Assembly (NCBI GenBank): GCA_965223425.1
Contig: OZ245003.1
Span: forward strand, 2,368,001-2,432,000
Length of the DNA: 64,000 nt
Direction: 5' to 3'
From: Nitrosopumilus sp.
GTDB taxonomy: Archaea; Thermoproteota; Nitrososphaeria; Nitrososphaerales; Nitrosopumilaceae
Position numbers and translations under genes: made by a program. Shown piece after piece: positions 1 through 64,000 of this stretch (position 1 is its first letter; every line of letters starts with the position of its first letter). The notes beneath the pieces were generated by a model. It searched no databases and was not told the DNA's origin. It was given only the letters and a program-made list of their open reading frames with translations.

Positions 1-84
1 ATCTTTTGTGTTTGCATCCTGGACAACTACCGGTACAAGGCCGCCGCTTTTCTCAAAATCTATATCGTCAACTGCCTTTTGCAT
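1..84 (-). CDS. hisI: Phosphoribosyl-AMP cyclohydrolase, N-terminal part (runs off window)
   Basis: Manual translation MQKAVDDIDFEKSGGLVPVVVQDANTKD; directly downstream of hisF. Confidence 0.85.
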   Translation of the reverse strand, partial: MQKAVDDIDFEKSGGLVPVVVQDANTKD

Positions 85-106
85 GCTCTAAAACTGGAAA
101 TAGGTC

Positions 107-910
107 TTATAATCTTACAGGGATCTCTTTTTCTTTGAGGTGTGTTTTGACCCCCCTTACGCCATGGGTCCCATAGTGAAAGATGGATGCGGCCAAGGCA
201 GCATCAGCGTTGGACTCTTTGAATACGCCGACCATGTCCTCAGGCCTTCCACATCCCCCGGATGCAACCACGGGAATGGAAACCGAGTCAACGACGGCTT
301 TTGTAAGCAAGATGTCATAGCCGTCTTTTGTGCCGTCCTTATCAATGCTGGTAAGGAGGACTTCGCCGGCGCCAAGATTCTGTGCTTTTTTTGCCCATTG
401 GATGGCATCAATCCCGGTTCCTTGCTTGCCGCCATAAATGAAGACCTCAAACCACAGGTTTTTCTTATTTTCTGAAAATACTGTCACACCGTCCTTGAGA
501 TCATAGTTTCTTTTGGCATCAATTGCAACCACAATGCACTGGCGGCCAAACAGCCCCATCAGTTCAGTTATTACCTCTGGGTTCTTTATTGCCCCGGTGT
601 TTATTCCGACCTTGTCAGCGCCGTTTAGGAGAATGTTCCTTGCATCCTCCAGTGATTTGACGCCGCCGCCTACGGTAAACGGGATGTCAATTACAGAGGC
701 AACCTTCCGAACCAGGTCCTTGATGGTATCCCTTTGTTCGTCAGATGCGGTAATATCCAAAAAGACCAGCTCGTCGGCTCCCTCGTTGCTGTATCTTTCA
801 GCAAGCTCTACAGGATCGCCTGCGTCTTTGATTGACTCAAAGCAAAGTCCCTTTACAACTCTGCCGTTTTTTACATCAAGACAGGGAATAACTCGCTTGG
901 TCAGAGTCAT
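107..910 (-). CDS. hisF: Imidazole glycerol phosphate synthase cyclase subunit
   Basis: [19 protein letters not shown] and ASGG motifs; his cluster. Confidence 0.97.
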
Positions 911-1614
911 GCGATCTTCTTTGCCTCCTCGACTGATATCTTGTTTTCATATAATGCCCTTCCCAAAATCACTCCATATGCGTTCTTTTCTTTTACGTCT
1001 TTGACATCACCCACGTTAGAGATGCCCCCGCTTGCAATCACGTTTGCGTTTGGCAGTCCGCATGTTTTCTCCAAAAATTCCAGATCAGGCCCTGCAAGGG
1101 TTCCATCGCGGCCAACGTCAGTCAGCAGGAACTCCGTAAATCCCATATCAAGAAAGCCGTTCACTGCATCAAGTAGCTTTATTCCGGTGTTTTTTTGCCA
1201 GCCATGGATAACTATCTTGCCGTCTTTGTGATCAACTGAGATTACAATTTTTTTGGCTCCAAATTCAGTTAGCAATGTCTTCAGCAGGGGCCTGTCATTG
1301 AAGGCCAGCGTTCCTAAAACCATTCTTTGGGAGATTTTTGCCACATCTGAGACTATGGATTTGTTCCTTAACCCTCCGGCAACCTCGACGGGGACAGAAA
1401 CAGAGTCAAGAATTTTTTTAACAGCAGACAGGTTAGACCCGAGTCCAAGTGCGGCATCCAGATCAACCAAATGAAGCATGTCAGCGCCTGCTGACTCCCA
1501 TCTTTTTGCAGTCTTGACGGGATCATCGCCATATACGGTTTTTTGACTGGGATCGCCTTTGTACAGTCGGACTACCTGGCCACCCATCAGATCAATAGCA
1601 GGGATTACTTTCAT
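907..1614 (-). CDS. hisA: ProFAR isomerase
   Basis: VIPAIDL, LHLVDLDAA and TDVGRDGT motifs. Confidence 0.97.
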   Translation of the reverse strand: MKVIPAIDLMGGQVVRLYKGDPSQKTVYGDDPVKTAKRWESAGADMLHLVDLDAALGLGSNLSAVKKILDSVSVPVEVAGGLRNKSIVSDVAKISQRMVLGTLAFNDRPLLKTLLTEFGAKKIVISVDHKDGKIVIHGWQKNTGIKLLDAVNGFLDMGFTEFLLTDVGRDGTLAGPDLEFLEKTCGLPNANVIASGGISNVGDVKDVKEKNAYGVILGRALYENKISVEEAKKIA

Positions 1615-2216
1615 CCTCTACACTCTTCAAGAAAGTTCTTTATCATCAGATTTCCAACCTGTCCGGATTTCTCAGGGTGGAACTGGGTTCCAAAAAAATT
1701 CCCATGCTCCACTACGGCAGGCACCTTAATCCCATAGTCAGACTCGGCAGTAACCACGTCATCAGATGCAGGCTTTACTCTGTATGAATGGACAAAGTAA
1801 ACCCAAGAACCGTTATCAACGCCCTCAAGAATTTTTCCGGGTTTTTTTATTTCAAGATCATTCCATCCCATGTGCGGCACCTTCATTGAAGGCGGAAGTA
1901 CAACCACTTCTCCATCAATTACGTTCAGTCCTTTTTCTTGGCCTTCCTCGCTTTTTTCAAAAAACATTTCCATTCCCAAACAGATTCCAAGAACGGGGGC
2001 ATCACCAACATAATCCAAGAATTGCGTCTTGGAGAAGTCTCTAATGCTGTGGATGGCAGGATCAAAGTTTCCCACGCCGGGAAGCAACAAGCCAGAGTAT
2101 GAGTTAGGTTTGTCAAAATCAGCAATCACATCAACTGTTGCCCCTGCCTTCTCAAGAGAGTTTTTCAGGCTGAAAATATTTCCAGCGCCATAATCAAAAA
2201 TTGCAACACCAGTCAT
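1611..2216 (-). CDS. hisH: Imidazole glycerol phosphate synthase glutaminase subunit
   Basis: DYGAGN, LGICLG, PHMGWN and QFHPEKS motifs. Confidence 0.97.
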   Translation of the reverse strand: MTGVAIFDYGAGNIFSLKNSLEKAGATVDVIADFDKPNSYSGLLLPGVGNFDPAIHSIRDFSKTQFLDYVGDAPVLGICLGMEMFFEKSEEGQEKGLNVIDGEVVVLPPSMKVPHMGWNDLEIKKPGKILEGVDNGSWVYFVHSYRVKPASDDVVTAESDYGIKVPAVVEHGNFFGTQFHPEKSGQVGNLMIKNFLEECRG

Positions 2217-2812
2217 TACATTGAACCTTTTGTGCTGGGAACTCCTTTTTGCTTTTTGTCTGTTGCAGATGCGTTTCTAAGTGCCACTGCAAGTGATTTG
2301 ATGGCCGCCTCAACTTTGTGGTGATCATTATCGCCATACTTTACAGTAAGGTGGATGCAGCTATTCAGGTTTTGCAGCAACGACTGGAAAAAATGCTCCA
2401 GATCTTCTTTGGACATATCCTCAATCTTGCTTCGCTTGATTGACAAGGCCAGCTTCCAGAATGGGCGTTTTACCAGATCAATTGAGGCCTCTGCAAGGGA
2501 CTCATCCATGGGAACAGACGCATAGCTAAACCTTGTCACACCGCTTCTGGAGCTTAATGCCTTGTCAATTGCTTGCCCTACTGTAATTGCAGCATCCTCA
2601 ATAAGGTGATGTTTGATTCCGTCGTTTGATTTGGCAGTAACTTTCAGATCCATCATGCCATGTTTTCCAAAAGATACAATCAGGTGATCAAGAAAATTAA
2701 TGCCTGTTTTAACGCTTGCTTTTCCAGTTCCATCCATGTTTACAGATACCTGGACGCTGGTCTCCTTGGTGCTTCGTTTGATTGAAGTTTTTCGCGGTGC
2801 CATATCTCTCAC
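2216..2812 (-). CDS. hisB: Imidazoleglycerol-phosphate dehydratase (start possibly 2803)
   Basis: RSTKET, HHLIED, PMDES and DHHKVEA motifs. Confidence 0.96.
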
Positions 2813-2837
2813 AGGTATGTTGTCTGCTTTGTTCTAA

Positions 2838-2851
2838 ATTTAATACTTTTT
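2838..2851 (-). promoter_or_regulatory. Putative BRE/TATA promoter for hisBHAFI
   Basis: Minus strand reads AAAAAGTATTAAAT about 26-35 nt upstream of the hisB start candidates. Confidence 0.45.
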
Positions 2852-3163
2852 ACGTATGGTTTATCAGGAATGAGGCATCTAGAAATGGCCTTGCTCATTT
2901 ATGGGATCAAAATATTGTGATTTAAGACCTTTTGATTGCAAGTTGGGCACAGAATGCAACATATCACACATGCTGGATATCGCTATCAATCAATTCTTAT
3001 CATTGGGGTCTCGATTACACAATATGCGTTCCCTGATATGATCATCCTAGTTCCTCTATGGTTTCCTGTCATGCGTATTAGTTTTTCACTGTTCTTTTTT
3101 CTGAACTGACATGCAATACGTTCGCCTATTATGGAATCATTTGTGTTATAATGAACTGACATA

Positions 3164-3571
3164 CTATCCTAACTTTTCAACAATTTGTTTATTTTCTTTT
3201 AATTCAGACATTACATCCATCACTATTTTTAGATCTAAGTTATGTTCATTAGCTATGTCGCTTGGATAAAATACCTGACCAACACTGATTTCTTTTAATA
3301 TTATTCTCTTTACATTTTCTTTATCCAAGTCAAAATTATCTTCACCGTTGTTTTCTTGGATCTGATCTAAACCATGACTTTCTATCATACGTTGTACTTT
3401 ATCCTGTTTTTTTAATACTCTTTCTAATAAATCATATAATTCGCTAACTAGATAAACAAAATTATTTGAATTAGTAGATGAGGTATTTTGAAATTCTTTT
3501 TTTATATATTCTAATCTTTGTATGTCTTGTTCGTATTCTACTTCATGTTTATCTATAGATATTTTTGTCAT
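3164..3571 (-). CDS. Hypothetical coiled-coil protein with possible C-terminal winged helix
   Basis: 135 aa ORF, 3 nt downstream of 3575..3985; C-terminal YPSDIANEHNLDLKIVMDVMSEL is HTH-like. Confidence 0.6.
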   Translation of the reverse strand: MTKISIDKHEVEYEQDIQRLEYIKKEFQNTSSTNSNNFVYLVSELYDLLERVLKKQDKVQRMIESHGLDQIQENNGEDNFDLDKENVKRIILKEISVGQVFYPSDIANEHNLDLKIVMDVMSELKENKQIVEKLG

Positions 3572-3574
3572 ATT

Positions 3575-3985
3575 TCATCTATCTCTAACCAAACGTCGTG
3601 GAAATTTTGGTGGAACGTCATAATTCTGCCGCACATTCAACTGATGTTGTGTTGTAATATAACGTAATTGTTTGAGACTTTTATATAATTTACTAGGATC
3701 TTTTGTGTTGTATGTATCTGCCAAGGAATTCATCTTCTCTGCTATGTCTGAGTTGATTTTACTTCTAATTTCCTTTGGAATTTGATATTCAATAGATATC
3801 TCCTCTAAATTCGTAAATACACCTTCTAAAATTTCACTTATGAATACCTCATCTTCTAATTCTAAATTCCATGCAAAATTTACTAAATCATGTGCAATCC
3901 TACTACATACAGAATAATTTGCATTTTCAAGATTTTTTTGTACATCTTTAAACCTATCAGTAAATATTATGTTTACATCTTTCAT
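3575..3985 (-). CDS. Hypothetical helical protein, paralogue of 5184..5600
   Basis: Shares MKD start, AN...CS.I..DL, FISEILE..F, LK.LR..TT and RLVR end with 5184..5600. Confidence 0.7.
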   Translation of the reverse strand: MKDVNIIFTDRFKDVQKNLENANYSVCSRIAHDLVNFAWNLELEDEVFISEILEGVFTNLEEISIEYQIPKEIRSKINSDIAEKMNSLADTYNTKDPSKLYKSLKQLRYITTQHQLNVRQNYDVPPKFPRRLVRDR

Positions 3986-4101
3986 TTATTCAATATGATT
4001 CCTTCATTTATAATATAAATATGATGATCTAAGGTTCTGTTTCGTCATCGGTAGTTTTCTCCGTGTTACTCTTCGGTTGCTGATAATTTTCTAAATTTAG
4101 A

Positions 4102-4761
4102 CTATTTTATTTTACTTGGGTGTGGAATTATAGCAAATTTTATTGATTTAAAATCTGGATCATTACTTAATGATTTGAACGATGTATCTGATGTATAAAA
4201 TGTCGATGATTTCCCATATTTAGCCAGATATGCATGTTCTAAATCCACATATCCCAAACCTTTGTATTGATATTTTTGAGTTGGCTCAAATGTTTCATTA
4301 CATTTTGGACATTCTAATTTAGAGTCACGTGGAACAAATCCCTCATTACACTGTGAACACACACTCATTACACGAATATATCCAAAATAATTTTGTAATT
4401 TCTTTAGAATTATGCTTTGATGTTCAGAAATTGTTTCACGTGGTCTAATTATCAAAATTTTTCTTGCCTTTGAATATTCATTAATTTTTTTAATAAAATC
4501 TATTATTTTTTGTTCCACGATGGGCTTTTTTGAATCACATTCTTCTCTCGTCCCACCAGAAAAATCTGTTCTTTTGGGCATTTTTTTCCTCATTGTGTCG
4601 ATAACTTCTAACAATAATGTGTACGACACTACCGCAATTTTTTTACCGGATTCAAGATTGTCTATGAGAGGTTTACATAATGGAAAATAATCATCTTTGT
4701 CTCCCAACATATACCCGACCCAAACGTTGGTGTCGTAATATACTAATTTATCAGGAGTTAT
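4102..4761 (-). CDS. PIN-domain (VapC-like) ribonuclease with inserted Zn ribbon
   Basis: Frame stays open upstream of the listed ATG (4710), giving ITPDKLVYYDTNVW; LLLEV, DLEH and YTSD PIN motifs; CSQC..CPKC. Start at ATA 4761 is inferred. Confidence 0.75.
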   Translation of the reverse strand: MTPDKLVYYDTNVWVGYMLGDKDDYFPLCKPLIDNLESGKKIAVVSYTLLLEVIDTMRKKMPKRTDFSGGTREECDSKKPIVEQKIIDFIKKINEYSKARKILIIRPRETISEHQSIILKKLQNYFGYIRVMSVCSQCNEGFVPRDSKLECPKCNETFEPTQKYQYKGLGYVDLEHAYLAKYGKSSTFYTSDTSFKSLSNDPDFKSIKFAIIPHPSKIK

Positions 4762-5182
4762 CTCTGACAGATCGAACCATCTCTAAAGAATTTTCATTTT
4801 TATCTACAAATTCACTTAATAGTCCTTCTAATGAGATAGACTCTTCTGAGTTATCTACTTCAAAAATATTCTCTAATTCCATTCTACTAATTTCATTCTG
4901 ATCTAAAAGATTTTGAATTTTATATTCTTCAGGTTTCTCTTCTAATTTTAAAATTTTTTCTTCTAATCGATTCATTTTCAAAGTTAGTTCTTGAATCAAA
5001 TCATTTGCAAAATAATCACCAATATTAATTTGTGTAAATTTACCCTCTTCTGTTTCTAAATACAAAATGTCGTTTTGTTTTGGGCTAGATATAACAGATG
5101 ATGTTTTTTTTCCATATTTTTGTCCAGATATATTTTCTTCAATATCTCTATCTTCTGGAAATGGTTTATCCGTTATTACCAT
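4751..5182 (-). CDS. Hypothetical acidic coiled-coil protein, candidate antitoxin
   Basis: Overlaps the PIN gene start; ends in ENSLEMVRSVRD, resembling archaeal VapB-type tails. Confidence 0.6.
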   Translation of the reverse strand: MVITDKPFPEDRDIEENISGQKYGKKTSSVISSPKQNDILYLETEEGKFTQINIGDYFANDLIQELTLKMNRLEEKILKLEEKPEEYKIQNLLDQNEISRMELENIFEVDNSEESISLEGLLSEFVDKNENSLEMVRSVRDNS

Positions 5183-5183
5183 A

Positions 5184-5600
5184 TCATACTACCTCTCTTC
5201 TTACCAATCGCTTTGGCTCTGACTGTGTTCTTTTAAGAATATTCCAACATTTGAATTGAAGTAAAGTTGTCATCGAACGTAATTCTTTAAGAATTTCATA
5301 TATCTGTTCCTTATTGTCATTTCTATATGATTTAGAAAGTAAAGATATTTGCTCATGTAATTTTGCAATAATTGACGTTCGTTCATCTTTTGGAATATCA
5401 TATCCCTCTAGAAGTGGTGCGATTTGTTCAAAAATAGATTCAAGTATTTCTGAAATAAAAATTCCATCTTTATATTCAGCCATTGTGGACAATCTAATCA
5501 AATCTACAGAAATGTTAGAACAATTTTTGAAATTGGCTTGATCAACCATTTCTAATAAATTTTCCAATTGTTCATCAAAAATTTGACAAATATCCTTCAA
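5184..5600 (-). CDS. Hypothetical helical protein, paralogue of 3575..3985
   Basis: See 3575..3985; TTG start. Confidence 0.7.
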   Translation of the reverse strand: MKDICQIFDEQLENLLEMVDQANFKNCSNISVDLIRLSTMAEYKDGIFISEILESIFEQIAPLLEGYDIPKDERTSIIAKLHEQISLLSKSYRNDNKEQIYEILKELRSMTTLLQFKCWNILKRTQSEPKRLVRREVV

Positions 5601-5638
5601 GATATTTTTTCTCCCTCTTCTATGTTATTAAATATGTG

Positions 5639-7012
5639 TAATCTTATGTGCCCCGATCAAGGAAATCAGATGATAAGAGTGGTTCTGGTTCAGAAAACAG
5701 AGCCGGTACTGCAAGGATCAGAAATGCAAACAAACACACAACCCCAGATCCGAGGATATGCATGTCAGCTGTCTTTGTCGGCCTGGATGTCCACAAGAAG
5801 ACCATCCAGATGTCAGTCATGGATGAAAACGGCGAGGAACTGCTCAACAAAGAGATAGCAAACACAGCCAAAGACATCAGGTACAACATAGGCTGTTTGC
5901 ACAAGGACTCTAAGCTTGTGATGGAATCCTCGTCTGTCTGGAAGGCGCCGTTCTTTCAGATAAGAGACGAGCTAAGCATGGACGTGTCGCTGTCAAACCC
6001 GTACACCACCAAGCTCATAGCAGAGTCCAAAAAGAAGACTGACAAGGTGGATGCCAGAATTCTGGCAGACATGCACAGGGGAGGATACATAGTATCGTGC
6101 CACGTACCCACGTTGCAGAACATGAACAACAGGGACCTGGTGAATTACCGGCACAACCTGGTACGCCACAGGACAGGACTGAAGAACTCCATACACGGCA
6201 TACTGCTGCAGAGATCGATTCGGCCTGACGGCAAGCCGTTTTGCGGGCCATGGATTGCGCAGGTTCGAAAGATAAGCGACTATAGGATAGACTCGTACCT
6301 GGACACGATAAACAGCATAAACGACAAGATACTCCAGTCAGATGCAAGGGTGCGCCAGGCAGCAAAGGAGAACGAGGATGCAACTCTGCTGCAGACCGTT
6401 CCGGGTGTCGGGGCATACTCTGCACTGGTCATTGCATGTACAATAGACGGCATAGGAAGGTTCGTCAACTCGCACAAGCTGTGCTCTTATGTCGGCGTTG
6501 TTCCGTCTGTGAGATCCTCCGGCGAGTCCGTACACTATGGACACATAACGCACCATGGAAGCAGCATATGCAGGTGGGTTCTGACAGAGAGTGCGTCTTG
6601 TCGCATGTAAGGTATGCCCCCGAGTCTGACATTTCGATATTCTACAAGAGGCTTGCAAAGAGGAGGGGCAAGGGACGTGCATCAGTGGCTGCTGCCTCAA
6701 AGCTGCTGCGAGTCATTTACCGTATGCTCAAGGAGAGAAGGGCGTTTGTTACAAATTACAGTCAGGATGCCAATTGCGATGAACTCGTTGAGGGACAGAC
6801 CTAGTAGTCTGTATGCCTCGCCTTGTAATTGCATTATACCCTGATAAAAGAATGGAGAATGATACTGAGGGATTGCCTCCGTGGTTGCCTCGGATGGATA
6901 ACTGTTCGCCTCTTTGTTGTCTTGGGCCTTTGCGGTCTGGAAATAATCCTAGCTTGTGCCGTACCTGTCAGGATGAAAAATGTTGGGAATTCTTATAAGG
7001 ATGGCACATGGA
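5639..7012 (+). mobile_element. IS110-family element (IS1111-like layout), ends approximate
   Basis: IS110 transposase; short subterminal IR ATGTGCC (5646-5652) / GGCACAT (7003-7009); ~200 bp downstream non-coding end. Confidence 0.75.
5762..6804 (+). pseudogene. IS110 transposase, frameshifted near 6590
   Basis: GLDVHK, MESS, KTDKVDA and SSG motifs; removing one AG from GACAGAGAGTGC restores LTECVLSHVRY...AAASKLLRVIY. Confidence 0.9.
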
Positions 7013-7020
7013 TACGTGTT

Positions 7021-8268
7021 CAGCTAAGCGAAATCTGCTCTAATTCGGGCCAAATCGGCTACAAAATGCAAACAGATCAATGAGGGTACGACCCCATGAT
7101 TTCTGTTGTTGATACAAAAAACCAGACAGAGCCGCGAACTGTTAAACAATCCACGCATATATGAAGATGTTGCAGACGGCGCCAAAAACATGCTTGCATG
7201 CGCCAACACATCAGACAGGTACAACGCAACGTTTGGACCAGATGATCTGAACTGCGGCATGCTAAAGGCTGCCACCATGGATTCCTCTGTGGGCGGATGC
7301 GCAAAGGCGCAAAGGCGCAAAGGTTGCGATACCCCGTCTGACAGGTGGATTGCATCGGCAATCAGGGGAATTGAGCAGGATGCAATCCAGCACACGCTTG
7401 AAGGCCAGATAGCAAGGCATCTTGAAACCCTCAAAAGACTGGGCAGGTTTCCAAAAAAAGGACTGGACATAGCAATCGATATGCACCTCATACCGCGCTA
7501 TGACAGGGTACTGGAAAAGGGGGGAGATGACACGTTCCAAATACAAGAACGGAACCAAATACTTCGCGTTACATGTCCAGTGCGTAAATGACAAGATGCG
7601 TATCGTTCTTGCCGCATCATGCCTGAAGATGCTTGAATCCGTGCCTGATTACGCGGATGCTGTCCTCAAAACCATGACAGAGATGGGGGCATCAGGACAT
7701 CCGGCGTTGCTTGACTGTGAGTTCTTCTCAGTTGATGCGATAGACAGGCTGCAGGAAAACAACGTAAAGTTTCTGATGCCGTGCAGGAACACGTACAACG
7801 TGGTGGCAGCCCTGCAAGAGTTTGCACAGGAGAAAAGAGGAAAGATCTCAAGGAACGTAATTGAAAACAACCTGGGTTCTGCTGCCAAATACTCTATGAT
7901 AACAACTGACAGAAAAAAGGCCAAAGACTCTGATGACCCGGAAGGAGGTATACATCGGGTTTGCAACAAACCATCCTGCAGTCAAGACTGAGGTCTATGC
8001 CAAAAGATGGGGGATAAAGATGAGTACGGCAAAATCGAGGAGTGCAGGGCCAAGACACGAATCACAGACATGGAATCGCAGATGCTGTGCTTTTGCCATT
8101 CCCTGGTATTGTAAAATGGATGGGTGATTGTCAGGGCAATGCTTTCTGATGGCACTGAAAGGCAGTGCCATGACCATGCTGACGTTTAGGGTGCAGCTGG
8201 AATCGCTTCCCATACGCCAGTCCAAACCGCCTACATGATCTCAGGCTTTGGCACACTTCGCTTAGCTG
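7021..8268 (+). mobile_element. Degenerate ISH3-like insertion sequence (1248 bp)
   Basis: TIR CAGCTAAGCGAA...TTCGCTTAGCTG; no target-site duplication visible. Confidence 0.8.
7106..8238 (+). pseudogene. ISH3-like DDE transposase, multiply frameshifted
   Basis: Fragments IAIDMH, LLDCEFFS, FATN and YAKRWGI spread over ORFs 7106, 7500 and 7933. Confidence 0.85.
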
Positions 8269-8345
8269 GTACAACAATAAGATATAAAATTCCTAAACGG
8301 GCCAATGGTCATAAATAACATAATAACTACCAGCTATTATCTAAA

Positions 8346-8945
8346 ATGCTTGATTGTAAGTTCTTAAGACAAGGCGGAGATAAAATGGACACTAGATTTA
8401 CAAACGAAGGTGTTGCCTTGTCATTAATCAAAAAAGCCACCAAATATGAAGGAGCAGAAAACAGGGGAATTCGCGGGAAAAAAGCATTGCACAAGAGTCT
8501 TTATTTTTTAAACCAAACCCACACTCTTTTCAGTTTTCGCTGGGCCGATTACGGGCCATTTTGTGGGGAAATCCAACAGATTGCTGACCGATTAGTTGCA
8601 AGCGGAAACGTAAAAGTCGATGAAATTAAAACAAAGAAAAAAGGTGCTGTTATCCAAAATTTACAATTTTCTGGGAATGATTCTATTGAAATTAATATTC
8701 CTTCTGAAATTGATAGCAACCTAGATGAGATTGTCAGGTTTGTAGCAGGAAAGAGTCCAAGAGACTTGGAGCTTTTAGCATCTGTACATTTTTGGGCTGT
8801 AAAACAAAAAATATTATTTGGCGAGTATTCGGCCGGTTATGTTTTTGAAAAATTATCTGAATTAAAACCGGATGCAAGATTTGTACTAGGCGATGTAACA
8901 AATGCCATTGAAACTCTTCAGACACATGATTTTTTGACAAGATAA
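8346..8945 (+). CDS. Winged-helix YwgA/SocA (Panacea)-like protein (start likely 8385)
   Basis: GKKALHKSLYFL, F..ADYGPF and LELLAS motifs. Confidence 0.6.
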   Translation: MLDCKFLRQGGDKMDTRFTNEGVALSLIKKATKYEGAENRGIRGKKALHKSLYFLNQTHTLFSFRWADYGPFCGEIQQIADRLVASGNVKVDEIKTKKKGAVIQNLQFSGNDSIEINIPSEIDSNLDEIVRFVAGKSPRDLELLASVHFWAVKQKILFGEYSAGYVFEKLSELKPDARFVLGDVTNAIETLQTHDFLTR

Positions 8946-9275
8946 TTTCAACATAATTGCACAACGGTTGCATGTTCAGTATTCAAACTTTTCATGTTCT
9001 CTAATTGAACAGCATCTTGAATGGTTCGAGTTTGGAACACCCATGTAAACATCCGTATCTATCCTCTGCAATTATTTCCTTGATGTTAATTCCAAATTGT
9101 ACCTTGTTGCATGCTGATTTTCTCAAGCTTTTTCTGATACAGTTCCTCTTTTCGGGTCTGGTAAATTGTGCTCGAATCATCAAAATTTAACAGGTCTCGC
9201 CGGCTCAAACTTGTGGCATTGATGTTTAAAATAAACAGCAAGCAGTTAGCAGCGATTCAAAAGGCCAGTGAGAAT

Positions 9276-9653
9276 CTAACGGGTAAAATTCAGGGGTGGC
9301 TCATATACCCCAAGTAGCAGACATTCACTAAAGTGCCTTTCCCGATAGTCATCAATTCTGATGTATTTTAATTTGTAATTGTGTATGTTCTGCGATAATT
9401 CAGAACGCCTTTTTATTTTACTGCAAAAACAACCGGTTCCAATTCCAATCATGTGTTCTTCTATCCTGCCTTTCAAAGAATTTGTATTGCCTATGTAAAA
9501 CAGATTATTTCCATTTGTGGAATAGATCAGATAAACAGCAGGAAAGTCAAATCTATCATTTTTGGCAACATGACTCAGTGTATGAAATTTAGTTTTGTCT
9601 ATAATTGATCTCATTCTAGTATAATCAACCATTAACAACTCAACATGAACCAT
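9276..9653 (-). CDS. GIY-YIG nuclease domain protein
   Basis: AVYLI...FYIGNT..LKGRIEEH, conserved E, C-terminal PPLN. Confidence 0.75.
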   Translation of the reverse strand: MVHVELLMVDYTRMRSIIDKTKFHTLSHVAKNDRFDFPAVYLIYSTNGNNLFYIGNTNSLKGRIEEHMIGIGTGCFCSKIKRRSELSQNIHNYKLKYIRIDDYRERHFSECLLLGVYEPPLNFTR

Positions 9654-10033
9654 ATTGATAATATTTTCGAATAAATGGCAAGTGTTGATGAAAATTTACA
9701 TGCCACGATCCTTTACAGTCAACTAAAACTCGCCATGTCCATGATCCTAATGGATCGTATATGGCCTGATCCAGCAAGGCACACCAGAGAGTCTCCACAG
9801 TAGGACAAAGTGAATTCGATGCAGAATGAACAAAGACAGCATCACAAAAATTTGGATATTGCAAATTGCAGCTGTTGGTTTTACCATTGTATGTAGTGAC
9901 GTGCAAAAGTTCATCGGATCAAAAAAATCAGCCGGTGATCCATATTGATCAGAAATTGTTCCTTTAAGATCTTTTTGATCGTATTTTTTAAAAAAAAATT
10001 TTTTTGCTAGTATGCTCTTTCACGCTTAAAAAT

Positions 10034-10957
10034 TCACTGCAACCATTCACTGAGATCTTTTTTCTTGTTAGTCGCAACCTTGAACGCACTTTCCATTAGT
10101 TCGGTAGTTACTACATCCATGATTTTCTGGGTATCATCAATGATGTTCCTAGCACCTTCGTTATTTGTTGCAAAAATTAGGTCATACAACTTGTTTTCTC
10201 CTGTCTTGAAGACAGGGATTGTATAAACGAATTTTTTGTATTTTCTTACTTGGTTAAGATATATCCCAACTAATTCTTGTTGATTATTTGCATTTTTCCA
10301 TTCCTCATTTCCAAATAATTCGTTGAAATTTTTCTCCGCTTCTGAGTTTGGTTTTGCATGTGGTCTGTTTAATGCAAGGCTATAACTCATCAACGTGATG
10401 AAAATATCTGCTCTGTTAATGCTTAACAAACCACGTATGAGATTCCATGTAATTTCTTTGTATCCTTTAGGATCTACAAAAATCAAAAGCATATTTCCTT
10501 CTCTAACATACTTTTGTATTTCTTTTATAGAATCTTCAAAACTTCTACAAGCAGGACTGTATGTTCTATTACCAAGTGATGGCTTTAGAACTGACATTCT
10601 CTGTATTAATGCATCAATTGATTCTTGATTAACATCAGATAGAAAATAATCTGAAAATGGTTTCTTTTCATTATTCAGTGTTGCAATTAATGGGGAACCT
10701 GCAAACTTTTCATCTTTAAGCATGTCTTCTTCAAATCCAATAAGACCTGAACCACAATGAGTGTCTACATAGTACCAGTTATCAAAATGTTTTTTGTAAA
10801 TAACATGTGTTGCTGATATGTAATAGTCTAATGCAAGTAGTTTCTTTATTGACCAGACTTTACCATATGAAGGAATCAACCCATCGTTTTTGATTAGATT
10901 GATTTTTTCAACAATCTTTGTTATCCTTTGTTTTGACCATTCATATGGATCCTTCAT
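10034..10957 (-). CDS. tcmP: Three-Cys-motif partner protein (TcmP, methyltransferase-like fold)
   Basis: WSIKKL, YYVDTHCGSG, GSPLIA, FVDPKG and YDLIFAT motifs; adjacent to DUF5131. Confidence 0.8.
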   Translation of the reverse strand: MKDPYEWSKQRITKIVEKINLIKNDGLIPSYGKVWSIKKLLALDYYISATHVIYKKHFDNWYYVDTHCGSGLIGFEEDMLKDEKFAGSPLIATLNNEKKPFSDYFLSDVNQESIDALIQRMSVLKPSLGNRTYSPACRSFEDSIKEIQKYVREGNMLLIFVDPKGYKEITWNLIRGLLSINRADIFITLMSYSLALNRPHAKPNSEAEKNFNELFGNEEWKNANNQQELVGIYLNQVRKYKKFVYTIPVFKTGENKLYDLIFATNNEGARNIIDDTQKIMDVVTTELMESAFKVATNKKKDLSEWLQ

Positions 10958-11012
10958 CTTACTCTGGATATGATGTGCAATTTATGATTTATAGATAGTT
11001 GTACGGACATTC

Positions 11013-11912
11013 TTGACTAGAATTTACACTTTGACCAATCCATCAATTTTTTTAATAGATGATTTATCAAAAAGTGGCATGGCAAACAACTCTGCTATCG
11101 AATGGACAGAGTCAACCTGGAACCCAACCACTGGATGCGATAAAATCTCCACTGGGTGCAAGAACTGCTATGCAGAAAAAATGTCATTTAGATTAAAATC
11201 AATGGGGGTTGTGAAATACAAAAAAGGATTCAAGTTCGTTGAACATCCAGATGATCTGAAACTGCCTCTGACGTGGAAAAAACCACGAAAGGTTTTTGTT
11301 AACAGTATGTCGGACTTGTTTCATGAAAAGGCATCTTTTGAGTTCATTGGAAAATGTTTTGATGTCATGATTAAAGCTGATAAACACACTTACCAAATTC
11401 TTACAAAACGTTCTCACAACATGATGGAATTTTCATATGTATTTTGTGATTATTTTGGCTATAAAGTTCCATCCCACATATGGATGGGAGTCAGTGTTGA
11501 GAACAAAGACAGTGTCTGGAGAATTGACGAATTGGGAAAAGTCAAAGCTGAAACCAAGTTCGTTAGTTTTGAGCCATTGATCGGTCAGATTGGAAAACTT
11601 GATTTGAAGGAAATTGATTGGGCAATCATTGGGGGGGAAAGTGGGTTTAACCACCGCAGAGTGGAAAAAGACTGGATTATGGAAATCATAAGACAGTGCA
11701 ACAAACAAAAGGTTGCAGTATTTTTCAAACAGTGGGGAGGTATCAGACCAAAATCAGGCGGCAGGGAAATTAATGGCAGAGTTTATGATAAATATCCAAA
11801 AATCAAATACAGCAATCCGTTAAAGAAGATAGAGTTTGACGAGATTGCGTTTGCCAAACATTGCCTATTACGCAAAGTGCAAAAAAGAGAACAGGTCAAT
11901 GTTGTACAGTAG
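11013..11912 (+). CDS. DUF5131 / phage Gp37-Gp68 family three-Cys protein (start likely 11079)
   Basis: IEWTESTWNPTTGCDKISTGCKNCYAE, FVNSMSDLFHE, GGESG and FFKQWGG motifs. Confidence 0.9.
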   Translation: MTRIYTLTNPSIFLIDDLSKSGMANNSAIEWTESTWNPTTGCDKISTGCKNCYAEKMSFRLKSMGVVKYKKGFKFVEHPDDLKLPLTWKKPRKVFVNSMSDLFHEKASFEFIGKCFDVMIKADKHTYQILTKRSHNMMEFSYVFCDYFGYKVPSHIWMGVSVENKDSVWRIDELGKVKAETKFVSFEPLIGQIGKLDLKEIDWAIIGGESGFNHRRVEKDWIMEIIRQCNKQKVAVFFKQWGGIRPKSGGREINGRVYDKYPKIKYSNPLKKIEFDEIAFAKHCLLRKVQKREQVNVVQ

Positions 11913-11946
11913 AGTTGTTGTCAGGCAATCACTACATGCGGTTCTG

Positions 11947-12367
11947 CTAATTTTTCATGAGATCACCAAAATTTAGCAGCAGAGTCCAAGATGGCATTTC
12001 TTGACTTGGATCATCTATCAGTCTTTTTACTGTGTGTCTGTGGCATTTTTCCCCATTTCTCTCATAGCACAGCAGCGTGACGTCTGTTCTGCTGTGTATG
12101 GCCCTGAGCTTTCTCAGCGCGTCGATAACTTTGGGATCCCTACGGAACTCGGCTAATAGTTCCTCCTCAAATGCAGACCAGTCAATCTTGCTGTTTTTCC
12201 ACCTGTCCAGCAATGCAACGCTTGGGGCCAGCTCTTTTTTCCACTCGTCTGCACGCAGTCTTTTTTTTTGGTATGAATCGAGGATAGTATCTCGTTATCA
12301 AAACTCTGTACCCGTCCTTTTTCTCCGCTTTGTCATGTACAGATTTGGTCCGTATCATTATTGACAT
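11947..12367 (-). pseudogene. DUF488 (YeaO-like) protein split by a homopolymer frameshift
   Basis: DGYRVLITRYYPR in one frame; DEWKKELAPS...VTLLCYE...CHR in another; A9 tract at 12261-12269. Confidence 0.8.
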
Positions 12368-12600
12368 AAAAAAACAAGACCTGATAAAAAGATGGTCAAG
12401 TGCCAGTCATTAGTCAGTTAGACTATGGTTCAATTTGGGTGAATCATATCACCAAAATAAAACAGCAGTGTTGTCTGGGGTCTGATGCTGCTTGCTTTTG
12501 GACAGTTAGCTGTATGGATCACAGGTGGATTGGGCCTGTCTTCTAATCTCTCAAAGCCGTTGCAAGCATTTCTGAAAGGGGGGATGATGCTTGATGAATA

Positions 12601-13080
12601 TCAATACTCTATCTCTACAACATAAGATAGTTTATCTGAAAATATTTTTTTTGCACTGATACCTTCAACTTGAGAATCATCTTGAATAATCAACGGGATT
12701 GTCGGATCAATATCAGGTTCCTGATCAAATAGTTTACTTGGGTTGAAATTATTTCTGCCTGGTTCTTCACGAGCATGTGAAATATGGTCACATACGCCTG
12801 CAATCAAACTGTCTAAATCCCCGATGTACCTTTTTTCATCATCATCTCCTGTTTGTTTATAATTTCTATCATCAATATTTGGCGCATACACAGTTAGATC
12901 CAGTTTTACAGGAGATGTTATACATTTGTCACGGCCCGCCTTTCCTCTGGCTTTTAATGCCGCCTTTCGTAATTTTATAATCAGACTGGCATTGTCTCCG
13001 CCCCATTTAGATTTTTGGGGAGGCTTGCCATCAACTGTGAAGACAATTTTTGAATTACCAAACAAAGATCTAAATTTCAT
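12601..13080 (-). CDS. RusA-like resolvase fold protein
   Basis: FTVDGKPP, GDLDSLIAGVCD and IIQDDSQV motifs. Confidence 0.6.
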   Translation of the reverse strand: MKFRSLFGNSKIVFTVDGKPPQKSKWGGDNASLIIKLRKAALKARGKAGRDKCITSPVKLDLTVYAPNIDDRNYKQTGDDDEKRYIGDLDSLIAGVCDHISHAREEPGRNNFNPSKLFDQEPDIDPTIPLIIQDDSQVEGISAKKIFSDKLSYVVEIEY

Positions 13081-13227
13081 ATTTTTTATTCAGCTCCACT
13101 ATATACATTGGTTTTGTTTGTTACTTGTAATTCTTTAGTGCTCTCTTCATGTCACGATTCACTGCAAGCGTATCCTTTTTTTGTCCGAGTCTTTTGTTTT
13201 TGTCAAATCCGATTAAGTTTTTAAAAG

Positions 13228-13392
13228 TCATACAGGAATTCTTCTGAATTGAGGTTTTGACTTTGCCAAATATTTGGCCTTGGCATAAACTTCTGCTAGA
13301 TCTATTCCCTCAGCAATGATTTTTTCATCCTCAAGTGCAATCCATTTACTAGGAAATCTAGATTTGGTTGTAGGTTGTGCAGATTTGCCCAT
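13228..13392 (-). CDS. Small DUF5678-like protein (54 aa, not in ORF track)
   Basis: Manual translation MGKSAQPTTKSRFPSKWIALEDEKIIAEGIDLAEVYAKAKYLAKSKPQFRRIPV. Confidence 0.55.
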   Translation of the reverse strand: MGKSAQPTTKSRFPSKWIALEDEKIIAEGIDLAEVYAKAKYLAKSKPQFRRIPV

Positions 13393-13431
13393 AGTGGTAT
13401 AGCTTCCCAGATAGTATAATTAGTTTTTCCG

Positions 13432-13764
13432 TTATTACACTTTGTTGAGAATGAGCTTTGAGAGCTATAGACGCTATACAAGATTTTCGAGACGGCAGAC
13501 TCGCAGATCTACCGCTTTATGGCACCCGTACAGCCTGCGCCGCAAAACCAAAGGAGCCTTTTATTCGATGGTTCATGCCCAAAGTGCAAGCACAATCTTA
13601 AAGTTCAGGTCAACCTAGAAAAGAATATGCCACTAGAAAACGGTGCTGTAGCGTATCCAGTCTCGACTGATTCGGCTGACTGTCCCAAATGTGGCGAAAA
13701 AATAAATCTGTTGCCGTTACGTCAACAAATAGAATCGCAGTCTGGAAAAAAGGTGGTCGAATAA
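13432..13764 (+). pseudogene. Zn-ribbon C-terminal fragment of a larger gene (possibly a ClpP-class protease)
   Basis: Frame is open upstream of the ATG (LLRMSFE..YKIFETADSQIYRF); CPKC twice; parent family recalled, not verified. Confidence 0.4.
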
Positions 13765-13765
13765 A

Positions 13766-13948
13766 ATGGCAGAAGACAGATTTAAAATAATTTTTGAACA
13801 TATGGACAACGAGATCAGAGAACAGGCCGAATTACAGACAGATGCAATAAAAGACACGTTAGAACAAAGCGATGAGATAAAGAAATTGATCGAGATCATC
13901 AACGACGCAACACCGACCTACGAGCCTCTTCTTTATTCAAGCTCCTAG
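13766..13948 (+). CDS. Small acidic hypothetical protein
   Basis: 60 aa ORF coupled to the upstream fragment. Confidence 0.5.
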   Translation: MAEDRFKIIFEHMDNEIREQAELQTDAIKDTLEQSDEIKKLIEIINDATPTYEPLLYSSS

Positions 13949-14327
13949 ATTCCAATTCCTTGGTTTGAAATTTAGACCGAACCCAACTCAAAGCGTAGTG
14001 ATGTTTCGATTCACGATGGCCGAACTTCAAATCATTTCTTGGACTTTCTACAGGTTCTGCACCATGACTGAGGCCTTGTTATTCCGTCTATGTTTCGAAA
14101 ACCGAACTCCTTTTCTATCTCTTGTTTAGTTTCAGTTGTTTTGTTGAACTTGGGGCATTTTGCAACTCTTGTGCAAAGATCTCTGTCTTGGCGTCTTGTG
14201 CTGAGTCAGTGATAAGCGTGCATAGATTTGATCAGATCACTTTATTCTTTGTAATACTTTACAATGGATCCACTATGATATACGGGAGCTGCACAAGAGA
14301 TTCATATGGCTACACGTACAGAGAGGT

Positions 14328-14567
14328 ATGAATGAAACGACATCATTGTTACCCCCAAGTGAATCTCAGTATCTTGCCCAATACGTATGTGATGAACTAG
14401 ACAAAGTAGTCGGAGACAACAGAAAAGAGGTCATCAAACAAACTGCAATAGATATTGTTACAGACCTAATAAAAGAAGACAAAAAATTAGCAAGTGATGT
14501 ACGTGCCGAATTACTAATGTCCTATCCTAAAATTGTAACAGACAATGATCTACCTCAAGTTCAATAA
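14328..14567 (+). CDS. Small hypothetical protein
   Basis: 79 aa ORF with GAGGT directly before the ATG. Confidence 0.45.
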   Translation: MNETTSLLPPSESQYLAQYVCDELDKVVGDNRKEVIKQTAIDIVTDLIKEDKKLASDVRAELLMSYPKIVTDNDLPQVQ

Positions 14568-14627
14568 TTGTTAATTACGCCTCGATGTTTGAGAGTTGCC
14601 GCATCTTATTCCCAGGCAAAATCTAGG

Positions 14628-15605
14628 TTACGGCTCCAAGCCCAATACCCTCGGAAGTAGGTTGATTGAATCCAACACCAGTACGGCCTCATTGCGCCGA
14701 AACAGTTCGAGTTTTTCCTGTGGGTTTTTGCTTGTGCCAATAATTCCGCAGAAAACTGTTTTGCTTCCCATGCCAGTGGCCTTGGCGGCCATGATGAAAT
14801 CTTCCATGGAATCCCCGACATAAAGCGTAAAGTTCCCGTTCATTCCCTTAATGGAATCAACAAGCGGTTCAGGGTTGGGCTTGGCAAGCTCCCTTGGCTC
14901 ATCTTCCAAAAATTTGGAATTTTTCAGATCAAATTTTTCCGTCAGCTCTTTTAAAGAGTAGCTTGCAGCTTCCTTTCCCCTTCCAGTCACCATTGCAATT
15001 TTTGAGCCAAACTTTTTTTGCAGTCTTTCAGCTAGCGAATTATCCAGAATCACCTCATCTTGCTCAATCAAGCCCGGTTCGGAGAACCTGGAGGGACTCC
15101 CAAACAGTTTTTGGTACAACTCAGGCCCGTAGAAAAGCTGATCAAACACCTGATACAGGGGGGTGTCATGATGTAAGCCTGGATAGGACAGCTTGCTTTT
15201 GATTTCAGAGATGTCAGCTTGATCTTCGACGTATTTTTCCACAGAAGGAATGCCGCTTGAATCGGCGTTTTTTATCACGTCAAAAATAAAACCGGTCTGA
15301 TCTTTTTCCAGTTTTTTTGCGGCAGCCAGCGAGATTATTGCAGCATATGCAAGATCAACCTCGTCATTGAATCCCCCGGTAGATTTGAATCCATCAATAA
15401 TCCTGTAGTCAACGTTGATGGCACCGTAAATATCTGCGTAATTCTCCAAAACGTATCGCGCTGTTTGAATGATTGCAGAGTCGTATGATTTTGTAACGTC
15501 AATTAAGACGCCGTCGCAATCAAAGATTACAGAATCGATGTCGCTTAATGCGCCAATTCCAGAATCATCAATGTAGATTCCCTCGGATTTTTTCCTCAGA
15601 GTCAT
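14628..15605 (-). CDS. HAD-superfamily hydrolase, candidate histidinol-phosphatase
   Basis: FDCDGVL, VTGR, KPNP and VGDSMED motifs; coupled to hisC. Confidence 0.85.
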   Translation of the reverse strand: MTLRKKSEGIYIDDSGIGALSDIDSVIFDCDGVLIDVTKSYDSAIIQTARYVLENYADIYGAINVDYRIIDGFKSTGGFNDEVDLAYAAIISLAAAKKLEKDQTGFIFDVIKNADSSGIPSVEKYVEDQADISEIKSKLSYPGLHHDTPLYQVFDQLFYGPELYQKLFGSPSRFSEPGLIEQDEVILDNSLAERLQKKFGSKIAMVTGRGKEAASYSLKELTEKFDLKNSKFLEDEPRELAKPNPEPLVDSIKGMNGNFTLYVGDSMEDFIMAAKATGMGSKTVFCGIIGTSKNPQEKLELFRRNEAVLVLDSINLLPRVLGLEP

Positions 15606-16672
15606 TCCAGCAAGTCACGAACAGCCAGCAGGAATTTTGAATTCATTTCTTTTGTTCCAACTGTCACTCTAAGACATCCCTCGTGTTCTCCTATTTTACC
15701 TAATTTGCGAATTGAAATGCCCTGTTCGGCTAGTGCGGCGTAGACCCGCTTGTAGGCCCCGTGGGCATCAAACAATACAAAGTTGGCCTTGGACTCGAAG
15801 ACCTCAAAGGCGCCGTATTTCCGCAGATTCTCAATGATTCTCTTTCTTTCAGTTTTGATGGTGCTTACCGTGTCTTTCACAAGGTTTGATCTTTCTAGAG
15901 CCAGAATTCCAGACTGGATTGTTATCGTACTGAGGGGATACGGGTACTGCAGGACGTTCATAAACGCATCAGTGAACCTCTTGCCTGCCACAAAATATCC
16001 CAACCTAAGACCGGCCAAACCAAATGATTTGGAAAGGGTTTGCACGACAACCAGGTTCTTCTGGGTTTTTACCATGCCCGAAAGGGAGTAATCACCAAAC
16101 GCCCCATAGGCCTCATCAACTATTGCAAGCCCATCAAAGGACCTGATCAGTTTCTGCAGTTCGTTTTTTGAAAACTGAAATCCCGTAGGATTGTTTGGGG
16201 AGTCAAGATAGAGAATGTCTGCATTTTTGGACTGTCTTATGAAATCCTCGACGTCCAGTTTCATGTCATCTGCAAACGGAACTGCAATCAGAGGAATCGA
16301 GTACAGCTTGCATCGCTCTTCAAAAAACCCGAAAGTGGGATCAGAGGTGAGAACCTTGGTCTGCTTTGATGCAAAGTTAGAAAGTATCAAATCCAAAATT
16401 TGGTCAGAGCCATTGCCAACCCCAATCATGGAGGAGGGCACTTTGGCAAATTTGGATATGCCCTGAATCAGTTGTTCTGTCCCGCCAAGAGGGTATTCCC
16501 TTACGTCGGATTTTTTTCTTGCCTGGGACATGATGTCGTTTTGAAACTGTTTTGATACCACATAGTTCTCATTAGAGTCAAGCTTTAGCGCATTCTGACT
16601 GAGTTCAGGTTTTTGATATCCTCCGATGGAAGAAAAGTTCCTTATTTTCTCCTCAAGCCAGTTTTTTTTCAT
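15602..16672 (-). CDS. hisC: Histidinol-phosphate aminotransferase
   Basis: LDSNEN, GNGSD, PNNPTG, DEAY and TLSKSFGLAGLRLG motifs. Confidence 0.96.
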   Translation of the reverse strand: MKKNWLEEKIRNFSSIGGYQKPELSQNALKLDSNENYVVSKQFQNDIMSQARKKSDVREYPLGGTEQLIQGISKFAKVPSSMIGVGNGSDQILDLILSNFASKQTKVLTSDPTFGFFEERCKLYSIPLIAVPFADDMKLDVEDFIRQSKNADILYLDSPNNPTGFQFSKNELQKLIRSFDGLAIVDEAYGAFGDYSLSGMVKTQKNLVVVQTLSKSFGLAGLRLGYFVAGKRFTDAFMNVLQYPYPLSTITIQSGILALERSNLVKDTVSTIKTERKRIIENLRKYGAFEVFESKANFVLFDAHGAYKRVYAALAEQGISIRKLGKIGEHEGCLRVTVGTKEMNSKFLLAVRDLLE

Positions 16673-17943
16673 TTTAACCTGCCTTTGACTGCCTCATAGT
16701 GGTTTGGCAGCCCTTCGGATTTTGTTAAAACTTCAAGATGCTTTGAAATTTTGGATAGCGAGGATTTGGACGAGGTGACCTGGGTGTTTATCTTGAGAAA
16801 GTCCAGAACTGAGAGCGGGCCGCGGGTTTTTCCAAATCCGTTGGTAGGCAAGATGTGATCTGAGCCCAAGATGTAGTCGCTGGCAGACGAGGGGGAGTAT
16901 CCCCCAAGCAGGACCAGCCCTGGCGTGGTAATTTTTGAGGAAAAAGCCCTTGGATTTTTTGTCATTATCTGCAGGTGTTCGGGAGCCAGGATATTTGCAA
17001 GCTTGATCATGTCATAACTGGTTTTACAGATTGCAATAAAACCATTATTTCCAAGACTTGGTTTTGCAATGGCCTGTCTTTGAATTTTTGGCAGCAGTTC
17101 AGAAACAATGTTTTTTACGGATTGGGCAAGCCTCTCAGAGGTGGTGATCAGGTAACAAAAGGTGTCACTGCTGTGCTCTGCCTGGGAAATGAGGTCCAGT
17201 GCAGCAAAGTTTGGATTGGCCGAGCTGTCTGCAACAATTCCTAGCTCAGTGGGGCCTGCAAGCATGTCGATTCCTGTCTGGTCACTTAGCAGATATTTTG
17301 CATTGGAAACAAACGGGCCCCCGGGGCCAACAATCTTGTCAACCTTAGGAATGGTTCTGGTGCCATACGACAGTCCGGCAATTGCCTGGGCGCCGCCTGT
17401 TTTGTAAATTTCATCAACGCCGCAGATGCTTGCAGCAACGACTGTCAGCGGATCAATTCTTCCGTTTGAGTCCGGAGGGGACACCACCACAACTCTTTTG
17501 ACGCCGGCAATCTTGGCTGGAACAGCAGACATTATTACGGAGCTTGGATACCTTGCCAGTCCGCCCGGGACATAACACCCAACGCTTTTGATTGGAACAA
17601 ATTTTTTAGAAATTTTAATTCCGTCATTGCTGACTGTTATATTTTTCAAAAGAGACTTTATTGCGGTTTCTGTTTTTGCTAGCCTGGCTTTGGCTAGACG
17701 CAGCGCATCAAGCTCGGTTTTGGAGACTTTGGAATACGCATTTTTTATTTCTGTCTGGGACAAACGTAATGAGGAAATATCAGCGCCGCCAAATTTTCTT
17801 TCATATTTTCGTATTGCCTTGTCGCCGTTTTTTTTGACGTCTTTTAGAATTGATTCTACTATGGTTCTGTTTTTTTGAGGCTGTTTTGGGACTATCTTGG
17901 CTGCAAATTTTTCAACGTTGGTTACTTTGATTATTCTCATCAA
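16669..17943 (-). CDS. hisD: Histidinol dehydrogenase
   Basis: GCYVPGG, GGAQAIA, AGPTE, SQAEH and APEHL motifs. Confidence 0.97.
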   Translation of the reverse strand: MMRIIKVTNVEKFAAKIVPKQPQKNRTIVESILKDVKKNGDKAIRKYERKFGGADISSLRLSQTEIKNAYSKVSKTELDALRLAKARLAKTETAIKSLLKNITVSNDGIKISKKFVPIKSVGCYVPGGLARYPSSVIMSAVPAKIAGVKRVVVVSPPDSNGRIDPLTVVAASICGVDEIYKTGGAQAIAGLSYGTRTIPKVDKIVGPGGPFVSNAKYLLSDQTGIDMLAGPTELGIVADSSANPNFAALDLISQAEHSSDTFCYLITTSERLAQSVKNIVSELLPKIQRQAIAKPSLGNNGFIAICKTSYDMIKLANILAPEHLQIMTKNPRAFSSKITTPGLVLLGGYSPSSASDYILGSDHILPTNGFGKTRGPLSVLDFLKINTQVTSSKSSLSKISKHLEVLTKSEGLPNHYEAVKGRLK

Positions 17944-18923
17944 TTCTCTTCGTCACGCTTTATCTCCTCGAGCTCTAGAATTTGTCGCGGTTCATGAACT
18001 ACGAGGCCTTGGGCAATCTTCCTCAGTTTGGGAATGAGTTTGTGGAACTCGTCCTTTCTGATTACTGTGTTTACCCCAAACCACCCCTGCTCGCTTAGCG
18101 GGCTTATGGTGGGCTTTTTGAGGGAGGGCATCTGCGTTAGAAGCTCTTTCAGGTTCTTTTCTTCAACGTTTAGATATACGTGCAGGTATTTTCTGCCGTT
18201 CACGGCTCCTCTCATCAGGGTTACAATGTCAAATATTTTTTCGCGTTTTTTTGGATCCTTTAGTGACTTTTTGTTTGCAATCAGGTGCGCAGTGGAAGTA
18301 AGCACCTCATCGACAATTTTTAGCTTGTTTTGCTTGAGGGTTGTTCCAGTTTCAGTGACGTCCATTATTGCATCCACATCTTCGGGAGGCTTTGCCTCAG
18401 TGGCGCCAAATGACAGGTGAATTTGGACGCCTTTGTTGGTTCCCAACCTAACCCAGGGGGTTACAATTAGAGGATCCGCAGAGCCGTAATATTTTTTGTA
18501 GGATTTTGACTGTTTTAGAAATTTAGATGCCGTAATAAGATATTCTGAGGATATGCGAAGCGTTTTTTTCTTTTTGCCATAATCTGCAATCATTTCATCG
18601 AGGTTCCTGTAGCGATACTTGTCTGGAAAGGCTATTACCAGCCTGATTTTGCCGTACTCCAAATCTAAAATCGGATCCACATCAGAGTTTGTTTCGCCAA
18701 CCCAGTCCTTGCCGGTAATGCCCACGTCGTACAATCCTTCTGCAACCAGGGTCGGAATCTCTTGGGGACGAAGCATCTTGACTATAATTTTTGGATCATC
18801 AAGATAAACGCGGTAGGTTCTGCTTTTTCGGTTAACTTTGGTCCAGGATCTTTCCAACAGCTTGAAAGTGGCCTCCTCCAGACTTCCCTTGGGGATGGCA
18901 AATTTTACTTCAGGCATTTCCAA
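17940..18923 (-). CDS. hisG: ATP phosphoribosyltransferase (long form)
   Basis: AIPKGSL, RPQEIP, GATE and DVTETGTTLKQN motifs. Confidence 0.96.
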   Translation of the reverse strand: MEMPEVKFAIPKGSLEEATFKLLERSWTKVNRKSRTYRVYLDDPKIIVKMLRPQEIPTLVAEGLYDVGITGKDWVGETNSDVDPILDLEYGKIRLVIAFPDKYRYRNLDEMIADYGKKKKTLRISSEYLITASKFLKQSKSYKKYYGSADPLIVTPWVRLGTNKGVQIHLSFGATEAKPPEDVDAIMDVTETGTTLKQNKLKIVDEVLTSTAHLIANKKSLKDPKKREKIFDIVTLMRGAVNGRKYLHVYLNVEEKNLKELLTQMPSLKKPTISPLSEQGWFGVNTVIRKDEFHKLIPKLRKIAQGLVVHEPRQILELEEIKRDEEN

Positions 18924-18956
18924 TTGTTTTCATCTTTTAGGTATATAATCGCATGT

Positions 18957-20213
18957 TTAAATTTGCCCAAGTATCTCCTGAGCTCTGGCCAGTGAAATTT
19001 TCTTTTCCTCAACCATTTTTTGAGCAATTTCATCTATCTGTCCGGGTTTAGCTCCTGCAGCAGCGGCAAGATTTCTTGCATGCAGACGCATGTGTCCTTT
19101 TTGAATCCCCTCAGTTGCAAGTGCTTTGATGGCACTGTAATTCTGGGCCAGGCCGGTTGCAGCCATTACGCATGCAAGTTCTGGTGCAGACGAAACTCCA
19201 AGAATCCTTGCACAGACCTTTGCTACAGGATGGACGTTTGCAATGCCGCCGACCGTACCGACTGGCAGGGGAACCTCCAAAGTTCCAACCAGATTGCCGT
19301 CACTGTCCTTACTCCATTTACTAAGGGAGCGGTATCTGCCAGATTTTGCAGCATACGCGTTTGCCGCAGCTTCAATGGCCCTGCTGTCCTGGCCAACTGC
19401 GTTTGCGACAGATATGATCCCATTCATGATTCCTTTGTTGTGGGTTACTGCTCGATGAACATCATTGTCAGCAAATTCAAATGCCAGGACGATGTCATCG
19501 ACTGTTTGTCTGCCTCCAACTGCGTCTTTTTCAAACACTGCCTTTGCTTTGGCAATCCTCCTAGTAGAATAGTTTGACAGTATGCGAAGCAGGGTTCTAC
19601 CACCTGAAATCTTTTCAATCAGCGGGGAGACGGCCTCGCACATTGTATTTGTAACATTTGCGCCCATGGCATCCCCGACATCAATTAGGATCTCCGCGAT
19701 GAGCATTTTTCCAGACGGCGCATCGATTTCTTTGCAGGAAATCTCTTTGGCGCCTTTGCCCATTTTGGACAGGGTGTTACTTTTGGAATTTGCCAGCTGC
19801 AGAATTTCACTTGAAGCATCGTTGATTCTCTGAGTTGCAGAAGGAATGTCAACATCTAAGACTTGAATTTGGCCAATGCTGTAGGATTCGTCTGCTGTAA
19901 CTTCAAATCCGCCCTTGATTCGTGCGGCTTTGGCCCCCTTGGATGCTGCTGCAATTACGGATGGCTCCTCAATGACCATTGGAACAATGCAGTCTTTTCC
20001 GTTAATCTTGAAATTCGTTGCAAGGCCCAGTGGCAATGAGAATGTGCCAATGGCATTTTCCACCATTTTATCTGCCTTGTCAAAAGAAATTCCGCCGTTA
20101 TCACTCTGCAGAATATCTAATTCCTCATCAGAGAGATTTGCAAAGTTTGCGACAATGTCCAGTCTTTCCTTTCTTGATTTTTCAAAAAATTTTGAAATTG
20201 ACGAATCAGGCAT
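18957..20213 (-). CDS. hmgA: Class II HMG-CoA reductase
   Basis: ENAIG, EEPSVIAA, DAMGAN, THNKGIMNG and GHMRLH motifs. Confidence 0.95.
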   Translation of the reverse strand: MPDSSISKFFEKSRKERLDIVANFANLSDEELDILQSDNGGISFDKADKMVENAIGTFSLPLGLATNFKINGKDCIVPMVIEEPSVIAAASKGAKAARIKGGFEVTADESYSIGQIQVLDVDIPSATQRINDASSEILQLANSKSNTLSKMGKGAKEISCKEIDAPSGKMLIAEILIDVGDAMGANVTNTMCEAVSPLIEKISGGRTLLRILSNYSTRRIAKAKAVFEKDAVGGRQTVDDIVLAFEFADNDVHRAVTHNKGIMNGIISVANAVGQDSRAIEAAANAYAAKSGRYRSLSKWSKDSDGNLVGTLEVPLPVGTVGGIANVHPVAKVCARILGVSSAPELACVMAATGLAQNYSAIKALATEGIQKGHMRLHARNLAAAAGAKPGQIDEIAQKMVEEKKISLARAQEILGQI

Positions 20214-20214
20214 T

Positions 20215-21306
20215 TTACTTCAGTATCCTCAATAGTTTATCATCCATACCGTCCGGAAAACCTTTTCCATCAGTATTTGAGGTGATAACGTAAAGACTTC
20301 CGTCCGGACCCTGTACAACGTCACGAACACGGCCAATTCCACTGAGAATTGATTTTTGAGAGCCAAGCCCCTCCTCAAAATCCAACTGGTAAAGGTTGGC
20401 AGCCCTCATGGATGCCAAGATAAACGGAGATTCAAAGTCAAGCGTATCCCCAGAATAAAACAGGATGCCGCCAGGTTCTATGCTCGGATCGTAACAAAGG
20501 ACGGCATCCTCAAAGTCTTTGTCTCCCGAACATTGCTGCTCAGGCCAGCCGTAGTTTTTTCCCGGCCGAATCAGATTAATTTCATCATTTTTTTCTGGTC
20601 CAAACTCTGCCACAAACAAGTTGCCGTTGTTGTCCCAAGTCATTCCCTGGGGATTTCTGTGACCCATGGAATATACAGGAGAGTCCGGAAACGGATTATC
20701 ATCAGGTATGCTGCCATCATCGTTTAACCTCAAAATTTTTCCAGATAGCGAACCAAGATCCTGTGGAAGGTGGGAGGCATCAGAAACGGTTCCAGTGCCT
20801 GCATACAGTTTTTTGTCAGGTCCAAATTTTATAAAACCGCCATTAGTAAATGAGGATCCGGGAATCTTGTCAAATATTGTTATGGCATCCTGTAACTTGT
20901 TCTCAGATTCAGTTATTTGCAGAATCTTATTCCACAGACTTCCATCCTCCTCATATGTCAAAAACACGTAGACGTAATGATTGCTGGAAAAATCCGGATG
21001 CAAAGCAATCCCCAACAACCCGCCATCAAACACATCTGCAGAACGGAATGCGGCCAAAGGCGATTCTAGCAAGTTATTATCCTGAATTACCCTGATAAAA
21101 CCATCCTTTTCTGTTACAAAAATTCGATCACCAGAAACGGCAATCGCACGGGGCTTGTCAAGGTTTTCAGCTAAAACAGCTACCGAGTCGTTTTGAGAGC
21201 TTGATGCGGGCTTTGGTATCGGAAGAGGATCAGAGGGGGAAGTTAAAACAAATGCTGAGAATGCCACAGCGCCGACAATCGCAATGATTTGAATTTTTTT
21301 GTTCAC
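20215..21306 (-). CDS. PQQ-dependent glucose/sorbosone dehydrogenase family protein
   Basis: N-terminal signal/TM; GLLGIALHPDF, GKILRLN, GHRNPQG and NYGWP motifs. Confidence 0.9.
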   Translation of the reverse strand: MNKKIQIIAIVGAVAFSAFVLTSPSDPLPIPKPASSSQNDSVAVLAENLDKPRAIAVSGDRIFVTEKDGFIRVIQDNNLLESPLAAFRSADVFDGGLLGIALHPDFSSNHYVYVFLTYEEDGSLWNKILQITESENKLQDAITIFDKIPGSSFTNGGFIKFGPDKKLYAGTGTVSDASHLPQDLGSLSGKILRLNDDGSIPDDNPFPDSPVYSMGHRNPQGMTWDNNGNLFVAEFGPEKNDEINLIRPGKNYGWPEQQCSGDKDFEDAVLCYDPSIEPGGILFYSGDTLDFESPFILASMRAANLYQLDFEEGLGSQKSILSGIGRVRDVVQGPDGSLYVITSNTDGKGFPDGMDDKLLRILK

Positions 21307-21351
21307 AAAAAGATAATCTTTTCAAATCCTATTAATTACTTTCAGGAATTT

Positions 21352-21366
21352 GATAAAGCGTATATA
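21352..21366 (+). promoter_or_regulatory. BRE/TATA promoter of the tRNA gene
   Basis: GATAAAGCG-TATATA, with TATATA 23-28 nt before the tRNA 5' end. Confidence 0.55.
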
Positions 21367-21388
21367 CGGCTGATCTTCATTTATGAAC

Positions 21389-21478
21389 AGCGGGGTGGGG
21401 AAGTCAGACTATTTAGGGCTAGGTCATCCCGGCGGGCTCATAACCCGCAAATCAGTAGTTCAAATCTACTCCCCGCTA
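21389..21478 (+). tRNA. Initiator tRNA-Met(CAT) with a 15-nt intron in the D-loop (21408-21422)
   Basis: Acceptor AGCGGGG/CCCCGCT with A1:U72; anticodon arm GCGGG-CTCATAA-CCCGC; T arm AGTAG-TTCAAAT-CTACT; BHB-like motif. Confidence 0.93.
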
Positions 21479-22807
21479 TTAGTTTCCATAAACACAAAAC
21501 CACAAAAGGGATTTATCAAACTTTGAAGCTTTGTTAGACAGTCCTAATCGCTGCAGGGGTCTAGTCAGATGTCGGTGGGCAGACACTTTTGGGATGTAGA
21601 GTTGTTCTTTGATTTGTCTTGGGATTTCAACAGAAAACTTTTTGGATGCTTTTTTTCCACATCGGATGCACTGGAATCCCTGATTCTGACCTTGGGATTT
21701 CATTTTTTTGCCGCATGTTTTGCAGGGAGGGTTGGATTTTATGATGTTTTTCTCAAGATGAAGGATATCAATAAACTCAAGGTTAATAATTCGGGGGAAT
21801 TTTTTTGATGCCTTTCTAATGCCGCCGCCAACACATATTTTATCGCCCCTTATCAGATTCGAGGCAACAGATGAGATTCCCGTTGGTTTGTAAACTGCGC
21901 ACCAAAACTCTTGATTTTTGGAAGTGATTTTAAAAAATACGTGGCCGCCTTTTGCAATCTTTGGGGTGTTGGATACGACTCCGGTTATTTTTCCAGATGC
22001 ATAAGGTCTCATGTTTTCCAAAGTCAGCTCGTTTTTCAGGTGATCTCCGGTTCCCTGGTTAGATTTGAATATCATATAGCCGTCTGGTTTTTCGTCACTT
22101 TTCAGAATCTTTGTAGCATGGACTAGCGACGCGGCATTTTCACCCCTAACACCGTAAAACACCGGATCAGGTCCATGAGGGGTAATCAAGATTCGCCCTT
22201 TTTTGGTATCAAAGCTGTTAAACGTCTCTGGGAAAGTTTTTTCCTGCATGATTCTTACGCTTTCTGCAGAGATCTTTCTTTCTTTTCCAAATTTAGCTTT
22301 TTTGCGATAACTCAACAGCTCTAACGTATGATCTTGAAAATCATATCCTATTGCCCCAATCGCGCCGACAAGCCCTTGCCCGTTTCCCTGATAGAAAAAA
22401 TCAAGATCGTTTTTTTCTGCAAACCTTTTTGCATTTTTTCTATTGATTAGTTGCCACAAAGCTAAGTTACTGAAATTTGTAAAGTCAGGTGGGATTGCAT
22501 CACTTTCAAAAAATACTAAACCGGGATTTGCGCCGTTTTCAGTATCAGAGTACCTTGAAACGAGATTTTTAATTTGGGTTTTTATCTTAGAGGGGTTTTT
22601 AGTTTTTATTCGAATTGAGACTGCGCCATTCCCGCGTGTTTTCCATGGTATGTTAGGATTAAATCGGACTAGTCTTGGAAAGTCAAGAAATTCCGTTTTC
22701 TGTTTTTTAAGCAAATCAACAATTTTGTATGCAAGGAATGTGGTGCACATTCCCTTAGGGGAATCAGTGTCGTCAAGTCCAATGTTGAGAACTGTTTTTT
22801 TGGCCAT
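21479..22807 (-). CDS. tiaS: tRNA(Ile2) agmatidine synthetase
   Basis: IGLDDTDS..GMCTT, NPNIPWKTRGNG, NQGTGDHL, Zn ribbon and RHLTRP motifs. Confidence 0.96.
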   Translation of the reverse strand: MAKKTVLNIGLDDTDSPKGMCTTFLAYKIVDLLKKQKTEFLDFPRLVRFNPNIPWKTRGNGAVSIRIKTKNPSKIKTQIKNLVSRYSDTENGANPGLVFFESDAIPPDFTNFSNLALWQLINRKNAKRFAEKNDLDFFYQGNGQGLVGAIGAIGYDFQDHTLELLSYRKKAKFGKERKISAESVRIMQEKTFPETFNSFDTKKGRILITPHGPDPVFYGVRGENAASLVHATKILKSDEKPDGYMIFKSNQGTGDHLKNELTLENMRPYASGKITGVVSNTPKIAKGGHVFFKITSKNQEFWCAVYKPTGISSVASNLIRGDKICVGGGIRKASKKFPRIINLEFIDILHLEKNIIKSNPPCKTCGKKMKSQGQNQGFQCIRCGKKASKKFSVEIPRQIKEQLYIPKVSAHRHLTRPLQRLGLSNKASKFDKSLLWFCVYGN

Positions 22808-23012
22808 AAATTACTGAAGCAGCTCAGGCATTTTTAGTTGTTGGAGAGTACTACGCTGTTCCAAACTCGGGCATTTAACCGTGCTGTTCAATTCGGGACA
22901 TGGAATAGATTTGGGCAATGGTTTTAGCAGAGTTTGAAGCACATTTTACTTATCTGGATTTCATCACGCATAATTATTTTGTAATAACTTGATTCAGATG
23001 CAGCTACAGATG

Positions 23013-23321
23013 TCACTGCATGTCCTGATCCTGGACGACATGATCGATTAGAGCGCTGATGTAGGATGAACTCCAATAAGAATAGTACCGCTTGTTTGTG
23101 TTGACGTACCGCTCGGTGCGGATATCGTCCTTCATGATGTCCCACATTCCTTGGAATTGCTCCATTGGGATCTCCCTGACTATTTCAGTACTGGGCATGA
23201 CTGCCACAGTAGTACTGTCATTCATTGAGGCCTCGAACTCTATTTTTCTTGTTAGGGTCGTAAACTTCCTGCCATATCTTATCTCTGTGGACAGTTTCTG
23301 CCAGAACTGCTGAAACTTCAT
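23013..23321 (-). CDS. Hypothetical protein
   Basis: 102 aa ORF with protein-like composition. Confidence 0.6.
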   Translation of the reverse strand: MKFQQFWQKLSTEIRYGRKFTTLTRKIEFEASMNDSTTVAVMPSTEIVREIPMEQFQGMWDIMKDDIRTERYVNTNKRYYSYWSSSYISALIDHVVQDQDMQ

Positions 23322-23900
23322 GAATGTGTGAGAATTCTGGAATATTTTTGTCTTGCTGATAACTGGGAAGTTTATGGTTGGTCACGATCAAAAGTTCTTG
23401 AGGATAATCGATTTTCTGTACATGTACCTCATAATGTCAATTCTTGATCTTGGAATTGATAGATACATGGATTTGATAAGGCATGCTGGAACAAAACCAA
23501 ACTTTGCAAGCAATCTTGGCAAGAGAATCAACAAAGTAACCCAGCAGAATCAATACTCATCTTGTATAGGCCATAGAACTTCCCTCTATAGACCATGAAA
23601 GGTGATCTAACACATGTTTGTAGACAAGGTCGACAGATATCTCCAAAGGTTGGATCCTTTATCTACGCCTGATATAGGCAAAGTAGGCACAGGATTATGA
23701 GTTTTTTCCAAGAGATATCTCTTGAATAACGGTAGCCTCTCAAACATATCTGTCTCTTTTTGTGTCATAATGTGTATGAATGCAGGCGATCAATAATCTT
23801 TTCGACATGAATTGCATTTCTTTTTTCTTCGAAGTACAGATAACGCGTTAAGAGATTATAGATAATTTGTAAGGTATGAAGATAACAAAATCAAATTAAT

Positions 23901-25742
23901 CTAACTTGGAATGACTCCGCCTGATTTTTTGATTGCATTTTCGAAGGCCTCCCAAATTTTTGATGTCTTTACTTTTTGTAAACCATCTTGTTGTTTTAAC
24001 AAATCCTTCATGAAAGAATATGCATTTTCTTTCAGTTTTTCTGAACATTTCCAACCTAATTTTTTATACTCATCTTCTAGATCCACGGGTAGTTTAGTTA
24101 CATTATCCATATTTTCATGGTATTCGTTATCCACCATCGCAATAAATGGGATATCAAAGGCATTATGAAGTTCAATATTAGGATAGACATTAGCCACACC
24201 CCACATCTGCATCACAAAAATATTATATTTTTTAAACAAGCCGCCAAAATGATCTGAAATTGCCTCTAAGGCAAATTTATCACCTGCTCCTTCTCCAATT
24301 AAAGTACAATTACTGAAAAATACTTCAGGATTAAATAAATGAGATTTTAATGTGATTTGGAAGTCAGTTGGAAGAGATTTTACATTACTTTCTCCATTGA
24401 CTCTATTAAGATAGATTAATGAGGAAGAATCTGGCTTTGCAAGTAATTCATAAGATGCAAATTTTGGCGAATGTGAGATGATAATTATTTGATTGTTTTT
24501 TGATACAGCAAGCTCAGATAGTTTCTGAGATAAATGATTGATTTTGATTGGATGAAAATGAATTTCTGGCTCGTCAATCACTAAAATTTGATTTGGTTTA
24601 GCCAGAATAGTGTATAAGATATGAATTAATGCATAATGTCCTGAAGCTGATTCTTGCAAATTAAATTCTTTGTCTTTTTCACTTAATCTAATTTGTAATG
24701 AACTGTTTCCATGTTCATCAGAAACCTCATCTACACGTACCGCTATGCCATTAAAAATATTTGAAAATTCTTTCTTCAGTGTTTCGTAAGTTGGCTCATG
24801 TTGACTTTTCATATTGAATAATTGCTTTGTTAATTTATCATATGTTGGATGAATTTCTTCAATAAACGTTAGATTGTTATCAATAATTTTATGTAATAAC
24901 TGATCTAATTGTACTCTAACATTTGTATTCTTTCTTATTTGCATATATTCTAGAATGTCAGATGCAGTTTGAGTTGGATTTTGATTGCTATACATGATTT
25001 CTAATTTAACTTGTGTCCACCATTTAGTATCACTAGTCATCAAAACAGATGAAGGAGGAGAGCCATTTGTTAAAGCATCTAATAATGTACCTTGTGTACC
25101 AATACTATCATCTTCACGCATTGTGTATGATTTTGCAATTCTTTCTGGGATGGAATTCATTTTTAAGGATTGTATGTTAGTGAGTAACTCATCAATAGTG
25201 CCTGAAGAATTACTAGCGGAAATATAATCAAAAACAACTTGACGTCCATCTTTCTCAACAATTGTGAGACCATTCTCAAAATAATACATTAAGAAATTCG
25301 GATGGGCTGTATCACTTATTGTGTTATTCCAATTTACTATAACATTAAGATTTTTTAGAGCATTAGGAAAAGTATCTTTATCTATTTTAGAACCAAACAT
25401 TGTTTGTAGAACTAATTTTGCTTCGTTATCTGTGAATTGTAATTGTAATAAGATTCGAGAGTTGCCAGTTTGATCAAATTTTTTATTTCTATCTAATGGG
25501 AGTAAATTTAAGTTGCTATTTTTACATATGAATTGTAATATTCTTATCAAATTAGTTTTTCCAGAGTTATTTGCACCCACAACCACATTGTATTTATTAA
25601 AATAAAAATCAGAATTTTTGAATGACAAAATATTTTGAATGTTTACTCGTTTTAGATGCATCCTATGATTGTAATAATTCATAATATAAGATCTTGGATC
25701 CGTACAACATGGAACAGTACGAAAGGATGATAGAGCAGACAA
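23901..25742 (-). CDS. OLD-family ABC ATPase-TOPRIM nuclease (start likely 25661)
   Basis: Walker A GANNSGKT, ESASG signature, IDEPEIHFHP, ISHSP, TOPRIM GEGAGD and VDNE. Confidence 0.85.
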   Translation of the reverse strand: MSALSSFRTVPCCTDPRSYIMNYYNHRMHLKRVNIQNILSFKNSDFYFNKYNVVVGANNSGKTNLIRILQFICKNSNLNLLPLDRNKKFDQTGNSRILLQLQFTDNEAKLVLQTMFGSKIDKDTFPNALKNLNVIVNWNNTISDTAHPNFLMYYFENGLTIVEKDGRQVVFDYISASNSSGTIDELLTNIQSLKMNSIPERIAKSYTMREDDSIGTQGTLLDALTNGSPPSSVLMTSDTKWWTQVKLEIMYSNQNPTQTASDILEYMQIRKNTNVRVQLDQLLHKIIDNNLTFIEEIHPTYDKLTKQLFNMKSQHEPTYETLKKEFSNIFNGIAVRVDEVSDEHGNSSLQIRLSEKDKEFNLQESASGHYALIHILYTILAKPNQILVIDEPEIHFHPIKINHLSQKLSELAVSKNNQIIIISHSPKFASYELLAKPDSSSLIYLNRVNGESNVKSLPTDFQITLKSHLFNPEVFFSNCTLIGEGAGDKFALEAISDHFGGLFKKYNIFVMQMWGVANVYPNIELHNAFDIPFIAMVDNEYHENMDNVTKLPVDLEDEYKKLGWKCSEKLKENAYSFMKDLLKQQDGLQKVKTSKIWEAFENAIKKSGGVIPS

Positions 25743-25858
25743 TCAAGGCTATGTCTGGTTACATTTTGGATTAGCGTCCAAGAGCACTTTGTTTGAGCAT
25801 AGCCAACAGACTAACTCACAGTATGTGGCGGCATATGCCCTATTCTTTTTTCTAAAAT

Positions 25859-26302
25859 TTAGATCATCTTGATTTTTTTCAAAGCCTCGGTTAAACTTAC
25901 TAACATTTCTTCCATTCTACTGCGTGAGAAGGTCAGGCAAGTAGCACGCATTTGTATGTTGGAGGGAATTTCAACCATCTCTTCTGCAATAATTACTACG
26001 GGCTTGTTAGTTGCCTGACCAATTTCATCGATCACGTTTTGGCTTGGATAAAAAATCTCTTTTTCATTTTTAGATGACTTGATGTCTTTTGTAAGTATGG
26101 CTAGCAATGCATTTGATTCGGTAATCAGATCACTTACTTGAGTACTGGGAGATAAATCCGCCCTTCCTGTTTCTTTAGCAGAAAGAACGGTAAATCCCAA
26201 GGCCTTAAGCAATCTGCTTACTAGATCATAGAGACTATTATTTTTCTCCTGCATGGCAAAACTGATGAATATTGTAATGCCTTCTAAAGAGAAAGGCGGC
26301 AT
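25859..26302 (-). CDS. TIR-like / nucleoside deoxyribosyltransferase-like protein
   Basis: IFISF, LLAILT, SQNVIDEIG (catalytic Glu position) and IPSNI motifs. Confidence 0.7.
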   Translation of the reverse strand: MPPFSLEGITIFISFAMQEKNNSLYDLVSRLLKALGFTVLSAKETGRADLSPSTQVSDLITESNALLAILTKDIKSSKNEKEIFYPSQNVIDEIGQATNKPVVIIAEEMVEIPSNIQMRATCLTFSRSRMEEMLVSLTEALKKIKMI

Positions 26303-26385
26303 TTCCTAGTTAAAGTGAATAAACAATTGAATCACTTGAAGAATCGATAAAACTTGTGCATTTGGAATTCATTACAATATCAAAT

Positions 26386-26828
26386 ATATTCAAACTATGT
26401 CGCCTAACTCCCTCTCATTTTTGGAGTGCAAAAATGAAACAGAGTTTACGATACTAAAAAAACTGTACAGATATCCGTTGCTGGGGGTTGTTGCCAAATT
26501 CCCGCCTACATAGTCCTTATCCAATATTCGACCCTTATTCGCGCCTGTAGAAAAGCCACATATCACACAAATCCAACAGCAAGATACAATTCGGCAACAA
26601 CCCCCCGTTGCTGTGCTCTAAAGAATGGGATTTTCATGCTGCACGTGAATTTGATATGACCAATAATTCCAACCTATTTCATACCACCAAGGTTGGATAT
26701 CCTCTTTATGAAGGGAAGATGATCTATCAATTTGAACATAATTATCTAGAACCGAGATATTGGATTGACGAAGAAGAGGGCCGCGCAGTTTTAGAATCAA
26801 AAGAACTCAGTAGAATGAAAAAAATAAA
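26386..26828 (+). repeat. Inverted repeat copy R1a (313 bp plus MITE), matching 29044-29356
   Basis: Reverse complement of 29044-29356 apart from the 130-bp MITE+TSD and one G/T change at 26614. Confidence 0.95.
26484..26604. mobile_element. MITE, 121 bp
   Basis: TIR GGGGTTGTTGCC(A/G)AATT; 9-bp TSD CCGTTGCTG (26475-26483, 26605-26613); empty site present in the other repeat copy. Confidence 0.93.
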
Positions 26829-27445
26829 CAAGGATCATAAGACATCACCAAAATTAGATCTGTCATATTACAGATTAGCTTGGAGGGATATTTCAAATGC
26901 TATTGATAGACGTACATTAATTTGTACTATTATGCCTCCACATGTATTTTTAGGTAACACATTATCATACATTCGCCCCATAGAGTTTGATGGTAAAAAA
27001 TATGTTTGTTCATTATCTTATAAAGAAATAATTTTTTTATGTGGTCTCTTCAACTCATTTCCAATTGATTTTATTTTGCGTCATCGAATAAATTTACACG
27101 TAAGTATTTTTTATTTAATGGAATTATCTATTCCAAAATTTGATGAAAATAATTTATTACATCAAAAAATTCTAGAAAATACAGCTAAATTAATTTGCAC
27201 TACTGATGAATTTGAAGAATTATCAACACAAATTGGAATCAGTGGGGGTGTACATGATGCAAAAAAACGTTTGAAACTCATATCTCAGATTAATGCATAC
27301 GTGTCTAAAATATATCATCTAAATCAAGAGGATTTGAAATTTATTTTAGAGTATTTCAGAGTAGAAGATGAAAATCTAAAAAAATCAACTTTAGAAGAAT
27401 TTGTGAAATTGGAATGAGTCAGATATTAGTTAGTAATATGAATCA

Positions 27446-28366
27446 TCATATTTTAAGATCATTTATTCCTTTTATGAATTCTGCAAATAATTCATCAAGC
27501 GTAGGTACGAAATATACACCGTCAAGTCCATTCTTATGGCCCATGAGTTTTTCTACAACATTATAATTTATTGAATTATTTAGTTTTAGTAACGTATTGA
27601 ATCTTTTTCTAAATCCATGATGCATTTGAATGTCATATCTGTTTCCTTCTAAATTCCGGATTATCGAAGATTTCTTTATTAAATTAAACATTACATTTTT
27701 TACAGAATTGGAATTCATCTGATTTTTTATGTCATATGAGATAAAAAGTGGAGATTCCTTCGTCATGAGTTCTCCTCTCCTTACTCTGTATCTGTGATAA
27801 TCATTTAAGAGTTTTACAGCTTGTGGTGTAAGAAATGACCAGTATTCATCCATATGATCTGCGTATAGTTTTATTGCCATGCACCCATACTTCATTTTTT
27901 TAGTATGTTTTAATTGTAAACTGTGATCAAATATTCCCACTCTTGCGCCAGTGGATGCAAGAAAATGTACTAATGCTTTCGTTCTCACACTTCTAACACA
28001 TTTGAGCATATTTTGTATATCTCTAGTTGTCCATGGTTTATGTCCCGTTCTTTTTTGTTTTTGAGGAAATAATTTATGAATAATATCCCAGTTGATATTC
28101 TTTCTGTTCATTATACAAAAATGTCTTAATCCTGTAAATCTCACAGGAATTGAATTTGGGTTTATTGTGTGTTTTAATTCAATCAAATAATCTTCTAACA
28201 TTTGCTGTAATTTTACTGAAGAAATAGCTGTAAGTTGATGGACAAATTCAATATTTATGAATTGCATGAATCGTTTTAAGTTTGTAATGTAAAGATCTTT
28301 TGTGTATTCAGATTTTATAGATTCCTCAAATAGAATCATCGATCTTTGTAAAGATGTTATAGCCAA
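27446..28366 (-). CDS. Tyrosine recombinase between the inverted repeats
   Basis: STGARVG, HGFRKRF, LMGH and GVYF catalytic motifs. Confidence 0.92.
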   Translation of the reverse strand: MAITSLQRSMILFEESIKSEYTKDLYITNLKRFMQFINIEFVHQLTAISSVKLQQMLEDYLIELKHTINPNSIPVRFTGLRHFCIMNRKNINWDIIHKLFPQKQKRTGHKPWTTRDIQNMLKCVRSVRTKALVHFLASTGARVGIFDHSLQLKHTKKMKYGCMAIKLYADHMDEYWSFLTPQAVKLLNDYHRYRVRRGELMTKESPLFISYDIKNQMNSNSVKNVMFNLIKKSSIIRNLEGNRYDIQMHHGFRKRFNTLLKLNNSINYNVVEKLMGHKNGLDGVYFVPTLDELFAEFIKGINDLKI

Positions 28367-28442
28367 TTTTACTTCATGTTAAATTATTTTCTAACTATAA
28401 GAAACAATTAGTTTGAGTCAAAAAACATAGAACCAATTTTTC

Positions 28443-31400
28443 TTAGACTATCTTTTTATTACTCTGACTAAATTCGTTTAATGATAGTTTTTTTAACTGC
28501 TTATTAGCAATAGGAAAATTTTTTAAAATTAATTTCAAATCATCATGATCTAAATTATATATTTTAGCTACACATGCGTTAATTTGAGATTCTAAAGCAA
28601 AACGTTTAGCACTTTGAGTTTCATAATCAGAAATACCTAATGAATTGCGTAATTTGGAGAATTCATCCGTAGTGCAGATTAATTTAACTGTATTTTCAAA
28701 AACTCTATTATGTAATTTATTTGATTTATCAAATTTTGGAATAGGTAATTCCATTAAATAAAAAATATTAAGATTAGTGGCTACCTTATGACGTAAAATA
28801 AAATCAATTACAAAGGAATTAAAAATACCACATAAAAAGATAGTTTCATTTAGAGAAATTGAACGGACATGTTTTTTGCCGTTAAAGATTAAAGGAGAGA
28901 GATAATTTAACGAGTTCCCTAAAAATAAATTATACGGTAAAATTGTACTAATTAGAGTTCTTTCATTAGTTGAATTAGTTATGGATCGCCATACCAGTCT
29001 ATATTCATCACAATCAATTCTAGAGTCAGCATTATGATCTTTATTTATTTTTTTCATTCTACTGAGTTCTTTTGATTCTAAAACTGCGCGGCCCTCTTCT
29101 TCGTCAATCCAATATCTCGGTTCTAGATAATTATGTTCAAATTGATAGATCATCTTCCCTTCATAAAGAGGATATCCAACCTTGGTGGTATGAAATAGGT
29201 TGGAATTATTGGTCATATCAAATTCACGTGCAGCATGAAAATCCCATTCTTTAGAGCCCAGCAACGGATATCTGTACAGTTTTTTTAGTATCGTAAACTC
29301 TGTTTCATTTTTGCACTCCAAAAATGAGAGGGAGTTAGGCGACATAGTTTGAATATGTTTTAGATCATAATCATATGCAATTTTTTTATGATTTTGAAGT
29401 ATTGATGCATCTTCAAGATAAAAGCTGGCAAGAAATTTTTTTGTTGTATTACCTTTAGTGAATATAATTAAACAGAATTTGAATTGTCGATGAATTCCTT
29501 CAAAAATCCCTTTTTTATTGATAAATGAGTATAATGAGTTAATTTTAGTTTTCTCAATAAGCATTTCTCTTAATCCTTTGGAACCTAAATCTGAATAAAT
29601 TCCAGATGGAACTACAAATCCGCATAATCCATTTTTACCTAATTGAGCATATGATCTCTCTGTGAATAATTTATACAAATTTAGATCACTGGATTGTTTT
29701 TTGCCGTTAACTATTGATGACTGATAATAATATGAACCACTGTTAAAATATTTCATTTGTTTTTCATAATATCTGTTATACAAATCATAATCGACTTTGA
29801 TTTTTTTATCTTTCAAGCACTCTTTAACAAATTTATTTTTTTTATTTTTAGTTAACATACTAAACTTTTGTTCAGTATTTTTTAAATTATAAAAAGGAGA
29901 AAAGAATTCATCAACGTCTGGTTTTACTATCTGCCATGGTGGATTTCCAACAACCCCGTCAAACCCAGAATTCTTCCTCCGCTTCCCGTCATCATCATAA
30001 AAGATATCTGGAAACTCCAAGTCCCAATGAAAAAACGAATGTTCCTGTGACACCTTCTTGACCTGCTGCCATCTCTCGTCTGAATAAAAGTCAAGGCCGT
30101 TCTCGCCGATTTTGGCCACATAATCGCCTATCGGAGGCACATCGACACCAAACGATTTTGCCAGCTTTGCATCAAGCATGAATTTCAGATCATAGTATGT
30201 GGTTCCCTTTTGCTGCATATTCTCATATTTTACAACCTTTGTTTTTACCGCAGATGGTGTATCGTCTTCTAGCTGTTCAAGCATGATAAAGTCCTTTACA
30301 ATCTTCTTAAAACGACCCCTGCCCTTTGTGGATTCTATGAGGGTAGTCTGTTTTTCCAATATGTCGTCAATGCTAGCTCCAATCAACGAGTTTCCTGTTT
30401 TTAGATGGGCGTTCAAAAAAGATAGCGGCCTTTCAGAAGACAATGTTTCTAGCCACAAGGACACCTGTGCTAGATCCACTGCAAGTGGGTTGAGATCCAC
30501 ACCATAGATACACCGCCTGACAACATCCCTTTTTCTCTCTACAAACGCATGTTCGGAAATTTCATCTTCGTACTCTATATGGCAGATCCTTCTTGCAATA
30601 TAGTTTGTAGCTCCAACCAGAAAGTGACCTGATCCCATGGCAGGATCCAGTATGTTCAGTGCCAGTATGTCATCTACTTGCTGGCTTTTGTCCGGTGTTT
30701 TTTTAACAATGTCATCAATTAACGGTCCTATAGTGTTTTTCACGATATAATCAACAATATACTGCGGAGTGTAATAACTTCCTGTGGATTTTCTCTCCTT
30801 TGGGTTTGGGAGATCTGAAACCTTACCATCTTTTATTGTGAGGTGAAACTCCAGCAGATGCTCATAGATTGCGCCGAGATGGCGGGTCTCAAGTGCGGCA
30901 TAGTCCAAAAAGAAATAGTTGTCCTTTTTGTCACGCGTTCTGGTCAGCAGGCCTATTGCCTCAAGAAGATTCTTGTTTGGAATCTTCCATTTTTCAAGTT
31001 CGTGGTGTATTTTTCTGTCAAACAGTCTGCCATAATATGAACGCATGAAAAATTCCTCATGCTTGTAATCAAGATCCTCACTTCCAACTTCTATCAACCG
31101 AAACAACTTTCTCAGCCGTTCCTGAACCTGATACTGGCCAATCTTTTTCTTTTTCTTTTGGTCGTTTTTTAAAATCCATTCCTGCTTTATCCACTTTAAG
31201 CTAAAATTGTCATGATAGAACTTTTCATCAGGAAATATCGACCTGTCTTCCGCATAAAGGACAAACATGATCCTGTACAGCAAGATGAATGTGGGTTCTC
31301 TGATCTCTTCTAACGTATGCTCATCCAAAGTCAGTTTATTTGACTCGTCCAAAATTATTCCCTCTGATAATATCTTTAATGCCTCAAAGACATTTACCGT

Positions 31401-31916
31401 AAGCTCATTGTGAATTTGTACTGCAAACGAGTCAAAGGCATCAGATATTTTGGATACGATTGACGATGCGGTCATTTTCGGTTCAACCTTGATTTTTTCG
31501 AGGAATTCCACAAAGGTTTTTGGAACGCCAGCATCTGGTCTGATATCTATTGGAACGTGTCTTGTTTCTGAAAAAGACTTTGAGAATTCCTTCGAAAGGC
31601 TTGAAAACACCCACTTGAATCCGCCCGGATTGTGCGAGCACACCATGCAAAATCCGTTATTCTGCTTGATTATCTTGGCAGCTATCCCCTTCCAGTTTCT
31701 CAGGGAATCTGTGTTTGTCTGGACATAGTAAATTCGGTAATCGTTTTTGCTTGCAATTATTCTGGCCTCTGAGACGGTCTGTTTTTGTTCCTTGCTCCAA
31801 CTATCCTTGTTGACTGGCTTGTTTTCAAAATCAAAGTTCAATTCTGAGAATAGACTGCGTAACGAATCCAGATCTTTTAGCCTGTATGCCAAGTTTTCCA
31901 GCTTTTTATCTACCAA
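28443..31916 (-). CDS. Eco57I-like / type IIG-like adenine DNA methyltransferase with C-terminal TRD
   Basis: LGAIYEHLL, GSYYTP, motif I DPAMGSGHF, GVDLNP, GNSL and motif IV GNPPW. Confidence 0.92.
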   Translation of the reverse strand: MVDKKLENLAYRLKDLDSLRSLFSELNFDFENKPVNKDSWSKEQKQTVSEARIIASKNDYRIYYVQTNTDSLRNWKGIAAKIIKQNNGFCMVCSHNPGGFKWVFSSLSKEFSKSFSETRHVPIDIRPDAGVPKTFVEFLEKIKVEPKMTASSIVSKISDAFDSFAVQIHNELTVNVFEALKILSEGIILDESNKLTLDEHTLEEIREPTFILLYRIMFVLYAEDRSIFPDEKFYHDNFSLKWIKQEWILKNDQKKKKKIGQYQVQERLRKLFRLIEVGSEDLDYKHEEFFMRSYYGRLFDRKIHHELEKWKIPNKNLLEAIGLLTRTRDKKDNYFFLDYAALETRHLGAIYEHLLEFHLTIKDGKVSDLPNPKERKSTGSYYTPQYIVDYIVKNTIGPLIDDIVKKTPDKSQQVDDILALNILDPAMGSGHFLVGATNYIARRICHIEYEDEISEHAFVERKRDVVRRCIYGVDLNPLAVDLAQVSLWLETLSSERPLSFLNAHLKTGNSLIGASIDDILEKQTTLIESTKGRGRFKKIVKDFIMLEQLEDDTPSAVKTKVVKYENMQQKGTTYYDLKFMLDAKLAKSFGVDVPPIGDYVAKIGENGLDFYSDERWQQVKKVSQEHSFFHWDLEFPDIFYDDDGKRRKNSGFDGVVGNPPWQIVKPDVDEFFSPFYNLKNTEQKFSMLTKNKKNKFVKECLKDKKIKVDYDLYNRYYEKQMKYFNSGSYYYQSSIVNGKKQSSDLNLYKLFTERSYAQLGKNGLCGFVVPSGIYSDLGSKGLREMLIEKTKINSLYSFINKKGIFEGIHRQFKFCLIIFTKGNTTKKFLASFYLEDASILQNHKKIAYDYDLKHIQTMSPNSLSFLECKNETEFTILKKLYRYPLLGSKEWDFHAAREFDMTNNSNLFHTTKVGYPLYEGKMIYQFEHNYLEPRYWIDEEEGRAVLESKELSRMKKINKDHNADSRIDCDEYRLVWRSITNSTNERTLISTILPYNLFLGNSLNYLSPLIFNGKKHVRSISLNETIFLCGIFNSFVIDFILRHKVATNLNIFYLMELPIPKFDKSNKLHNRVFENTVKLICTTDEFSKLRNSLGISDYETQSAKRFALESQINACVAKIYNLDHDDLKLILKNFPIANKQLKKLSLNEFSQSNKKIV
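29044..29356 (-). repeat. Inverted repeat copy R1b (313 bp) inside the main methyltransferase gene
   Basis: Encodes IQTMSPNS...LSRMKKI, the same as 26386-26828. Confidence 0.95.
29934..30125 (-). repeat. Diverged inverted repeat copy R2a, matching 39018-39209
   Basis: DYVAKIG.NGLDFYSDERWQQVK...FDGVVGNPP shared; perfect stretches of 21 and 20 bp in the first ~70 bp. Confidence 0.88.
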
Positions 31917-31918
31917 AT

Positions 31919-34900
31919 TTAATCGCCCACATATTTGCTGTACAGAATCCGAGGGGACTTGCTTTCCTCCTCGCTTTGTTTTATCTGGTTTTGCAGATTG
32001 TAGTGCAGGTATAGCTGGCCAAGATGCTCCAACAAATCCGAGTCTTTCATTTCACTCTTTTTGATTTTCAACAGTTCCTTGTTCAACTTTCCCTTCAGGA
32101 TTGGGATGGAATATGCCTTTCGAAGAGTTTCAATCATCTCTTTTTTATCAAGAAATTCCTTGATACTGTCCATCTTTATCAGTTTTTCAATCACCCATCT
32201 TTGTGCGGTACCAAGCCTCATGCCGGTTTCTCTGGCCTGGATCTGTTCTGTATCCTCAACAAATTTCTTCCAGCCCACAGACACTAGTCTGTCATAGTCT
32301 GAAGGGGCAGAATAAACTGCTGCATCGTCTGACTCTAAAATTTCTAAGGCTTCCTGCGACCTTATCTCTCTGACCTCTCCTTTCTGGCTGATTAGATAGT
32401 ATTTTCGCACCTTGCCACTCCTCTCTGTTCCGCTCTCACACGCCAAAAGCAACCGGCCAGCAGATTTTATATTGCCTGAGCTTCTTACTCCGTCAGGAAT
32501 TGACTTTATCTCTTTCCAAAACTCTGGCTTGTTGATCTGAATGTCTCGCAGAATCTTCTCAAATTTTGATGGCTCTAAGAGGTTTTCCTCCTCCCTGTCC
32601 AAAATTGATGCATCGCACTTGTAGATTGCATAATTGTCACTGGTGTTTATTGGCTCGCCAGGTTTGAGTATCTGATAGTCTTCCCCGATTATCTTTTGTA
32701 TGCTGTTAATTTTGTTGTCTACTTGATCCTCAAGGCTGAAATGCTCTTTCATCTCTGGATCTAGAAGAAAATTATGCACCGTAACGAATTCGTTTTTGCT
32801 TCCAATTCTGTCTACCCTTCCAGCCCTCTGAATCAGCCTAGTCGGATTCCAGTGAAAGTCATAGTTGATTATTACCTGGCCTGCTTGAAGGTTTACTCCT
32901 TCGGATAACACATCAGTAGAGATCAACAAAGAAGTCTGATCGTCTTTTTTGAGTTTTGGTCCATTGCTTGGATTGTTGTCCGGATCAAATCGTCTGGCAC
33001 ATTCGATAGAATTGCCGGTATCCGAATCCACCTGCTCTTTGATTTTCTTCCATCGTATGTACTCATACAGGTATTTTGCAGTGGTGGCAAATTCCGAGAA
33101 TATGAGAACCTTCTTTCCAGAATATTCCTTGTCTAGAAGATCCTGCAACCTGTGCAGCTTGTCATCGGTCTTCCACGTAAGCCTATGGACAAGCCCGTCA
33201 ATTGTCTCAAATATCTCTTTATCATTTTGGATGTCAGAAGCAAGTCTCTCAATATCGAATGCCTCAAACTTGTACTTTGTCTCCCCAGCTTCCTGAACTT
33301 TTTTCCTAAACTCGTCAATAGTTTTAGGATCATATATCGAATCAGGATCAGATTGTGCAATCTCGTACATTTCCTTGTAGGACACATCCCCTATGGGAAT
33401 AATTCCCTCCTCTAGCAATTTGAGGAAAATATTGTGACTGTTGATGTAGTGTCTGATACTTTGTTTGAATGCCTCAAGGCTACTCTCCATCCTCTTTAGC
33501 AAGAGCGTCCTGATTAGTCCTATGAGTTTTGTCCCTGCTGTCTTTAGTTCCTTGTATAGCTCAACTTCTTTGTATTCGTCCTTCAAATACGATCCAATAC
33601 TATATCTTGCAAGAGTGAGGGTTTTTTCACCGAGCTTTTCTGGTTTTGGGTCCAAACTTGCGTTTGCGGTCATAAACTGATCCCTACAAGTGAGGGTTTT
33701 TTCACCGAGCTTTTCTGGTTTTGGGCTGGCAAGATAACCTACAATAGTCTCAAATTTTCTCTGATAGACTTTGTTGATATCATACCGCTCCGTTCTCATT
33801 TCTCGTTGAGGAAAATATTTTTTCTCATTCCCAACTTGTAGGTATGATCTACCGCCTTCATCTTCTTTGCCCCATTGTTTTAGGACATACCTCCGGGTTC
33901 TCCGTATCATGATGTTTCTGAGCAGATCTACCAAACTCGCCTCCCCGTTTTTTACCTGTATAAAGTATCTGTCAAGATCAGTTTCATTTGCTGGGGGTAT
34001 GAACGTCTGCGGCGTTTGGTGGAATAACATTATCTGGTTTTTAATGTCAGCAGCTTTGTTTGAATATGGAGTTGCGGTAAGCAGTATGGCCTTTGCATCC
34101 TGCGCCTGCATGAACTGATGTAGGTTTTCATACTGTCTTGAATTGTTGTTCCTGAAGTGATGGCTCTCATCAATCAACACCAGATCCCTGCTCTTGTACC
34201 TATAGTCCTGATACAGTTCAAAATTTTCCTGTGATAATTGACCCCTCGACAAAACCTTTGCGTCCACCTCATAATCCTCACAGAATTTTTCCCACATTGG
34301 CATGAGGGGCGGCGGGCAGATAATCAGAGGCCTGTAATCTTGAAGCTGCAGATACTTCAGTAACGCGGTTCCGATGTAGGTCTTTCCCAATCCGACAACA
34401 TCTCCAATTATCATGCCGCCATACAGTTCAAACATTGTAAGGCCTTGATCCACCGCATTTCTCTGAAATGGGAACAGTTTCGGAAATGTTTGTTCCCATA
34501 TGGGATCAATTTCGTGTTGCCCCTCCAGCCTTTCCTTATACTCCAGATATGTAGCCTTTAAAAACAGGTCTCTGGGCGAATATATTTTTCCTGCCCACGA
34601 ATTTGTCAGTATCAGATTAAAATCCTCTGTGAACTCTAGTCCGTCTTTCCATAACGTATCAAACCATTTCAACAGTTGGTTTACATCCAGTGGATTTTGT
34701 GTTTTGAGGTTAAGCTCGCTGTTCTGGGAGATTCCCGCAATGGACAAATTGCTTGAACCAACAACGCCCATACCCTGTGAGAAGTCGGTATCTGTTGGCT
34801 GAAAGATATACGCCTTTGCGTGCAGCTTCTCTTTTGGGTATACTCTTACTTCTAGCTGTTTTGACTTCATCATTTCAATGAGTAATTCCACTACAGTTTT

Positions 34901-35257
34901 GTCATCGACAGTCTGACTCATGTGTTCTAGAGATTGTTTTACGTTGTCCCTACAGTCTGAAATCACACTGCTCTTCCTGTCGGCGTTTACAAAATTTTTC
35001 TTATCAACTTCGGTTTGCGCTTCCCGGATGCTATGAAACCCCTCAATTAGGGCTTCTGCGGTAGTCTTGTCGGTGGTATTTGAGATTAGCAGACGAATTT
35101 TATCTACACCCTTTAGGGATTGAATAACAACTGAGAGCCCAGAGATGAAAAAATAGCCTACTGCGATACTAGCCTTTTCGGTCTTTGGAAGAATTCGTAG
35201 AAGTTCGTCTTTCAGAATCACATCTCTGTTGTCAATTACGTTGTCTTCCCGAAGCAT
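31919..35257 (-). CDS. PLD-nuclease + SNF2-like helicase, partner of the methyltransferase
   Basis: LHAKAY and GSSNLS (PLD); GDVVGLGKT, IDESHHFRN, LTATP and QRAGRVDRIG (SF2); 2 nt from the MTase start. Confidence 0.92.
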   Translation of the reverse strand: MLREDNVIDNRDVILKDELLRILPKTEKASIAVGYFFISGLSVVIQSLKGVDKIRLLISNTTDKTTAEALIEGFHSIREAQTEVDKKNFVNADRKSSVISDCRDNVKQSLEHMSQTVDDKTVVELLIEMMKSKQLEVRVYPKEKLHAKAYIFQPTDTDFSQGMGVVGSSNLSIAGISQNSELNLKTQNPLDVNQLLKWFDTLWKDGLEFTEDFNLILTNSWAGKIYSPRDLFLKATYLEYKERLEGQHEIDPIWEQTFPKLFPFQRNAVDQGLTMFELYGGMIIGDVVGLGKTYIGTALLKYLQLQDYRPLIICPPPLMPMWEKFCEDYEVDAKVLSRGQLSQENFELYQDYRYKSRDLVLIDESHHFRNNNSRQYENLHQFMQAQDAKAILLTATPYSNKAADIKNQIMLFHQTPQTFIPPANETDLDRYFIQVKNGEASLVDLLRNIMIRRTRRYVLKQWGKEDEGGRSYLQVGNEKKYFPQREMRTERYDINKVYQRKFETIVGYLASPKPEKLGEKTLTCRDQFMTANASLDPKPEKLGEKTLTLARYSIGSYLKDEYKEVELYKELKTAGTKLIGLIRTLLLKRMESSLEAFKQSIRHYINSHNIFLKLLEEGIIPIGDVSYKEMYEIAQSDPDSIYDPKTIDEFRKKVQEAGETKYKFEAFDIERLASDIQNDKEIFETIDGLVHRLTWKTDDKLHRLQDLLDKEYSGKKVLIFSEFATTAKYLYEYIRWKKIKEQVDSDTGNSIECARRFDPDNNPSNGPKLKKDDQTSLLISTDVLSEGVNLQAGQVIINYDFHWNPTRLIQRAGRVDRIGSKNEFVTVHNFLLDPEMKEHFSLEDQVDNKINSIQKIIGEDYQILKPGEPINTSDNYAIYKCDASILDREEENLLEPSKFEKILRDIQINKPEFWKEIKSIPDGVRSSGNIKSAGRLLLACESGTERSGKVRKYYLISQKGEVREIRSQEALEILESDDAAVYSAPSDYDRLVSVGWKKFVEDTEQIQARETGMRLGTAQRWVIEKLIKMDSIKEFLDKKEMIETLRKAYSIPILKGKLNKELLKIKKSEMKDSDLLEHLGQLYLHYNLQNQIKQSEEESKSPRILYSKYVGD
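33614..33725. repeat. 37-bp perfect direct repeat flanking a 38-bp unique spacer, in frame within the helicase
   Basis: AGTGAGGGTTTTTTCACCGAGCTTTTCTGGTTTTGGG at 33614-33650 and 33689-33725; PKPEKLGEKTLT occurs twice in the protein. Confidence 0.95.
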
Positions 35258-35439
35258 GCATGCGCATATACTTCATTTCTTGATAAATGTTGTTGAATAA
35301 AAACGAGCTCCAGTTAACCCAAAAGTACCTGTAGGGGTGGCGGTGTGGAAGCGACGCGTTGTGGTTGATCTAGACTGACAGGTGGAAGACGAGATCAGGG
35401 TGCGACGGGGCGGTTTATCATGTTTTCAACACACTACGA

Positions 35440-36399
35440 TTGCGCATAATCTCTAATATAACAACCTCCAGATTTGCTGGTATCATGCACATGCAAGATC
35501 ACGAAAATCAAAATGCAAGAACTTTGCCAAAGTATATGGACGTATTGAAATTAAAATCAAAGTCCACTCAAAAACTCTTTTCATCTACCATGAACAACAT
35601 CTGCATGTTTGGCCGAATCGACATGACAAAGATATTAGAGTATGACGAAGAGGAGATACATGATCGTCTCCAAGACTGGATAATGTGGAACGCCAAACGG
35701 GGAATCACCACTGCAAGCATTATGTGCTATTTCAACTCGTTTAGATCCTATTTGAGGTATCGCAGAATTAGGATTGACTGGAACTACATGCTCCATGATC
35801 TCACGTTTCCACAGATGCTACACGAGAACAAGACGCCGGTAACACCTGATGTAATAAGGAAGATCCTTTCCGTATCGGAACCCGAGTTCAGATTCCAGCT
35901 TCTGGCGCTGGTATCAAGCGGAATGAGATCTGGCGAGCTTGGCCAGATAAGGCCAAAACACCTCGATTTTACATGTTCAAACATAGCAGTCAGAATACCC
36001 GCACAGATAACCAAGACCGGAAGATCACGAGTTACGTTTTTTTCACGGCAGGTATCTGACATGATACGGTACAGAATGAAAAACAAACCGGAATTTACGT
36101 TCTGCGGAACCAGAACGCCGGAGCAGTCCCTGAACCTGATCATAAAGCGGTTTTCTGTAGCAAGAAAAAAAACGGGCATGATCGAACGGTATGATCACTG
36201 CAAGCAAAACAGGTACAAGGTTCACGTCCATGGCCTGCGCTCGTACTTCATAACCAAGACAAACAAGATACAGTTCGGGTTGGGGCATATCTTGGCCGGA
36301 CATGACTTTTACATGAAGCAGTACAACCAGTACACTGTTGACGAAATGCTGTCAATGTACAGGGATGCCGAGGATGACCTTACATTCCGAGGAATATGA
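35440..36399 (+). CDS. Tyrosine recombinase/integrase (start probably ~35485-35491)
   Basis: SSGMRSGE, TKTGRSR, HGLRSYF, LAGH and QYNQY motifs. Confidence 0.92.
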   Translation: MRIISNITTSRFAGIMHMQDHENQNARTLPKYMDVLKLKSKSTQKLFSSTMNNICMFGRIDMTKILEYDEEEIHDRLQDWIMWNAKRGITTASIMCYFNSFRSYLRYRRIRIDWNYMLHDLTFPQMLHENKTPVTPDVIRKILSVSEPEFRFQLLALVSSGMRSGELGQIRPKHLDFTCSNIAVRIPAQITKTGRSRVTFFSRQVSDMIRYRMKNKPEFTFCGTRTPEQSLNLIIKRFSVARKKTGMIERYDHCKQNRYKVHVHGLRSYFITKTNKIQFGLGHILAGHDFYMKQYNQYTVDEMLSMYRDAEDDLTFRGI

Positions 36400-36453
36400 G
36401 CTACAGAACGCTTTTTGGCTACAAAAATTTACAAAACGTTTGATTCTCGGTTT

Positions 36454-36684
36454 TTATAATATGTTCTCCAAATCCTCTTTTGTGGTCTTGTCGTCCTTGC
36501 TTGTTATTCTGACTGAACCCTTTGGCTCTATCATGTAGGAGAGCGGATTGTCATCGCACCCGTAAAGCTCCAGTATGTCAGAATCATCATCAGGTTTCAT
36601 ATATTTGGCATGTCTTTTCTCGGTTAAATTAGTTTTCATGCCAGAATCAGTATCCCTAAACCTATCGGTATCAGGTACCACCAC
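36454..36684 (-). CDS. Small hypothetical protein
   Basis: 76 aa ORF overlapping the end of the upstream membrane gene. Confidence 0.4.
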   Translation of the reverse strand: MVVPDTDRFRDTDSGMKTNLTEKRHAKYMKPDDDSDILELYGCDDNPLSYMIEPKGSVRITSKDDKTTKEDLENIL

Positions 36685-37397
36685 GTGTATCTGGCACGGA
36701 TGGATTGGTTGCCAATCAACTGTGGGAGTAGCAATGAACCACCAATCACGAACAGTCCGATCTCCACCTGCTTGGCGAAGATTCCTGTGTCTGGCGGCTC
36801 TCCCAAAAATACGACGTATTTTAACATCGCTACTGCAAAGGACATGGCAGTAAGGACTGCAAGTACCATCTTCATGGTGGCAACAGAGGCAGTCTTGGGC
36901 TTGAAAGAGTATGATATCTCAAGGCCTTTTTCAGTCTCGGATGGTATTCTGAACTGTACGGAATTGTTGGTCTTGAACTTTTGCACATGTCTTGGACTCG
37001 CATGGCCTTGTTCCATTTTGTCGTCTTTAATGGTGCTGTACTGCGTGCGGGCAAAATCAAATTCGGCTGGTGTAAAAAGTGTATAATACAGCGGATACGG
37101 CTGTTTCTTAATTCCAATCTTCAAAACAGAGTTCGGCAACCTTGCTTGGTGCGGGGAATAAGTCAGCCTGATCGTTCGCACCTCGTTGTTTCTCATAGCC
37201 TTACTATCTGGAAGCTTGATCCACACTACATGAAGCTGTCCCGAACCTATCCTTGAATCAAGATCCTCAAGTTTTTCCTGTGTTTTGTCGTTATCGTTCT
37301 TAGCAAAATGCTTGATCAACCTTCGAACATCCCTTGTCGTCATGACTGGTAGCAAAGAACCGTCATCATCTTGAACCATCAAGTTTGGTAGAAATGT

Positions 37398-38766
37398 CAG
37401 TAGTTCCCAGATGTAGATTTGCCGCAACCGCAACTGGCATCGGTTCTACTTGCCTCGATCATTGACAAACAACTCGTTTCTGCTTGTAATGTACACGATA
37501 AACAACGCCATGGTGAGTTTTTTTCCCGCAGAAGACACTCTTCCATGCCTCTTTCCCGCATCAAGGCAGAACCTGGCAATCCTCCACAGGTTGTACAGCA
37601 GCAGCGGCAGGTAAAACATCAGCAGCCTCACAGACAGGGAGTTGCTGCATGTCCTGCCCATGATCTCCTTTATGACGCGAAACCCCGTCTCGATGCCCCA
37701 TCTCTTGCGGTACTGCTCCGGTATGATGCCTGTCATGGCTCTGGCGCTCCTGATGGGAATGTTTGTTGCAAACGCAATGTATTGCTCCTCCTCCTCCTCT
37801 TCCCCCTCCTTTTTCTTCTTCTTCTTCCTGTCTCTTTTGACAATTACAAGGTTGTAGGTCACAGTTACGCCGTCTTTGTTGGTCATTGACTGCTGCGATA
37901 CCTGGCTTGCCTTTCCGTCCTTGTACATCTTGACTATCCTCTTGATCTTGGAGTTCATGATGACAGGCATAATGTAGCGGCACCCGCCCTTTCCTGCCTC
38001 TGTCATGCAGTCAACGTTGTAAAAGGCGCGGTCGTACAGGAACACAGTCTTTGAGTGTGCGCCCCCTCTGAGGATTTTCGTGCGTGTTTTGGCTATAAAA
38101 TCGGCCAGTTTTTCCTTTGCCGGCAGCAGCTGCGATTCCAGGACAATCTGCGAGGAGTCCCTGCCGACTCCGTGCACTGCGACATACGAGAGAAACGTGG
38201 ATGTTCCTGCCCTTGGACGCGACTTTCTTGTATGCTCCTGCAGCTGCTCCCCATGGTATGGTATGTCCGTAACGTCTATTGCAATGGCGTCGATGTCCTG
38301 CAGCATTCCTGTATGGCAGGCGTGCTGCACCGTGCGTGCCAGCGTCCTTGCACACCAGGCCTGCACGTCTGCCGGTTCGACGCCACGGACTGCAGACATG
38401 ACCAGGTCTGCGCCAGGCGTACGTGCACCCGTGTCTTGAAGCCTGCTGCGCCGTACGAGGGATTCTACAAACGTGTTTCTCTCAGACGCCCTGATTAGCA
38501 CGTCCAGTATGTCATTGCATCCGTATACGGCGTTGTGCCTCTCAGACATTGGCATGCCAAGCTTTTGAAACGACGAGCGCAAGATTTTAAACCGGTTTGA
38601 TGTTATATTGTACTGGCGTGCGATCAGATCGTCTTGTAATTCGACTTTCATGACATATTGCACGCCGTAGCCTAATCTGGATCTTTGCATTGCAGTTATG
38701 CGGTAACGCACCGGCATCTGGGCATAAACCTACATCTGGGCACAAATCTACATCTGGGAACTACTG
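37398..38766 (-). mobile_element. ISH3-like insertion sequence, intact copy (1369 bp)
   Basis: TIR CAGTAGTTCCCAGATGTAGATTTG; 4-bp TSD ATGT (37394-37397, 38767-38770). Confidence 0.93.
37446..38717 (-). CDS. ISH3-like DDE transposase (true start probably somewhat downstream)
   Basis: IAIDVT, LYDRAFY, FATN and YRKRWGIETGFR motifs. Confidence 0.92.
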   Translation of the reverse strand: MPVRYRITAMQRSRLGYGVQYVMKVELQDDLIARQYNITSNRFKILRSSFQKLGMPMSERHNAVYGCNDILDVLIRASERNTFVESLVRRSRLQDTGARTPGADLVMSAVRGVEPADVQAWCARTLARTVQHACHTGMLQDIDAIAIDVTDIPYHGEQLQEHTRKSRPRAGTSTFLSYVAVHGVGRDSSQIVLESQLLPAKEKLADFIAKTRTKILRGGAHSKTVFLYDRAFYNVDCMTEAGKGGCRYIMPVIMNSKIKRIVKMYKDGKASQVSQQSMTNKDGVTVTYNLVIVKRDRKKKKKKEGEEEEEEQYIAFATNIPIRSARAMTGIIPEQYRKRWGIETGFRVIKEIMGRTCSNSLSVRLLMFYLPLLLYNLWRIARFCLDAGKRHGRVSSAGKKLTMALFIVYITSRNELFVNDRGK

Positions 38767-39014
38767 ATGTGTCTGACAGAATCATGATGTTTGTAAGCTG
38801 TTCTGTTTTTGATTTTATGGTGTACTCACTTGTTATGCTCTGTTGCTCTTTGTGCTCGTGTAAAATAAACAACCGCTGCCTGAGAATCTCCATCCCGGAT
38901 ATGATATCCATGCAAGACAACTTCAAAAACAGGTAATTTAATTGGATAGAATTCAGATGCACTGGGTAAATGTTCAGTATTTTGTATACGCGAACCAGAA
39001 ATACCAGTATTTTG

Positions 39015-40280
39015 GGAGATTATGTGGCCAAAATCGGCCAGAACGGCCTCGACTTTTATTCAGACGAGAGGTGGCAGCAGGTCAAGGAGGCAGCGGAGGC
39101 GCACTCGTTCTTCCACTGGGATCTGGAGTTTCCCGACATATTTTATGGTACAGACGGCAAGCGGAAAAAGAATCCCGGGTTTGATGGTGTGGTTGGGAAT
39201 CCTCCGTATGGTGCAAAGATATCAAAAAAAGAACAGGAATATCACAAGACAAAACTATCAAAAGTGGGCAGTACAGATACCGCACAACTAATGATTCATG
39301 CAGCTTGCAATTTATTATCCAAGTTCGGACATCATGGATTCATTGTTCCAAAAGCATTGGTTTTTGCTTCAAATTGGAAAAAAATCAGAGAATTCATCAC
39401 AGATGATCTATCAATTCTGATGGATTGTAAAAAGGTATGGAAAGATGTTAAGCTTGAGCAAGTGATTTACATCTATGAAAACAATTATGAGAAAAAATCC
39501 TATCTTGCTGGATCACGAATTGGCCAAAATCTTGTAGCAGATACAGAAGTTAATAAAAAAGAATGCATTCCATTTGAGTTTCTAATTAGTGGCATTACAA
39601 GAGATGAGATCAAACTAGGACAGAAAATTTATGAAAAATCCCAGAAGCTAAAAAAATATATCAACAATAGTCGTGGGTGTATGCTACAAAGTAGATTAAA
39701 GAAAAACGGCAACAACAAAGTTATCGGTGGTGCTCAAATTCAGCGATATTATATTACAGAATGTTTGAAAGGCTATTTGGATACTAAAGACATAGACAGT
39801 GATAAAGCATATGTTAAGTGGAATTCAATTCTTGCACAAAGAATTGTTGCACATATTGACAGTCCAACAGATCATCTAAAAATCACTGCAACAATACCGC
39901 CAAATATTGATTTCGTTATATTAGATACAATAAATCAGATTACCGTGAATAAGATCAACCCACTGTATGTTTTGGGGCTTTTAAATTCTAAGATAGTAAA
40001 TTGGTACGCATACAGGTTTATTTTTGCCAAAGCAATTAGAACAATGCAGTTGGATAATCCTACAACTGACAGAATCCCAATTATTGTAAACGAAGAAAAA
40101 GCAGTGATTGATAGGGTAAAAAAATTACTCAAATTATACTCTGTGAAATACCAGAATAAATCAACAGAAAACTACCCAAGCATAACAACCGAAGAAAATA
40201 AGCTGAATCATTTATTCTATAAAATATTTAGTTTAACGAGTGATGAAATTTCAATGGTAGAAGAATCAACTCCTAGGTGA
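39015..40280 (+). other. Second silent cassette: MTase motif IV half plus a different TRD
   Basis: Begins abruptly at GDYVAKIG (shared with the main gene); has GNPPY but no motif I; frame open to stop 40280; TRD much more divergent from the other two. Confidence 0.82.
39018..39209 (+). repeat. Diverged inverted repeat copy R2b
   Basis: Reverse-complement homologue of 29934-30125. Confidence 0.88.
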
Positions 40281-40468
40281 TTTCAGATAACAAGTTTGCG
40301 ATGATCTAAACTGTCTAAAATAAAAAAAGGGTAAGTGTTTAGGTTCATGCGTAAAATTACTCATTATGGTGTTGTGATAAGCGTGAAAATTCAAGGATCT
40401 AAACACGCACAAAAAAGGTACCTATTTTTAGTCTGTTTGAGAGCATATTTAGATTAACTGATGAAACT

Positions 40469-41626
40469 TTAGAATAGTTTTTTCTGAAATCTTGGTTCTA
40501 GATGTTTTTTAACAACGGTATCCATATCATGCTTATCTTTCAAATAATCTCTAACAGAATTAGAATCAATATTATCATGAAGATTTTTGAATTCGGATCG
40601 TGTTCTTACATTTTCGTGTACCCTTGAAAGATATTTTGGTCGGTTATTTTTCCAATCTGATTCTGTTAGAGTATTGGTTGACATTTTTTCAAATAATTCT
40701 TCTAGTTTAGGATCTCTGAAAAATACCTGTTTTTCTTGTTGTGCATCAAATTTGTTGCTTTGCGGTTCGACTATGGGAGTAACTAGATCGTTTTTGCAGA
40801 ACAGTCTGATTTTTTTGTTAATATTTCCAGCCCTGCCCCCACTTCCAGTGTACCCTTCTACTACAAGATCAGCTGTGAAAAATGATCCATAGTGAGGAGC
40901 AGACACATTGTAATTTGCTTCGCTGTATAGGGCTCTTGGGACATCAACCATTGTTATTGCTTGCTTTTTTTTGTCATGTATAGTTTCAAAATTATCCATA
41001 ATATGATCATAGGCTTTGTTTGCACTAGGATATTGAGCAAATTTCAGTGCGATAAGAGGAATATCTCTATTACCAATTTTTAGACAGTTATCAACTTGTT
41101 TTTCAAAAATTGAGGTTTCTTCCTTGAGATCTATAACAGGAATTAGTTGCAGTCCTTGCTTAGTAACTTGGGCATTCATCTCAATTACATTATCTACAGT
41201 AGGGAGAACGATGGATTCTAAACTTAGTTGATTTGCCAAGTTACAAAAGAATCTAATGTAATCAATCCTTTTTTTTCTGGTGTCAAGTTGTTCCATGCTT
41301 AGAGTGGTTAATGAGGGATAAAGTAAAGTCAATGAATCAGGATCTATTCTGTTCTGAATTGATTTGAATTTGTTTAGTACTTCTCCCAAATAACCATTCT
41401 TTGTTAAAACGTCATTCAGTTTGCCAGGATTTAGGCTCTCTTGAATCATAAAGGATTTTGAAGACCTAGTGAGCGGAATGTCTGCCCCAATCTCGTTTTT
41501 AGCATTTAGATCATACCTGTTTACTAATCTGTTTGGAGTATCGATCGTTCCATTTGTGTGTCTTATTGTAAGAGTGGAGAGGTCATTGAAATTGTCTCGA
41601 GAGTGTGGAACTACAGAAATTACCAT
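40469..41626 (-). CDS. Hypothetical alpha/beta protein, possibly TIM-barrel/TGT-like
   Basis: ATG at 41626 overlaps the upstream stop; LTIRHTNGTIDTP resembles the TGT N-terminal motif (weak). Confidence 0.6.
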   Translation of the reverse strand: MVISVVPHSRDNFNDLSTLTIRHTNGTIDTPNRLVNRYDLNAKNEIGADIPLTRSSKSFMIQESLNPGKLNDVLTKNGYLGEVLNKFKSIQNRIDPDSLTLLYPSLTTLSMEQLDTRKKRIDYIRFFCNLANQLSLESIVLPTVDNVIEMNAQVTKQGLQLIPVIDLKEETSIFEKQVDNCLKIGNRDIPLIALKFAQYPSANKAYDHIMDNFETIHDKKKQAITMVDVPRALYSEANYNVSAPHYGSFFTADLVVEGYTGSGGRAGNINKKIRLFCKNDLVTPIVEPQSNKFDAQQEKQVFFRDPKLEELFEKMSTNTLTESDWKNNRPKYLSRVHENVRTRSEFKNLHDNIDSNSVRDYLKDKHDMDTVVKKHLEPRFQKKLF

Positions 41627-42117
41627 CTGAGATAAGGCACCTTTGTTTCCACTGTGTACTCTGGATAATTTCGATAAACGAACTTCATTATTCCTTGTGT
41701 TGTCCATTCATCCCAATCAGATTTTTTATCTGTTAATTCTTCGAGATCAATGTCTAGTCTCTTTAGTTTTTTAGAAATCGTCCGTTTTCCTGAAGGAGTA
41801 ATAAAATATTGCACACCTTCTCCTTTTCCAGATTTTATTCTAATAAACCCCGAGTTTTTTAGAACCATAATGGAATCCTTGACTGTTTTGCTATATGCCC
41901 CAAATTTATAGGGAAAAAATCCAGGATCTGCCGTGTCTTTTTTAAATAGTGTTTTCCAAGCGAGAAAAACCTGTTTTTGTAATTTTGTGGTGCCTTTTAC
42001 TGGAGATATTGATAATAGCATGAGTGCCAAGTCGCTTCCTAAAAGCAACTCGTCCATTTTCTGGAAGTTATTCAAACTTCCGCTCGTGAACTGAATAGCT
42101 TCTAATTTTCTGGACAT
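41620..42117 (-). CDS. Winged-helix YwgA/SocA (Panacea)-like protein
   Basis: GTTKLQKQVFL, FFPYKFGAYS, YFITPSG and FVYRNYPE motifs. Confidence 0.7.
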   Translation of the reverse strand: MSRKLEAIQFTSGSLNNFQKMDELLLGSDLALMLLSISPVKGTTKLQKQVFLAWKTLFKKDTADPGFFPYKFGAYSKTVKDSIMVLKNSGFIRIKSGKGEGVQYFITPSGKRTISKKLKRLDIDLEELTDKKSDWDEWTTQGIMKFVYRNYPEYTVETKVPYLRW

Positions 42118-42668
42118 GTTATTCTATTTCCTCCATATGATAGCCTTAGATAGATCTCATTCTTAATCGAGTCCACAATAACCCAACACATAATTCCTAC
42201 TCCGTGTTTTAGTGAGATTGTAATTTTTTTGCCCATGTGTTCATCTTTACATGGATTCAAACCATCAATCGACCATTTGTTGTAAATTTTATCCAAGCAG
42301 TTTTTAATACATTCAATTAATTTGATCATATCTACTTCTTCATATTGAACACTTTTCAGATGGGTTGCAAGTACATAAGGAATAATGACTCGTTTTGAAG
42401 AATCAGAGTGAATTGCTTCTAAAGGAGGTGTAGGATTGTTTGGATCTGCGGCATCAAGATTTCTACAAATAATACAGAATTTAGTAGTGTAAGTAGAATT
42501 AAATTCGTTTGTTCTTGTGATTGAACCTAAAGATCCCCTAAATTTTTCGTATGAAACCTCGGGTCTGAATTGATTATTTCTGATATTCCTGAATACTCGT
42601 TGTAAATTTTCTAGTTGGTTACTTCCACAAAATCTACAAAATATTTCAGCCAAAGTATTTCTTTTCAA
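42102..42668 (-). CDS. Hypothetical Cys-containing protein
   Basis: 188 aa; CRFC and CIIC motifs; overlaps the downstream gene. Confidence 0.55.
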   Translation of the reverse strand: MKRNTLAEIFCRFCGSNQLENLQRVFRNIRNNQFRPEVSYEKFRGSLGSITRTNEFNSTYTTKFCIICRNLDAADPNNPTPPLEAIHSDSSKRVIIPYVLATHLKSVQYEEVDMIKLIECIKNCLDKIYNKWSIDGLNPCKDEHMGKKITISLKHGVGIMCWVIVDSIKNEIYLRLSYGGNRITCPEN

Positions 42669-42974
42669 AGTATTACAATGATATAATTAAACAGGTTGGG
42701 TTGGAAACGCACATTTCTTATGATGCTATTCCGTTCACATACAAATACCTAGAAAAGATTGGAAATTCTGCAAAGATCAAGTCTGTCCTCCGTTATGTAG
42801 ACCAAAATTTTCAATCGCCTTCTCAATCCTCTTGATTAGTTCAATTTGTTCCTGTCTCACCACTCAACAATATGGAAGAGACTCGTTTTAATATGTTTAT
42901 AAAAAAATGGTAGGGATATTGTAGGCGTCCCAATCGCCTTCTGCCGTCGTTTGCCAAAGGTATCCGCACCCACA

Positions 42975-42999
42975 GTGGGCTCCGCTCCCATCCGGTCCA
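42975..42999 (+). other. tRNA-Ala-like 3' half relic (putative att site)
   Basis: GTGGG-CTCCGCT-CCCAT-CCGGTCC-A: T-stem, degenerate loop and acceptor 3' strand with U70; just upstream of an integrase. Confidence 0.5.
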
Positions 43000-43043
43000 T
43001 TACCCTTAGAGTGCTTAAATTAGATTCTAGGCATGGAAAACGT

Positions 43044-43694
43044 ATGTTAAAAATTGATTTGAAGACAATATCTCAGGACGGTATCCCCTATGAAAAGTTT
43101 CTTGACGGCATAAAAAATGCTGGAACAAAAAGACACTATACAAAATACCTGCAACGATTTCTTGGAGAGATACCACCAAGTCTTTACGAGGAATTGAACA
43201 GTAAAATTCCAAATGAGACTGTAGAGTCACAAGCTGAATGTTTTGTGTTGTTGTGCAAGTCTCACAGCATAATTGGTACCAACATTATTTCTGAATACAT
43301 CAAACATTATGTCAAACTAGTAGAACAGGGCAGTATTAGTCCCAACACAATTCCAAACTATATCAAGCCAATCAAAGTTTTACTTGATACAAACGATGCC
43401 GCACTGCATTGGAAGCGTTTGTATCACCTGTATCCAAGACCTGTAAACTCTCAAGACAGGGCGTACACCAGAGAAGAGATCCAAAAGATGCTGTCACTTG
43501 CACATGACCTTACAGACAAGGTAATTTTGACCATGTTTTCTTCTGCAGGGTTTAGACTAGAGTCATGGGATTACTTTACGTGGCAGGATGTAGTTTTTTT
43601 CAGACACGAGGATGATACATTCAAAGGAGCAGCACTGCTGGTGTATCGCGGAGACCCTGAAAGCTACTGGACATTTATCACACCGGAGGCATGT
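43044..43694 (+). pseudogene. Tyrosine integrase, N-terminal part, truncated by an IS
   Basis: DRAYTREEI, SAGFRLE and YWTFITPEA, then IS TIR at 43695; HxxR and Tyr region absent. Confidence 0.85.
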
Positions 43695-45164
43695 CAGTAG
43701 TTCCCAGATGTATGCTTGTGCCCAGATGTATGCTTGTGCCCAGATGTCGGTGTGTTATCGCATATTGCAATGCAAAGATCCAGATTAGGTTATGGTGTGC
43801 AAGATGTCGTGAGCCTTCAAACACACGACGATCTGATCGCACACCAGTACGACATAGCATCAAACCGGTTTAAAATCCTGCGCTCGTCGTTTCAAAAGCT
43901 TGGCATGCCAATGTCTGAGAGGCACAACGCCGTATACGGATGCGGCGACATACTGGACGTGCTAATCAGGGCGTCTGAGAGAAACACGTTTGTAGAATCC
44001 CTCGTACGGCGCAGCAGGCTTCAAGACACGGGCGCACGTACGCCTGACGCAGACCTGGTCATGTCTGCAGTCCGTGGCGTCGAACCGGCAGACATGCAGA
44101 GCTGGTGTGCAAGGACGCTGGCACGCACGGTGCGGCACGCCGGCCGTGCAGGAATGCTGCAGGACATCGACGCCATTGCAATAGACGTTACGGACACGCC
44201 ATACCATGGGGAGCAGCTGCAGGGGCATACAAGAAAGTCGCGTCCAAAGGCAGGAACATCCACGTTTCTCTCGTATGTCGCAGTGCACGGAGTCGGCAGG
44301 GACTCCTCGCAGGTTGTCCCAGAGTCGAAGCTGCTGCCGGCAAAGGAGAAACTGGCCGATTTTATGGCCAAAACACGCACGAAAGTCCTCAGAGGGGGGG
44401 CGCACACTCAAAGACTGTGTTCCTGTACGACCGCGCCTTTTACAGCGCTGACTGCATGACAGAGGCAGGAAAGGGCGGGTGCCGCTATATCATGCCTGTC
44501 ATCATGAACTCCAAGATCAGGAGGACAGTCAGGCTGTACGAGGACGGAAAGGCAAGCCAGGTATCGCAGCAGTCAATGACCAACAAGGACGGCGTAACTG
44601 TGACCTACAACCTTGTAATTGTCAAAAGAGACAGGAAGAAGAAGAAGAAAAAAGGGGAGGGGGAAGAGGAGGAGGAGCAATACATTGCGTTTGCAACAAA
44701 CAGACCTTATGCATAATCGATCAAACTAATATTGCGAGATGATTTTTGCCTTAGTAAACCAATTTGATTTTGAATTTTTAGTCGATTACGCATAAGGTCT
44801 AACATTCCCATCAGGAGCGCCAGAGCCATGACAGGCATCATACCGGAGCAGTACCGCAAGATGGGGCATCGAGACGGGGTTTCGCGTCATAAAGGAAATC
44901 ATGGGCAGGACATGCAGCAGCTCCCTGTCTGTGAGGCCGCTGATGTTTTACCTGCCGCTGCTACTGTACAACCTGTGGAGGATTGCCAGGTTCTGCCCTG
45001 ATGCAGGAAAGAGGCATGGAAGAGTGTCTTCTGCGGGAAAAAAACTTACCATGATGCTGTTTATCGCGCATATTACAAGCAGGAACGAGTTGTTTGTCAA
45101 TGATCGAGGCAGGTAGAACCGATGCCAGTTGTGGTTGCGGTAAATCTACATCTGGGAACTACTG
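43695..45164 (+). mobile_element. Second, degenerate copy of the ISH3-like IS
   Basis: Same TIRs as 37398-38766; frameshifts (G7 vs G5 at ~44394, AG loss at ~44860) and a MITE insertion; flanks ATGT/ACAT are not a direct repeat. Confidence 0.92.
44702..44800. mobile_element. MITE, 99 bp, nested in the IS
   Basis: TIR AGACCTTATGC(A/G)TAATCGA; 3-bp TSD AAC; empty site in the intact IS copy. Confidence 0.92.
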
Positions 45165-45209
45165 ACATACATTATAAAATGAATTTTTATAAAAAATTTA
45201 TTTTAAAAA

Positions 45210-46199
45210 TTAGTTATTATAAAAATAATCCTCATCAATTTTCTTTATTTTGTAAGTATCTTCTACATTAACTCCTATATTGTAATCATACATGTACTTA
45301 GATAATTTTTCCCCATTAATTAGAATAATCTTGATTTCGATATCTTTTATATACTCATATGTATCATTTGAAAAATCAGACGACGAAATGAAAATTCCTT
45401 TTTTGGATTTTTTGCTCATTAATGCCCCTGCAAAATCTCTAATTTGATGAATAGGTACGGCTCCTTTCCATCTTTTTGCTTGAAAATAAATCTCATCAAG
45501 TCCTAATTTATCTTCTTTAATTACACCATCAACTCCACCATCCCCTGTTCGACCTAAAACTTCATGATCAATCCCATATCCCATTTTTTTAATTAATTCT
45601 AATACTAAACGTTCAAAAAATTCGGGAGTATTTTTATTTATTTTTTCAAGTAATTCATTTTCAACATTTCTTCTAATACTATCATGCCCTGAAATGATCA
45701 TATCCTCAGGGGATTGTTCAGAAATTTCTACTATTTCGTCTTGTGAACATTCTTTTCTTTTTTCAATCATCTTGTTGTAGAATTCTTGATATTTTGGAAT
45801 AGTATCTAACAAAAAGTTTCTATCAATTTTTTGTGGATTTTTTTCCAGTATTCTCTTTCCATCCTCAGTTATTGATACAATACTTTTTTTTTGATTTACA
45901 AGTCCAGCTTTTTTCAGTTCAAATGCTGCCCATCCTACTCTATTTTCAAATAACGTTTGACCACCACTAGGTTTGAGCTGATTTCGTTCTTCATTTGTTA
46001 GATTAAACTGATCTGCAAGAATTTTTTTTAATTCATTACGATGAAATTCTTGTCCGTCTCTACAAATTTTCAACATTGGCAACATCAATTTTTGATATTT
46101 AGGAATCATGACATGTGTTATTTTATTTCTTACTTTTAAATATTGATTTGAAAACAGTAGCTGGGATTGTACATTTTGGACATAGGCAAAACTGATCAT
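45210..46199 (-). CDS. mrr: Mrr-family (type IV) restriction endonuclease (start likely ~46110)
   Basis: IPKYQ, FENRVGWA, FFERLV, GDGGVDG, FQAKRW and LINGEKL motifs. Confidence 0.92.
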   Translation of the reverse strand: MISFAYVQNVQSQLLFSNQYLKVRNKITHVMIPKYQKLMLPMLKICRDGQEFHRNELKKILADQFNLTNEERNQLKPSGGQTLFENRVGWAAFELKKAGLVNQKKSIVSITEDGKRILEKNPQKIDRNFLLDTIPKYQEFYNKMIEKRKECSQDEIVEISEQSPEDMIISGHDSIRRNVENELLEKINKNTPEFFERLVLELIKKMGYGIDHEVLGRTGDGGVDGVIKEDKLGLDEIYFQAKRWKGAVPIHQIRDFAGALMSKKSKKGIFISSSDFSNDTYEYIKDIEIKIILINGEKLSKYMYDYNIGVNVEDTYKIKKIDEDYFYNN

Positions 46200-46369
46200 T
46201 TTAAGAACAAAACACGATCAACCAGATCCAAATACATGATGCTCACCCAGGTGGTCATCGCCTACCGGATGACTGGTGGACTGCTTTGGAATGGTACAAT
46301 CCCAACTACTGGATTATTAGACAGAATCAATAAGAGGCAATTATAAATCTACTATTGTGATTATGGCTA

Positions 46370-47383
46370 TTACGGTTGAGTTTTTTCTAGAATGTATACA
46401 TCTACTTCAGGTATAGTCATGGTGTTTCCAAAAATTGTGTCATGTTCCCTTAGGCCAGTAAAGATGCCCCATATTTTAACACTGTCTGGATCCTGGCTGA
46501 ATGGGTTCAGTGTTTTCTCAAGCTCCTCAACCCATTGTCTCTCCTTGTCTGTATTTGGATCAAAGTTGGACCATATCGAATCGGTTGCAAACGGTTGGTC
46601 AGATACCTGTACCCTTAACACATACGAATTGAAGTTATTCAGCACCTGTTCTATGTCCCCCTCGTAGTGTATTATCTCGCCTTTGTATCTCTCGCTCTCC
46701 TCCATGAGTGATGCGTGTGGGATGGTGGGCGCACTCTGTTTTATCTGATCGTCTGTCATGTCAGTTACCGATACCCTTGAGCCTTCAAATTCGTAGTACA
46801 CAGATCCAAGCAGACTTGCCAGCAGCAGGATTGGCATGACAGATAGAACGGCACCCAGGATGAGTGTCTTGCGGGCCCTTGGAGGATCTTGTTTTCTAAG
46901 GCAAAAATACGATATTGCACCGCCTATTATGGAAAAAAATATCGGCAAGAGGTACCACGCCGCACTTGACTGGCGTGGTTGGTTTATGATAACGATGTTC
47001 TTGTCCCTGCTGGCATCAGACGGAATTGGATCTTGTGGTGCCTGTGCGTGTATCGCGGGTGAAGGGTCTGTTTCTGGCCCCTGTCTGGAGGGCTCGTCGC
47101 TTGGTGTTTTGTCTGTTTTCACATGATCATGATTTTGTATGTCATGTTTTGATACGTTTCCAGATATCCTGCTTTTTAGGCTCTCAAGGTACTTCCTGTC
47201 CGAATCATACAAGTCTTTTCCGTTTTGAAGCATGGACTTTATGTGGTCAAGCCTTCCTGTATCACCTATGTCAAGTCTGAGAAGTGCCTCAACATCTGCA
47301 ACGGCATCAGAATCCAAGTCGAACAAGGTATTCCAGTTTGTTATTTTAACCTTGGCAGGTATTTGCCGGAAATCTCTACGCAC
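46370..47383 (-). CDS. Membrane-anchored protein, paralogous N-terminus with 47341..48549
   Basis: IGDTGRL, WYLLPIFFSIIGG and DPPRARKTL shared; possible OB-like C-terminus. Confidence 0.7.
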   Translation of the reverse strand: MRRDFRQIPAKVKITNWNTLFDLDSDAVADVEALLRLDIGDTGRLDHIKSMLQNGKDLYDSDRKYLESLKSRISGNVSKHDIQNHDHVKTDKTPSDEPSRQGPETDPSPAIHAQAPQDPIPSDASRDKNIVIINQPRQSSAAWYLLPIFFSIIGGAISYFCLRKQDPPRARKTLILGAVLSVMPILLLASLLGSVYYEFEGSRVSVTDMTDDQIKQSAPTIPHASLMEESERYKGEIIHYEGDIEQVLNNFNSYVLRVQVSDQPFATDSIWSNFDPNTDKERQWVEELEKTLNPFSQDPDSVKIWGIFTGLREHDTIFGNTMTIPEVDVYILEKTQP

Positions 47384-48549
47384 TCAAGATCATCGTCCAA
47401 TGAGTCCAGCAGGCGCACCACCTCATTGTGTCTCTCGGTATTAAGGAGCAGCAGATCTTGGTCAGCAGTACCTGTTTTGAGATCTTCTCTCTCAAGGATA
47501 ATTTCTAGCAGGATTTTTTTGGCAGACTCTATCTGTAAAAGTATGTCCTGTCCATGCTGTGTTCTGAGTGTGGGTTTGGCAATGTCAGGTACGGAATATC
47601 CACGGTTGTCATATGTGGAGACGGTATCAACATCAAAGAATTCTCCAGAATACATCAGGTGGTCTTCGTCATCGATGTGCCGCAGGCCCAGATAGTGTCC
47701 TATTTCGTGCGCAACTGTGTGTTTTAGTGACTCCGTATGGTACAGTTGATAGTCAGAATGGCAGTCGTCGTTTCCCAATCTAATTGTAATTACGTGATTT
47801 TCGGCACTGCCGGATTCTTTATCAAAAACAGTATGCAGTCCCAAGTTACCCGCAGGTATCCATCGCATCCATTCTATGTGCAGGTCTGCATCTGACTCGA
47901 CTATTTCAAATTGGAGAAACGTGTTGGAATATTCCCATGCATATAGGGCATGCTCCAGTGCAGGAGTTGCTAGGTCTGGATCAGCATAGTCTGGAATGTC
48001 AGTGTATGATACAGTATGCGTCTCGTATTCGTGTAGCGATGCAGTGGCGGCTTCAGACTCGCTTCCAAGTTTGATTTTCTCCGGTACGGCATCTACTTCT
48101 TCCCGAGCTTCGTCTGCATATATGGTCTCGTCTACTGCGTTGGCAGGAGGATCGCCTGCTATGTCTGTCTCATCAGACACAATGCCTGCTGCCACAATAG
48201 TCACAAATATGGCAAAGGTTCCAGAACCCAACAACAGTGTCTTGCGTGCACGTGGCGGGTCTACGTGACGCAATCCAAGGTACGCAATGATTCCGCCTAT
48301 GATTGACAGAAATATTGGAAGCAAATACCATGTTCGGCTTGACTTTCTGCCAGATATGGGTGCATCATCTCGTTTCAGGTAGCGAACATGATCAAACATG
48401 TCATATACATAATCAATATCGTCCTGACGGATGTCGTTGTCTAAAATCCTGTTTCTTATGCGAACCAATCTATCTAGATCACCGATCTCCAGCCTTTGCA
48501 GTGCGCTTATCATGTTCAGTATGTCGTTTGTTTTTCGCTCCGTCATCAT
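47341..48549 (-). CDS. Membrane-anchored matrixin-like Zn metalloprotease
   Basis: HEIGHYLGLRH and Met-turn LMY; WYLLPIF TM motif. Confidence 0.85.
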   Translation of the reverse strand: MMTERKTNDILNMISALQRLEIGDLDRLVRIRNRILDNDIRQDDIDYVYDMFDHVRYLKRDDAPISGRKSSRTWYLLPIFLSIIGGIIAYLGLRHVDPPRARKTLLLGSGTFAIFVTIVAAGIVSDETDIAGDPPANAVDETIYADEAREEVDAVPEKIKLGSESEAATASLHEYETHTVSYTDIPDYADPDLATPALEHALYAWEYSNTFLQFEIVESDADLHIEWMRWIPAGNLGLHTVFDKESGSAENHVITIRLGNDDCHSDYQLYHTESLKHTVAHEIGHYLGLRHIDDEDHLMYSGEFFDVDTVSTYDNRGYSVPDIAKPTLRTQHGQDILLQIESAKKILLEIILEREDLKTGTADQDLLLLNTERHNEVVRLLDSLDDDLECVEISGKYLPRLK

Positions 48550-49194
48550 GCGTTACAGGTGTTGTGATTATTTCATTGTTTTCTCCAATATGAAAACAGG
48601 AAGTTGTACCGTAAGCGTACAATAACAATTGTTGACTTGTTCAATCAAAATGATAGCCAACAGTATGATTGGATCGTCATAGATCATCATGATTTTGGAG
48701 CCTGTGAAGAATGTGTAAAACATGTAAAACTAAAACATGTTCAAAAACATAAAAAATTTCTAAAGAATTGTGATGGATCTATGTGGAATTTTATTTTCGA
48801 CTAAATCGAGTAACTATTGTATTGACGATAGATAATTTCCCGGGGTTTCTGGAGGCCTGACAAACTAAAGTTAGGGATTTGTGCTTTGAAACCAATTAAA
48901 TTGATTTTCATGGTCACTGATGTTAAAGTGGAATCTCATCCATTACATTATCACAGGAAGAACTGGTATAGCGAAGTGGAGTTTGGACAACAAGAAAAAT
49001 CACATGCCCATATAAGCTAACAGATAGAATTCTTTCCGTAGTCCATTGATTGACACAATGCACAGCAAGGTAGTTTGTTGCATAACTTGGATCCTAGGCA
49101 CGAAATTTACCCAACTTTTGACTGGCTTAGGCGTGTTATACAACAAACTATAATTTTCTAAATTCTTTTATTTGTTGAATGTTTAGAAATATTT

Positions 49195-49398
49195 GTGACC
49201 TATGAGAAAGCCCAAATTATTTACAAAAAACGTCATGGCATAACGGTCAAAACTTGTTGGATTGCAGATATTAAACGAAAACATGGCAAGACCAAACACG
49301 AATCTTGGAATAGAATAGGAATAAAACCAAAATATCCGTGCCCTGATAATATATTTCCAAAACTTGAGAAAATTCTTAAAGAATTGAATATGGTTTGA
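49195..49398 (+). CDS. Small basic hypothetical protein
   Basis: 67 aa; VKTCWIADIKRKHG and YPCP. Confidence 0.5.
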   Translation: MTYEKAQIIYKKRHGITVKTCWIADIKRKHGKTKHESWNRIGIKPKYPCPDNIFPKLEKILKELNMV

Positions 49399-49505
49399 TC
49401 AGCACCTGCCTAGAGTAACACTCGATTCAATTTATGCAAAACACCCTCCAAAGTACCAGTGTAGTACAATTGGTTTAAATTAATAACATTTGATTCCAAG
49501 CTGGA

Positions 49506-50501
49506 TTGATAGTAATAGACGAGGACAGGATCTTCAAGGAGATTGAAGGCAAAAACCCGGCATCAGTTTCATTAAACGGCCCTGATGGAATTTTGCCCCA
49601 AGTCCAAGAAACCGCTATGAAAATCACAGAAAAGTTCGGAATACCGGCTTACGTCTTGGCAGACACGACATGGGGAACCTGTGATCTGAATTCAAACGGC
49701 TCCAAAGTGCTCGGAGCAGAAATTCAGTTTAACATAGGACACACAATAAACACCGAATCATTAGAAAAGAATCTAGTCTTAATTGACGCATTTGATGATG
49801 TTGAGTTTGATGGTGTCGCAAAAAAATGCGCCGGCATCTTGAAAGAAAAAACAGTTTCACTAGTTACAGACAGCCAGCATCTGCATAAAGTAGACAAGGT
49901 TGAAAAAATTTTAACAGAAAACGGAATTAACGTAAAGGTTGGAAAAGGCAAGGGACAGCTAAACGATGGCCAGGTGTTTGGTTGTGAATTTTATCCCGCG
50001 ACAGATCTAAAAAAAGAAGTTGATGCCTATGTGTTTCTAGGACAGAGCAATTTCCATGCAGCAGGAATTGCACTGTCAACGAACCTGCCAACCTATGTTT
50101 TGGATCCTTACTTTAATGAGGTAAGGGAAGTTACAGAATTTGCACAAAAGCTAAAAAAAAAGGCCACACTTGCAGTATACAAAGCAGCTGAGGCAAAGTC
50201 ATTTGGGGTCATTGTCGGATTAAAGGAAGGGCAGCTATCCAAGGTGTTTGCCTTGAAGATCAAAAAAGAGTTAGAAAAAGAAGGAAAGCAGGTTCAATTG
50301 TTTGCACTGACTGACATCACAAATGAAAGGTTAAGAAATCTCAAGGGAATCGACGCCTTTGTTCAGGTGGCATGCCCGCGAATTTCCACAGACAACCAAT
50401 TTGACAAGCCTGTGCTGTCTACGCCCCAGGCAAACGCCCTTCTCAAAATTCTGCGAAACGAAAGCATTGAGGGGTATTTAGAAATTCCACACTGGCTGTA
50501 A
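49506..50501 (+). CDS. dph2: Diphthamide biosynthesis radical-SAM-type enzyme
   Basis: TWGTCD, GQVFGC and QVACPRI (three Fe-S Cys). Confidence 0.93.
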   Translation: MIVIDEDRIFKEIEGKNPASVSLNGPDGILPQVQETAMKITEKFGIPAYVLADTTWGTCDLNSNGSKVLGAEIQFNIGHTINTESLEKNLVLIDAFDDVEFDGVAKKCAGILKEKTVSLVTDSQHLHKVDKVEKILTENGINVKVGKGKGQLNDGQVFGCEFYPATDLKKEVDAYVFLGQSNFHAAGIALSTNLPTYVLDPYFNEVREVTEFAQKLKKKATLAVYKAAEAKSFGVIVGLKEGQLSKVFALKIKKELEKEGKQVQLFALTDITNERLRNLKGIDAFVQVACPRISTDNQFDKPVLSTPQANALLKILRNESIEGYLEIPHWL

Positions 50502-51101
50502 TCAGGACACCAGTCTTTTAAATCTGGAATAATCAGATAGTTTATCAAACAACTCAGATTTTTTTGCCTTTGCTTTGTATTGCATTCCTTGAGAAACTGC
50601 GTGCTCAAGGGAATCAAGTGCCTCATCAAATTTTGACAGCATTGCAAGATCACATGATTTATCAAGCAAGACATCACCGTTATCCGGATAATCCTTTAGA
50701 ATAACATTGCAGCATGAAAGCGATTCGTCAAATTTTTCCATAGAAAACAGAATTCGCTCTTTATGATACAAGACAACATTGTATTTCGGATTGTCATGTA
50801 AAATTTTCTCACACAACGACAATGCCTCAGCAAAATTCCCTTTTTTTCGAAGAGAGGATATTTTATTAGTCAACACGGAAAGGTCGTCAGGATATCTCTG
50901 CAAGGCAGCATCATAACACCTCATCGCACTATCAAAATCTTTGAGCTTGCTTAGAGCATATCCCTTGTTGTTAAGGGAGCTGAGGTTATCCGGGCAATCT
51001 CTTAGAATTCTGTCATAATATGAGATTGCCTCTTTTAGCTTGCCCTGGAGAAACAGTCTGTTTCCTTCATCTAAAATTGGGTTTGTTTTAGGATCTGCCA
51101 T
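50502..51101 (-). CDS. TPR-repeat protein
   Basis: Repeated NKG.AL...A...YD motifs. Confidence 0.88.
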   Translation of the reverse strand: MADPKTNPILDEGNRLFLQGKLKEAISYYDRILRDCPDNLSSLNNKGYALSKLKDFDSAMRCYDAALQRYPDDLSVLTNKISSLRKKGNFAEALSLCEKILHDNPKYNVVLYHKERILFSMEKFDESLSCCNVILKDYPDNGDVLLDKSCDLAMLSKFDEALDSLEHAVSQGMQYKAKAKKSELFDKLSDYSRFKRLVS

Positions 51102-51102
51102 G

Positions 51103-52272
51103 TCAATCAGAGTTTGGTTTCATCAGGATTTTTCCAAAAAGGCCTTTGCCTTTGAGCATTTTTGCGTGAGCTTCTGCTGCCTGTTCAAGCAGATATGTCG
51201 AGTCAATTACAGATTTTATTTTCCCCTGAGACATCCAGTAAAGGCCTTGTTCCAGCTCAGCTCTGGTTCCCTGGGTTGAGCCCAAAATGTTGATTCCCTT
51301 GAAAAAAATGTGACGCAGGTCAGTTGGGGCATCATAGCCTGTCGTGGCCCCGGTAGTTACAATCGTTCCGCCATAGTTTAGCAAAGTCAGCTCTTTATTC
51401 CAATGGGATCCACCAATGTGCTCAAAAATTACATCAACCCCAGGTACGTCACCGCAGGGCTTTGAAATCTTTTTTGAAATCGCTCTGACTTCTTTGTGCC
51501 AGTCGTTATTTCTATGGTCTATCGCATAGTCAGCGCCCAGTTCCAATAATTTATTTAATTTATCAGGACTGGCAGTGGCAATTACAGTACATCCAAAAAG
51601 TTTTGCAATCTGAATTCCATAGTTTCCAACGCCAGAGCTTCCGCCCATGACCAAAACCAGTTGTCCGGGATGAATTTCTGCCCTGCCAACAAGCATGTGC
51701 CACGATGTAACTAGCGTCATGGAGGCAGCAGCTGCATCATCATATGACACGGCATCAGGAATCCTCACGACATTAGCTTCGGGAAGGTGGGCCTCCTCGC
51801 AGTATCCCCCCCAAAGCGGACCGGTTTGAAACCCCCAAATTGTCCGGCTTTTACAGTCGTATTCCCGTCCACCAGTACATGCCTTGCAGACTCTGCACGA
51901 GATGTTTCCATGGGATACCACCCTGTCCCCAACTTTGATGTTTTTTACATCACTGCCGACTTTGATGACCTCTCCTGCAGCATCTGTTCCAGAAATGTGG
52001 GGCAGCGGAACTGCCAAGGGCTTTCCCCTCATTCCCCAGATGTCATCATAGTTCAGCGACGCTGCCTTGACCTTGAAAACGACTTCACGGGGTTTTGGTT
52101 CAGGGGAAGGAATGTCTCTGATTTTCAAGATTTTAGAAAAATCATCATTCTCAGCATATCGATCATATACCAGGGCCTTCATGATTTTTTTCAAGTTTTT
52201 AGAGATATATGATTTGCCAATATCGTCTTTCAGAAGACCACAAACAATTATAATCACAACAGCAAAAATCAC
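51103..52272 (-). CDS. Zn-binding medium-chain dehydrogenase/reductase (start likely ~52182)
   Basis: MKALVY, GTDAAGEV, CRVCKAC..C and GGSSGVG motifs. Confidence 0.9.
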   Translation of the reverse strand: MIFAVVIIIVCGLLKDDIGKSYISKNLKKIMKALVYDRYAENDDFSKILKIRDIPSPEPKPREVVFKVKAASLNYDDIWGMRGKPLAVPLPHISGTDAAGEVIKVGSDVKNIKVGDRVVSHGNISCRVCKACTGGREYDCKSRTIWGFQTGPLWGGYCEEAHLPEANVVRIPDAVSYDDAAAASMTLVTSWHMLVGRAEIHPGQLVLVMGGSSGVGNYGIQIAKLFGCTVIATASPDKLNKLLELGADYAIDHRNNDWHKEVRAISKKISKPCGDVPGVDVIFEHIGGSHWNKELTLLNYGGTIVTTGATTGYDAPTDLRHIFFKGINILGSTQGTRAELEQGLYWMSQGKIKSVIDSTYLLEQAAEAHAKMLKGKGLFGKILMKPNSD

Positions 52273-52275
52273 AGC

Positions 52276-52827
52276 ATGTCAGATAGTGCGGTATTTCCAG
52301 GTGACAAGATAGCATCCATTGAGGAATACGAGGCCGGATACAACACCTTTGATGATGGGGACATGGTCAGAGCAGCAACGGTTGGACAAAAAGACATCGA
52401 CAATGCAACGCGAACTGCCAGCATCAGACATCCAAAATACTTGTCAATTCCAAAGGTGGGGGACACCATTATTGGAACAGTCGCAGCAGTAATGTCATCC
52501 ATGATTGCAGTAGCAATAGACTACATCAATGGAAAACCCACCACATCAAAAGTAGAGTGCATATGCTCGATACGAAACATTAGAAGGAAAAACGTGGCAC
52601 TGGTTAACGACATAGTAACAGTGAAGATAATTAATCATCTTAACGGAACAATTCACGCAACACTTGAAGAGCCGCAGTGCGGCGTACTATTCACAAAATG
52701 TAGAAAGTGCGGGGGCAGGGTCGTTCCAATGCGCGATGCCATAAAATGTACAGAGTGCTCTTGGATTGACGAGAGAAAGATTTCTACAAATTTTGGCAAC
52801 AGTGATTTTGTAAAGCTGAGAGAGTAA
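52276..52827 (+). CDS. csl4: Exosome complex RNA-binding protein Csl4
   Basis: VFPGD...EEY, S1 domain, Zn ribbon CRKC..CTEC, ERKIS. Confidence 0.92.
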   Translation: MSDSAVFPGDKIASIEEYEAGYNTFDDGDMVRAATVGQKDIDNATRTASIRHPKYLSIPKVGDTIIGTVAAVMSSMIAVAIDYINGKPTTSKVECICSIRNIRRKNVALVNDIVTVKIINHLNGTIHATLEEPQCGVLFTKCRKCGGRVVPMRDAIKCTECSWIDERKISTNFGNSDFVKLRE

Positions 52828-52830
52828 GAA

Positions 52831-53649
52831 ATGATACGTCGTGTTTCGTTCCAAGGCGAACGGGGGGCATACAGTGAAGCCGCGGCAAGATCGTTTTTTA
52901 ACGAAGAAAGTGAGACGGTTCCCCTTGCAACATTTGCAGAAGTTTTAGAAAGCACGTCTACTGGTAAAACAGAGTATGCAGTTCTGCCCGTGGAGAATTC
53001 ATTGGAGGGAAGTGTCGGCGAGAGCTATGATCTATTGTACTCAACATCCCTGAATGCCACAGGCGAGATTTATCACAGGGTAGAGCACTGTCTAATCGGA
53101 ATTGGAAGGTTGGAACAGGTAGATACCGTGTATTCGCATCCTCAGGCACTAGGCCAGTGCAGGAAATTTATCGAGCAGCACGGCATGAAAACAATTCCTG
53201 CATATGATACGGCAGGCAGCGTAAGAATTGTCAAGGAACTTGGCAAGAAGAATTGCGCATGCATAGCCAGCAGAACAGCCTCATCCATACACGATGTGCC
53301 TGTTATTTCTGAAAATATCGCAAATAACCTGAACAACTATACGAGATTTTTGATATTGTCAAAAAAAGAATCTCCGGAAACGGGAAACGACAAAACCTCG
53401 ATTATTTTTTCCATCAAGCACGAGCCGGGTTCGTTATACAGAACAATGGAGAATTTCTACAAAAACAATGTCAACCTTACAAAAATAGAATCAAGGCCGA
53501 CTAAAGCAAACACATGGGAGTACAACTTCCATGTAGATTTTGAGGGTCACAGGAAAGAAACGCAGATTTCAGAGATGCTAGACAAGATAAGGCAAGAGAC
53601 GCTCTTCATGAAAGTTTTGGGTTCGTATCCTTCTGCAAAACTAGGCTAA
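52831..53649 (+). CDS. pheA: Prephenate dehydratase
   Basis: QGERGAYSE, PVENSLEG, SHPQALGQC, NYTRF and IESRP motifs. Confidence 0.95.
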   Translation: MIRRVSFQGERGAYSEAAARSFFNEESETVPLATFAEVLESTSTGKTEYAVLPVENSLEGSVGESYDLLYSTSLNATGEIYHRVEHCLIGIGRLEQVDTVYSHPQALGQCRKFIEQHGMKTIPAYDTAGSVRIVKELGKKNCACIASRTASSIHDVPVISENIANNLNNYTRFLILSKKESPETGNDKTSIIFSIKHEPGSLYRTMENFYKNNVNLTKIESRPTKANTWEYNFHVDFEGHRKETQISEMLDKIRQETLFMKVLGSYPSAKLG

Positions 53650-54113
53650 AACCCCTTGGGCTTTCTCAGTGTAAACCCCATGCTAAACCCAATGATGACC
53701 ATCCCCGAAATAATTACCATGAGATCATATGTGAACCAGATCGGATCAGAGCTTCTAACTAAAACTCCCGTAATTTCTAATTCCTTGTTACCAGTATTTT
53801 GGATCTGGATTTTTGTTTCACCATCTGCCATATGAGTCCAGTCCAAATCCAGTTCGTCCTTGTAGGAGGTTTTTGGAATTATCAATCCCCCATCGGGACT
53901 CTCAAGTTTGAGATCAAAAGTATTGCCAACAATTCTCATATTTTGTTCGGTGTGAGCTGGTGCAGGAATTATGTAAACTGTGGAATCACCAACTCCTACC
54001 ACGTAGTTTTCATTAATGGTGATTAGTCCAACATGTGAAACTAAGGAAATGCCGCCAATTGCAATAATTGCACTTCCAACTACCAGGCCTATAATAGTTC
54101 TTTTGGACATCAT
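53646..54113 (-). CDS. Hypothetical membrane protein
   Basis: N- and C-terminal hydrophobic helices. Confidence 0.7.
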   Translation of the reverse strand: MMSKRTIIGLVVGSAIIAIGGISLVSHVGLITINENYVVGVGDSTVYIIPAPAHTEQNMRIVGNTFDLKLESPDGGLIIPKTSYKDELDLDWTHMADGETKIQIQNTGNKELEITGVLVRSSDPIWFTYDLMVIISGMVIIGFSMGFTLRKPKGF

Positions 54114-54148
54114 GAATCATTGATTCTAGGTACTGCTTAAAAAATTAT

Positions 54149-55579
54149 CTACATCAAGGAGACATCATGAGGCTGACTTTCTGCAAATCCAGCTCTTGAC
54201 ATTTTGATAAATTCTGCATTTTCCTGCATTTGAGGAATTGTATGTGCACCGCAATAGCTCAATCCAGAACGCACGCCACCCGTAAGTTGTTTTAGAATAT
54301 CAGTCACAGTTCCCTTGTAAGGAACCATAGCCTCTACTCCCTCGGCAACGTAGTCATTGAGATCATCATCAAGCGAAATGGAGCCAGTCTCCTTTGACTT
54401 TCTGCCAATTGAGGCTGCAAGAGAGGCCATTCCACGGTAAACCTTGAAGCGTTTTCCATTTTTAGTCAAGACGGTGCCCGGTGACTCGTCAGTGCCTCCA
54501 AGCATGCTGCCTACCATTACAGATGAAGCCCCGGCAGCCAGCGCTTTTGTTGCATCGCCAGAAGTTCTTGTACCGCCGTCAGAAATTATTGGAATGCCGT
54601 GATCTTTACCAACTTTTGCACAGTCCATTACGGCAGTCAGTTGGGGCACGCCAGAACCGGTAATGACTCTAGTAATACAGATTGAACCAGAGCCTACGCC
54701 GACTTTTACTGCATCAACTCCTGCCTTTATCAGATCTTCAGCTCCGTGGGCAGTTGCGATGTTACCTGCAATTAACTCACAGTCTGGAAACGCTTTTTTG
54801 ATGTTACGAATCGTGTTTAATTCATTTTCACTGTGGCCATGTGCTATGTCAACAACAAGCACGTCAGCGCCTGCCTCCAGAAGGGATTCGCTTCTTTCCA
54901 AAAAGTCACCCTTTACACCAACTGCTGCCCCAACTAACGGTCTTCCTTTCTTATCTTTGGACGCATTTGGATAGTTGGCATTGTTTGTAATGTCCTTACT
55001 TGTAATCAAACCTTTGATAATTCCCGAGTCATCAACTATTGGCAGTTTTTCGATTCTATGTTCGTGCAAAATGGATTTTGCCTCATCCAGCGTAACGCCA
55101 GGTTTTGCAGTTACGACATCCTTTGTCATAACGTCATGAACGGGGTTGTTTGGATCGGCAAACAGTAAATCCCTTTCAGTTATTATTCCCACTAGTTTAG
55201 AATTGGAATCGACTACCAAAAGACCGGAAATTTCTTTGTCTTCTGCATGGTCTAAGGCATCCTGTACGGATTTATCAGAAGAGATGGAATACGGGTTTTC
55301 TATCATTACGCTGCCTGAGCGTTTTACCTTGAGAACCTCGTTGGATTGTTCTTGGATGCTCAAGAATCTATGAATGATTCCCAGACCTCCGGCACGGGCC
55401 ATCGTTACTGCCATGGACGACTCAGTGACAGTATCCATGTTTGCACTTACAAAAGGAATGTTAATTGAGATGTTTTTGGACAGTTTGGTACTTAGATCGG
55501 TCTGGCTTCTGCTTGTAATGTCTGAATATTTGGGTACAAGAAGAACGTCGTCAAAAGTTAATCCTTCTCTGAATTCCAA
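54149..55579 (-). CDS. guaB: IMP dehydrogenase
   Basis: [11 protein letters not shown] pair, GSGSICIT and YRGM motifs. Confidence 0.97.
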
Positions 55580-55609
55580 TGAAACCTTGTTAGGGAAGTT
55601 AAATATTGA

Positions 55610-56656
55610 TTATAAGCCTTTGTGTTGCTTTGATAGTCTTGAAGCTACCGTTATTGCCTCACTGGTGGCCTCAACGTTATGAGTGCGAATAATGTCAGCA
55701 CCATTCATGACAGACGCGGCCTCTGCAGCTATCGAGCCGATCAGCCGATCAGACGGATTTTTTTTGCCTAAAAGATTTCCCAAAAAGGATTTGTTTGAGA
55801 CTGAGATCAGTATCGGATGGCTTTGCTTTATGGATTTCAAGTTTTTAATGATGGACAGATCCCTTTCCACCCAGTCTGATCTAATTTTTGTAAAAAACGG
55901 TCCACGTCCAGTTTTTCGAAAGAATCCTATCGCGGGATCCAATACAATTTTTTCAGATGAAATGCGGGATTTTTTTGCAATCTGCAAGCTGTCCCTAAGA
56001 AGCTTTTTGGTTGCAGTTACAGCATTCCCAAAGACAGGTTTGGAGCTGTATGCACATAAAATTAGAGAGGGGGCGTATTCTGAGACGACATCTTGCATTT
56101 TTCCATCATATTTTAATCCAGAAACATCATTGATTATTTCAACACCGTGTTCTAACGCATCCCCGGCAGCCTTGGCCCTGCATGTATCAACGGAGATTGG
56201 AAGGTTAGAAACATTCTGAATTATTTTAACTGCGTCAAGAACTCTGCTTGATTCGAGTTTTTCTGAAATTGTAGTGGACAGATACGGAGCAGTGGACATG
56301 CCTCCGACATCGACAAAATCTGCACCCTCGTTTTCCATCTGTTTTACGGCATCTTTTATTTGAGTTTTGGTTGTGCGAACAGATTTTTTGTAAAACGATT
56401 CGGGACTAGCGTTTAGGATTCCCATTATGCGTACAGGGCTTTTTCCGCCTACTTGCACATTTCCAATTCTAGCCACATGGTTTATCAAAAACCAATCCAA
56501 TTTGAGTGGTAGGATGATTTCAGGTTGGAAAAAGAGATATTCGGATATTTTAAAAGAATTCAGGTACAGCAAAACAAAGGACAGGGAATCAGCCGTTCTT
56601 TTGGATTCAATTCTAAGGGGCTCGAATAGTGACAGAAAAATTCTCAATTTGGTCAA
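55610..56656 (-). CDS. folP: Dihydropteroate synthase (start likely ~56477)
   Basis: MGILNASPESF, ISVDT, INDVSG, DPAIGF, SNKSF and IRTHNV motifs. Confidence 0.93.
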   Translation of the reverse strand: MTKLRIFLSLFEPLRIESKRTADSLSFVLLYLNSFKISEYLFFQPEIILPLKLDWFLINHVARIGNVQVGGKSPVRIMGILNASPESFYKKSVRTTKTQIKDAVKQMENEGADFVDVGGMSTAPYLSTTISEKLESSRVLDAVKIIQNVSNLPISVDTCRAKAAGDALEHGVEIINDVSGLKYDGKMQDVVSEYAPSLILCAYSSKPVFGNAVTATKKLLRDSLQIAKKSRISSEKIVLDPAIGFFRKTGRGPFFTKIRSDWVERDLSIIKNLKSIKQSHPILISVSNKSFLGNLLGKKNPSDRLIGSIAAEAASVMNGADIIRTHNVEATSEAITVASRLSKQHKGL

Positions 56657-57245
56657 AGGCAGAACCGTCTTTGTGATAGGCTCCGGCCCTTCCTTATCAG
56701 CTGCCGTTAAAAAATTAAAAGATCATAAAAAAACAATAAAAATTGCAGCAGACAGTTCAGTTAAACCGCTAATAGAAAACGGAGTCATTCCAGACATCGT
56801 TGTTACTGACTTGGACGGGGATGACGACGCATTGAAAAAAATTGCAAGGACAAAGTCGATATTTGTTGTGCATGCACATGGGGACAATATAGAAAAGCTG
56901 GAATTCGCAAAAAAACTGAAAAACTGTATAGGTACGACTCAGTCAGAACCGTTTGGCAAGATTCAAAATTTTGGGGGGTTTACTGATGGGGACAGGGGGG
57001 TTTTTTTAGCTAATCATTATGGTGCAAAAAAAATTATTTTGTTTGGGATGGATTTTGGAGACAGAATTGGAAAATTTTCAAATACAAAAAAAGCCGACAG
57101 AAAAGTAAAACTGATGAAGCTAAAAAGAGGCAAGACACTTTTGGAATGGCTTTCAACCATTACAAGGTCAGAATTATTTACCACATCAAAGCCAATCAAG
57201 GGATTTAAAAAAATACCATACAAAGAACTAGATGCCATCACCTAG
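56427..57245 (+). CDS. mptE: 6-hydroxymethyl-7,8-dihydropterin pyrophosphokinase (start likely 56514)
   Basis: GSGPSL, VTDLDG, HAHGDN and GGFTDGDR motifs; divergent from folP. Confidence 0.88.
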   Translation: MRTGLFPPTCTFPILATWFIKNQSNLSGRMISGWKKRYSDILKEFRYSKTKDRESAVLLDSILRGSNSDRKILNLVKGRTVFVIGSGPSLSAAVKKLKDHKKTIKIAADSSVKPLIENGVIPDIVVTDLDGDDDALKKIARTKSIFVVHAHGDNIEKLEFAKKLKNCIGTTQSEPFGKIQNFGGFTDGDRGVFLANHYGAKKIILFGMDFGDRIGKFSNTKKADRKVKLMKLKRGKTLLEWLSTITRSELFTTSKPIKGFKKIPYKELDAIT

Positions 57246-57281
57246 AATGCATTTAATACCCTATCCCCCATTAAACAGACT

Positions 57282-57854
57282 ATGAAATTCTCCGAAGAGC
57301 AAGTCAAGGACATTGTTACTTTGAAAGAAAATTTGATCAAGCAAATCGACAAGCATCAAAAAGATATAGAGATGTTAGAAAAAAATCTTATAGTTTTGGA
57401 TTTGGTTCTAAAGGAATCCAGCTACACCAAAGCCTCACAACTGCGAAAGGTAAAACCAGAAATCCAAAAAAAGTCAGAGACTGCAGAAAAGCCCGCAGAA
57501 GATTCCATTCCAATCAAGAGGGGAAGCGACGGGAAAGTAATTGCAAATGCGTTTGTCACGCCAGATCAAGTCCGGATAGTTTTAGACGATAAAATCGAGA
57601 TTAGTGATGAAGTACCGCCTTTCAAATCATTTTTCCTAGACAGAATTATTGGGGAAATGAAGAAGAAGGATTCTGCAGAAGCAGATAGCGGGAAGATCCA
57701 AAAGGAATCAATCATTGATTTGATCATAAACAAAAACGGCTCAGACATTAGAGAAATCATTATCAGAAACTATAGGCAGAAGGAAAGGGTAAATGAGCTT
57801 ATCAACACTGCAGGCTGGTCATTAACACGAATGCTTGAAAACATCAACAAGTGA
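57282..57854 (+). CDS. Hypothetical protein
   Basis: 190 aa; N-terminal coiled coil, PPFKSFFL. Confidence 0.75.
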   Translation: MKFSEEQVKDIVTLKENLIKQIDKHQKDIEMLEKNLIVLDLVLKESSYTKASQLRKVKPEIQKKSETAEKPAEDSIPIKRGSDGKVIANAFVTPDQVRIVLDDKIEISDEVPPFKSFFLDRIIGEMKKKDSAEADSGKIQKESIIDLIINKNGSDIREIIIRNYRQKERVNELINTAGWSLTRMLENINK

Positions 57855-57858
57855 TGAT

Positions 57859-59382
57859 ATGGACAAAATTGTAGTTTTAGACTTTGGATCACAGTACAGC
57901 CATTTAATTTGTAGAAGAATTAGGGAATTTTCTGTTTATGCAGAACTTGTTCCTTTTGATATTAGCTGTGAGGAGTTACAAAAACACAATCCAAAGGGAA
58001 TAATTTTTTCAGGAGGCCCGTCAAGTGTTTACAGTTCAGATGCTCCAATCCCGGATAACAAAATTTTTGAGATGAATTTGCCGTTGCTTGGAATTTGCTA
58101 CGGTCATCAATTGATTGTAAACAAATACGGCGGAAAAGTAAAGAGGGCAAACAAGGAATACGGCTCGTCCCTGCTTACAGTTGATAATGACAAAGATCTA
58201 CTAAACGGGGTAGGAAAGTCAGTCAGGGCATGGATGAGCCATGGCGACGAAGCAGAAGAAGTTCCGCCAAAATTTCAAGTAATAGGACATACAGAAGGCG
58301 CAAAAGCTGCCGCAATAGCATTAGAGGAAAAATCAGTCTACGGAATCCAGTTTCATCCCGAAGTGGTACATACGGAACAAGGTACAGAGATTCTCAAGAA
58401 TTTTGTTTTGAAAGTATGCAGGGCAAAACAAGACTGGACCATGGAGGGCTTTGTCGAGACAGCAGTGGAAAAAATTTCAAAAATAGAAGGAAACGTGCTT
58501 TGCGGGGTTAGCGGAGGCATAGACTCGACAGTGGCAGCACTGATAATCCATAAGGCTGTTGGGGACAAGCTCAAGTGTGTGTTTGTAAACAATGGCTTGT
58601 TACGGTTAAACGAGGAAACAGAAATTGAGGAGATGTTCAAAGATAATTTCAACGTAAATTTTACAGCAGTCAATGCAGCTGATGAGTTTCTCGGCAAGCT
58701 TGAAGGAATCGAGGATCCCGAAGAAAAAAGAAAGACCGTGGGAGAGGAATTTATTCGTGTTTTTACCGAATTTGCCAAAAAAAATGGTCCTTTCAGATGG
58801 TTGGCTCAGGGCACGCTTTATCCGGATGTAATTGAAAGCGGGGTTTCAAAAGGACCCGCAGCGGTAATAAAATCCCATCACAATGTAGGCGGACTGCCAG
58901 ACTGGCTTGATTTGGACATTTTAGAGCCATTAAGGGAATTGTACAAAGACGAGGTAAGAAAGATAGCAAAAATTCTACGGGTTCCAGAAAACCTTTTGAT
59001 GAGGCACCCGTTTCCTGGTCCGGGCTTGGCTGTAAGGGTGATGGGGGAGGTGACCCCGACAAAGCTGCATATTGCCAAGGTAGCAAGTAAAATTGTCGAA
59101 GACGAGCTGGTGGAGGCAGACCTGTATGACAAAGTTTGGCAGGCATATGCTGCAGTTGGAGACGATAAGGCAGTCGGCGTTGTCGGGGATGAAAGAAAAT
59201 ATGGAAACATTGTAATGATACGGGTTGTAGACTCTATTGATGCAATGACTGCAGATTGGACAAGACTTCCGCACGGTCTTTTGGAAAAGATCAGCAATAG
59301 AATTACAAATGAGATTGAGGATGTGACATGGGTAACTTATACAATTTCAAGCAAGCCGCCTGCAACAATTGAGCCGCAATAG
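57859..59382 (+). CDS. guaA: GMP synthase
   Basis: LDFGSQY, GICYG, QFHPEV, SGGIDS, IKSHHNVGG and KPPATIE motifs. Confidence 0.97.
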   Translation: MDKIVVLDFGSQYSHLICRRIREFSVYAELVPFDISCEELQKHNPKGIIFSGGPSSVYSSDAPIPDNKIFEMNLPLLGICYGHQLIVNKYGGKVKRANKEYGSSLLTVDNDKDLLNGVGKSVRAWMSHGDEAEEVPPKFQVIGHTEGAKAAAIALEEKSVYGIQFHPEVVHTEQGTEILKNFVLKVCRAKQDWTMEGFVETAVEKISKIEGNVLCGVSGGIDSTVAALIIHKAVGDKLKCVFVNNGLLRLNEETEIEEMFKDNFNVNFTAVNAADEFLGKLEGIEDPEEKRKTVGEEFIRVFTEFAKKNGPFRWLAQGTLYPDVIESGVSKGPAAVIKSHHNVGGLPDWLDLDILEPLRELYKDEVRKIAKILRVPENLLMRHPFPGPGLAVRVMGEVTPTKLHIAKVASKIVEDELVEADLYDKVWQAYAAVGDDKAVGVVGDERKYGNIVMIRVVDSIDAMTADWTRLPHGLLEKISNRITNEIEDVTWVTYTISSKPPATIEPQ

Positions 59383-59744
59383 TGAGAGATATGGAATACG
59401 AAAAAATCTGTGATGAGATTCTAGAATGTGATGAAAAAATCAGATACGTGGGGGTGTATGATTATGGTGAGCTCTATGACAAAATGAGGCCGGGATTAAA
59501 AAATCACTTGTCAAGAGAGGAAACAGAGATGTCTTTGTCTCAAGCAGTTTACAGGTGGTCTACACGTAAAAAAACTGCCGATAAGATTGGAAAGCCTATT
59601 TTTGCACTGGCAAAATATGAAAAGATTTATCGGATAACAGTCCCCATTGGAGGGGCGGGACTAGTTTTAATCAGCACGGAACTAGATGCAGACGTAAATG
59701 GCATAGCAGAGAAGGTTTTAAAAATCAAGGACAGGTACTCTTGA
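59382..59744 (+). CDS. Small roadblock/profilin-like hypothetical protein
   Basis: ICDEILECDEKIRYVGV, KIGKP and YEK pattern. Confidence 0.7.
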   Translation: MRDMEYEKICDEILECDEKIRYVGVYDYGELYDKMRPGLKNHLSREETEMSLSQAVYRWSTRKKTADKIGKPIFALAKYEKIYRITVPIGGAGLVLISTELDADVNGIAEKVLKIKDRYS

Positions 59745-60044
59745 AAAATTTGGATGATCACAGACTTCATGTTTTTGATATTTGTTGGTGGGTGTGTAAG
59801 GCAGAAGGCGACCATGCAGTACGTTTGATGGGGTTACGGACAGAAAGAGAGTTTCATTTGGCAAAGAATGGTTAAAATCAATTGGAGAAGAGTTTGCAAG
59901 TTTCTACAGAGGAAATGTAAATTTTGTCACGCACACACAGTCAGTCAGTTCCAAATATATGGAAATCGAAATCATGACAAACGGATTCCGCCAAGTCTGC
60001 ATCGGAAGTCTTCACTGTAAAATTCCGTCTGAACCTGTTAAAAA

Positions 60045-60977
60045 TTACACTGTTACAAGAAAATATCTGGTACATTCATCTATGGATTTCCAATTGATGC
60101 CATAAGAACTGTCAAAATTGAGTTTGATATGCTTTCCATTGATTTTGCCTTCAAACTTTCCTTCTAGGCGTTTTTCTTTTCTAAATTTTTGGTAAATGGT
60201 GCGACCGCCTTTGTCATTCCAAAAATTACCATCATCTGCAAAAGCCAAAAAAAAGCATTTAGTAAAGTTAGCATTTTTTAATTGTTCCAAAAATTTTATG
60301 TCTTCACAGATCATGAGCATTTGGTTAGGATATGCCTTTTGTCTAGGAAATTTTATTTCGATTGCATATGCCTCGGATTTATCTTTTTTGAATATGACCA
60401 GATCAATTTCCTTTTTCACAAAAATTTGTTTATTCAGGCCAAACGCAGATACGTTTCTTTCAAATTGAACTTTGTAATCATTTAGATTTTTTCGTAGCAA
60501 CAAAGCTAATTCATGCTGTATACTTGCCTCATTATAGACTTCAATTTTTTTTAATGATATTTCCTTGACAAACTCGTTTAGCAAGTCATGAAACAGGATT
60601 TTCTTATTATCTGAAATAAAGTCGTAGTCATTTACCAGAGCTGTGTTTGCAGGCTTGTTTTTTAGGTCAAGGATTGGTCTGCTGTTTATATGGATTTTTT
60701 CTTTTTTGTAATTGCTTTTCATTTTTGGCTTTTGTGTTCTGCCTTTGTCGAGTCTAACTGTTTGATTTTTGAGGTCAAGATCAGAGCTGAACCAAGATTT
60801 ACTTAAAACCACTTTCATAAGAGGGTGAGAGTCGCTGTTAGACCACCAAGCAGGGTATGAATATGCAGAGGGGGGCAACCTTCCTTTGCATATATCTTCA
60901 ATTTCAGAGAATTTTATTTTGATTGATTTTATGTTTTGTTTTTGTAAAAAATCACCAAAATTACCATATGAAGTCAT
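60045..60977 (-). CDS. Putative PD-(D/E)XK nuclease with an N-terminal WWSN domain
   Basis: FSEIE..LPPSA..WWSN; NEASIQHEL, EIDLV and AIEIK motifs; AT-rich insert. Confidence 0.7.
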   Translation of the reverse strand: MTSYGNFGDFLQKQNIKSIKIKFSEIEDICKGRLPPSAYSYPAWWSNSDSHPLMKVVLSKSWFSSDLDLKNQTVRLDKGRTQKPKMKSNYKKEKIHINSRPILDLKNKPANTALVNDYDFISDNKKILFHDLLNEFVKEISLKKIEVYNEASIQHELALLLRKNLNDYKVQFERNVSAFGLNKQIFVKKEIDLVIFKKDKSEAYAIEIKFPRQKAYPNQMLMICEDIKFLEQLKNANFTKCFFLAFADDGNFWNDKGGRTIYQKFRKEKRLEGKFEGKINGKHIKLNFDSSYGINWKSIDECTRYFLVTV

Positions 60978-61113
60978 TTGATGGGTATTGTGTCATTTAA
61001 CATATAATAAGCAACTCTAAACCAAAAAATCCACAGCCGGCAGCACATCTACAGTCTACGTATTTTTTTTTTGTTGCTGTTGCTGACAAACATTTCCAAA
61101 GCGGGGTTTTCAG

Positions 61114-61983
61114 TCACAGCAAGCATGCGCCAAAAACACCGGCAGAGTCACCCAGCTTGTTTTTAAGAATGGGAGTGTCAATCGAGTCAGAGAACACCTT
61201 GCTGTAAACTGACTCCTTTCCTTCAGAATACAAAAAACCAATGTTTGACAAGCCGCCGCCCAGCACTATGGCGTCGGGATCCAGGATGTCTATCACATTT
61301 GCAAGGCCGTATCCAAAATTTTCTAAAAATTCATCCTTCCATTTTTTTCCAATTTCGCCATCAAGACTTGAAAGGATTTCTGGAAGGGGTTGTGATTTTC
61401 CAGTGAGTTTTGTCCATTGTTTTTCTAATGATGGGCCGCTGATGTAGGTCTCCACACATCCATTTTTACCGCAGTAGCAAGAATTTCCATTGCGGTAAAG
61501 AGTATGGTGTCCCCATTCGCCTCCAATGTTGGCTCTTCCAGAATGGAGTTTTCCATCAATTACAATTCCGCCGCCTACACCTGTTCCCATGATCACACCA
61601 AATACTGAACCGAATCCGCTGGCAGCACCCATCTTAGCTTCGGCCATAACAAAACAATTTGCATCATTTTCCATTGAAATTTCTTTGCCCAGCTTGTCTT
61701 CAAGATCTTCTTTTGGTGATTTTCCAATCAGGCATTGGGTGTTGCTGTTTTTGATCAATCCGGTTTTTTTGGAAATTGCGCCAGGAGTACAAATGCCTAA
61801 AGAAAAATCAGGAATGTTTTTAGAAATATCTAAAACCAAGGATGAAATAGCATCAATGGTTTTCTGGTAATCATTTTGGGGCGTTGGGATTCTTTTTCTT
61901 TCTAAAACATCTAGATTACCATCAAGCAGAACAGCTTCTGTCTTTGTCCCACCCAGATCAACGCCGACTTTGTTCAACAGCAA
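61114..61983 (-). CDS. ROK family sugar kinase
   Basis: GVDLGGTK, ENDANC, GTGVGGG, GEWGH and CYCGKNGCVE motifs. Confidence 0.93.
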   Translation of the reverse strand: MLLNKVGVDLGGTKTEAVLLDGNLDVLERKRIPTPQNDYQKTIDAISSLVLDISKNIPDFSLGICTPGAISKKTGLIKNSNTQCLIGKSPKEDLEDKLGKEISMENDANCFVMAEAKMGAASGFGSVFGVIMGTGVGGGIVIDGKLHSGRANIGGEWGHHTLYRNGNSCYCGKNGCVETYISGPSLEKQWTKLTGKSQPLPEILSSLDGEIGKKWKDEFLENFGYGLANVIDILDPDAIVLGGGLSNIGFLYSEGKESVYSKVFSDSIDTPILKNKLGDSAGVFGACLL

Positions 61984-62021
61984 TTTATGGGAATCAGAGG
62001 GTTTTAGTTTTAACTAAAATC

Positions 62022-63653
62022 TTATCCCATTGGAGGCGCCATACCGCCGCCTCCGCCACCTGGAGCTCCAGATATGGCAATAACATCGTCTATTCTGAGA
62101 ATCATGCATGCAGCTTCGGTTGCAGATTTGATGATTTGTTCCTTGACCACGGTTGGTTCTACAACGTTGATTGCCAACATATCTGCAATCTTTGTATTTT
62201 TAGCATCAATGCCAGTCCATTTGCGACCTTGGTTTTGTTTTGCCCGCAGAGTAGCCATCGTATCGATTGGATCCATCCCTGCATTCTCAGCAATGGTTAG
62301 TGGAATTGTTTCTAGCGCTTCGGCATATTTCTTTATTGCAAGCTGTTCCCTTCCATCAAAACTGTCAGCCCAGTCTTTGAGTTGTGAGGCTGCAAAGGAC
62401 TCAGGCGCACCTCCGCCGGCAACAATTTCAGGCTTTTCAATTACGTCTTTTACAACCATCAAAGAGTCGTGTATTGAACGATCAACCTCGTCAATCACTC
62501 TTTGAGAGCCGCCACGAATTAACATGGTAACGGATTGCGGATGTTTGCAGCCTTCTACAAATACCCATTTGTCAGATTCAACTTTCTTTTGGTGAACCAT
62601 ATCAGCCGAACCGAGATCATTTTCTGATAGATCATCCAGGTTGCTAATCACACGCCCGCCTGTAGCCTTGGAGAGTTTAATCATGTCACTTTCTTTGACG
62701 CGGCGAACTGCCAAAATACCGTGTTTTGCAAGATAGTGTTGTGCAATATCATCAATTCCTTTTTGGCAAATCAGCACGTTAACGCCAACGTCATATAATT
62801 TGTCAACCATGGTCTTTAGCATTCTGTTTTCTTCTTCTAGGAACATCTGCATTTGAGTCGGATCAGTAATCCTAATTTCAGAACTCATCTCCGTTTTTTC
62901 AATTTCCAACGCGGAATTTACCAGCGCAATTTTTGCCTTTTCAATTTTTGTAGGCATTCCACTGTGAACAATTTCTTTATCCAAAACGATACCTTTGACA
63001 ATTTGAGTGTCTTGAATCGAGCCGCCTGCCTTCTTTTCAACTTTGATGTTTTCAAGGTCTACAGTGTAGTTATCGCCTTTTTTGGTTACAATACTAAGAA
63101 TAGCATCAACGACAATTTTTGACAGTACGCCGCTATCCTCAGAGACTAATTTGGATTGCATGCTAGTTGTTGCAACATTAATGAGTGATTCTTTATCATC
63201 AGGTTGAACTTTCTTTGACATTTCTGAGTATATTTCAAGGGTTTTTTCCGCAGCTGCCTGAAAGCCTTCGACAATGGTTGAAGAATGAACTTCTTTTTTG
63301 AGCAAGTCTTCTGCTTTTGCAAGCAATGCGCCTCCAAAAACAACAGAGGAAGTCGTGCCATCACCTACTTCATTATCTACTGTTTTAGAAATTTCAACTA
63401 TCATTTTGGCAGCTGGGTGCTGAACGTCAATCTCTTTTAGAATGGTGGCACCATCATTTGTAATAGTAACATCGCCTAAGGAATCGACAAGCATTTTATC
63501 CAGACCCCTAGGCCCAAGACTGCTTTTAACTAATTCAGAGACTAGCTTGGCAGCAGCAATATTGTTCTGCTGGGCGTCTTTGCCCTTTTGCTGTAGTGCG
63601 CTCTCCTTGAGAACTAAAACGGGTCCATTTGGGCCTTGTTGAATTGATGCCAT
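62022..63653 (-). CDS. ths: Thermosome (group II chaperonin) subunit
   Basis: [24 protein letters not shown] and ILRIDD motifs. Confidence 0.96.
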
Positions 63654-63698
63654 TTAGGTTCAGTTTCATCCACCTCAAATCCCCCTTTTTAATATTAC

Positions 63699-64000
63699 TT
63701 AGTTGATCGGCTTGATGTAGCACCGTTTTTTCACATCCACAATCCCACCTGAAAGAATTCTAACAGATGGCAGAGCCAAGAATGGCAGGAACAGGGGAAC
63801 AAGATGGGGCCTAGCAAACCTGCATCCTGAATCTACAATAGCGTGGTTGATTTTTTTAAAGTTTGATGAAACCCTTTCAAACGAATCAGTTGAGACGATT
63901 CCTCCAAATTGCAAAGGCAGCGAGGCTAAAATTTTGCCGGATTTTACCACAGCAAGCCCCCCTTGATTTCGGATAAGATGGTTTGAAGCTAAGGCCATAT
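63699..64000 (-). CDS. ade: Adenine deaminase, C-terminal part (runs off window)
   Basis: MALASN....GG, LPL..GGI.S and FLALP motifs. Confidence 0.75.
   Translation of the reverse strand, partial: MALASNHLIRNQGGLAVVKSGKILASLPLQFGGIVSTDSFERVSSNFKKINHAIVDSGCRFARPHLVPLFLPFLALPSVRILSGGIVDVKKRCYIKPIN

What the first reader, a model, noticed from the sequence alone, without database searches (positions are those of the whole stretch)
26386..29356. Recombinase-containing invertible cassette that swaps the TRD of a methyltransferase (archaeal RM shufflon)
Seen: a 313-bp inverted repeat lies inside the main MTase gene and at the head of a start-less alternative C-terminus. The two ~200-aa tails are homologous but differ in likely specificity segments (WRSITNSTNERT vs WRDISNAIDRRT; RHKVATNLNIF vs RHRINLHVSIF). 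The only gene between them is an intact tyrosine recombinase. Inversion would fuse either tail in frame. Established: hsdS inversion loci such as the pneumococcal ivr locus do this for bacterial type I RM. Inference: the same logic applied to a PLD-helicase/type IIG-like system in an archaeon, which I do not know to be described.
Basis: partly seen in the sequence, partly recalled or inferred. Interest (0 to 1): 0.92.

Follow-up and report, generated by a model that had tools for sequence, protein, structure and literature searches.

The report
Archaeal invertible methyltransferase specificity switch
An archaeal restriction-modification methyltransferase gene sits next to a silent, reversed spare copy of its DNA-recognition end, with a recombinase gene between them, a flip-switch layout already shown to work in bacteria; here flipping is not yet demonstrated and a small transposon splits one repeat.

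Summary
A 313-nt exact inverted repeat (29044-29356) lies inside a 1157-aa Eco57I/PglX-like adenine methyltransferase gene. Its partner heads a start-less alternative tail. An intact tyrosine recombinase is the only gene between them. The left copy is not contiguous: a 121-nt MITE with a 9-bp target duplication splits it into 100 + 214 nt.

Both tails stay open and under purifying selection (dN/dS about 0.28; dS 1.3 in the tails against 0.05 in the repeat). Each tail type is the expressed C-terminus of full-length relatives. The tail alone folds like the M.BseCI/MmeI DNA-recognition half.

My best reading is a gene-altering programmed inversion that swaps the target-recognition domain. Because of the MITE, a crossover in the outer repeat would give a truncated (OFF) enzyme instead of the second specificity.

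Inversion itself was not shown: the public runs are k-mer contigs, which cannot report orientation.

The same design, a Type II RM methyltransferase with an upstream PLD-SNF2 gene, is long-read-confirmed in bacteria (Milman et al. 2023), a study that did not scan archaea. This scan already noted a homologous archaeal case on other DNA (e1-5246375). Verdict: new member of a known kind.

The parts
31919..35257 (-). PLD (HKD) nuclease + SNF2-type helicase, 1112 aa. It lies 2 nt upstream of the methyltransferase gene and is the presumed restriction/translocation partner.
   Evidence: Pfam PLDc_2 1.6e-9, SNF2-rel_dom 5.3e-11, Helicase_C 2.7e-17. PADLOC 'HKD+Snf2' C3a139 7.3e-71.
28443..31916 (-). 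Expressed gamma-class N6-adenine methyltransferase with tail 1, 1157 aa; NPPW at aa 658-661.
   Evidence: Pfam Eco57I 5.1e-22, N6_Mtase 2.7e-13. PADLOC REase_MTase_IIG PDLC03613 2.1e-89 over aa 372-1140. AF2 model pLDDT 83.9; best folds BrxX/PglX, CamA, MmeI.
29044..29356 (.). Right repeat arm, 313 nt exact and uninterrupted, inside the expressed gene (near-identical range 29032-29371).
26386..26485 (.). Left repeat arm, outer part (IR1), 100 nt exact copy of 29257-29356.
   Evidence: contig boundaries
26615..26828 (.). Left repeat arm, inner part (IR2), 214 nt exact copy of 29044-29257.
   Evidence: contig boundaries
26484..26604 (.). 121-nt MITE splitting the left arm. It has 12-bp perfect (17-bp imperfect) terminal inverted repeats. 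The 9-bp target duplication CCGTTGCTG lies at 26475-26483 and 26605-26613.
   Evidence: The same termini flank at least 12 copies of a ~1.07-kb DDE-transposase IS in the genome, and two other small copies have 9-bp duplications. The empty site is kept in the right arm.
26406..26446 (.). Candidate recombinase core site, left copy: an 18-5-18 imperfect dyad with a perfect inner part, TCATTTTTG-GAGTG-CAAAAATGA.
   Evidence: Only two such dyads occur in the 64-kb window, both in the repeat; 6 of 2000 shuffles of the repeat reach it. The perfect 9-5-9 form occurs only at these two places in the 2.64-Mb genome, with 0 hits for the backward control.
29296..29336 (.). Candidate recombinase core site, right copy, with the asymmetric spacer in the opposite orientation.
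28443..29031 (-). Tail 1, the variable part of the expressed target-recognition region (aa 963-1157).
27446..28366 (-). Tyrosine recombinase, 306 aa (likely start at M10). It lies inside the invertible segment, co-directional with and 76 nt downstream of the methyltransferase in the present state.
   Evidence: Pfam Phage_integrase 5.9e-7. R142/H250/R253/H277/Y285 invariant in 40 sequences.
26841..27417 (+). Tail 2, silent alternative target-recognition region. It is open for all 191 aligned codons and has no start or promoter context of its own.
   Evidence: PADLOC PDLC03613 5.3e-28 on profile positions 979-1239/1250. The tail-2 motif type is expressed in full-length relatives P0130 and P0162.

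Best explanation
This is a gene-altering programmed-inversion module. The operon encodes a PLD-SNF2 nuclease/helicase and a PglX/MmeI-like adenine methyltransferase whose last ~195 residues form the variable part of its DNA-recognition domain. Downstream lie a tyrosine recombinase and, reversed, a promoterless second version of that tail headed by the same ~340 nt as the expressed gene.

Recombination between the two inverted copies flips the ~2.2-2.9-kb segment that carries the recombinase. That replaces tail 1 with tail 2, so the methylated (and presumably restricted) sequence changes in part of the population.

In this genome a MITE has landed between the outer (100-nt) and inner (214-nt) parts of the silent repeat. 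A crossover in the inner part still gives an in-frame tail-2 enzyme. A crossover in the outer part, where the only recombinase-like dyad lies, carries the MITE into the gene and truncates the enzyme at about aa 896, an OFF state.

Shown: the anatomy, an intact recombinase catalytic set, selection on both tails, homogenisation of the repeat, a TRD-like fold, and natural use of both tail types. Inferred: that inversion occurs, that this recombinase catalyses it, and that the two tails read different sequences.
For: Repeat and layout. Two copies confirmed by about 2x depth in run X1.

Selection: beyond the repeat there are 191 aligned codons with dS 1.31, dN 0.37 and no stop in the silent tail. 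Inside the inner repeat dS is 0.047. This step is what concerted evolution of a recombining repeat gives and what a decaying pseudogene does not.

Recombinase: Pfam hit and invariant R-H-R-H-Y residues.

Recombinase relatives sit beside RM specificity genes. A 53% paralogue in the same genome lies next to a TBP gene, hsdS, hsdM and a further long ORF (not scanned against Pfam). Of 8 family-genome loci holding 52-56% relatives, 5 show hsdS, hsdM or that TBP within the 1.5-kb flanks held, and 1 of 24 metagenome loci shows hsdS+hsdM.

Dyad in the repeat: unique in the genome.

TRD identity: the full model matches BrxX/PglX (E 4e-19), CamA, MmeI (2.5e-13), M.BseCI, DrdV, BpuSI and LlaGI. For the tail-only model (pLDDT 73.6), all 5 hits at E<=0.001 are M.BseCI chains, followed by MmeI at prob 0.94.

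The two differing segments are hypervariable in the family and recur in a few pairings, between conserved flanks, among the 120 listed homologues. Tail 1's pair (STNER+ATNLN) occurs in 8 and tail 2's type (A[IV]DRR + NLH[VA]S) in P0130 and P0162.

Precedent for the same architecture, with long-read proof, exists in bacteria (PMC9881135).
Against: No read or contig shows the flipped state unambiguously. All four runs laid are k-mer contigs, and an inversion between exact repeats longer than k creates no new k-mers.

The one suggestive record is a 324-nt contig in low-depth run X5. It joins the end of the outer repeat directly to the inner repeat and on into tail 2, without the MITE. It fits a flipped form, a MITE-free strain, or a chimeric graph path equally well.

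The MITE in the silent arm may mean the switch is no longer under selection.

No second example of this layout was found among 150 family genomes searched with the tail. Of these, 17 have a homologous tail at 26-35% identity and none has a linked second copy.

Conservation of the layout is therefore untested.

The 313-nt identity is far longer than a site-specific recombinase needs, so homology-driven recombination could do the job without this enzyme.
Confidence: 0.6

Rival explanations
1. A relic or locked switch. The module once inverted (here or in the low-GC donor it came from), but in this strain it is frozen in the tail-1 state. The MITE insertion is a sign of relaxed selection, and the recombinase is idle or serves another locus.
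For: MITE inside the silent arm. No orientation variant seen. The whole 3' module is compositionally foreign: 27.7% GC for 28443-29939 against 41.3% for the 5' part of the same gene. The region carries IS and integrase debris.
Against: The repeat is still 100% identical over 100 + 214 nt and the recombinase and both tails are intact. The MITE belongs to an IS family with at least 12 full copies carrying identical or 1-mismatch termini, so the insertion is probably recent and says little about long-term selection. An inner-repeat crossover is unaffected by it.
Confidence: 0.22
2. Inversion happens, but by general homologous recombination (RadA-dependent) across the long identical repeats. The neighbouring recombinase is dispensable, or is an integrase of the imported island.
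For: A 313-nt identical repeat is ample for homologous recombination, and its synonymous-site homogenisation (dS 0.047 against 1.31) is the footprint of homology-driven exchange or conversion. In pneumococcus, recombination at the phase-variable spnIII type I locus is reported as independent of all known site-specific recombinases (PMC6620402; title and abstract seen in the listing only). An archaeal tyrosine recombinase (Int-pTN3) that recombines identical segments as short as 104 bp is described in the review PMC8371274 (passage read).
Against: The recombinase sits exactly between the two tails inside the segment. Its family recurs beside RM specificity genes. A genome-unique recombinase-type dyad lies in the repeat.
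Confidence: 0.12
3. Not a switch at all: a chance product of duplication and rearrangement in a defence island, where the reversed tail is a pseudogene fragment left by the same events that made the gene chimeric.
For: The island shows other rearrangement scars. One is a 3' remnant of a paralogous methyltransferase at 38970-40280. Its first 191 nt are an 82% inverted copy of 29938-30128 and end exactly at the GC seam. There is also an IS and two further integrase-like genes.
Against: A fragment left to drift would not keep 191 codons open at dS 1.3 with dN/dS about 0.28, and would not keep a 313-nt head identical while the rest diverged. The layout matches every sequence attribute of confirmed bacterial loci.
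Confidence: 0.06

Closest known systems
Long-read-confirmed gene-altering programmed inversions in bacterial Type II RM enzymes homologous to C. jejuni Cj0031, with an adjacent PLD + SNF-helicase CDS (Milman, Yelin and Kishony, NAR 2023, PMC9881135; loci CP083813.1:5324991-5328359 and CP044495.1:1257875-1261063 in their Table 3)
   Same: A large Eco57I-type methyltransferase gene next to a PLD-SNF2 gene. Inverted repeats lie inside the long gene and at the head of a short reversed partial copy. There is the same gene/pseudogene size asymmetry and a recombinase nearby. The outcome is an exchanged C-terminal part.
   Different: Those loci are bacterial, the authors state they scanned bacteria only, and variants were seen in long reads. 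Here the host is an archaeon, the recombinase belongs to a lineage-specific archaeal family, one repeat is split by a MITE, and no variant has been seen. Sequence homology of this enzyme to Cj0031 was not tested here.
BREX type 1 PglX inversion loci (L. rhamnosus and B. casei in Milman 2023; earlier evidence attributed there to Goldfarb et al. 2015, which I did not read)
   Same: The best structural match of the enzyme is BrxX/PglX. Both use a recombinase-linked exchange of part of the methyltransferase.
   Different: None of Pfam, PADLOC or ORF inspection of the neighbours named a brxA/B/C, pglZ or brxL gene. The PADLOC PglX score is weak (2.6e-14 against 2.1e-89 for the IIG profile). In L. 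rhamnosus a middle part is exchanged by nested inversions; here the C-terminus is exchanged.
Type I hsdS inversion systems (pneumococcal ivr/SpnD39III with CreX/PsrA)
   Same: A tyrosine recombinase, repeats inside coding sequence, silent partial specificity genes, and several repeat lengths at one locus.
   Different: In those systems the specificity subunit is a separate protein with two TRDs. Here the TRD is the C-terminus of the methyltransferase itself, and only two alleles are present.
MmeI-family (Type IIL/IIG) and Type ISP (LlaGI) enzymes
   Same: A gamma-class methyltransferase followed by a C-terminal TRD in which a few loop residues set specificity. In Type ISP the enzyme is coupled to a helicase and nuclease.
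   Different: No nuclease domain is recognisable in the methyltransferase polypeptide (aa 1-370 match no Pfam nuclease family). The nuclease (PLD) and motor (SNF2) are on a separate protein.

Membership tests
Gene-altering programmed inversion locus (sense of Milman et al. 2023) | Inverted repeats, one inside a long CDS and one at the head of a shorter reversed partial paralogue | tested here: met
   313 nt exact repeat. The long gene is 1157 aa; the reversed copy covers about the last 310 aa.
Gene-altering programmed inversion locus (sense of Milman et al. 2023) | Recombinase gene in or beside the invertible region | tested here: met
   Tyrosine recombinase at 27446-28366 lies between the arms.
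Gene-altering programmed inversion locus (sense of Milman et al. 2023) | Both orientations coexist in a population or among near-identical strains | tested here: inconclusive
   The 4 runs laid were all k-mer contigs that break at the repeat. One X5 contig (outer-repeat end + inner repeat + tail 2, no MITE) is compatible with the flipped form but also with a MITE-free strain or a chimeric path.
Bacterial class (b) of Milman et al.: Cj0031-like Type II RM enzyme with a PLD + SNF helicase neighbour | Adjacent CDS with a phospholipase D domain and an SNF2-type helicase domain | tested here: met
   Gene at 31919-35257, 2 nt upstream: PLDc_2, SNF2-rel_dom, Helicase_C; PADLOC HKD+Snf2.
Bacterial class (b) of Milman et al.: Cj0031-like Type II RM enzyme with a PLD + SNF helicase neighbour | Sequence homology of the methyltransferase to Cj0031 | not tested
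   No Cj0031 sequence was available from a tool. Only the shared Eco57I/N6_Mtase families were shown.
Tyrosine recombinase (Phage_integrase, PF00589) | Catalytic R...H-x-x-R...H/W...Y set | tested here: met
   R142, H250, R253, H277 and Y285 are invariant in 40 aligned family members. Pfam 29.9 bits against a 27.1-bit cut-off.
Type IIG / MmeI-like single-chain RM enzyme | Gamma-class N6A methyltransferase motifs followed by a C-terminal TRD | tested here: met
   NPPW at aa 658-661 is invariant. Profile hits to MmeI, PglX and CamA. Fold matches.
Type IIG / MmeI-like single-chain RM enzyme | Endonuclease domain in the same polypeptide | tested here: not met
   No nuclease family was found in aa 1-370 by Pfam or PADLOC; the IIG profile aligns only from its position 462. 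The enzyme is therefore filed as IIG-like methyltransferase-TRD, not as a IIG enzyme.
BREX type 1 (PglX) | Neighbouring brxA, brxB, brxC, pglZ and brxL genes | tested here: not met
   The neighbours scanned are PLD-SNF2, integrase-like genes, IS, OLD-like ATPase and a TIR-domain gene.
DISARM class 1 (DrmMI) | DrmA helicase and DrmB (DUF1998) in the locus | tested here: not met
   PADLOC DrmMI and DrmD profiles hit the two genes (3.4e-65, 3.8e-29). No DUF1998 or DrmA-type gene was found among the neighbours scanned.
MITE (non-autonomous DDE element) | Short size, terminal inverted repeats, target-site duplication, no coding capacity, and an autonomous relative with the same termini | tested here: met
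   121 nt; 12-bp perfect inverted termini; 9-bp duplication; empty site in the other arm. At least 12 copies of a ~1.07-kb IS with the same termini encode a 332-aa DDE_Tnp_1 protein. Two other short copies have 9-bp duplications.

The most novel reading that the evidence does not exclude
A lineage-specific archaeal recombinase family acts as a dedicated 'RM-specificity invertase' across Nitrosopumilaceae-type archaea, serving both type I hsdS loci (often with a built-in TBP paralogue) and this PglX-like methyltransferase. At this locus, the MITE-split repeat and a second, outer inverted repeat (29938-30128 / 39015-39205, heading a third NPPY+TaqI_C-type cassette, with its own integrase-like gene between) would give one restriction system more than two heritable states: specificity A, specificity B, OFF, and possibly a third TRD. 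That would be a first experimentally tractable phase-variable methylome ('phasevarion') in archaea.
Probability: 0.2. Interest if true: 0.72.

Novelty: new member of a known kind. Interest (0 to 1): 0.45.

Why it matters
Programmed, gene-altering inversions are well documented in bacteria but hardly at all in archaea. The systematic survey covered bacteria only (PMC9881135). The long-read survey that included archaea had 42 archaeal data sets and reported 12 putative invertons; the passages I read name only one gene target, an adenylosuccinate synthase gene (PMC10028968). Its table of archaeal invertons is a supplement I could not open.

If this locus flips, clonal populations of an abundant archaeal group would carry mixed methylation and restriction specificities. 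That bears on virus-host dynamics and on epigenetic heterogeneity in these organisms.

The MITE-split repeat also offers a natural test of where the crossover occurs, because outer and inner crossovers give distinguishable products.

Tried and rejected
Orientation evidence from public reads. One run search gave 5 runs from 3 studies. All are k-mer contigs that stop at the exact repeats, so no orientation can be read, and both caps are now used. The parts of the locus without cover in X5 (27270-27710 and 28299-29180) are not interpreted. Several loose ends in X1, X3 and X4 (for example at 27124, 28768 and 29026) were not followed. Two of them sit at the conserved 'FYLMEL' segment shared by the tails and probably belong to other organisms' homologues.

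Relatives with the same layout.
- Tail protein against 150 family genomes: the best hits are only 26-35% identical and none has a linked second copy.
- Recombinase against 400 family genomes and 150 genus genomes: only 52-56% relatives.
- Genome-contig scan with the methyltransferase: 1 locus, L026, 46% identical in the tail, at a contig end, with in-frame stops.
- Metagenome-contig scan with the recombinase: 24 loci at 34-61% identity, none with this methyltransferase.
- Cluster look-up gave no accessions. Its short member P0241 is an N-terminal fragment, not a silent tail.
- P0126 has an aberrant short tail that looks like a frameshift or assembly problem and was not used.

Other negatives. 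Rfam on 26000-29500 gave no match, so the insert is not a known RNA. The insert folds no better than shuffles apart from its terminal stem (z -1.1). BLAST found the MITE in 0 of 150 other genus genomes; its IS relatives were found only by searching for the termini in the own genome. phmmer of the methyltransferase against PDB gave 0 hits; the profile search was needed. My first regular-expression count of specificity motifs failed and was replaced by an alignment-based count. No inverted repeat of 30 nt or more lies near the two paralogous recombinases, and none of 18 nt or more that looks meaningful lies at the type I locus.

Literature. I made four searches plus term look-ups in an archaeal RM review (PMC11033074), where 'phase varia', 'inversion', 'invertible', 'shufflon' and 'recombinase' each occur 0 times. 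None turned up a report of an invertible IIG-like methyltransferase in an archaeon. Data S2 of PMC10028968 (archaeal invertons) and Table S4 of PMC9881135 could bear on this claim.

BREX, DISARM, Type ISP and true Type IIG membership were considered and rejected (see Membership tests).

Full report
OBSERVATION. The region holds, on the minus strand, a 1112-aa PLD + SNF2 helicase gene (31919-35257), a 1157-aa methyltransferase gene (28443-31916) and a 306-aa recombinase gene (27446-28366). On the plus strand it holds a start-less open frame (to 27417) that repeats the methyltransferase C-terminus. The repeat finder reports inverted arms 26605-26840/29032-29267 (236 nt, 99%) and 26362-26485/29257-29380 (124 nt, 93%).

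Base-by-base comparison gives two exact stretches: 26386-26485 = 29257-29356 (100 nt) and 26615-26828 = 29044-29257 (214 nt). In the left arm they are separated by 130 nt.

Contigs of three public runs from two studies reproduce every unique junction. In the deep run X1 the repeat contigs have about twice the depth of the flanks (844 and 783 against 366-404), so the duplication is real.

THE INSERT. The 130 nt consist of a 121-nt element (26484-26604) with 12-bp perfect terminal inverted repeats (17 bp with one mismatch) and a 9-bp direct duplication, CCGTTGCTG. The right arm keeps the empty site. The same termini bound at least 12 copies of a ~1.07-kb element in this genome, which encodes a 332-aa DDE_Tnp_1 transposase. 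Two other short copies, each with a 9-bp duplication, also occur. The insert is therefore a MITE of a currently multi-copy IS family.

BLAST with the MITE found nothing in 150 other genomes of the genus. No Rfam family matches. Reading from the outer repeat into the MITE meets a stop after 9 codons.

THE GENES. The organism is an archaeon: TiaS and HMG-CoA reductase lie nearby, and the named relatives of the methyltransferase are Nitrosopumilaceae MAGs.

The methyltransferase matches Eco57I (5.1e-22) and N6_Mtase in Pfam, and a PADLOC Type IIG profile (2.1e-89). That profile aligns only from its position 462, so the first ~370 residues match no nuclease family. A 56-sequence alignment gave an AlphaFold model with mean pLDDT 83.9 and pTM 0.83. 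Its best PDB matches are BrxX/PglX (E 4e-19 to 1.5e-16, TM 0.40-0.45), CamA, MmeI (2.5e-13), M.BseCI, DrdV, BpuSI and LlaGI.

A model of residues 841-1157 alone (pLDDT 73.6) has five hits at E<=0.001. All are M.BseCI chains (3.8e-6 to 1.3e-5, TMq 0.47-0.49), and MmeI follows (E 0.02, prob 0.94). The query has no catalytic domain, so I infer that it aligns to the recognition half of those enzymes; the tool does not print the aligned residues.

The upstream gene carries PLDc_2, SNF2 and Helicase_C domains. I take it as the nuclease and motor partner by analogy with helicase-coupled RM systems; this is inference.

THE TWO TAILS. Beyond the repeat the tails align over 191 codons with 103 identical residues, dN 0.37 and dS 1.31. 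Within the inner repeat dS is 0.047. A silent fragment that kept 191 codons open at saturating synonymous divergence has been translated during its history. The abrupt step in dS at 26840/29032 is the mark of a repeat kept identical by recombination or conversion.

Tail 1's pair is the commonest. Tail 2's type (A[IV]DRR with NLH[VA]S) is the expressed C-terminus of P0130 and P0162. In the model both segments fall in loops (aa 978-989 and 1043-1050). That such loop residues set specificity in MmeI-family enzymes is recalled knowledge, not tested here.

THE RECOMBINASE. It passes the Pfam threshold narrowly (29.9 against 27.1 bits). In an alignment of 40 family members the residues R142, H250, R253, H277 and Y285 are invariant.

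The family is large: 783 proteins at E<=1e-20. It has two 53% paralogues in this genome. One of these lies beside a TBP gene, hsdS, hsdM and a further long ORF that I did not scan. Of 8 loci from other family genomes (52-56% relatives, 1.5-kb flanks), 5 show hsdS, hsdM or that TBP paralogue. One of 24 metagenome loci shows hsdS and hsdM; most of those loci are too short to tell. The family thus recurs beside RM specificity genes, which favours a dedicated role over a stray integrase. Earlier notes of this scan on other genomes say the same; they are leads only.

A CANDIDATE SITE. The repeat contains an 18-5-18 imperfect dyad (15/18) whose inner 9-5-9 part is perfect, at 26406-26446 and 29296-29336. 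It is the only such dyad in the 64-kb window, and 6 of 2000 shuffles of the repeat reach it. The perfect form occurs nowhere else in the 2.64-Mb genome, with 0 hits for the backward control. Its asymmetric spacer is inverted between the arms, as inversion requires.

The dyad lies in the outer repeat, outside the MITE. If it is the crossover site, the present-day flip would insert the MITE into the gene and give a truncated enzyme. If crossover occurs in the inner 214 nt, the product is an in-frame tail-2 enzyme. Which applies is unknown.

In the present state the recombinase is co-directional with the methyltransferase and 76 nt downstream of it. After a flip it would converge on it, so recombinase expression may depend on orientation; this is inference.

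DIRECT EVIDENCE FOR FLIPPING. There is none. An inversion between exact repeats longer than the assembler's word size creates no new words, and all four runs laid are kept as such contigs.

Run X5 (another study, depth 3-6, 44% of the words) has one 324-nt contig that joins the last 29 nt of the outer repeat directly to the inner repeat and runs on 69 nt into tail 2. In this genome that path exists only after an inner-repeat flip. A MITE-free sister strain or a chimeric path through a thinly covered repeat would give the same contig, so I count it as neither for nor against.

CONTEXT AND ORIGIN. GC falls from 41.3% (29940-31916) to 27.7% (28443-29939) within the methyltransferase gene, just after NPPW. 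It stays low through the recombinase, tail 2 and the TIR and OLD-like genes down to about 23900.

A 436-aa frame at 38970-40280(+) is the 3' remnant of a paralogous methyltransferase (Eco57I + TaqI_C). Its first 191 nt are an 82% inverted copy of 29938-30128 and end at the seam. An integrase-like gene (35440-36399) and an IS (37446-38717) lie between the two copies. Homologues confirm the modularity: P0122-P0125 share 58-64% of residues 660-962 but only 26-33% of the N-terminal 659. The switch cassette was therefore probably imported and joined at motif IV.

COMPARISON WITH WHAT IS KNOWN. [quoted passage not shown] They confirmed 11 that target Type II RM enzymes with long reads. [quoted passage not shown] They state that only bacteria were scanned and name archaea as future work.

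Chanin et al. (preprint; passages) examined 42 archaeal long-read sets and found 12 putative invertons. They point to Atack et al. for predicted archaeal type I systems. A 2024 review of archaeal RM systems does not mention inversion or phase variation. My four searches found no archaeal case of this kind in print.

This scan, however, has already reported a homologous archaeal locus on other DNA: e1-5246375, which shares 11 of 180 words with this methyltransferase.

VERDICT. The locus is a new, archaeal member of a known kind of switch. Interest is moderate.

Noticed in passing
26484-26604; genome copies e.g. G000:C1:61783-62857, 283668-284742, 1122389-1123463, 2467672-2468746: The insert in the silent repeat is a MITE of a ~1.07-kb IS (332-aa DDE_Tnp_1 transposase) present in at least 12 full copies with identical or 1-mismatch termini. 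Two other short derivatives, at C1:367143 and C1:801792, have 9-bp duplications. BLAST with the MITE found it in 0 of 150 other genomes of the genus.
   Followed up: yes
29938-30128 and 39015-39205; ORF 38970-40280(+): A second, outer inverted repeat (191 nt, 82%) ends exactly at a GC seam inside the methyltransferase gene (41% to 28%). It heads a 436-aa 3' remnant of a paralogous methyltransferase (NPPY, Eco57I + TaqI_C). An integrase-like gene (35440-36399) and a DDE IS (37446-38717) lie between the copies. This is either the scar of the inversion that made the gene chimeric or a larger second switch.
   Followed up: partly
G000:C1:1396226-1397137 (L003 7224-8153) and neighbours; loci L028, L031, L033, L034, L035, L045: Paralogues of the recombinase (52-56% identical) sit beside type I RM genes (hsdS, hsdM) and a TBP paralogue in this genome and in 5 of 8 related genomes examined. 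No inverted repeat of 30 nt or more and no second hsdS were seen at the own-genome locus.
   Followed up: partly
23901-26302: An OLD/GajA-like ATPase-TOPRIM gene (613 aa) and a 147-aa CAP12/Pycsar-type TIR-domain gene lie directly beside the silent tail, in the same low-GC island (32% GC). No PADLOC family hit the TIR-domain protein.
   Followed up: no
about 33600-33730 (helicase gene): The helicase protein contains a near-tandem duplication of the peptide PKPEKLGEKTLT with about 13 residues between the copies, seen in the translation.
   Followed up: no
45210-46199(-): An Mrr_N + Mrr_cat restriction endonuclease gene lies in the same island, which also holds further unassigned genes at 40469-42668.
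   Followed up: no
L026 211-845 (Nitrosopumilus sp. MAG contig end): The only genome-collection hit to the tail (46% identity) carries in-frame stop codons, so it may be a decayed copy or a silent cassette. The contig ends there.
   Followed up: no
L038-L047, L050 and others (metagenome loci): Many contigs that carry recombinase relatives begin 160-185 nt upstream of the gene. This suggests a repeated sequence that breaks assemblies just upstream of this gene family.
   Followed up: no
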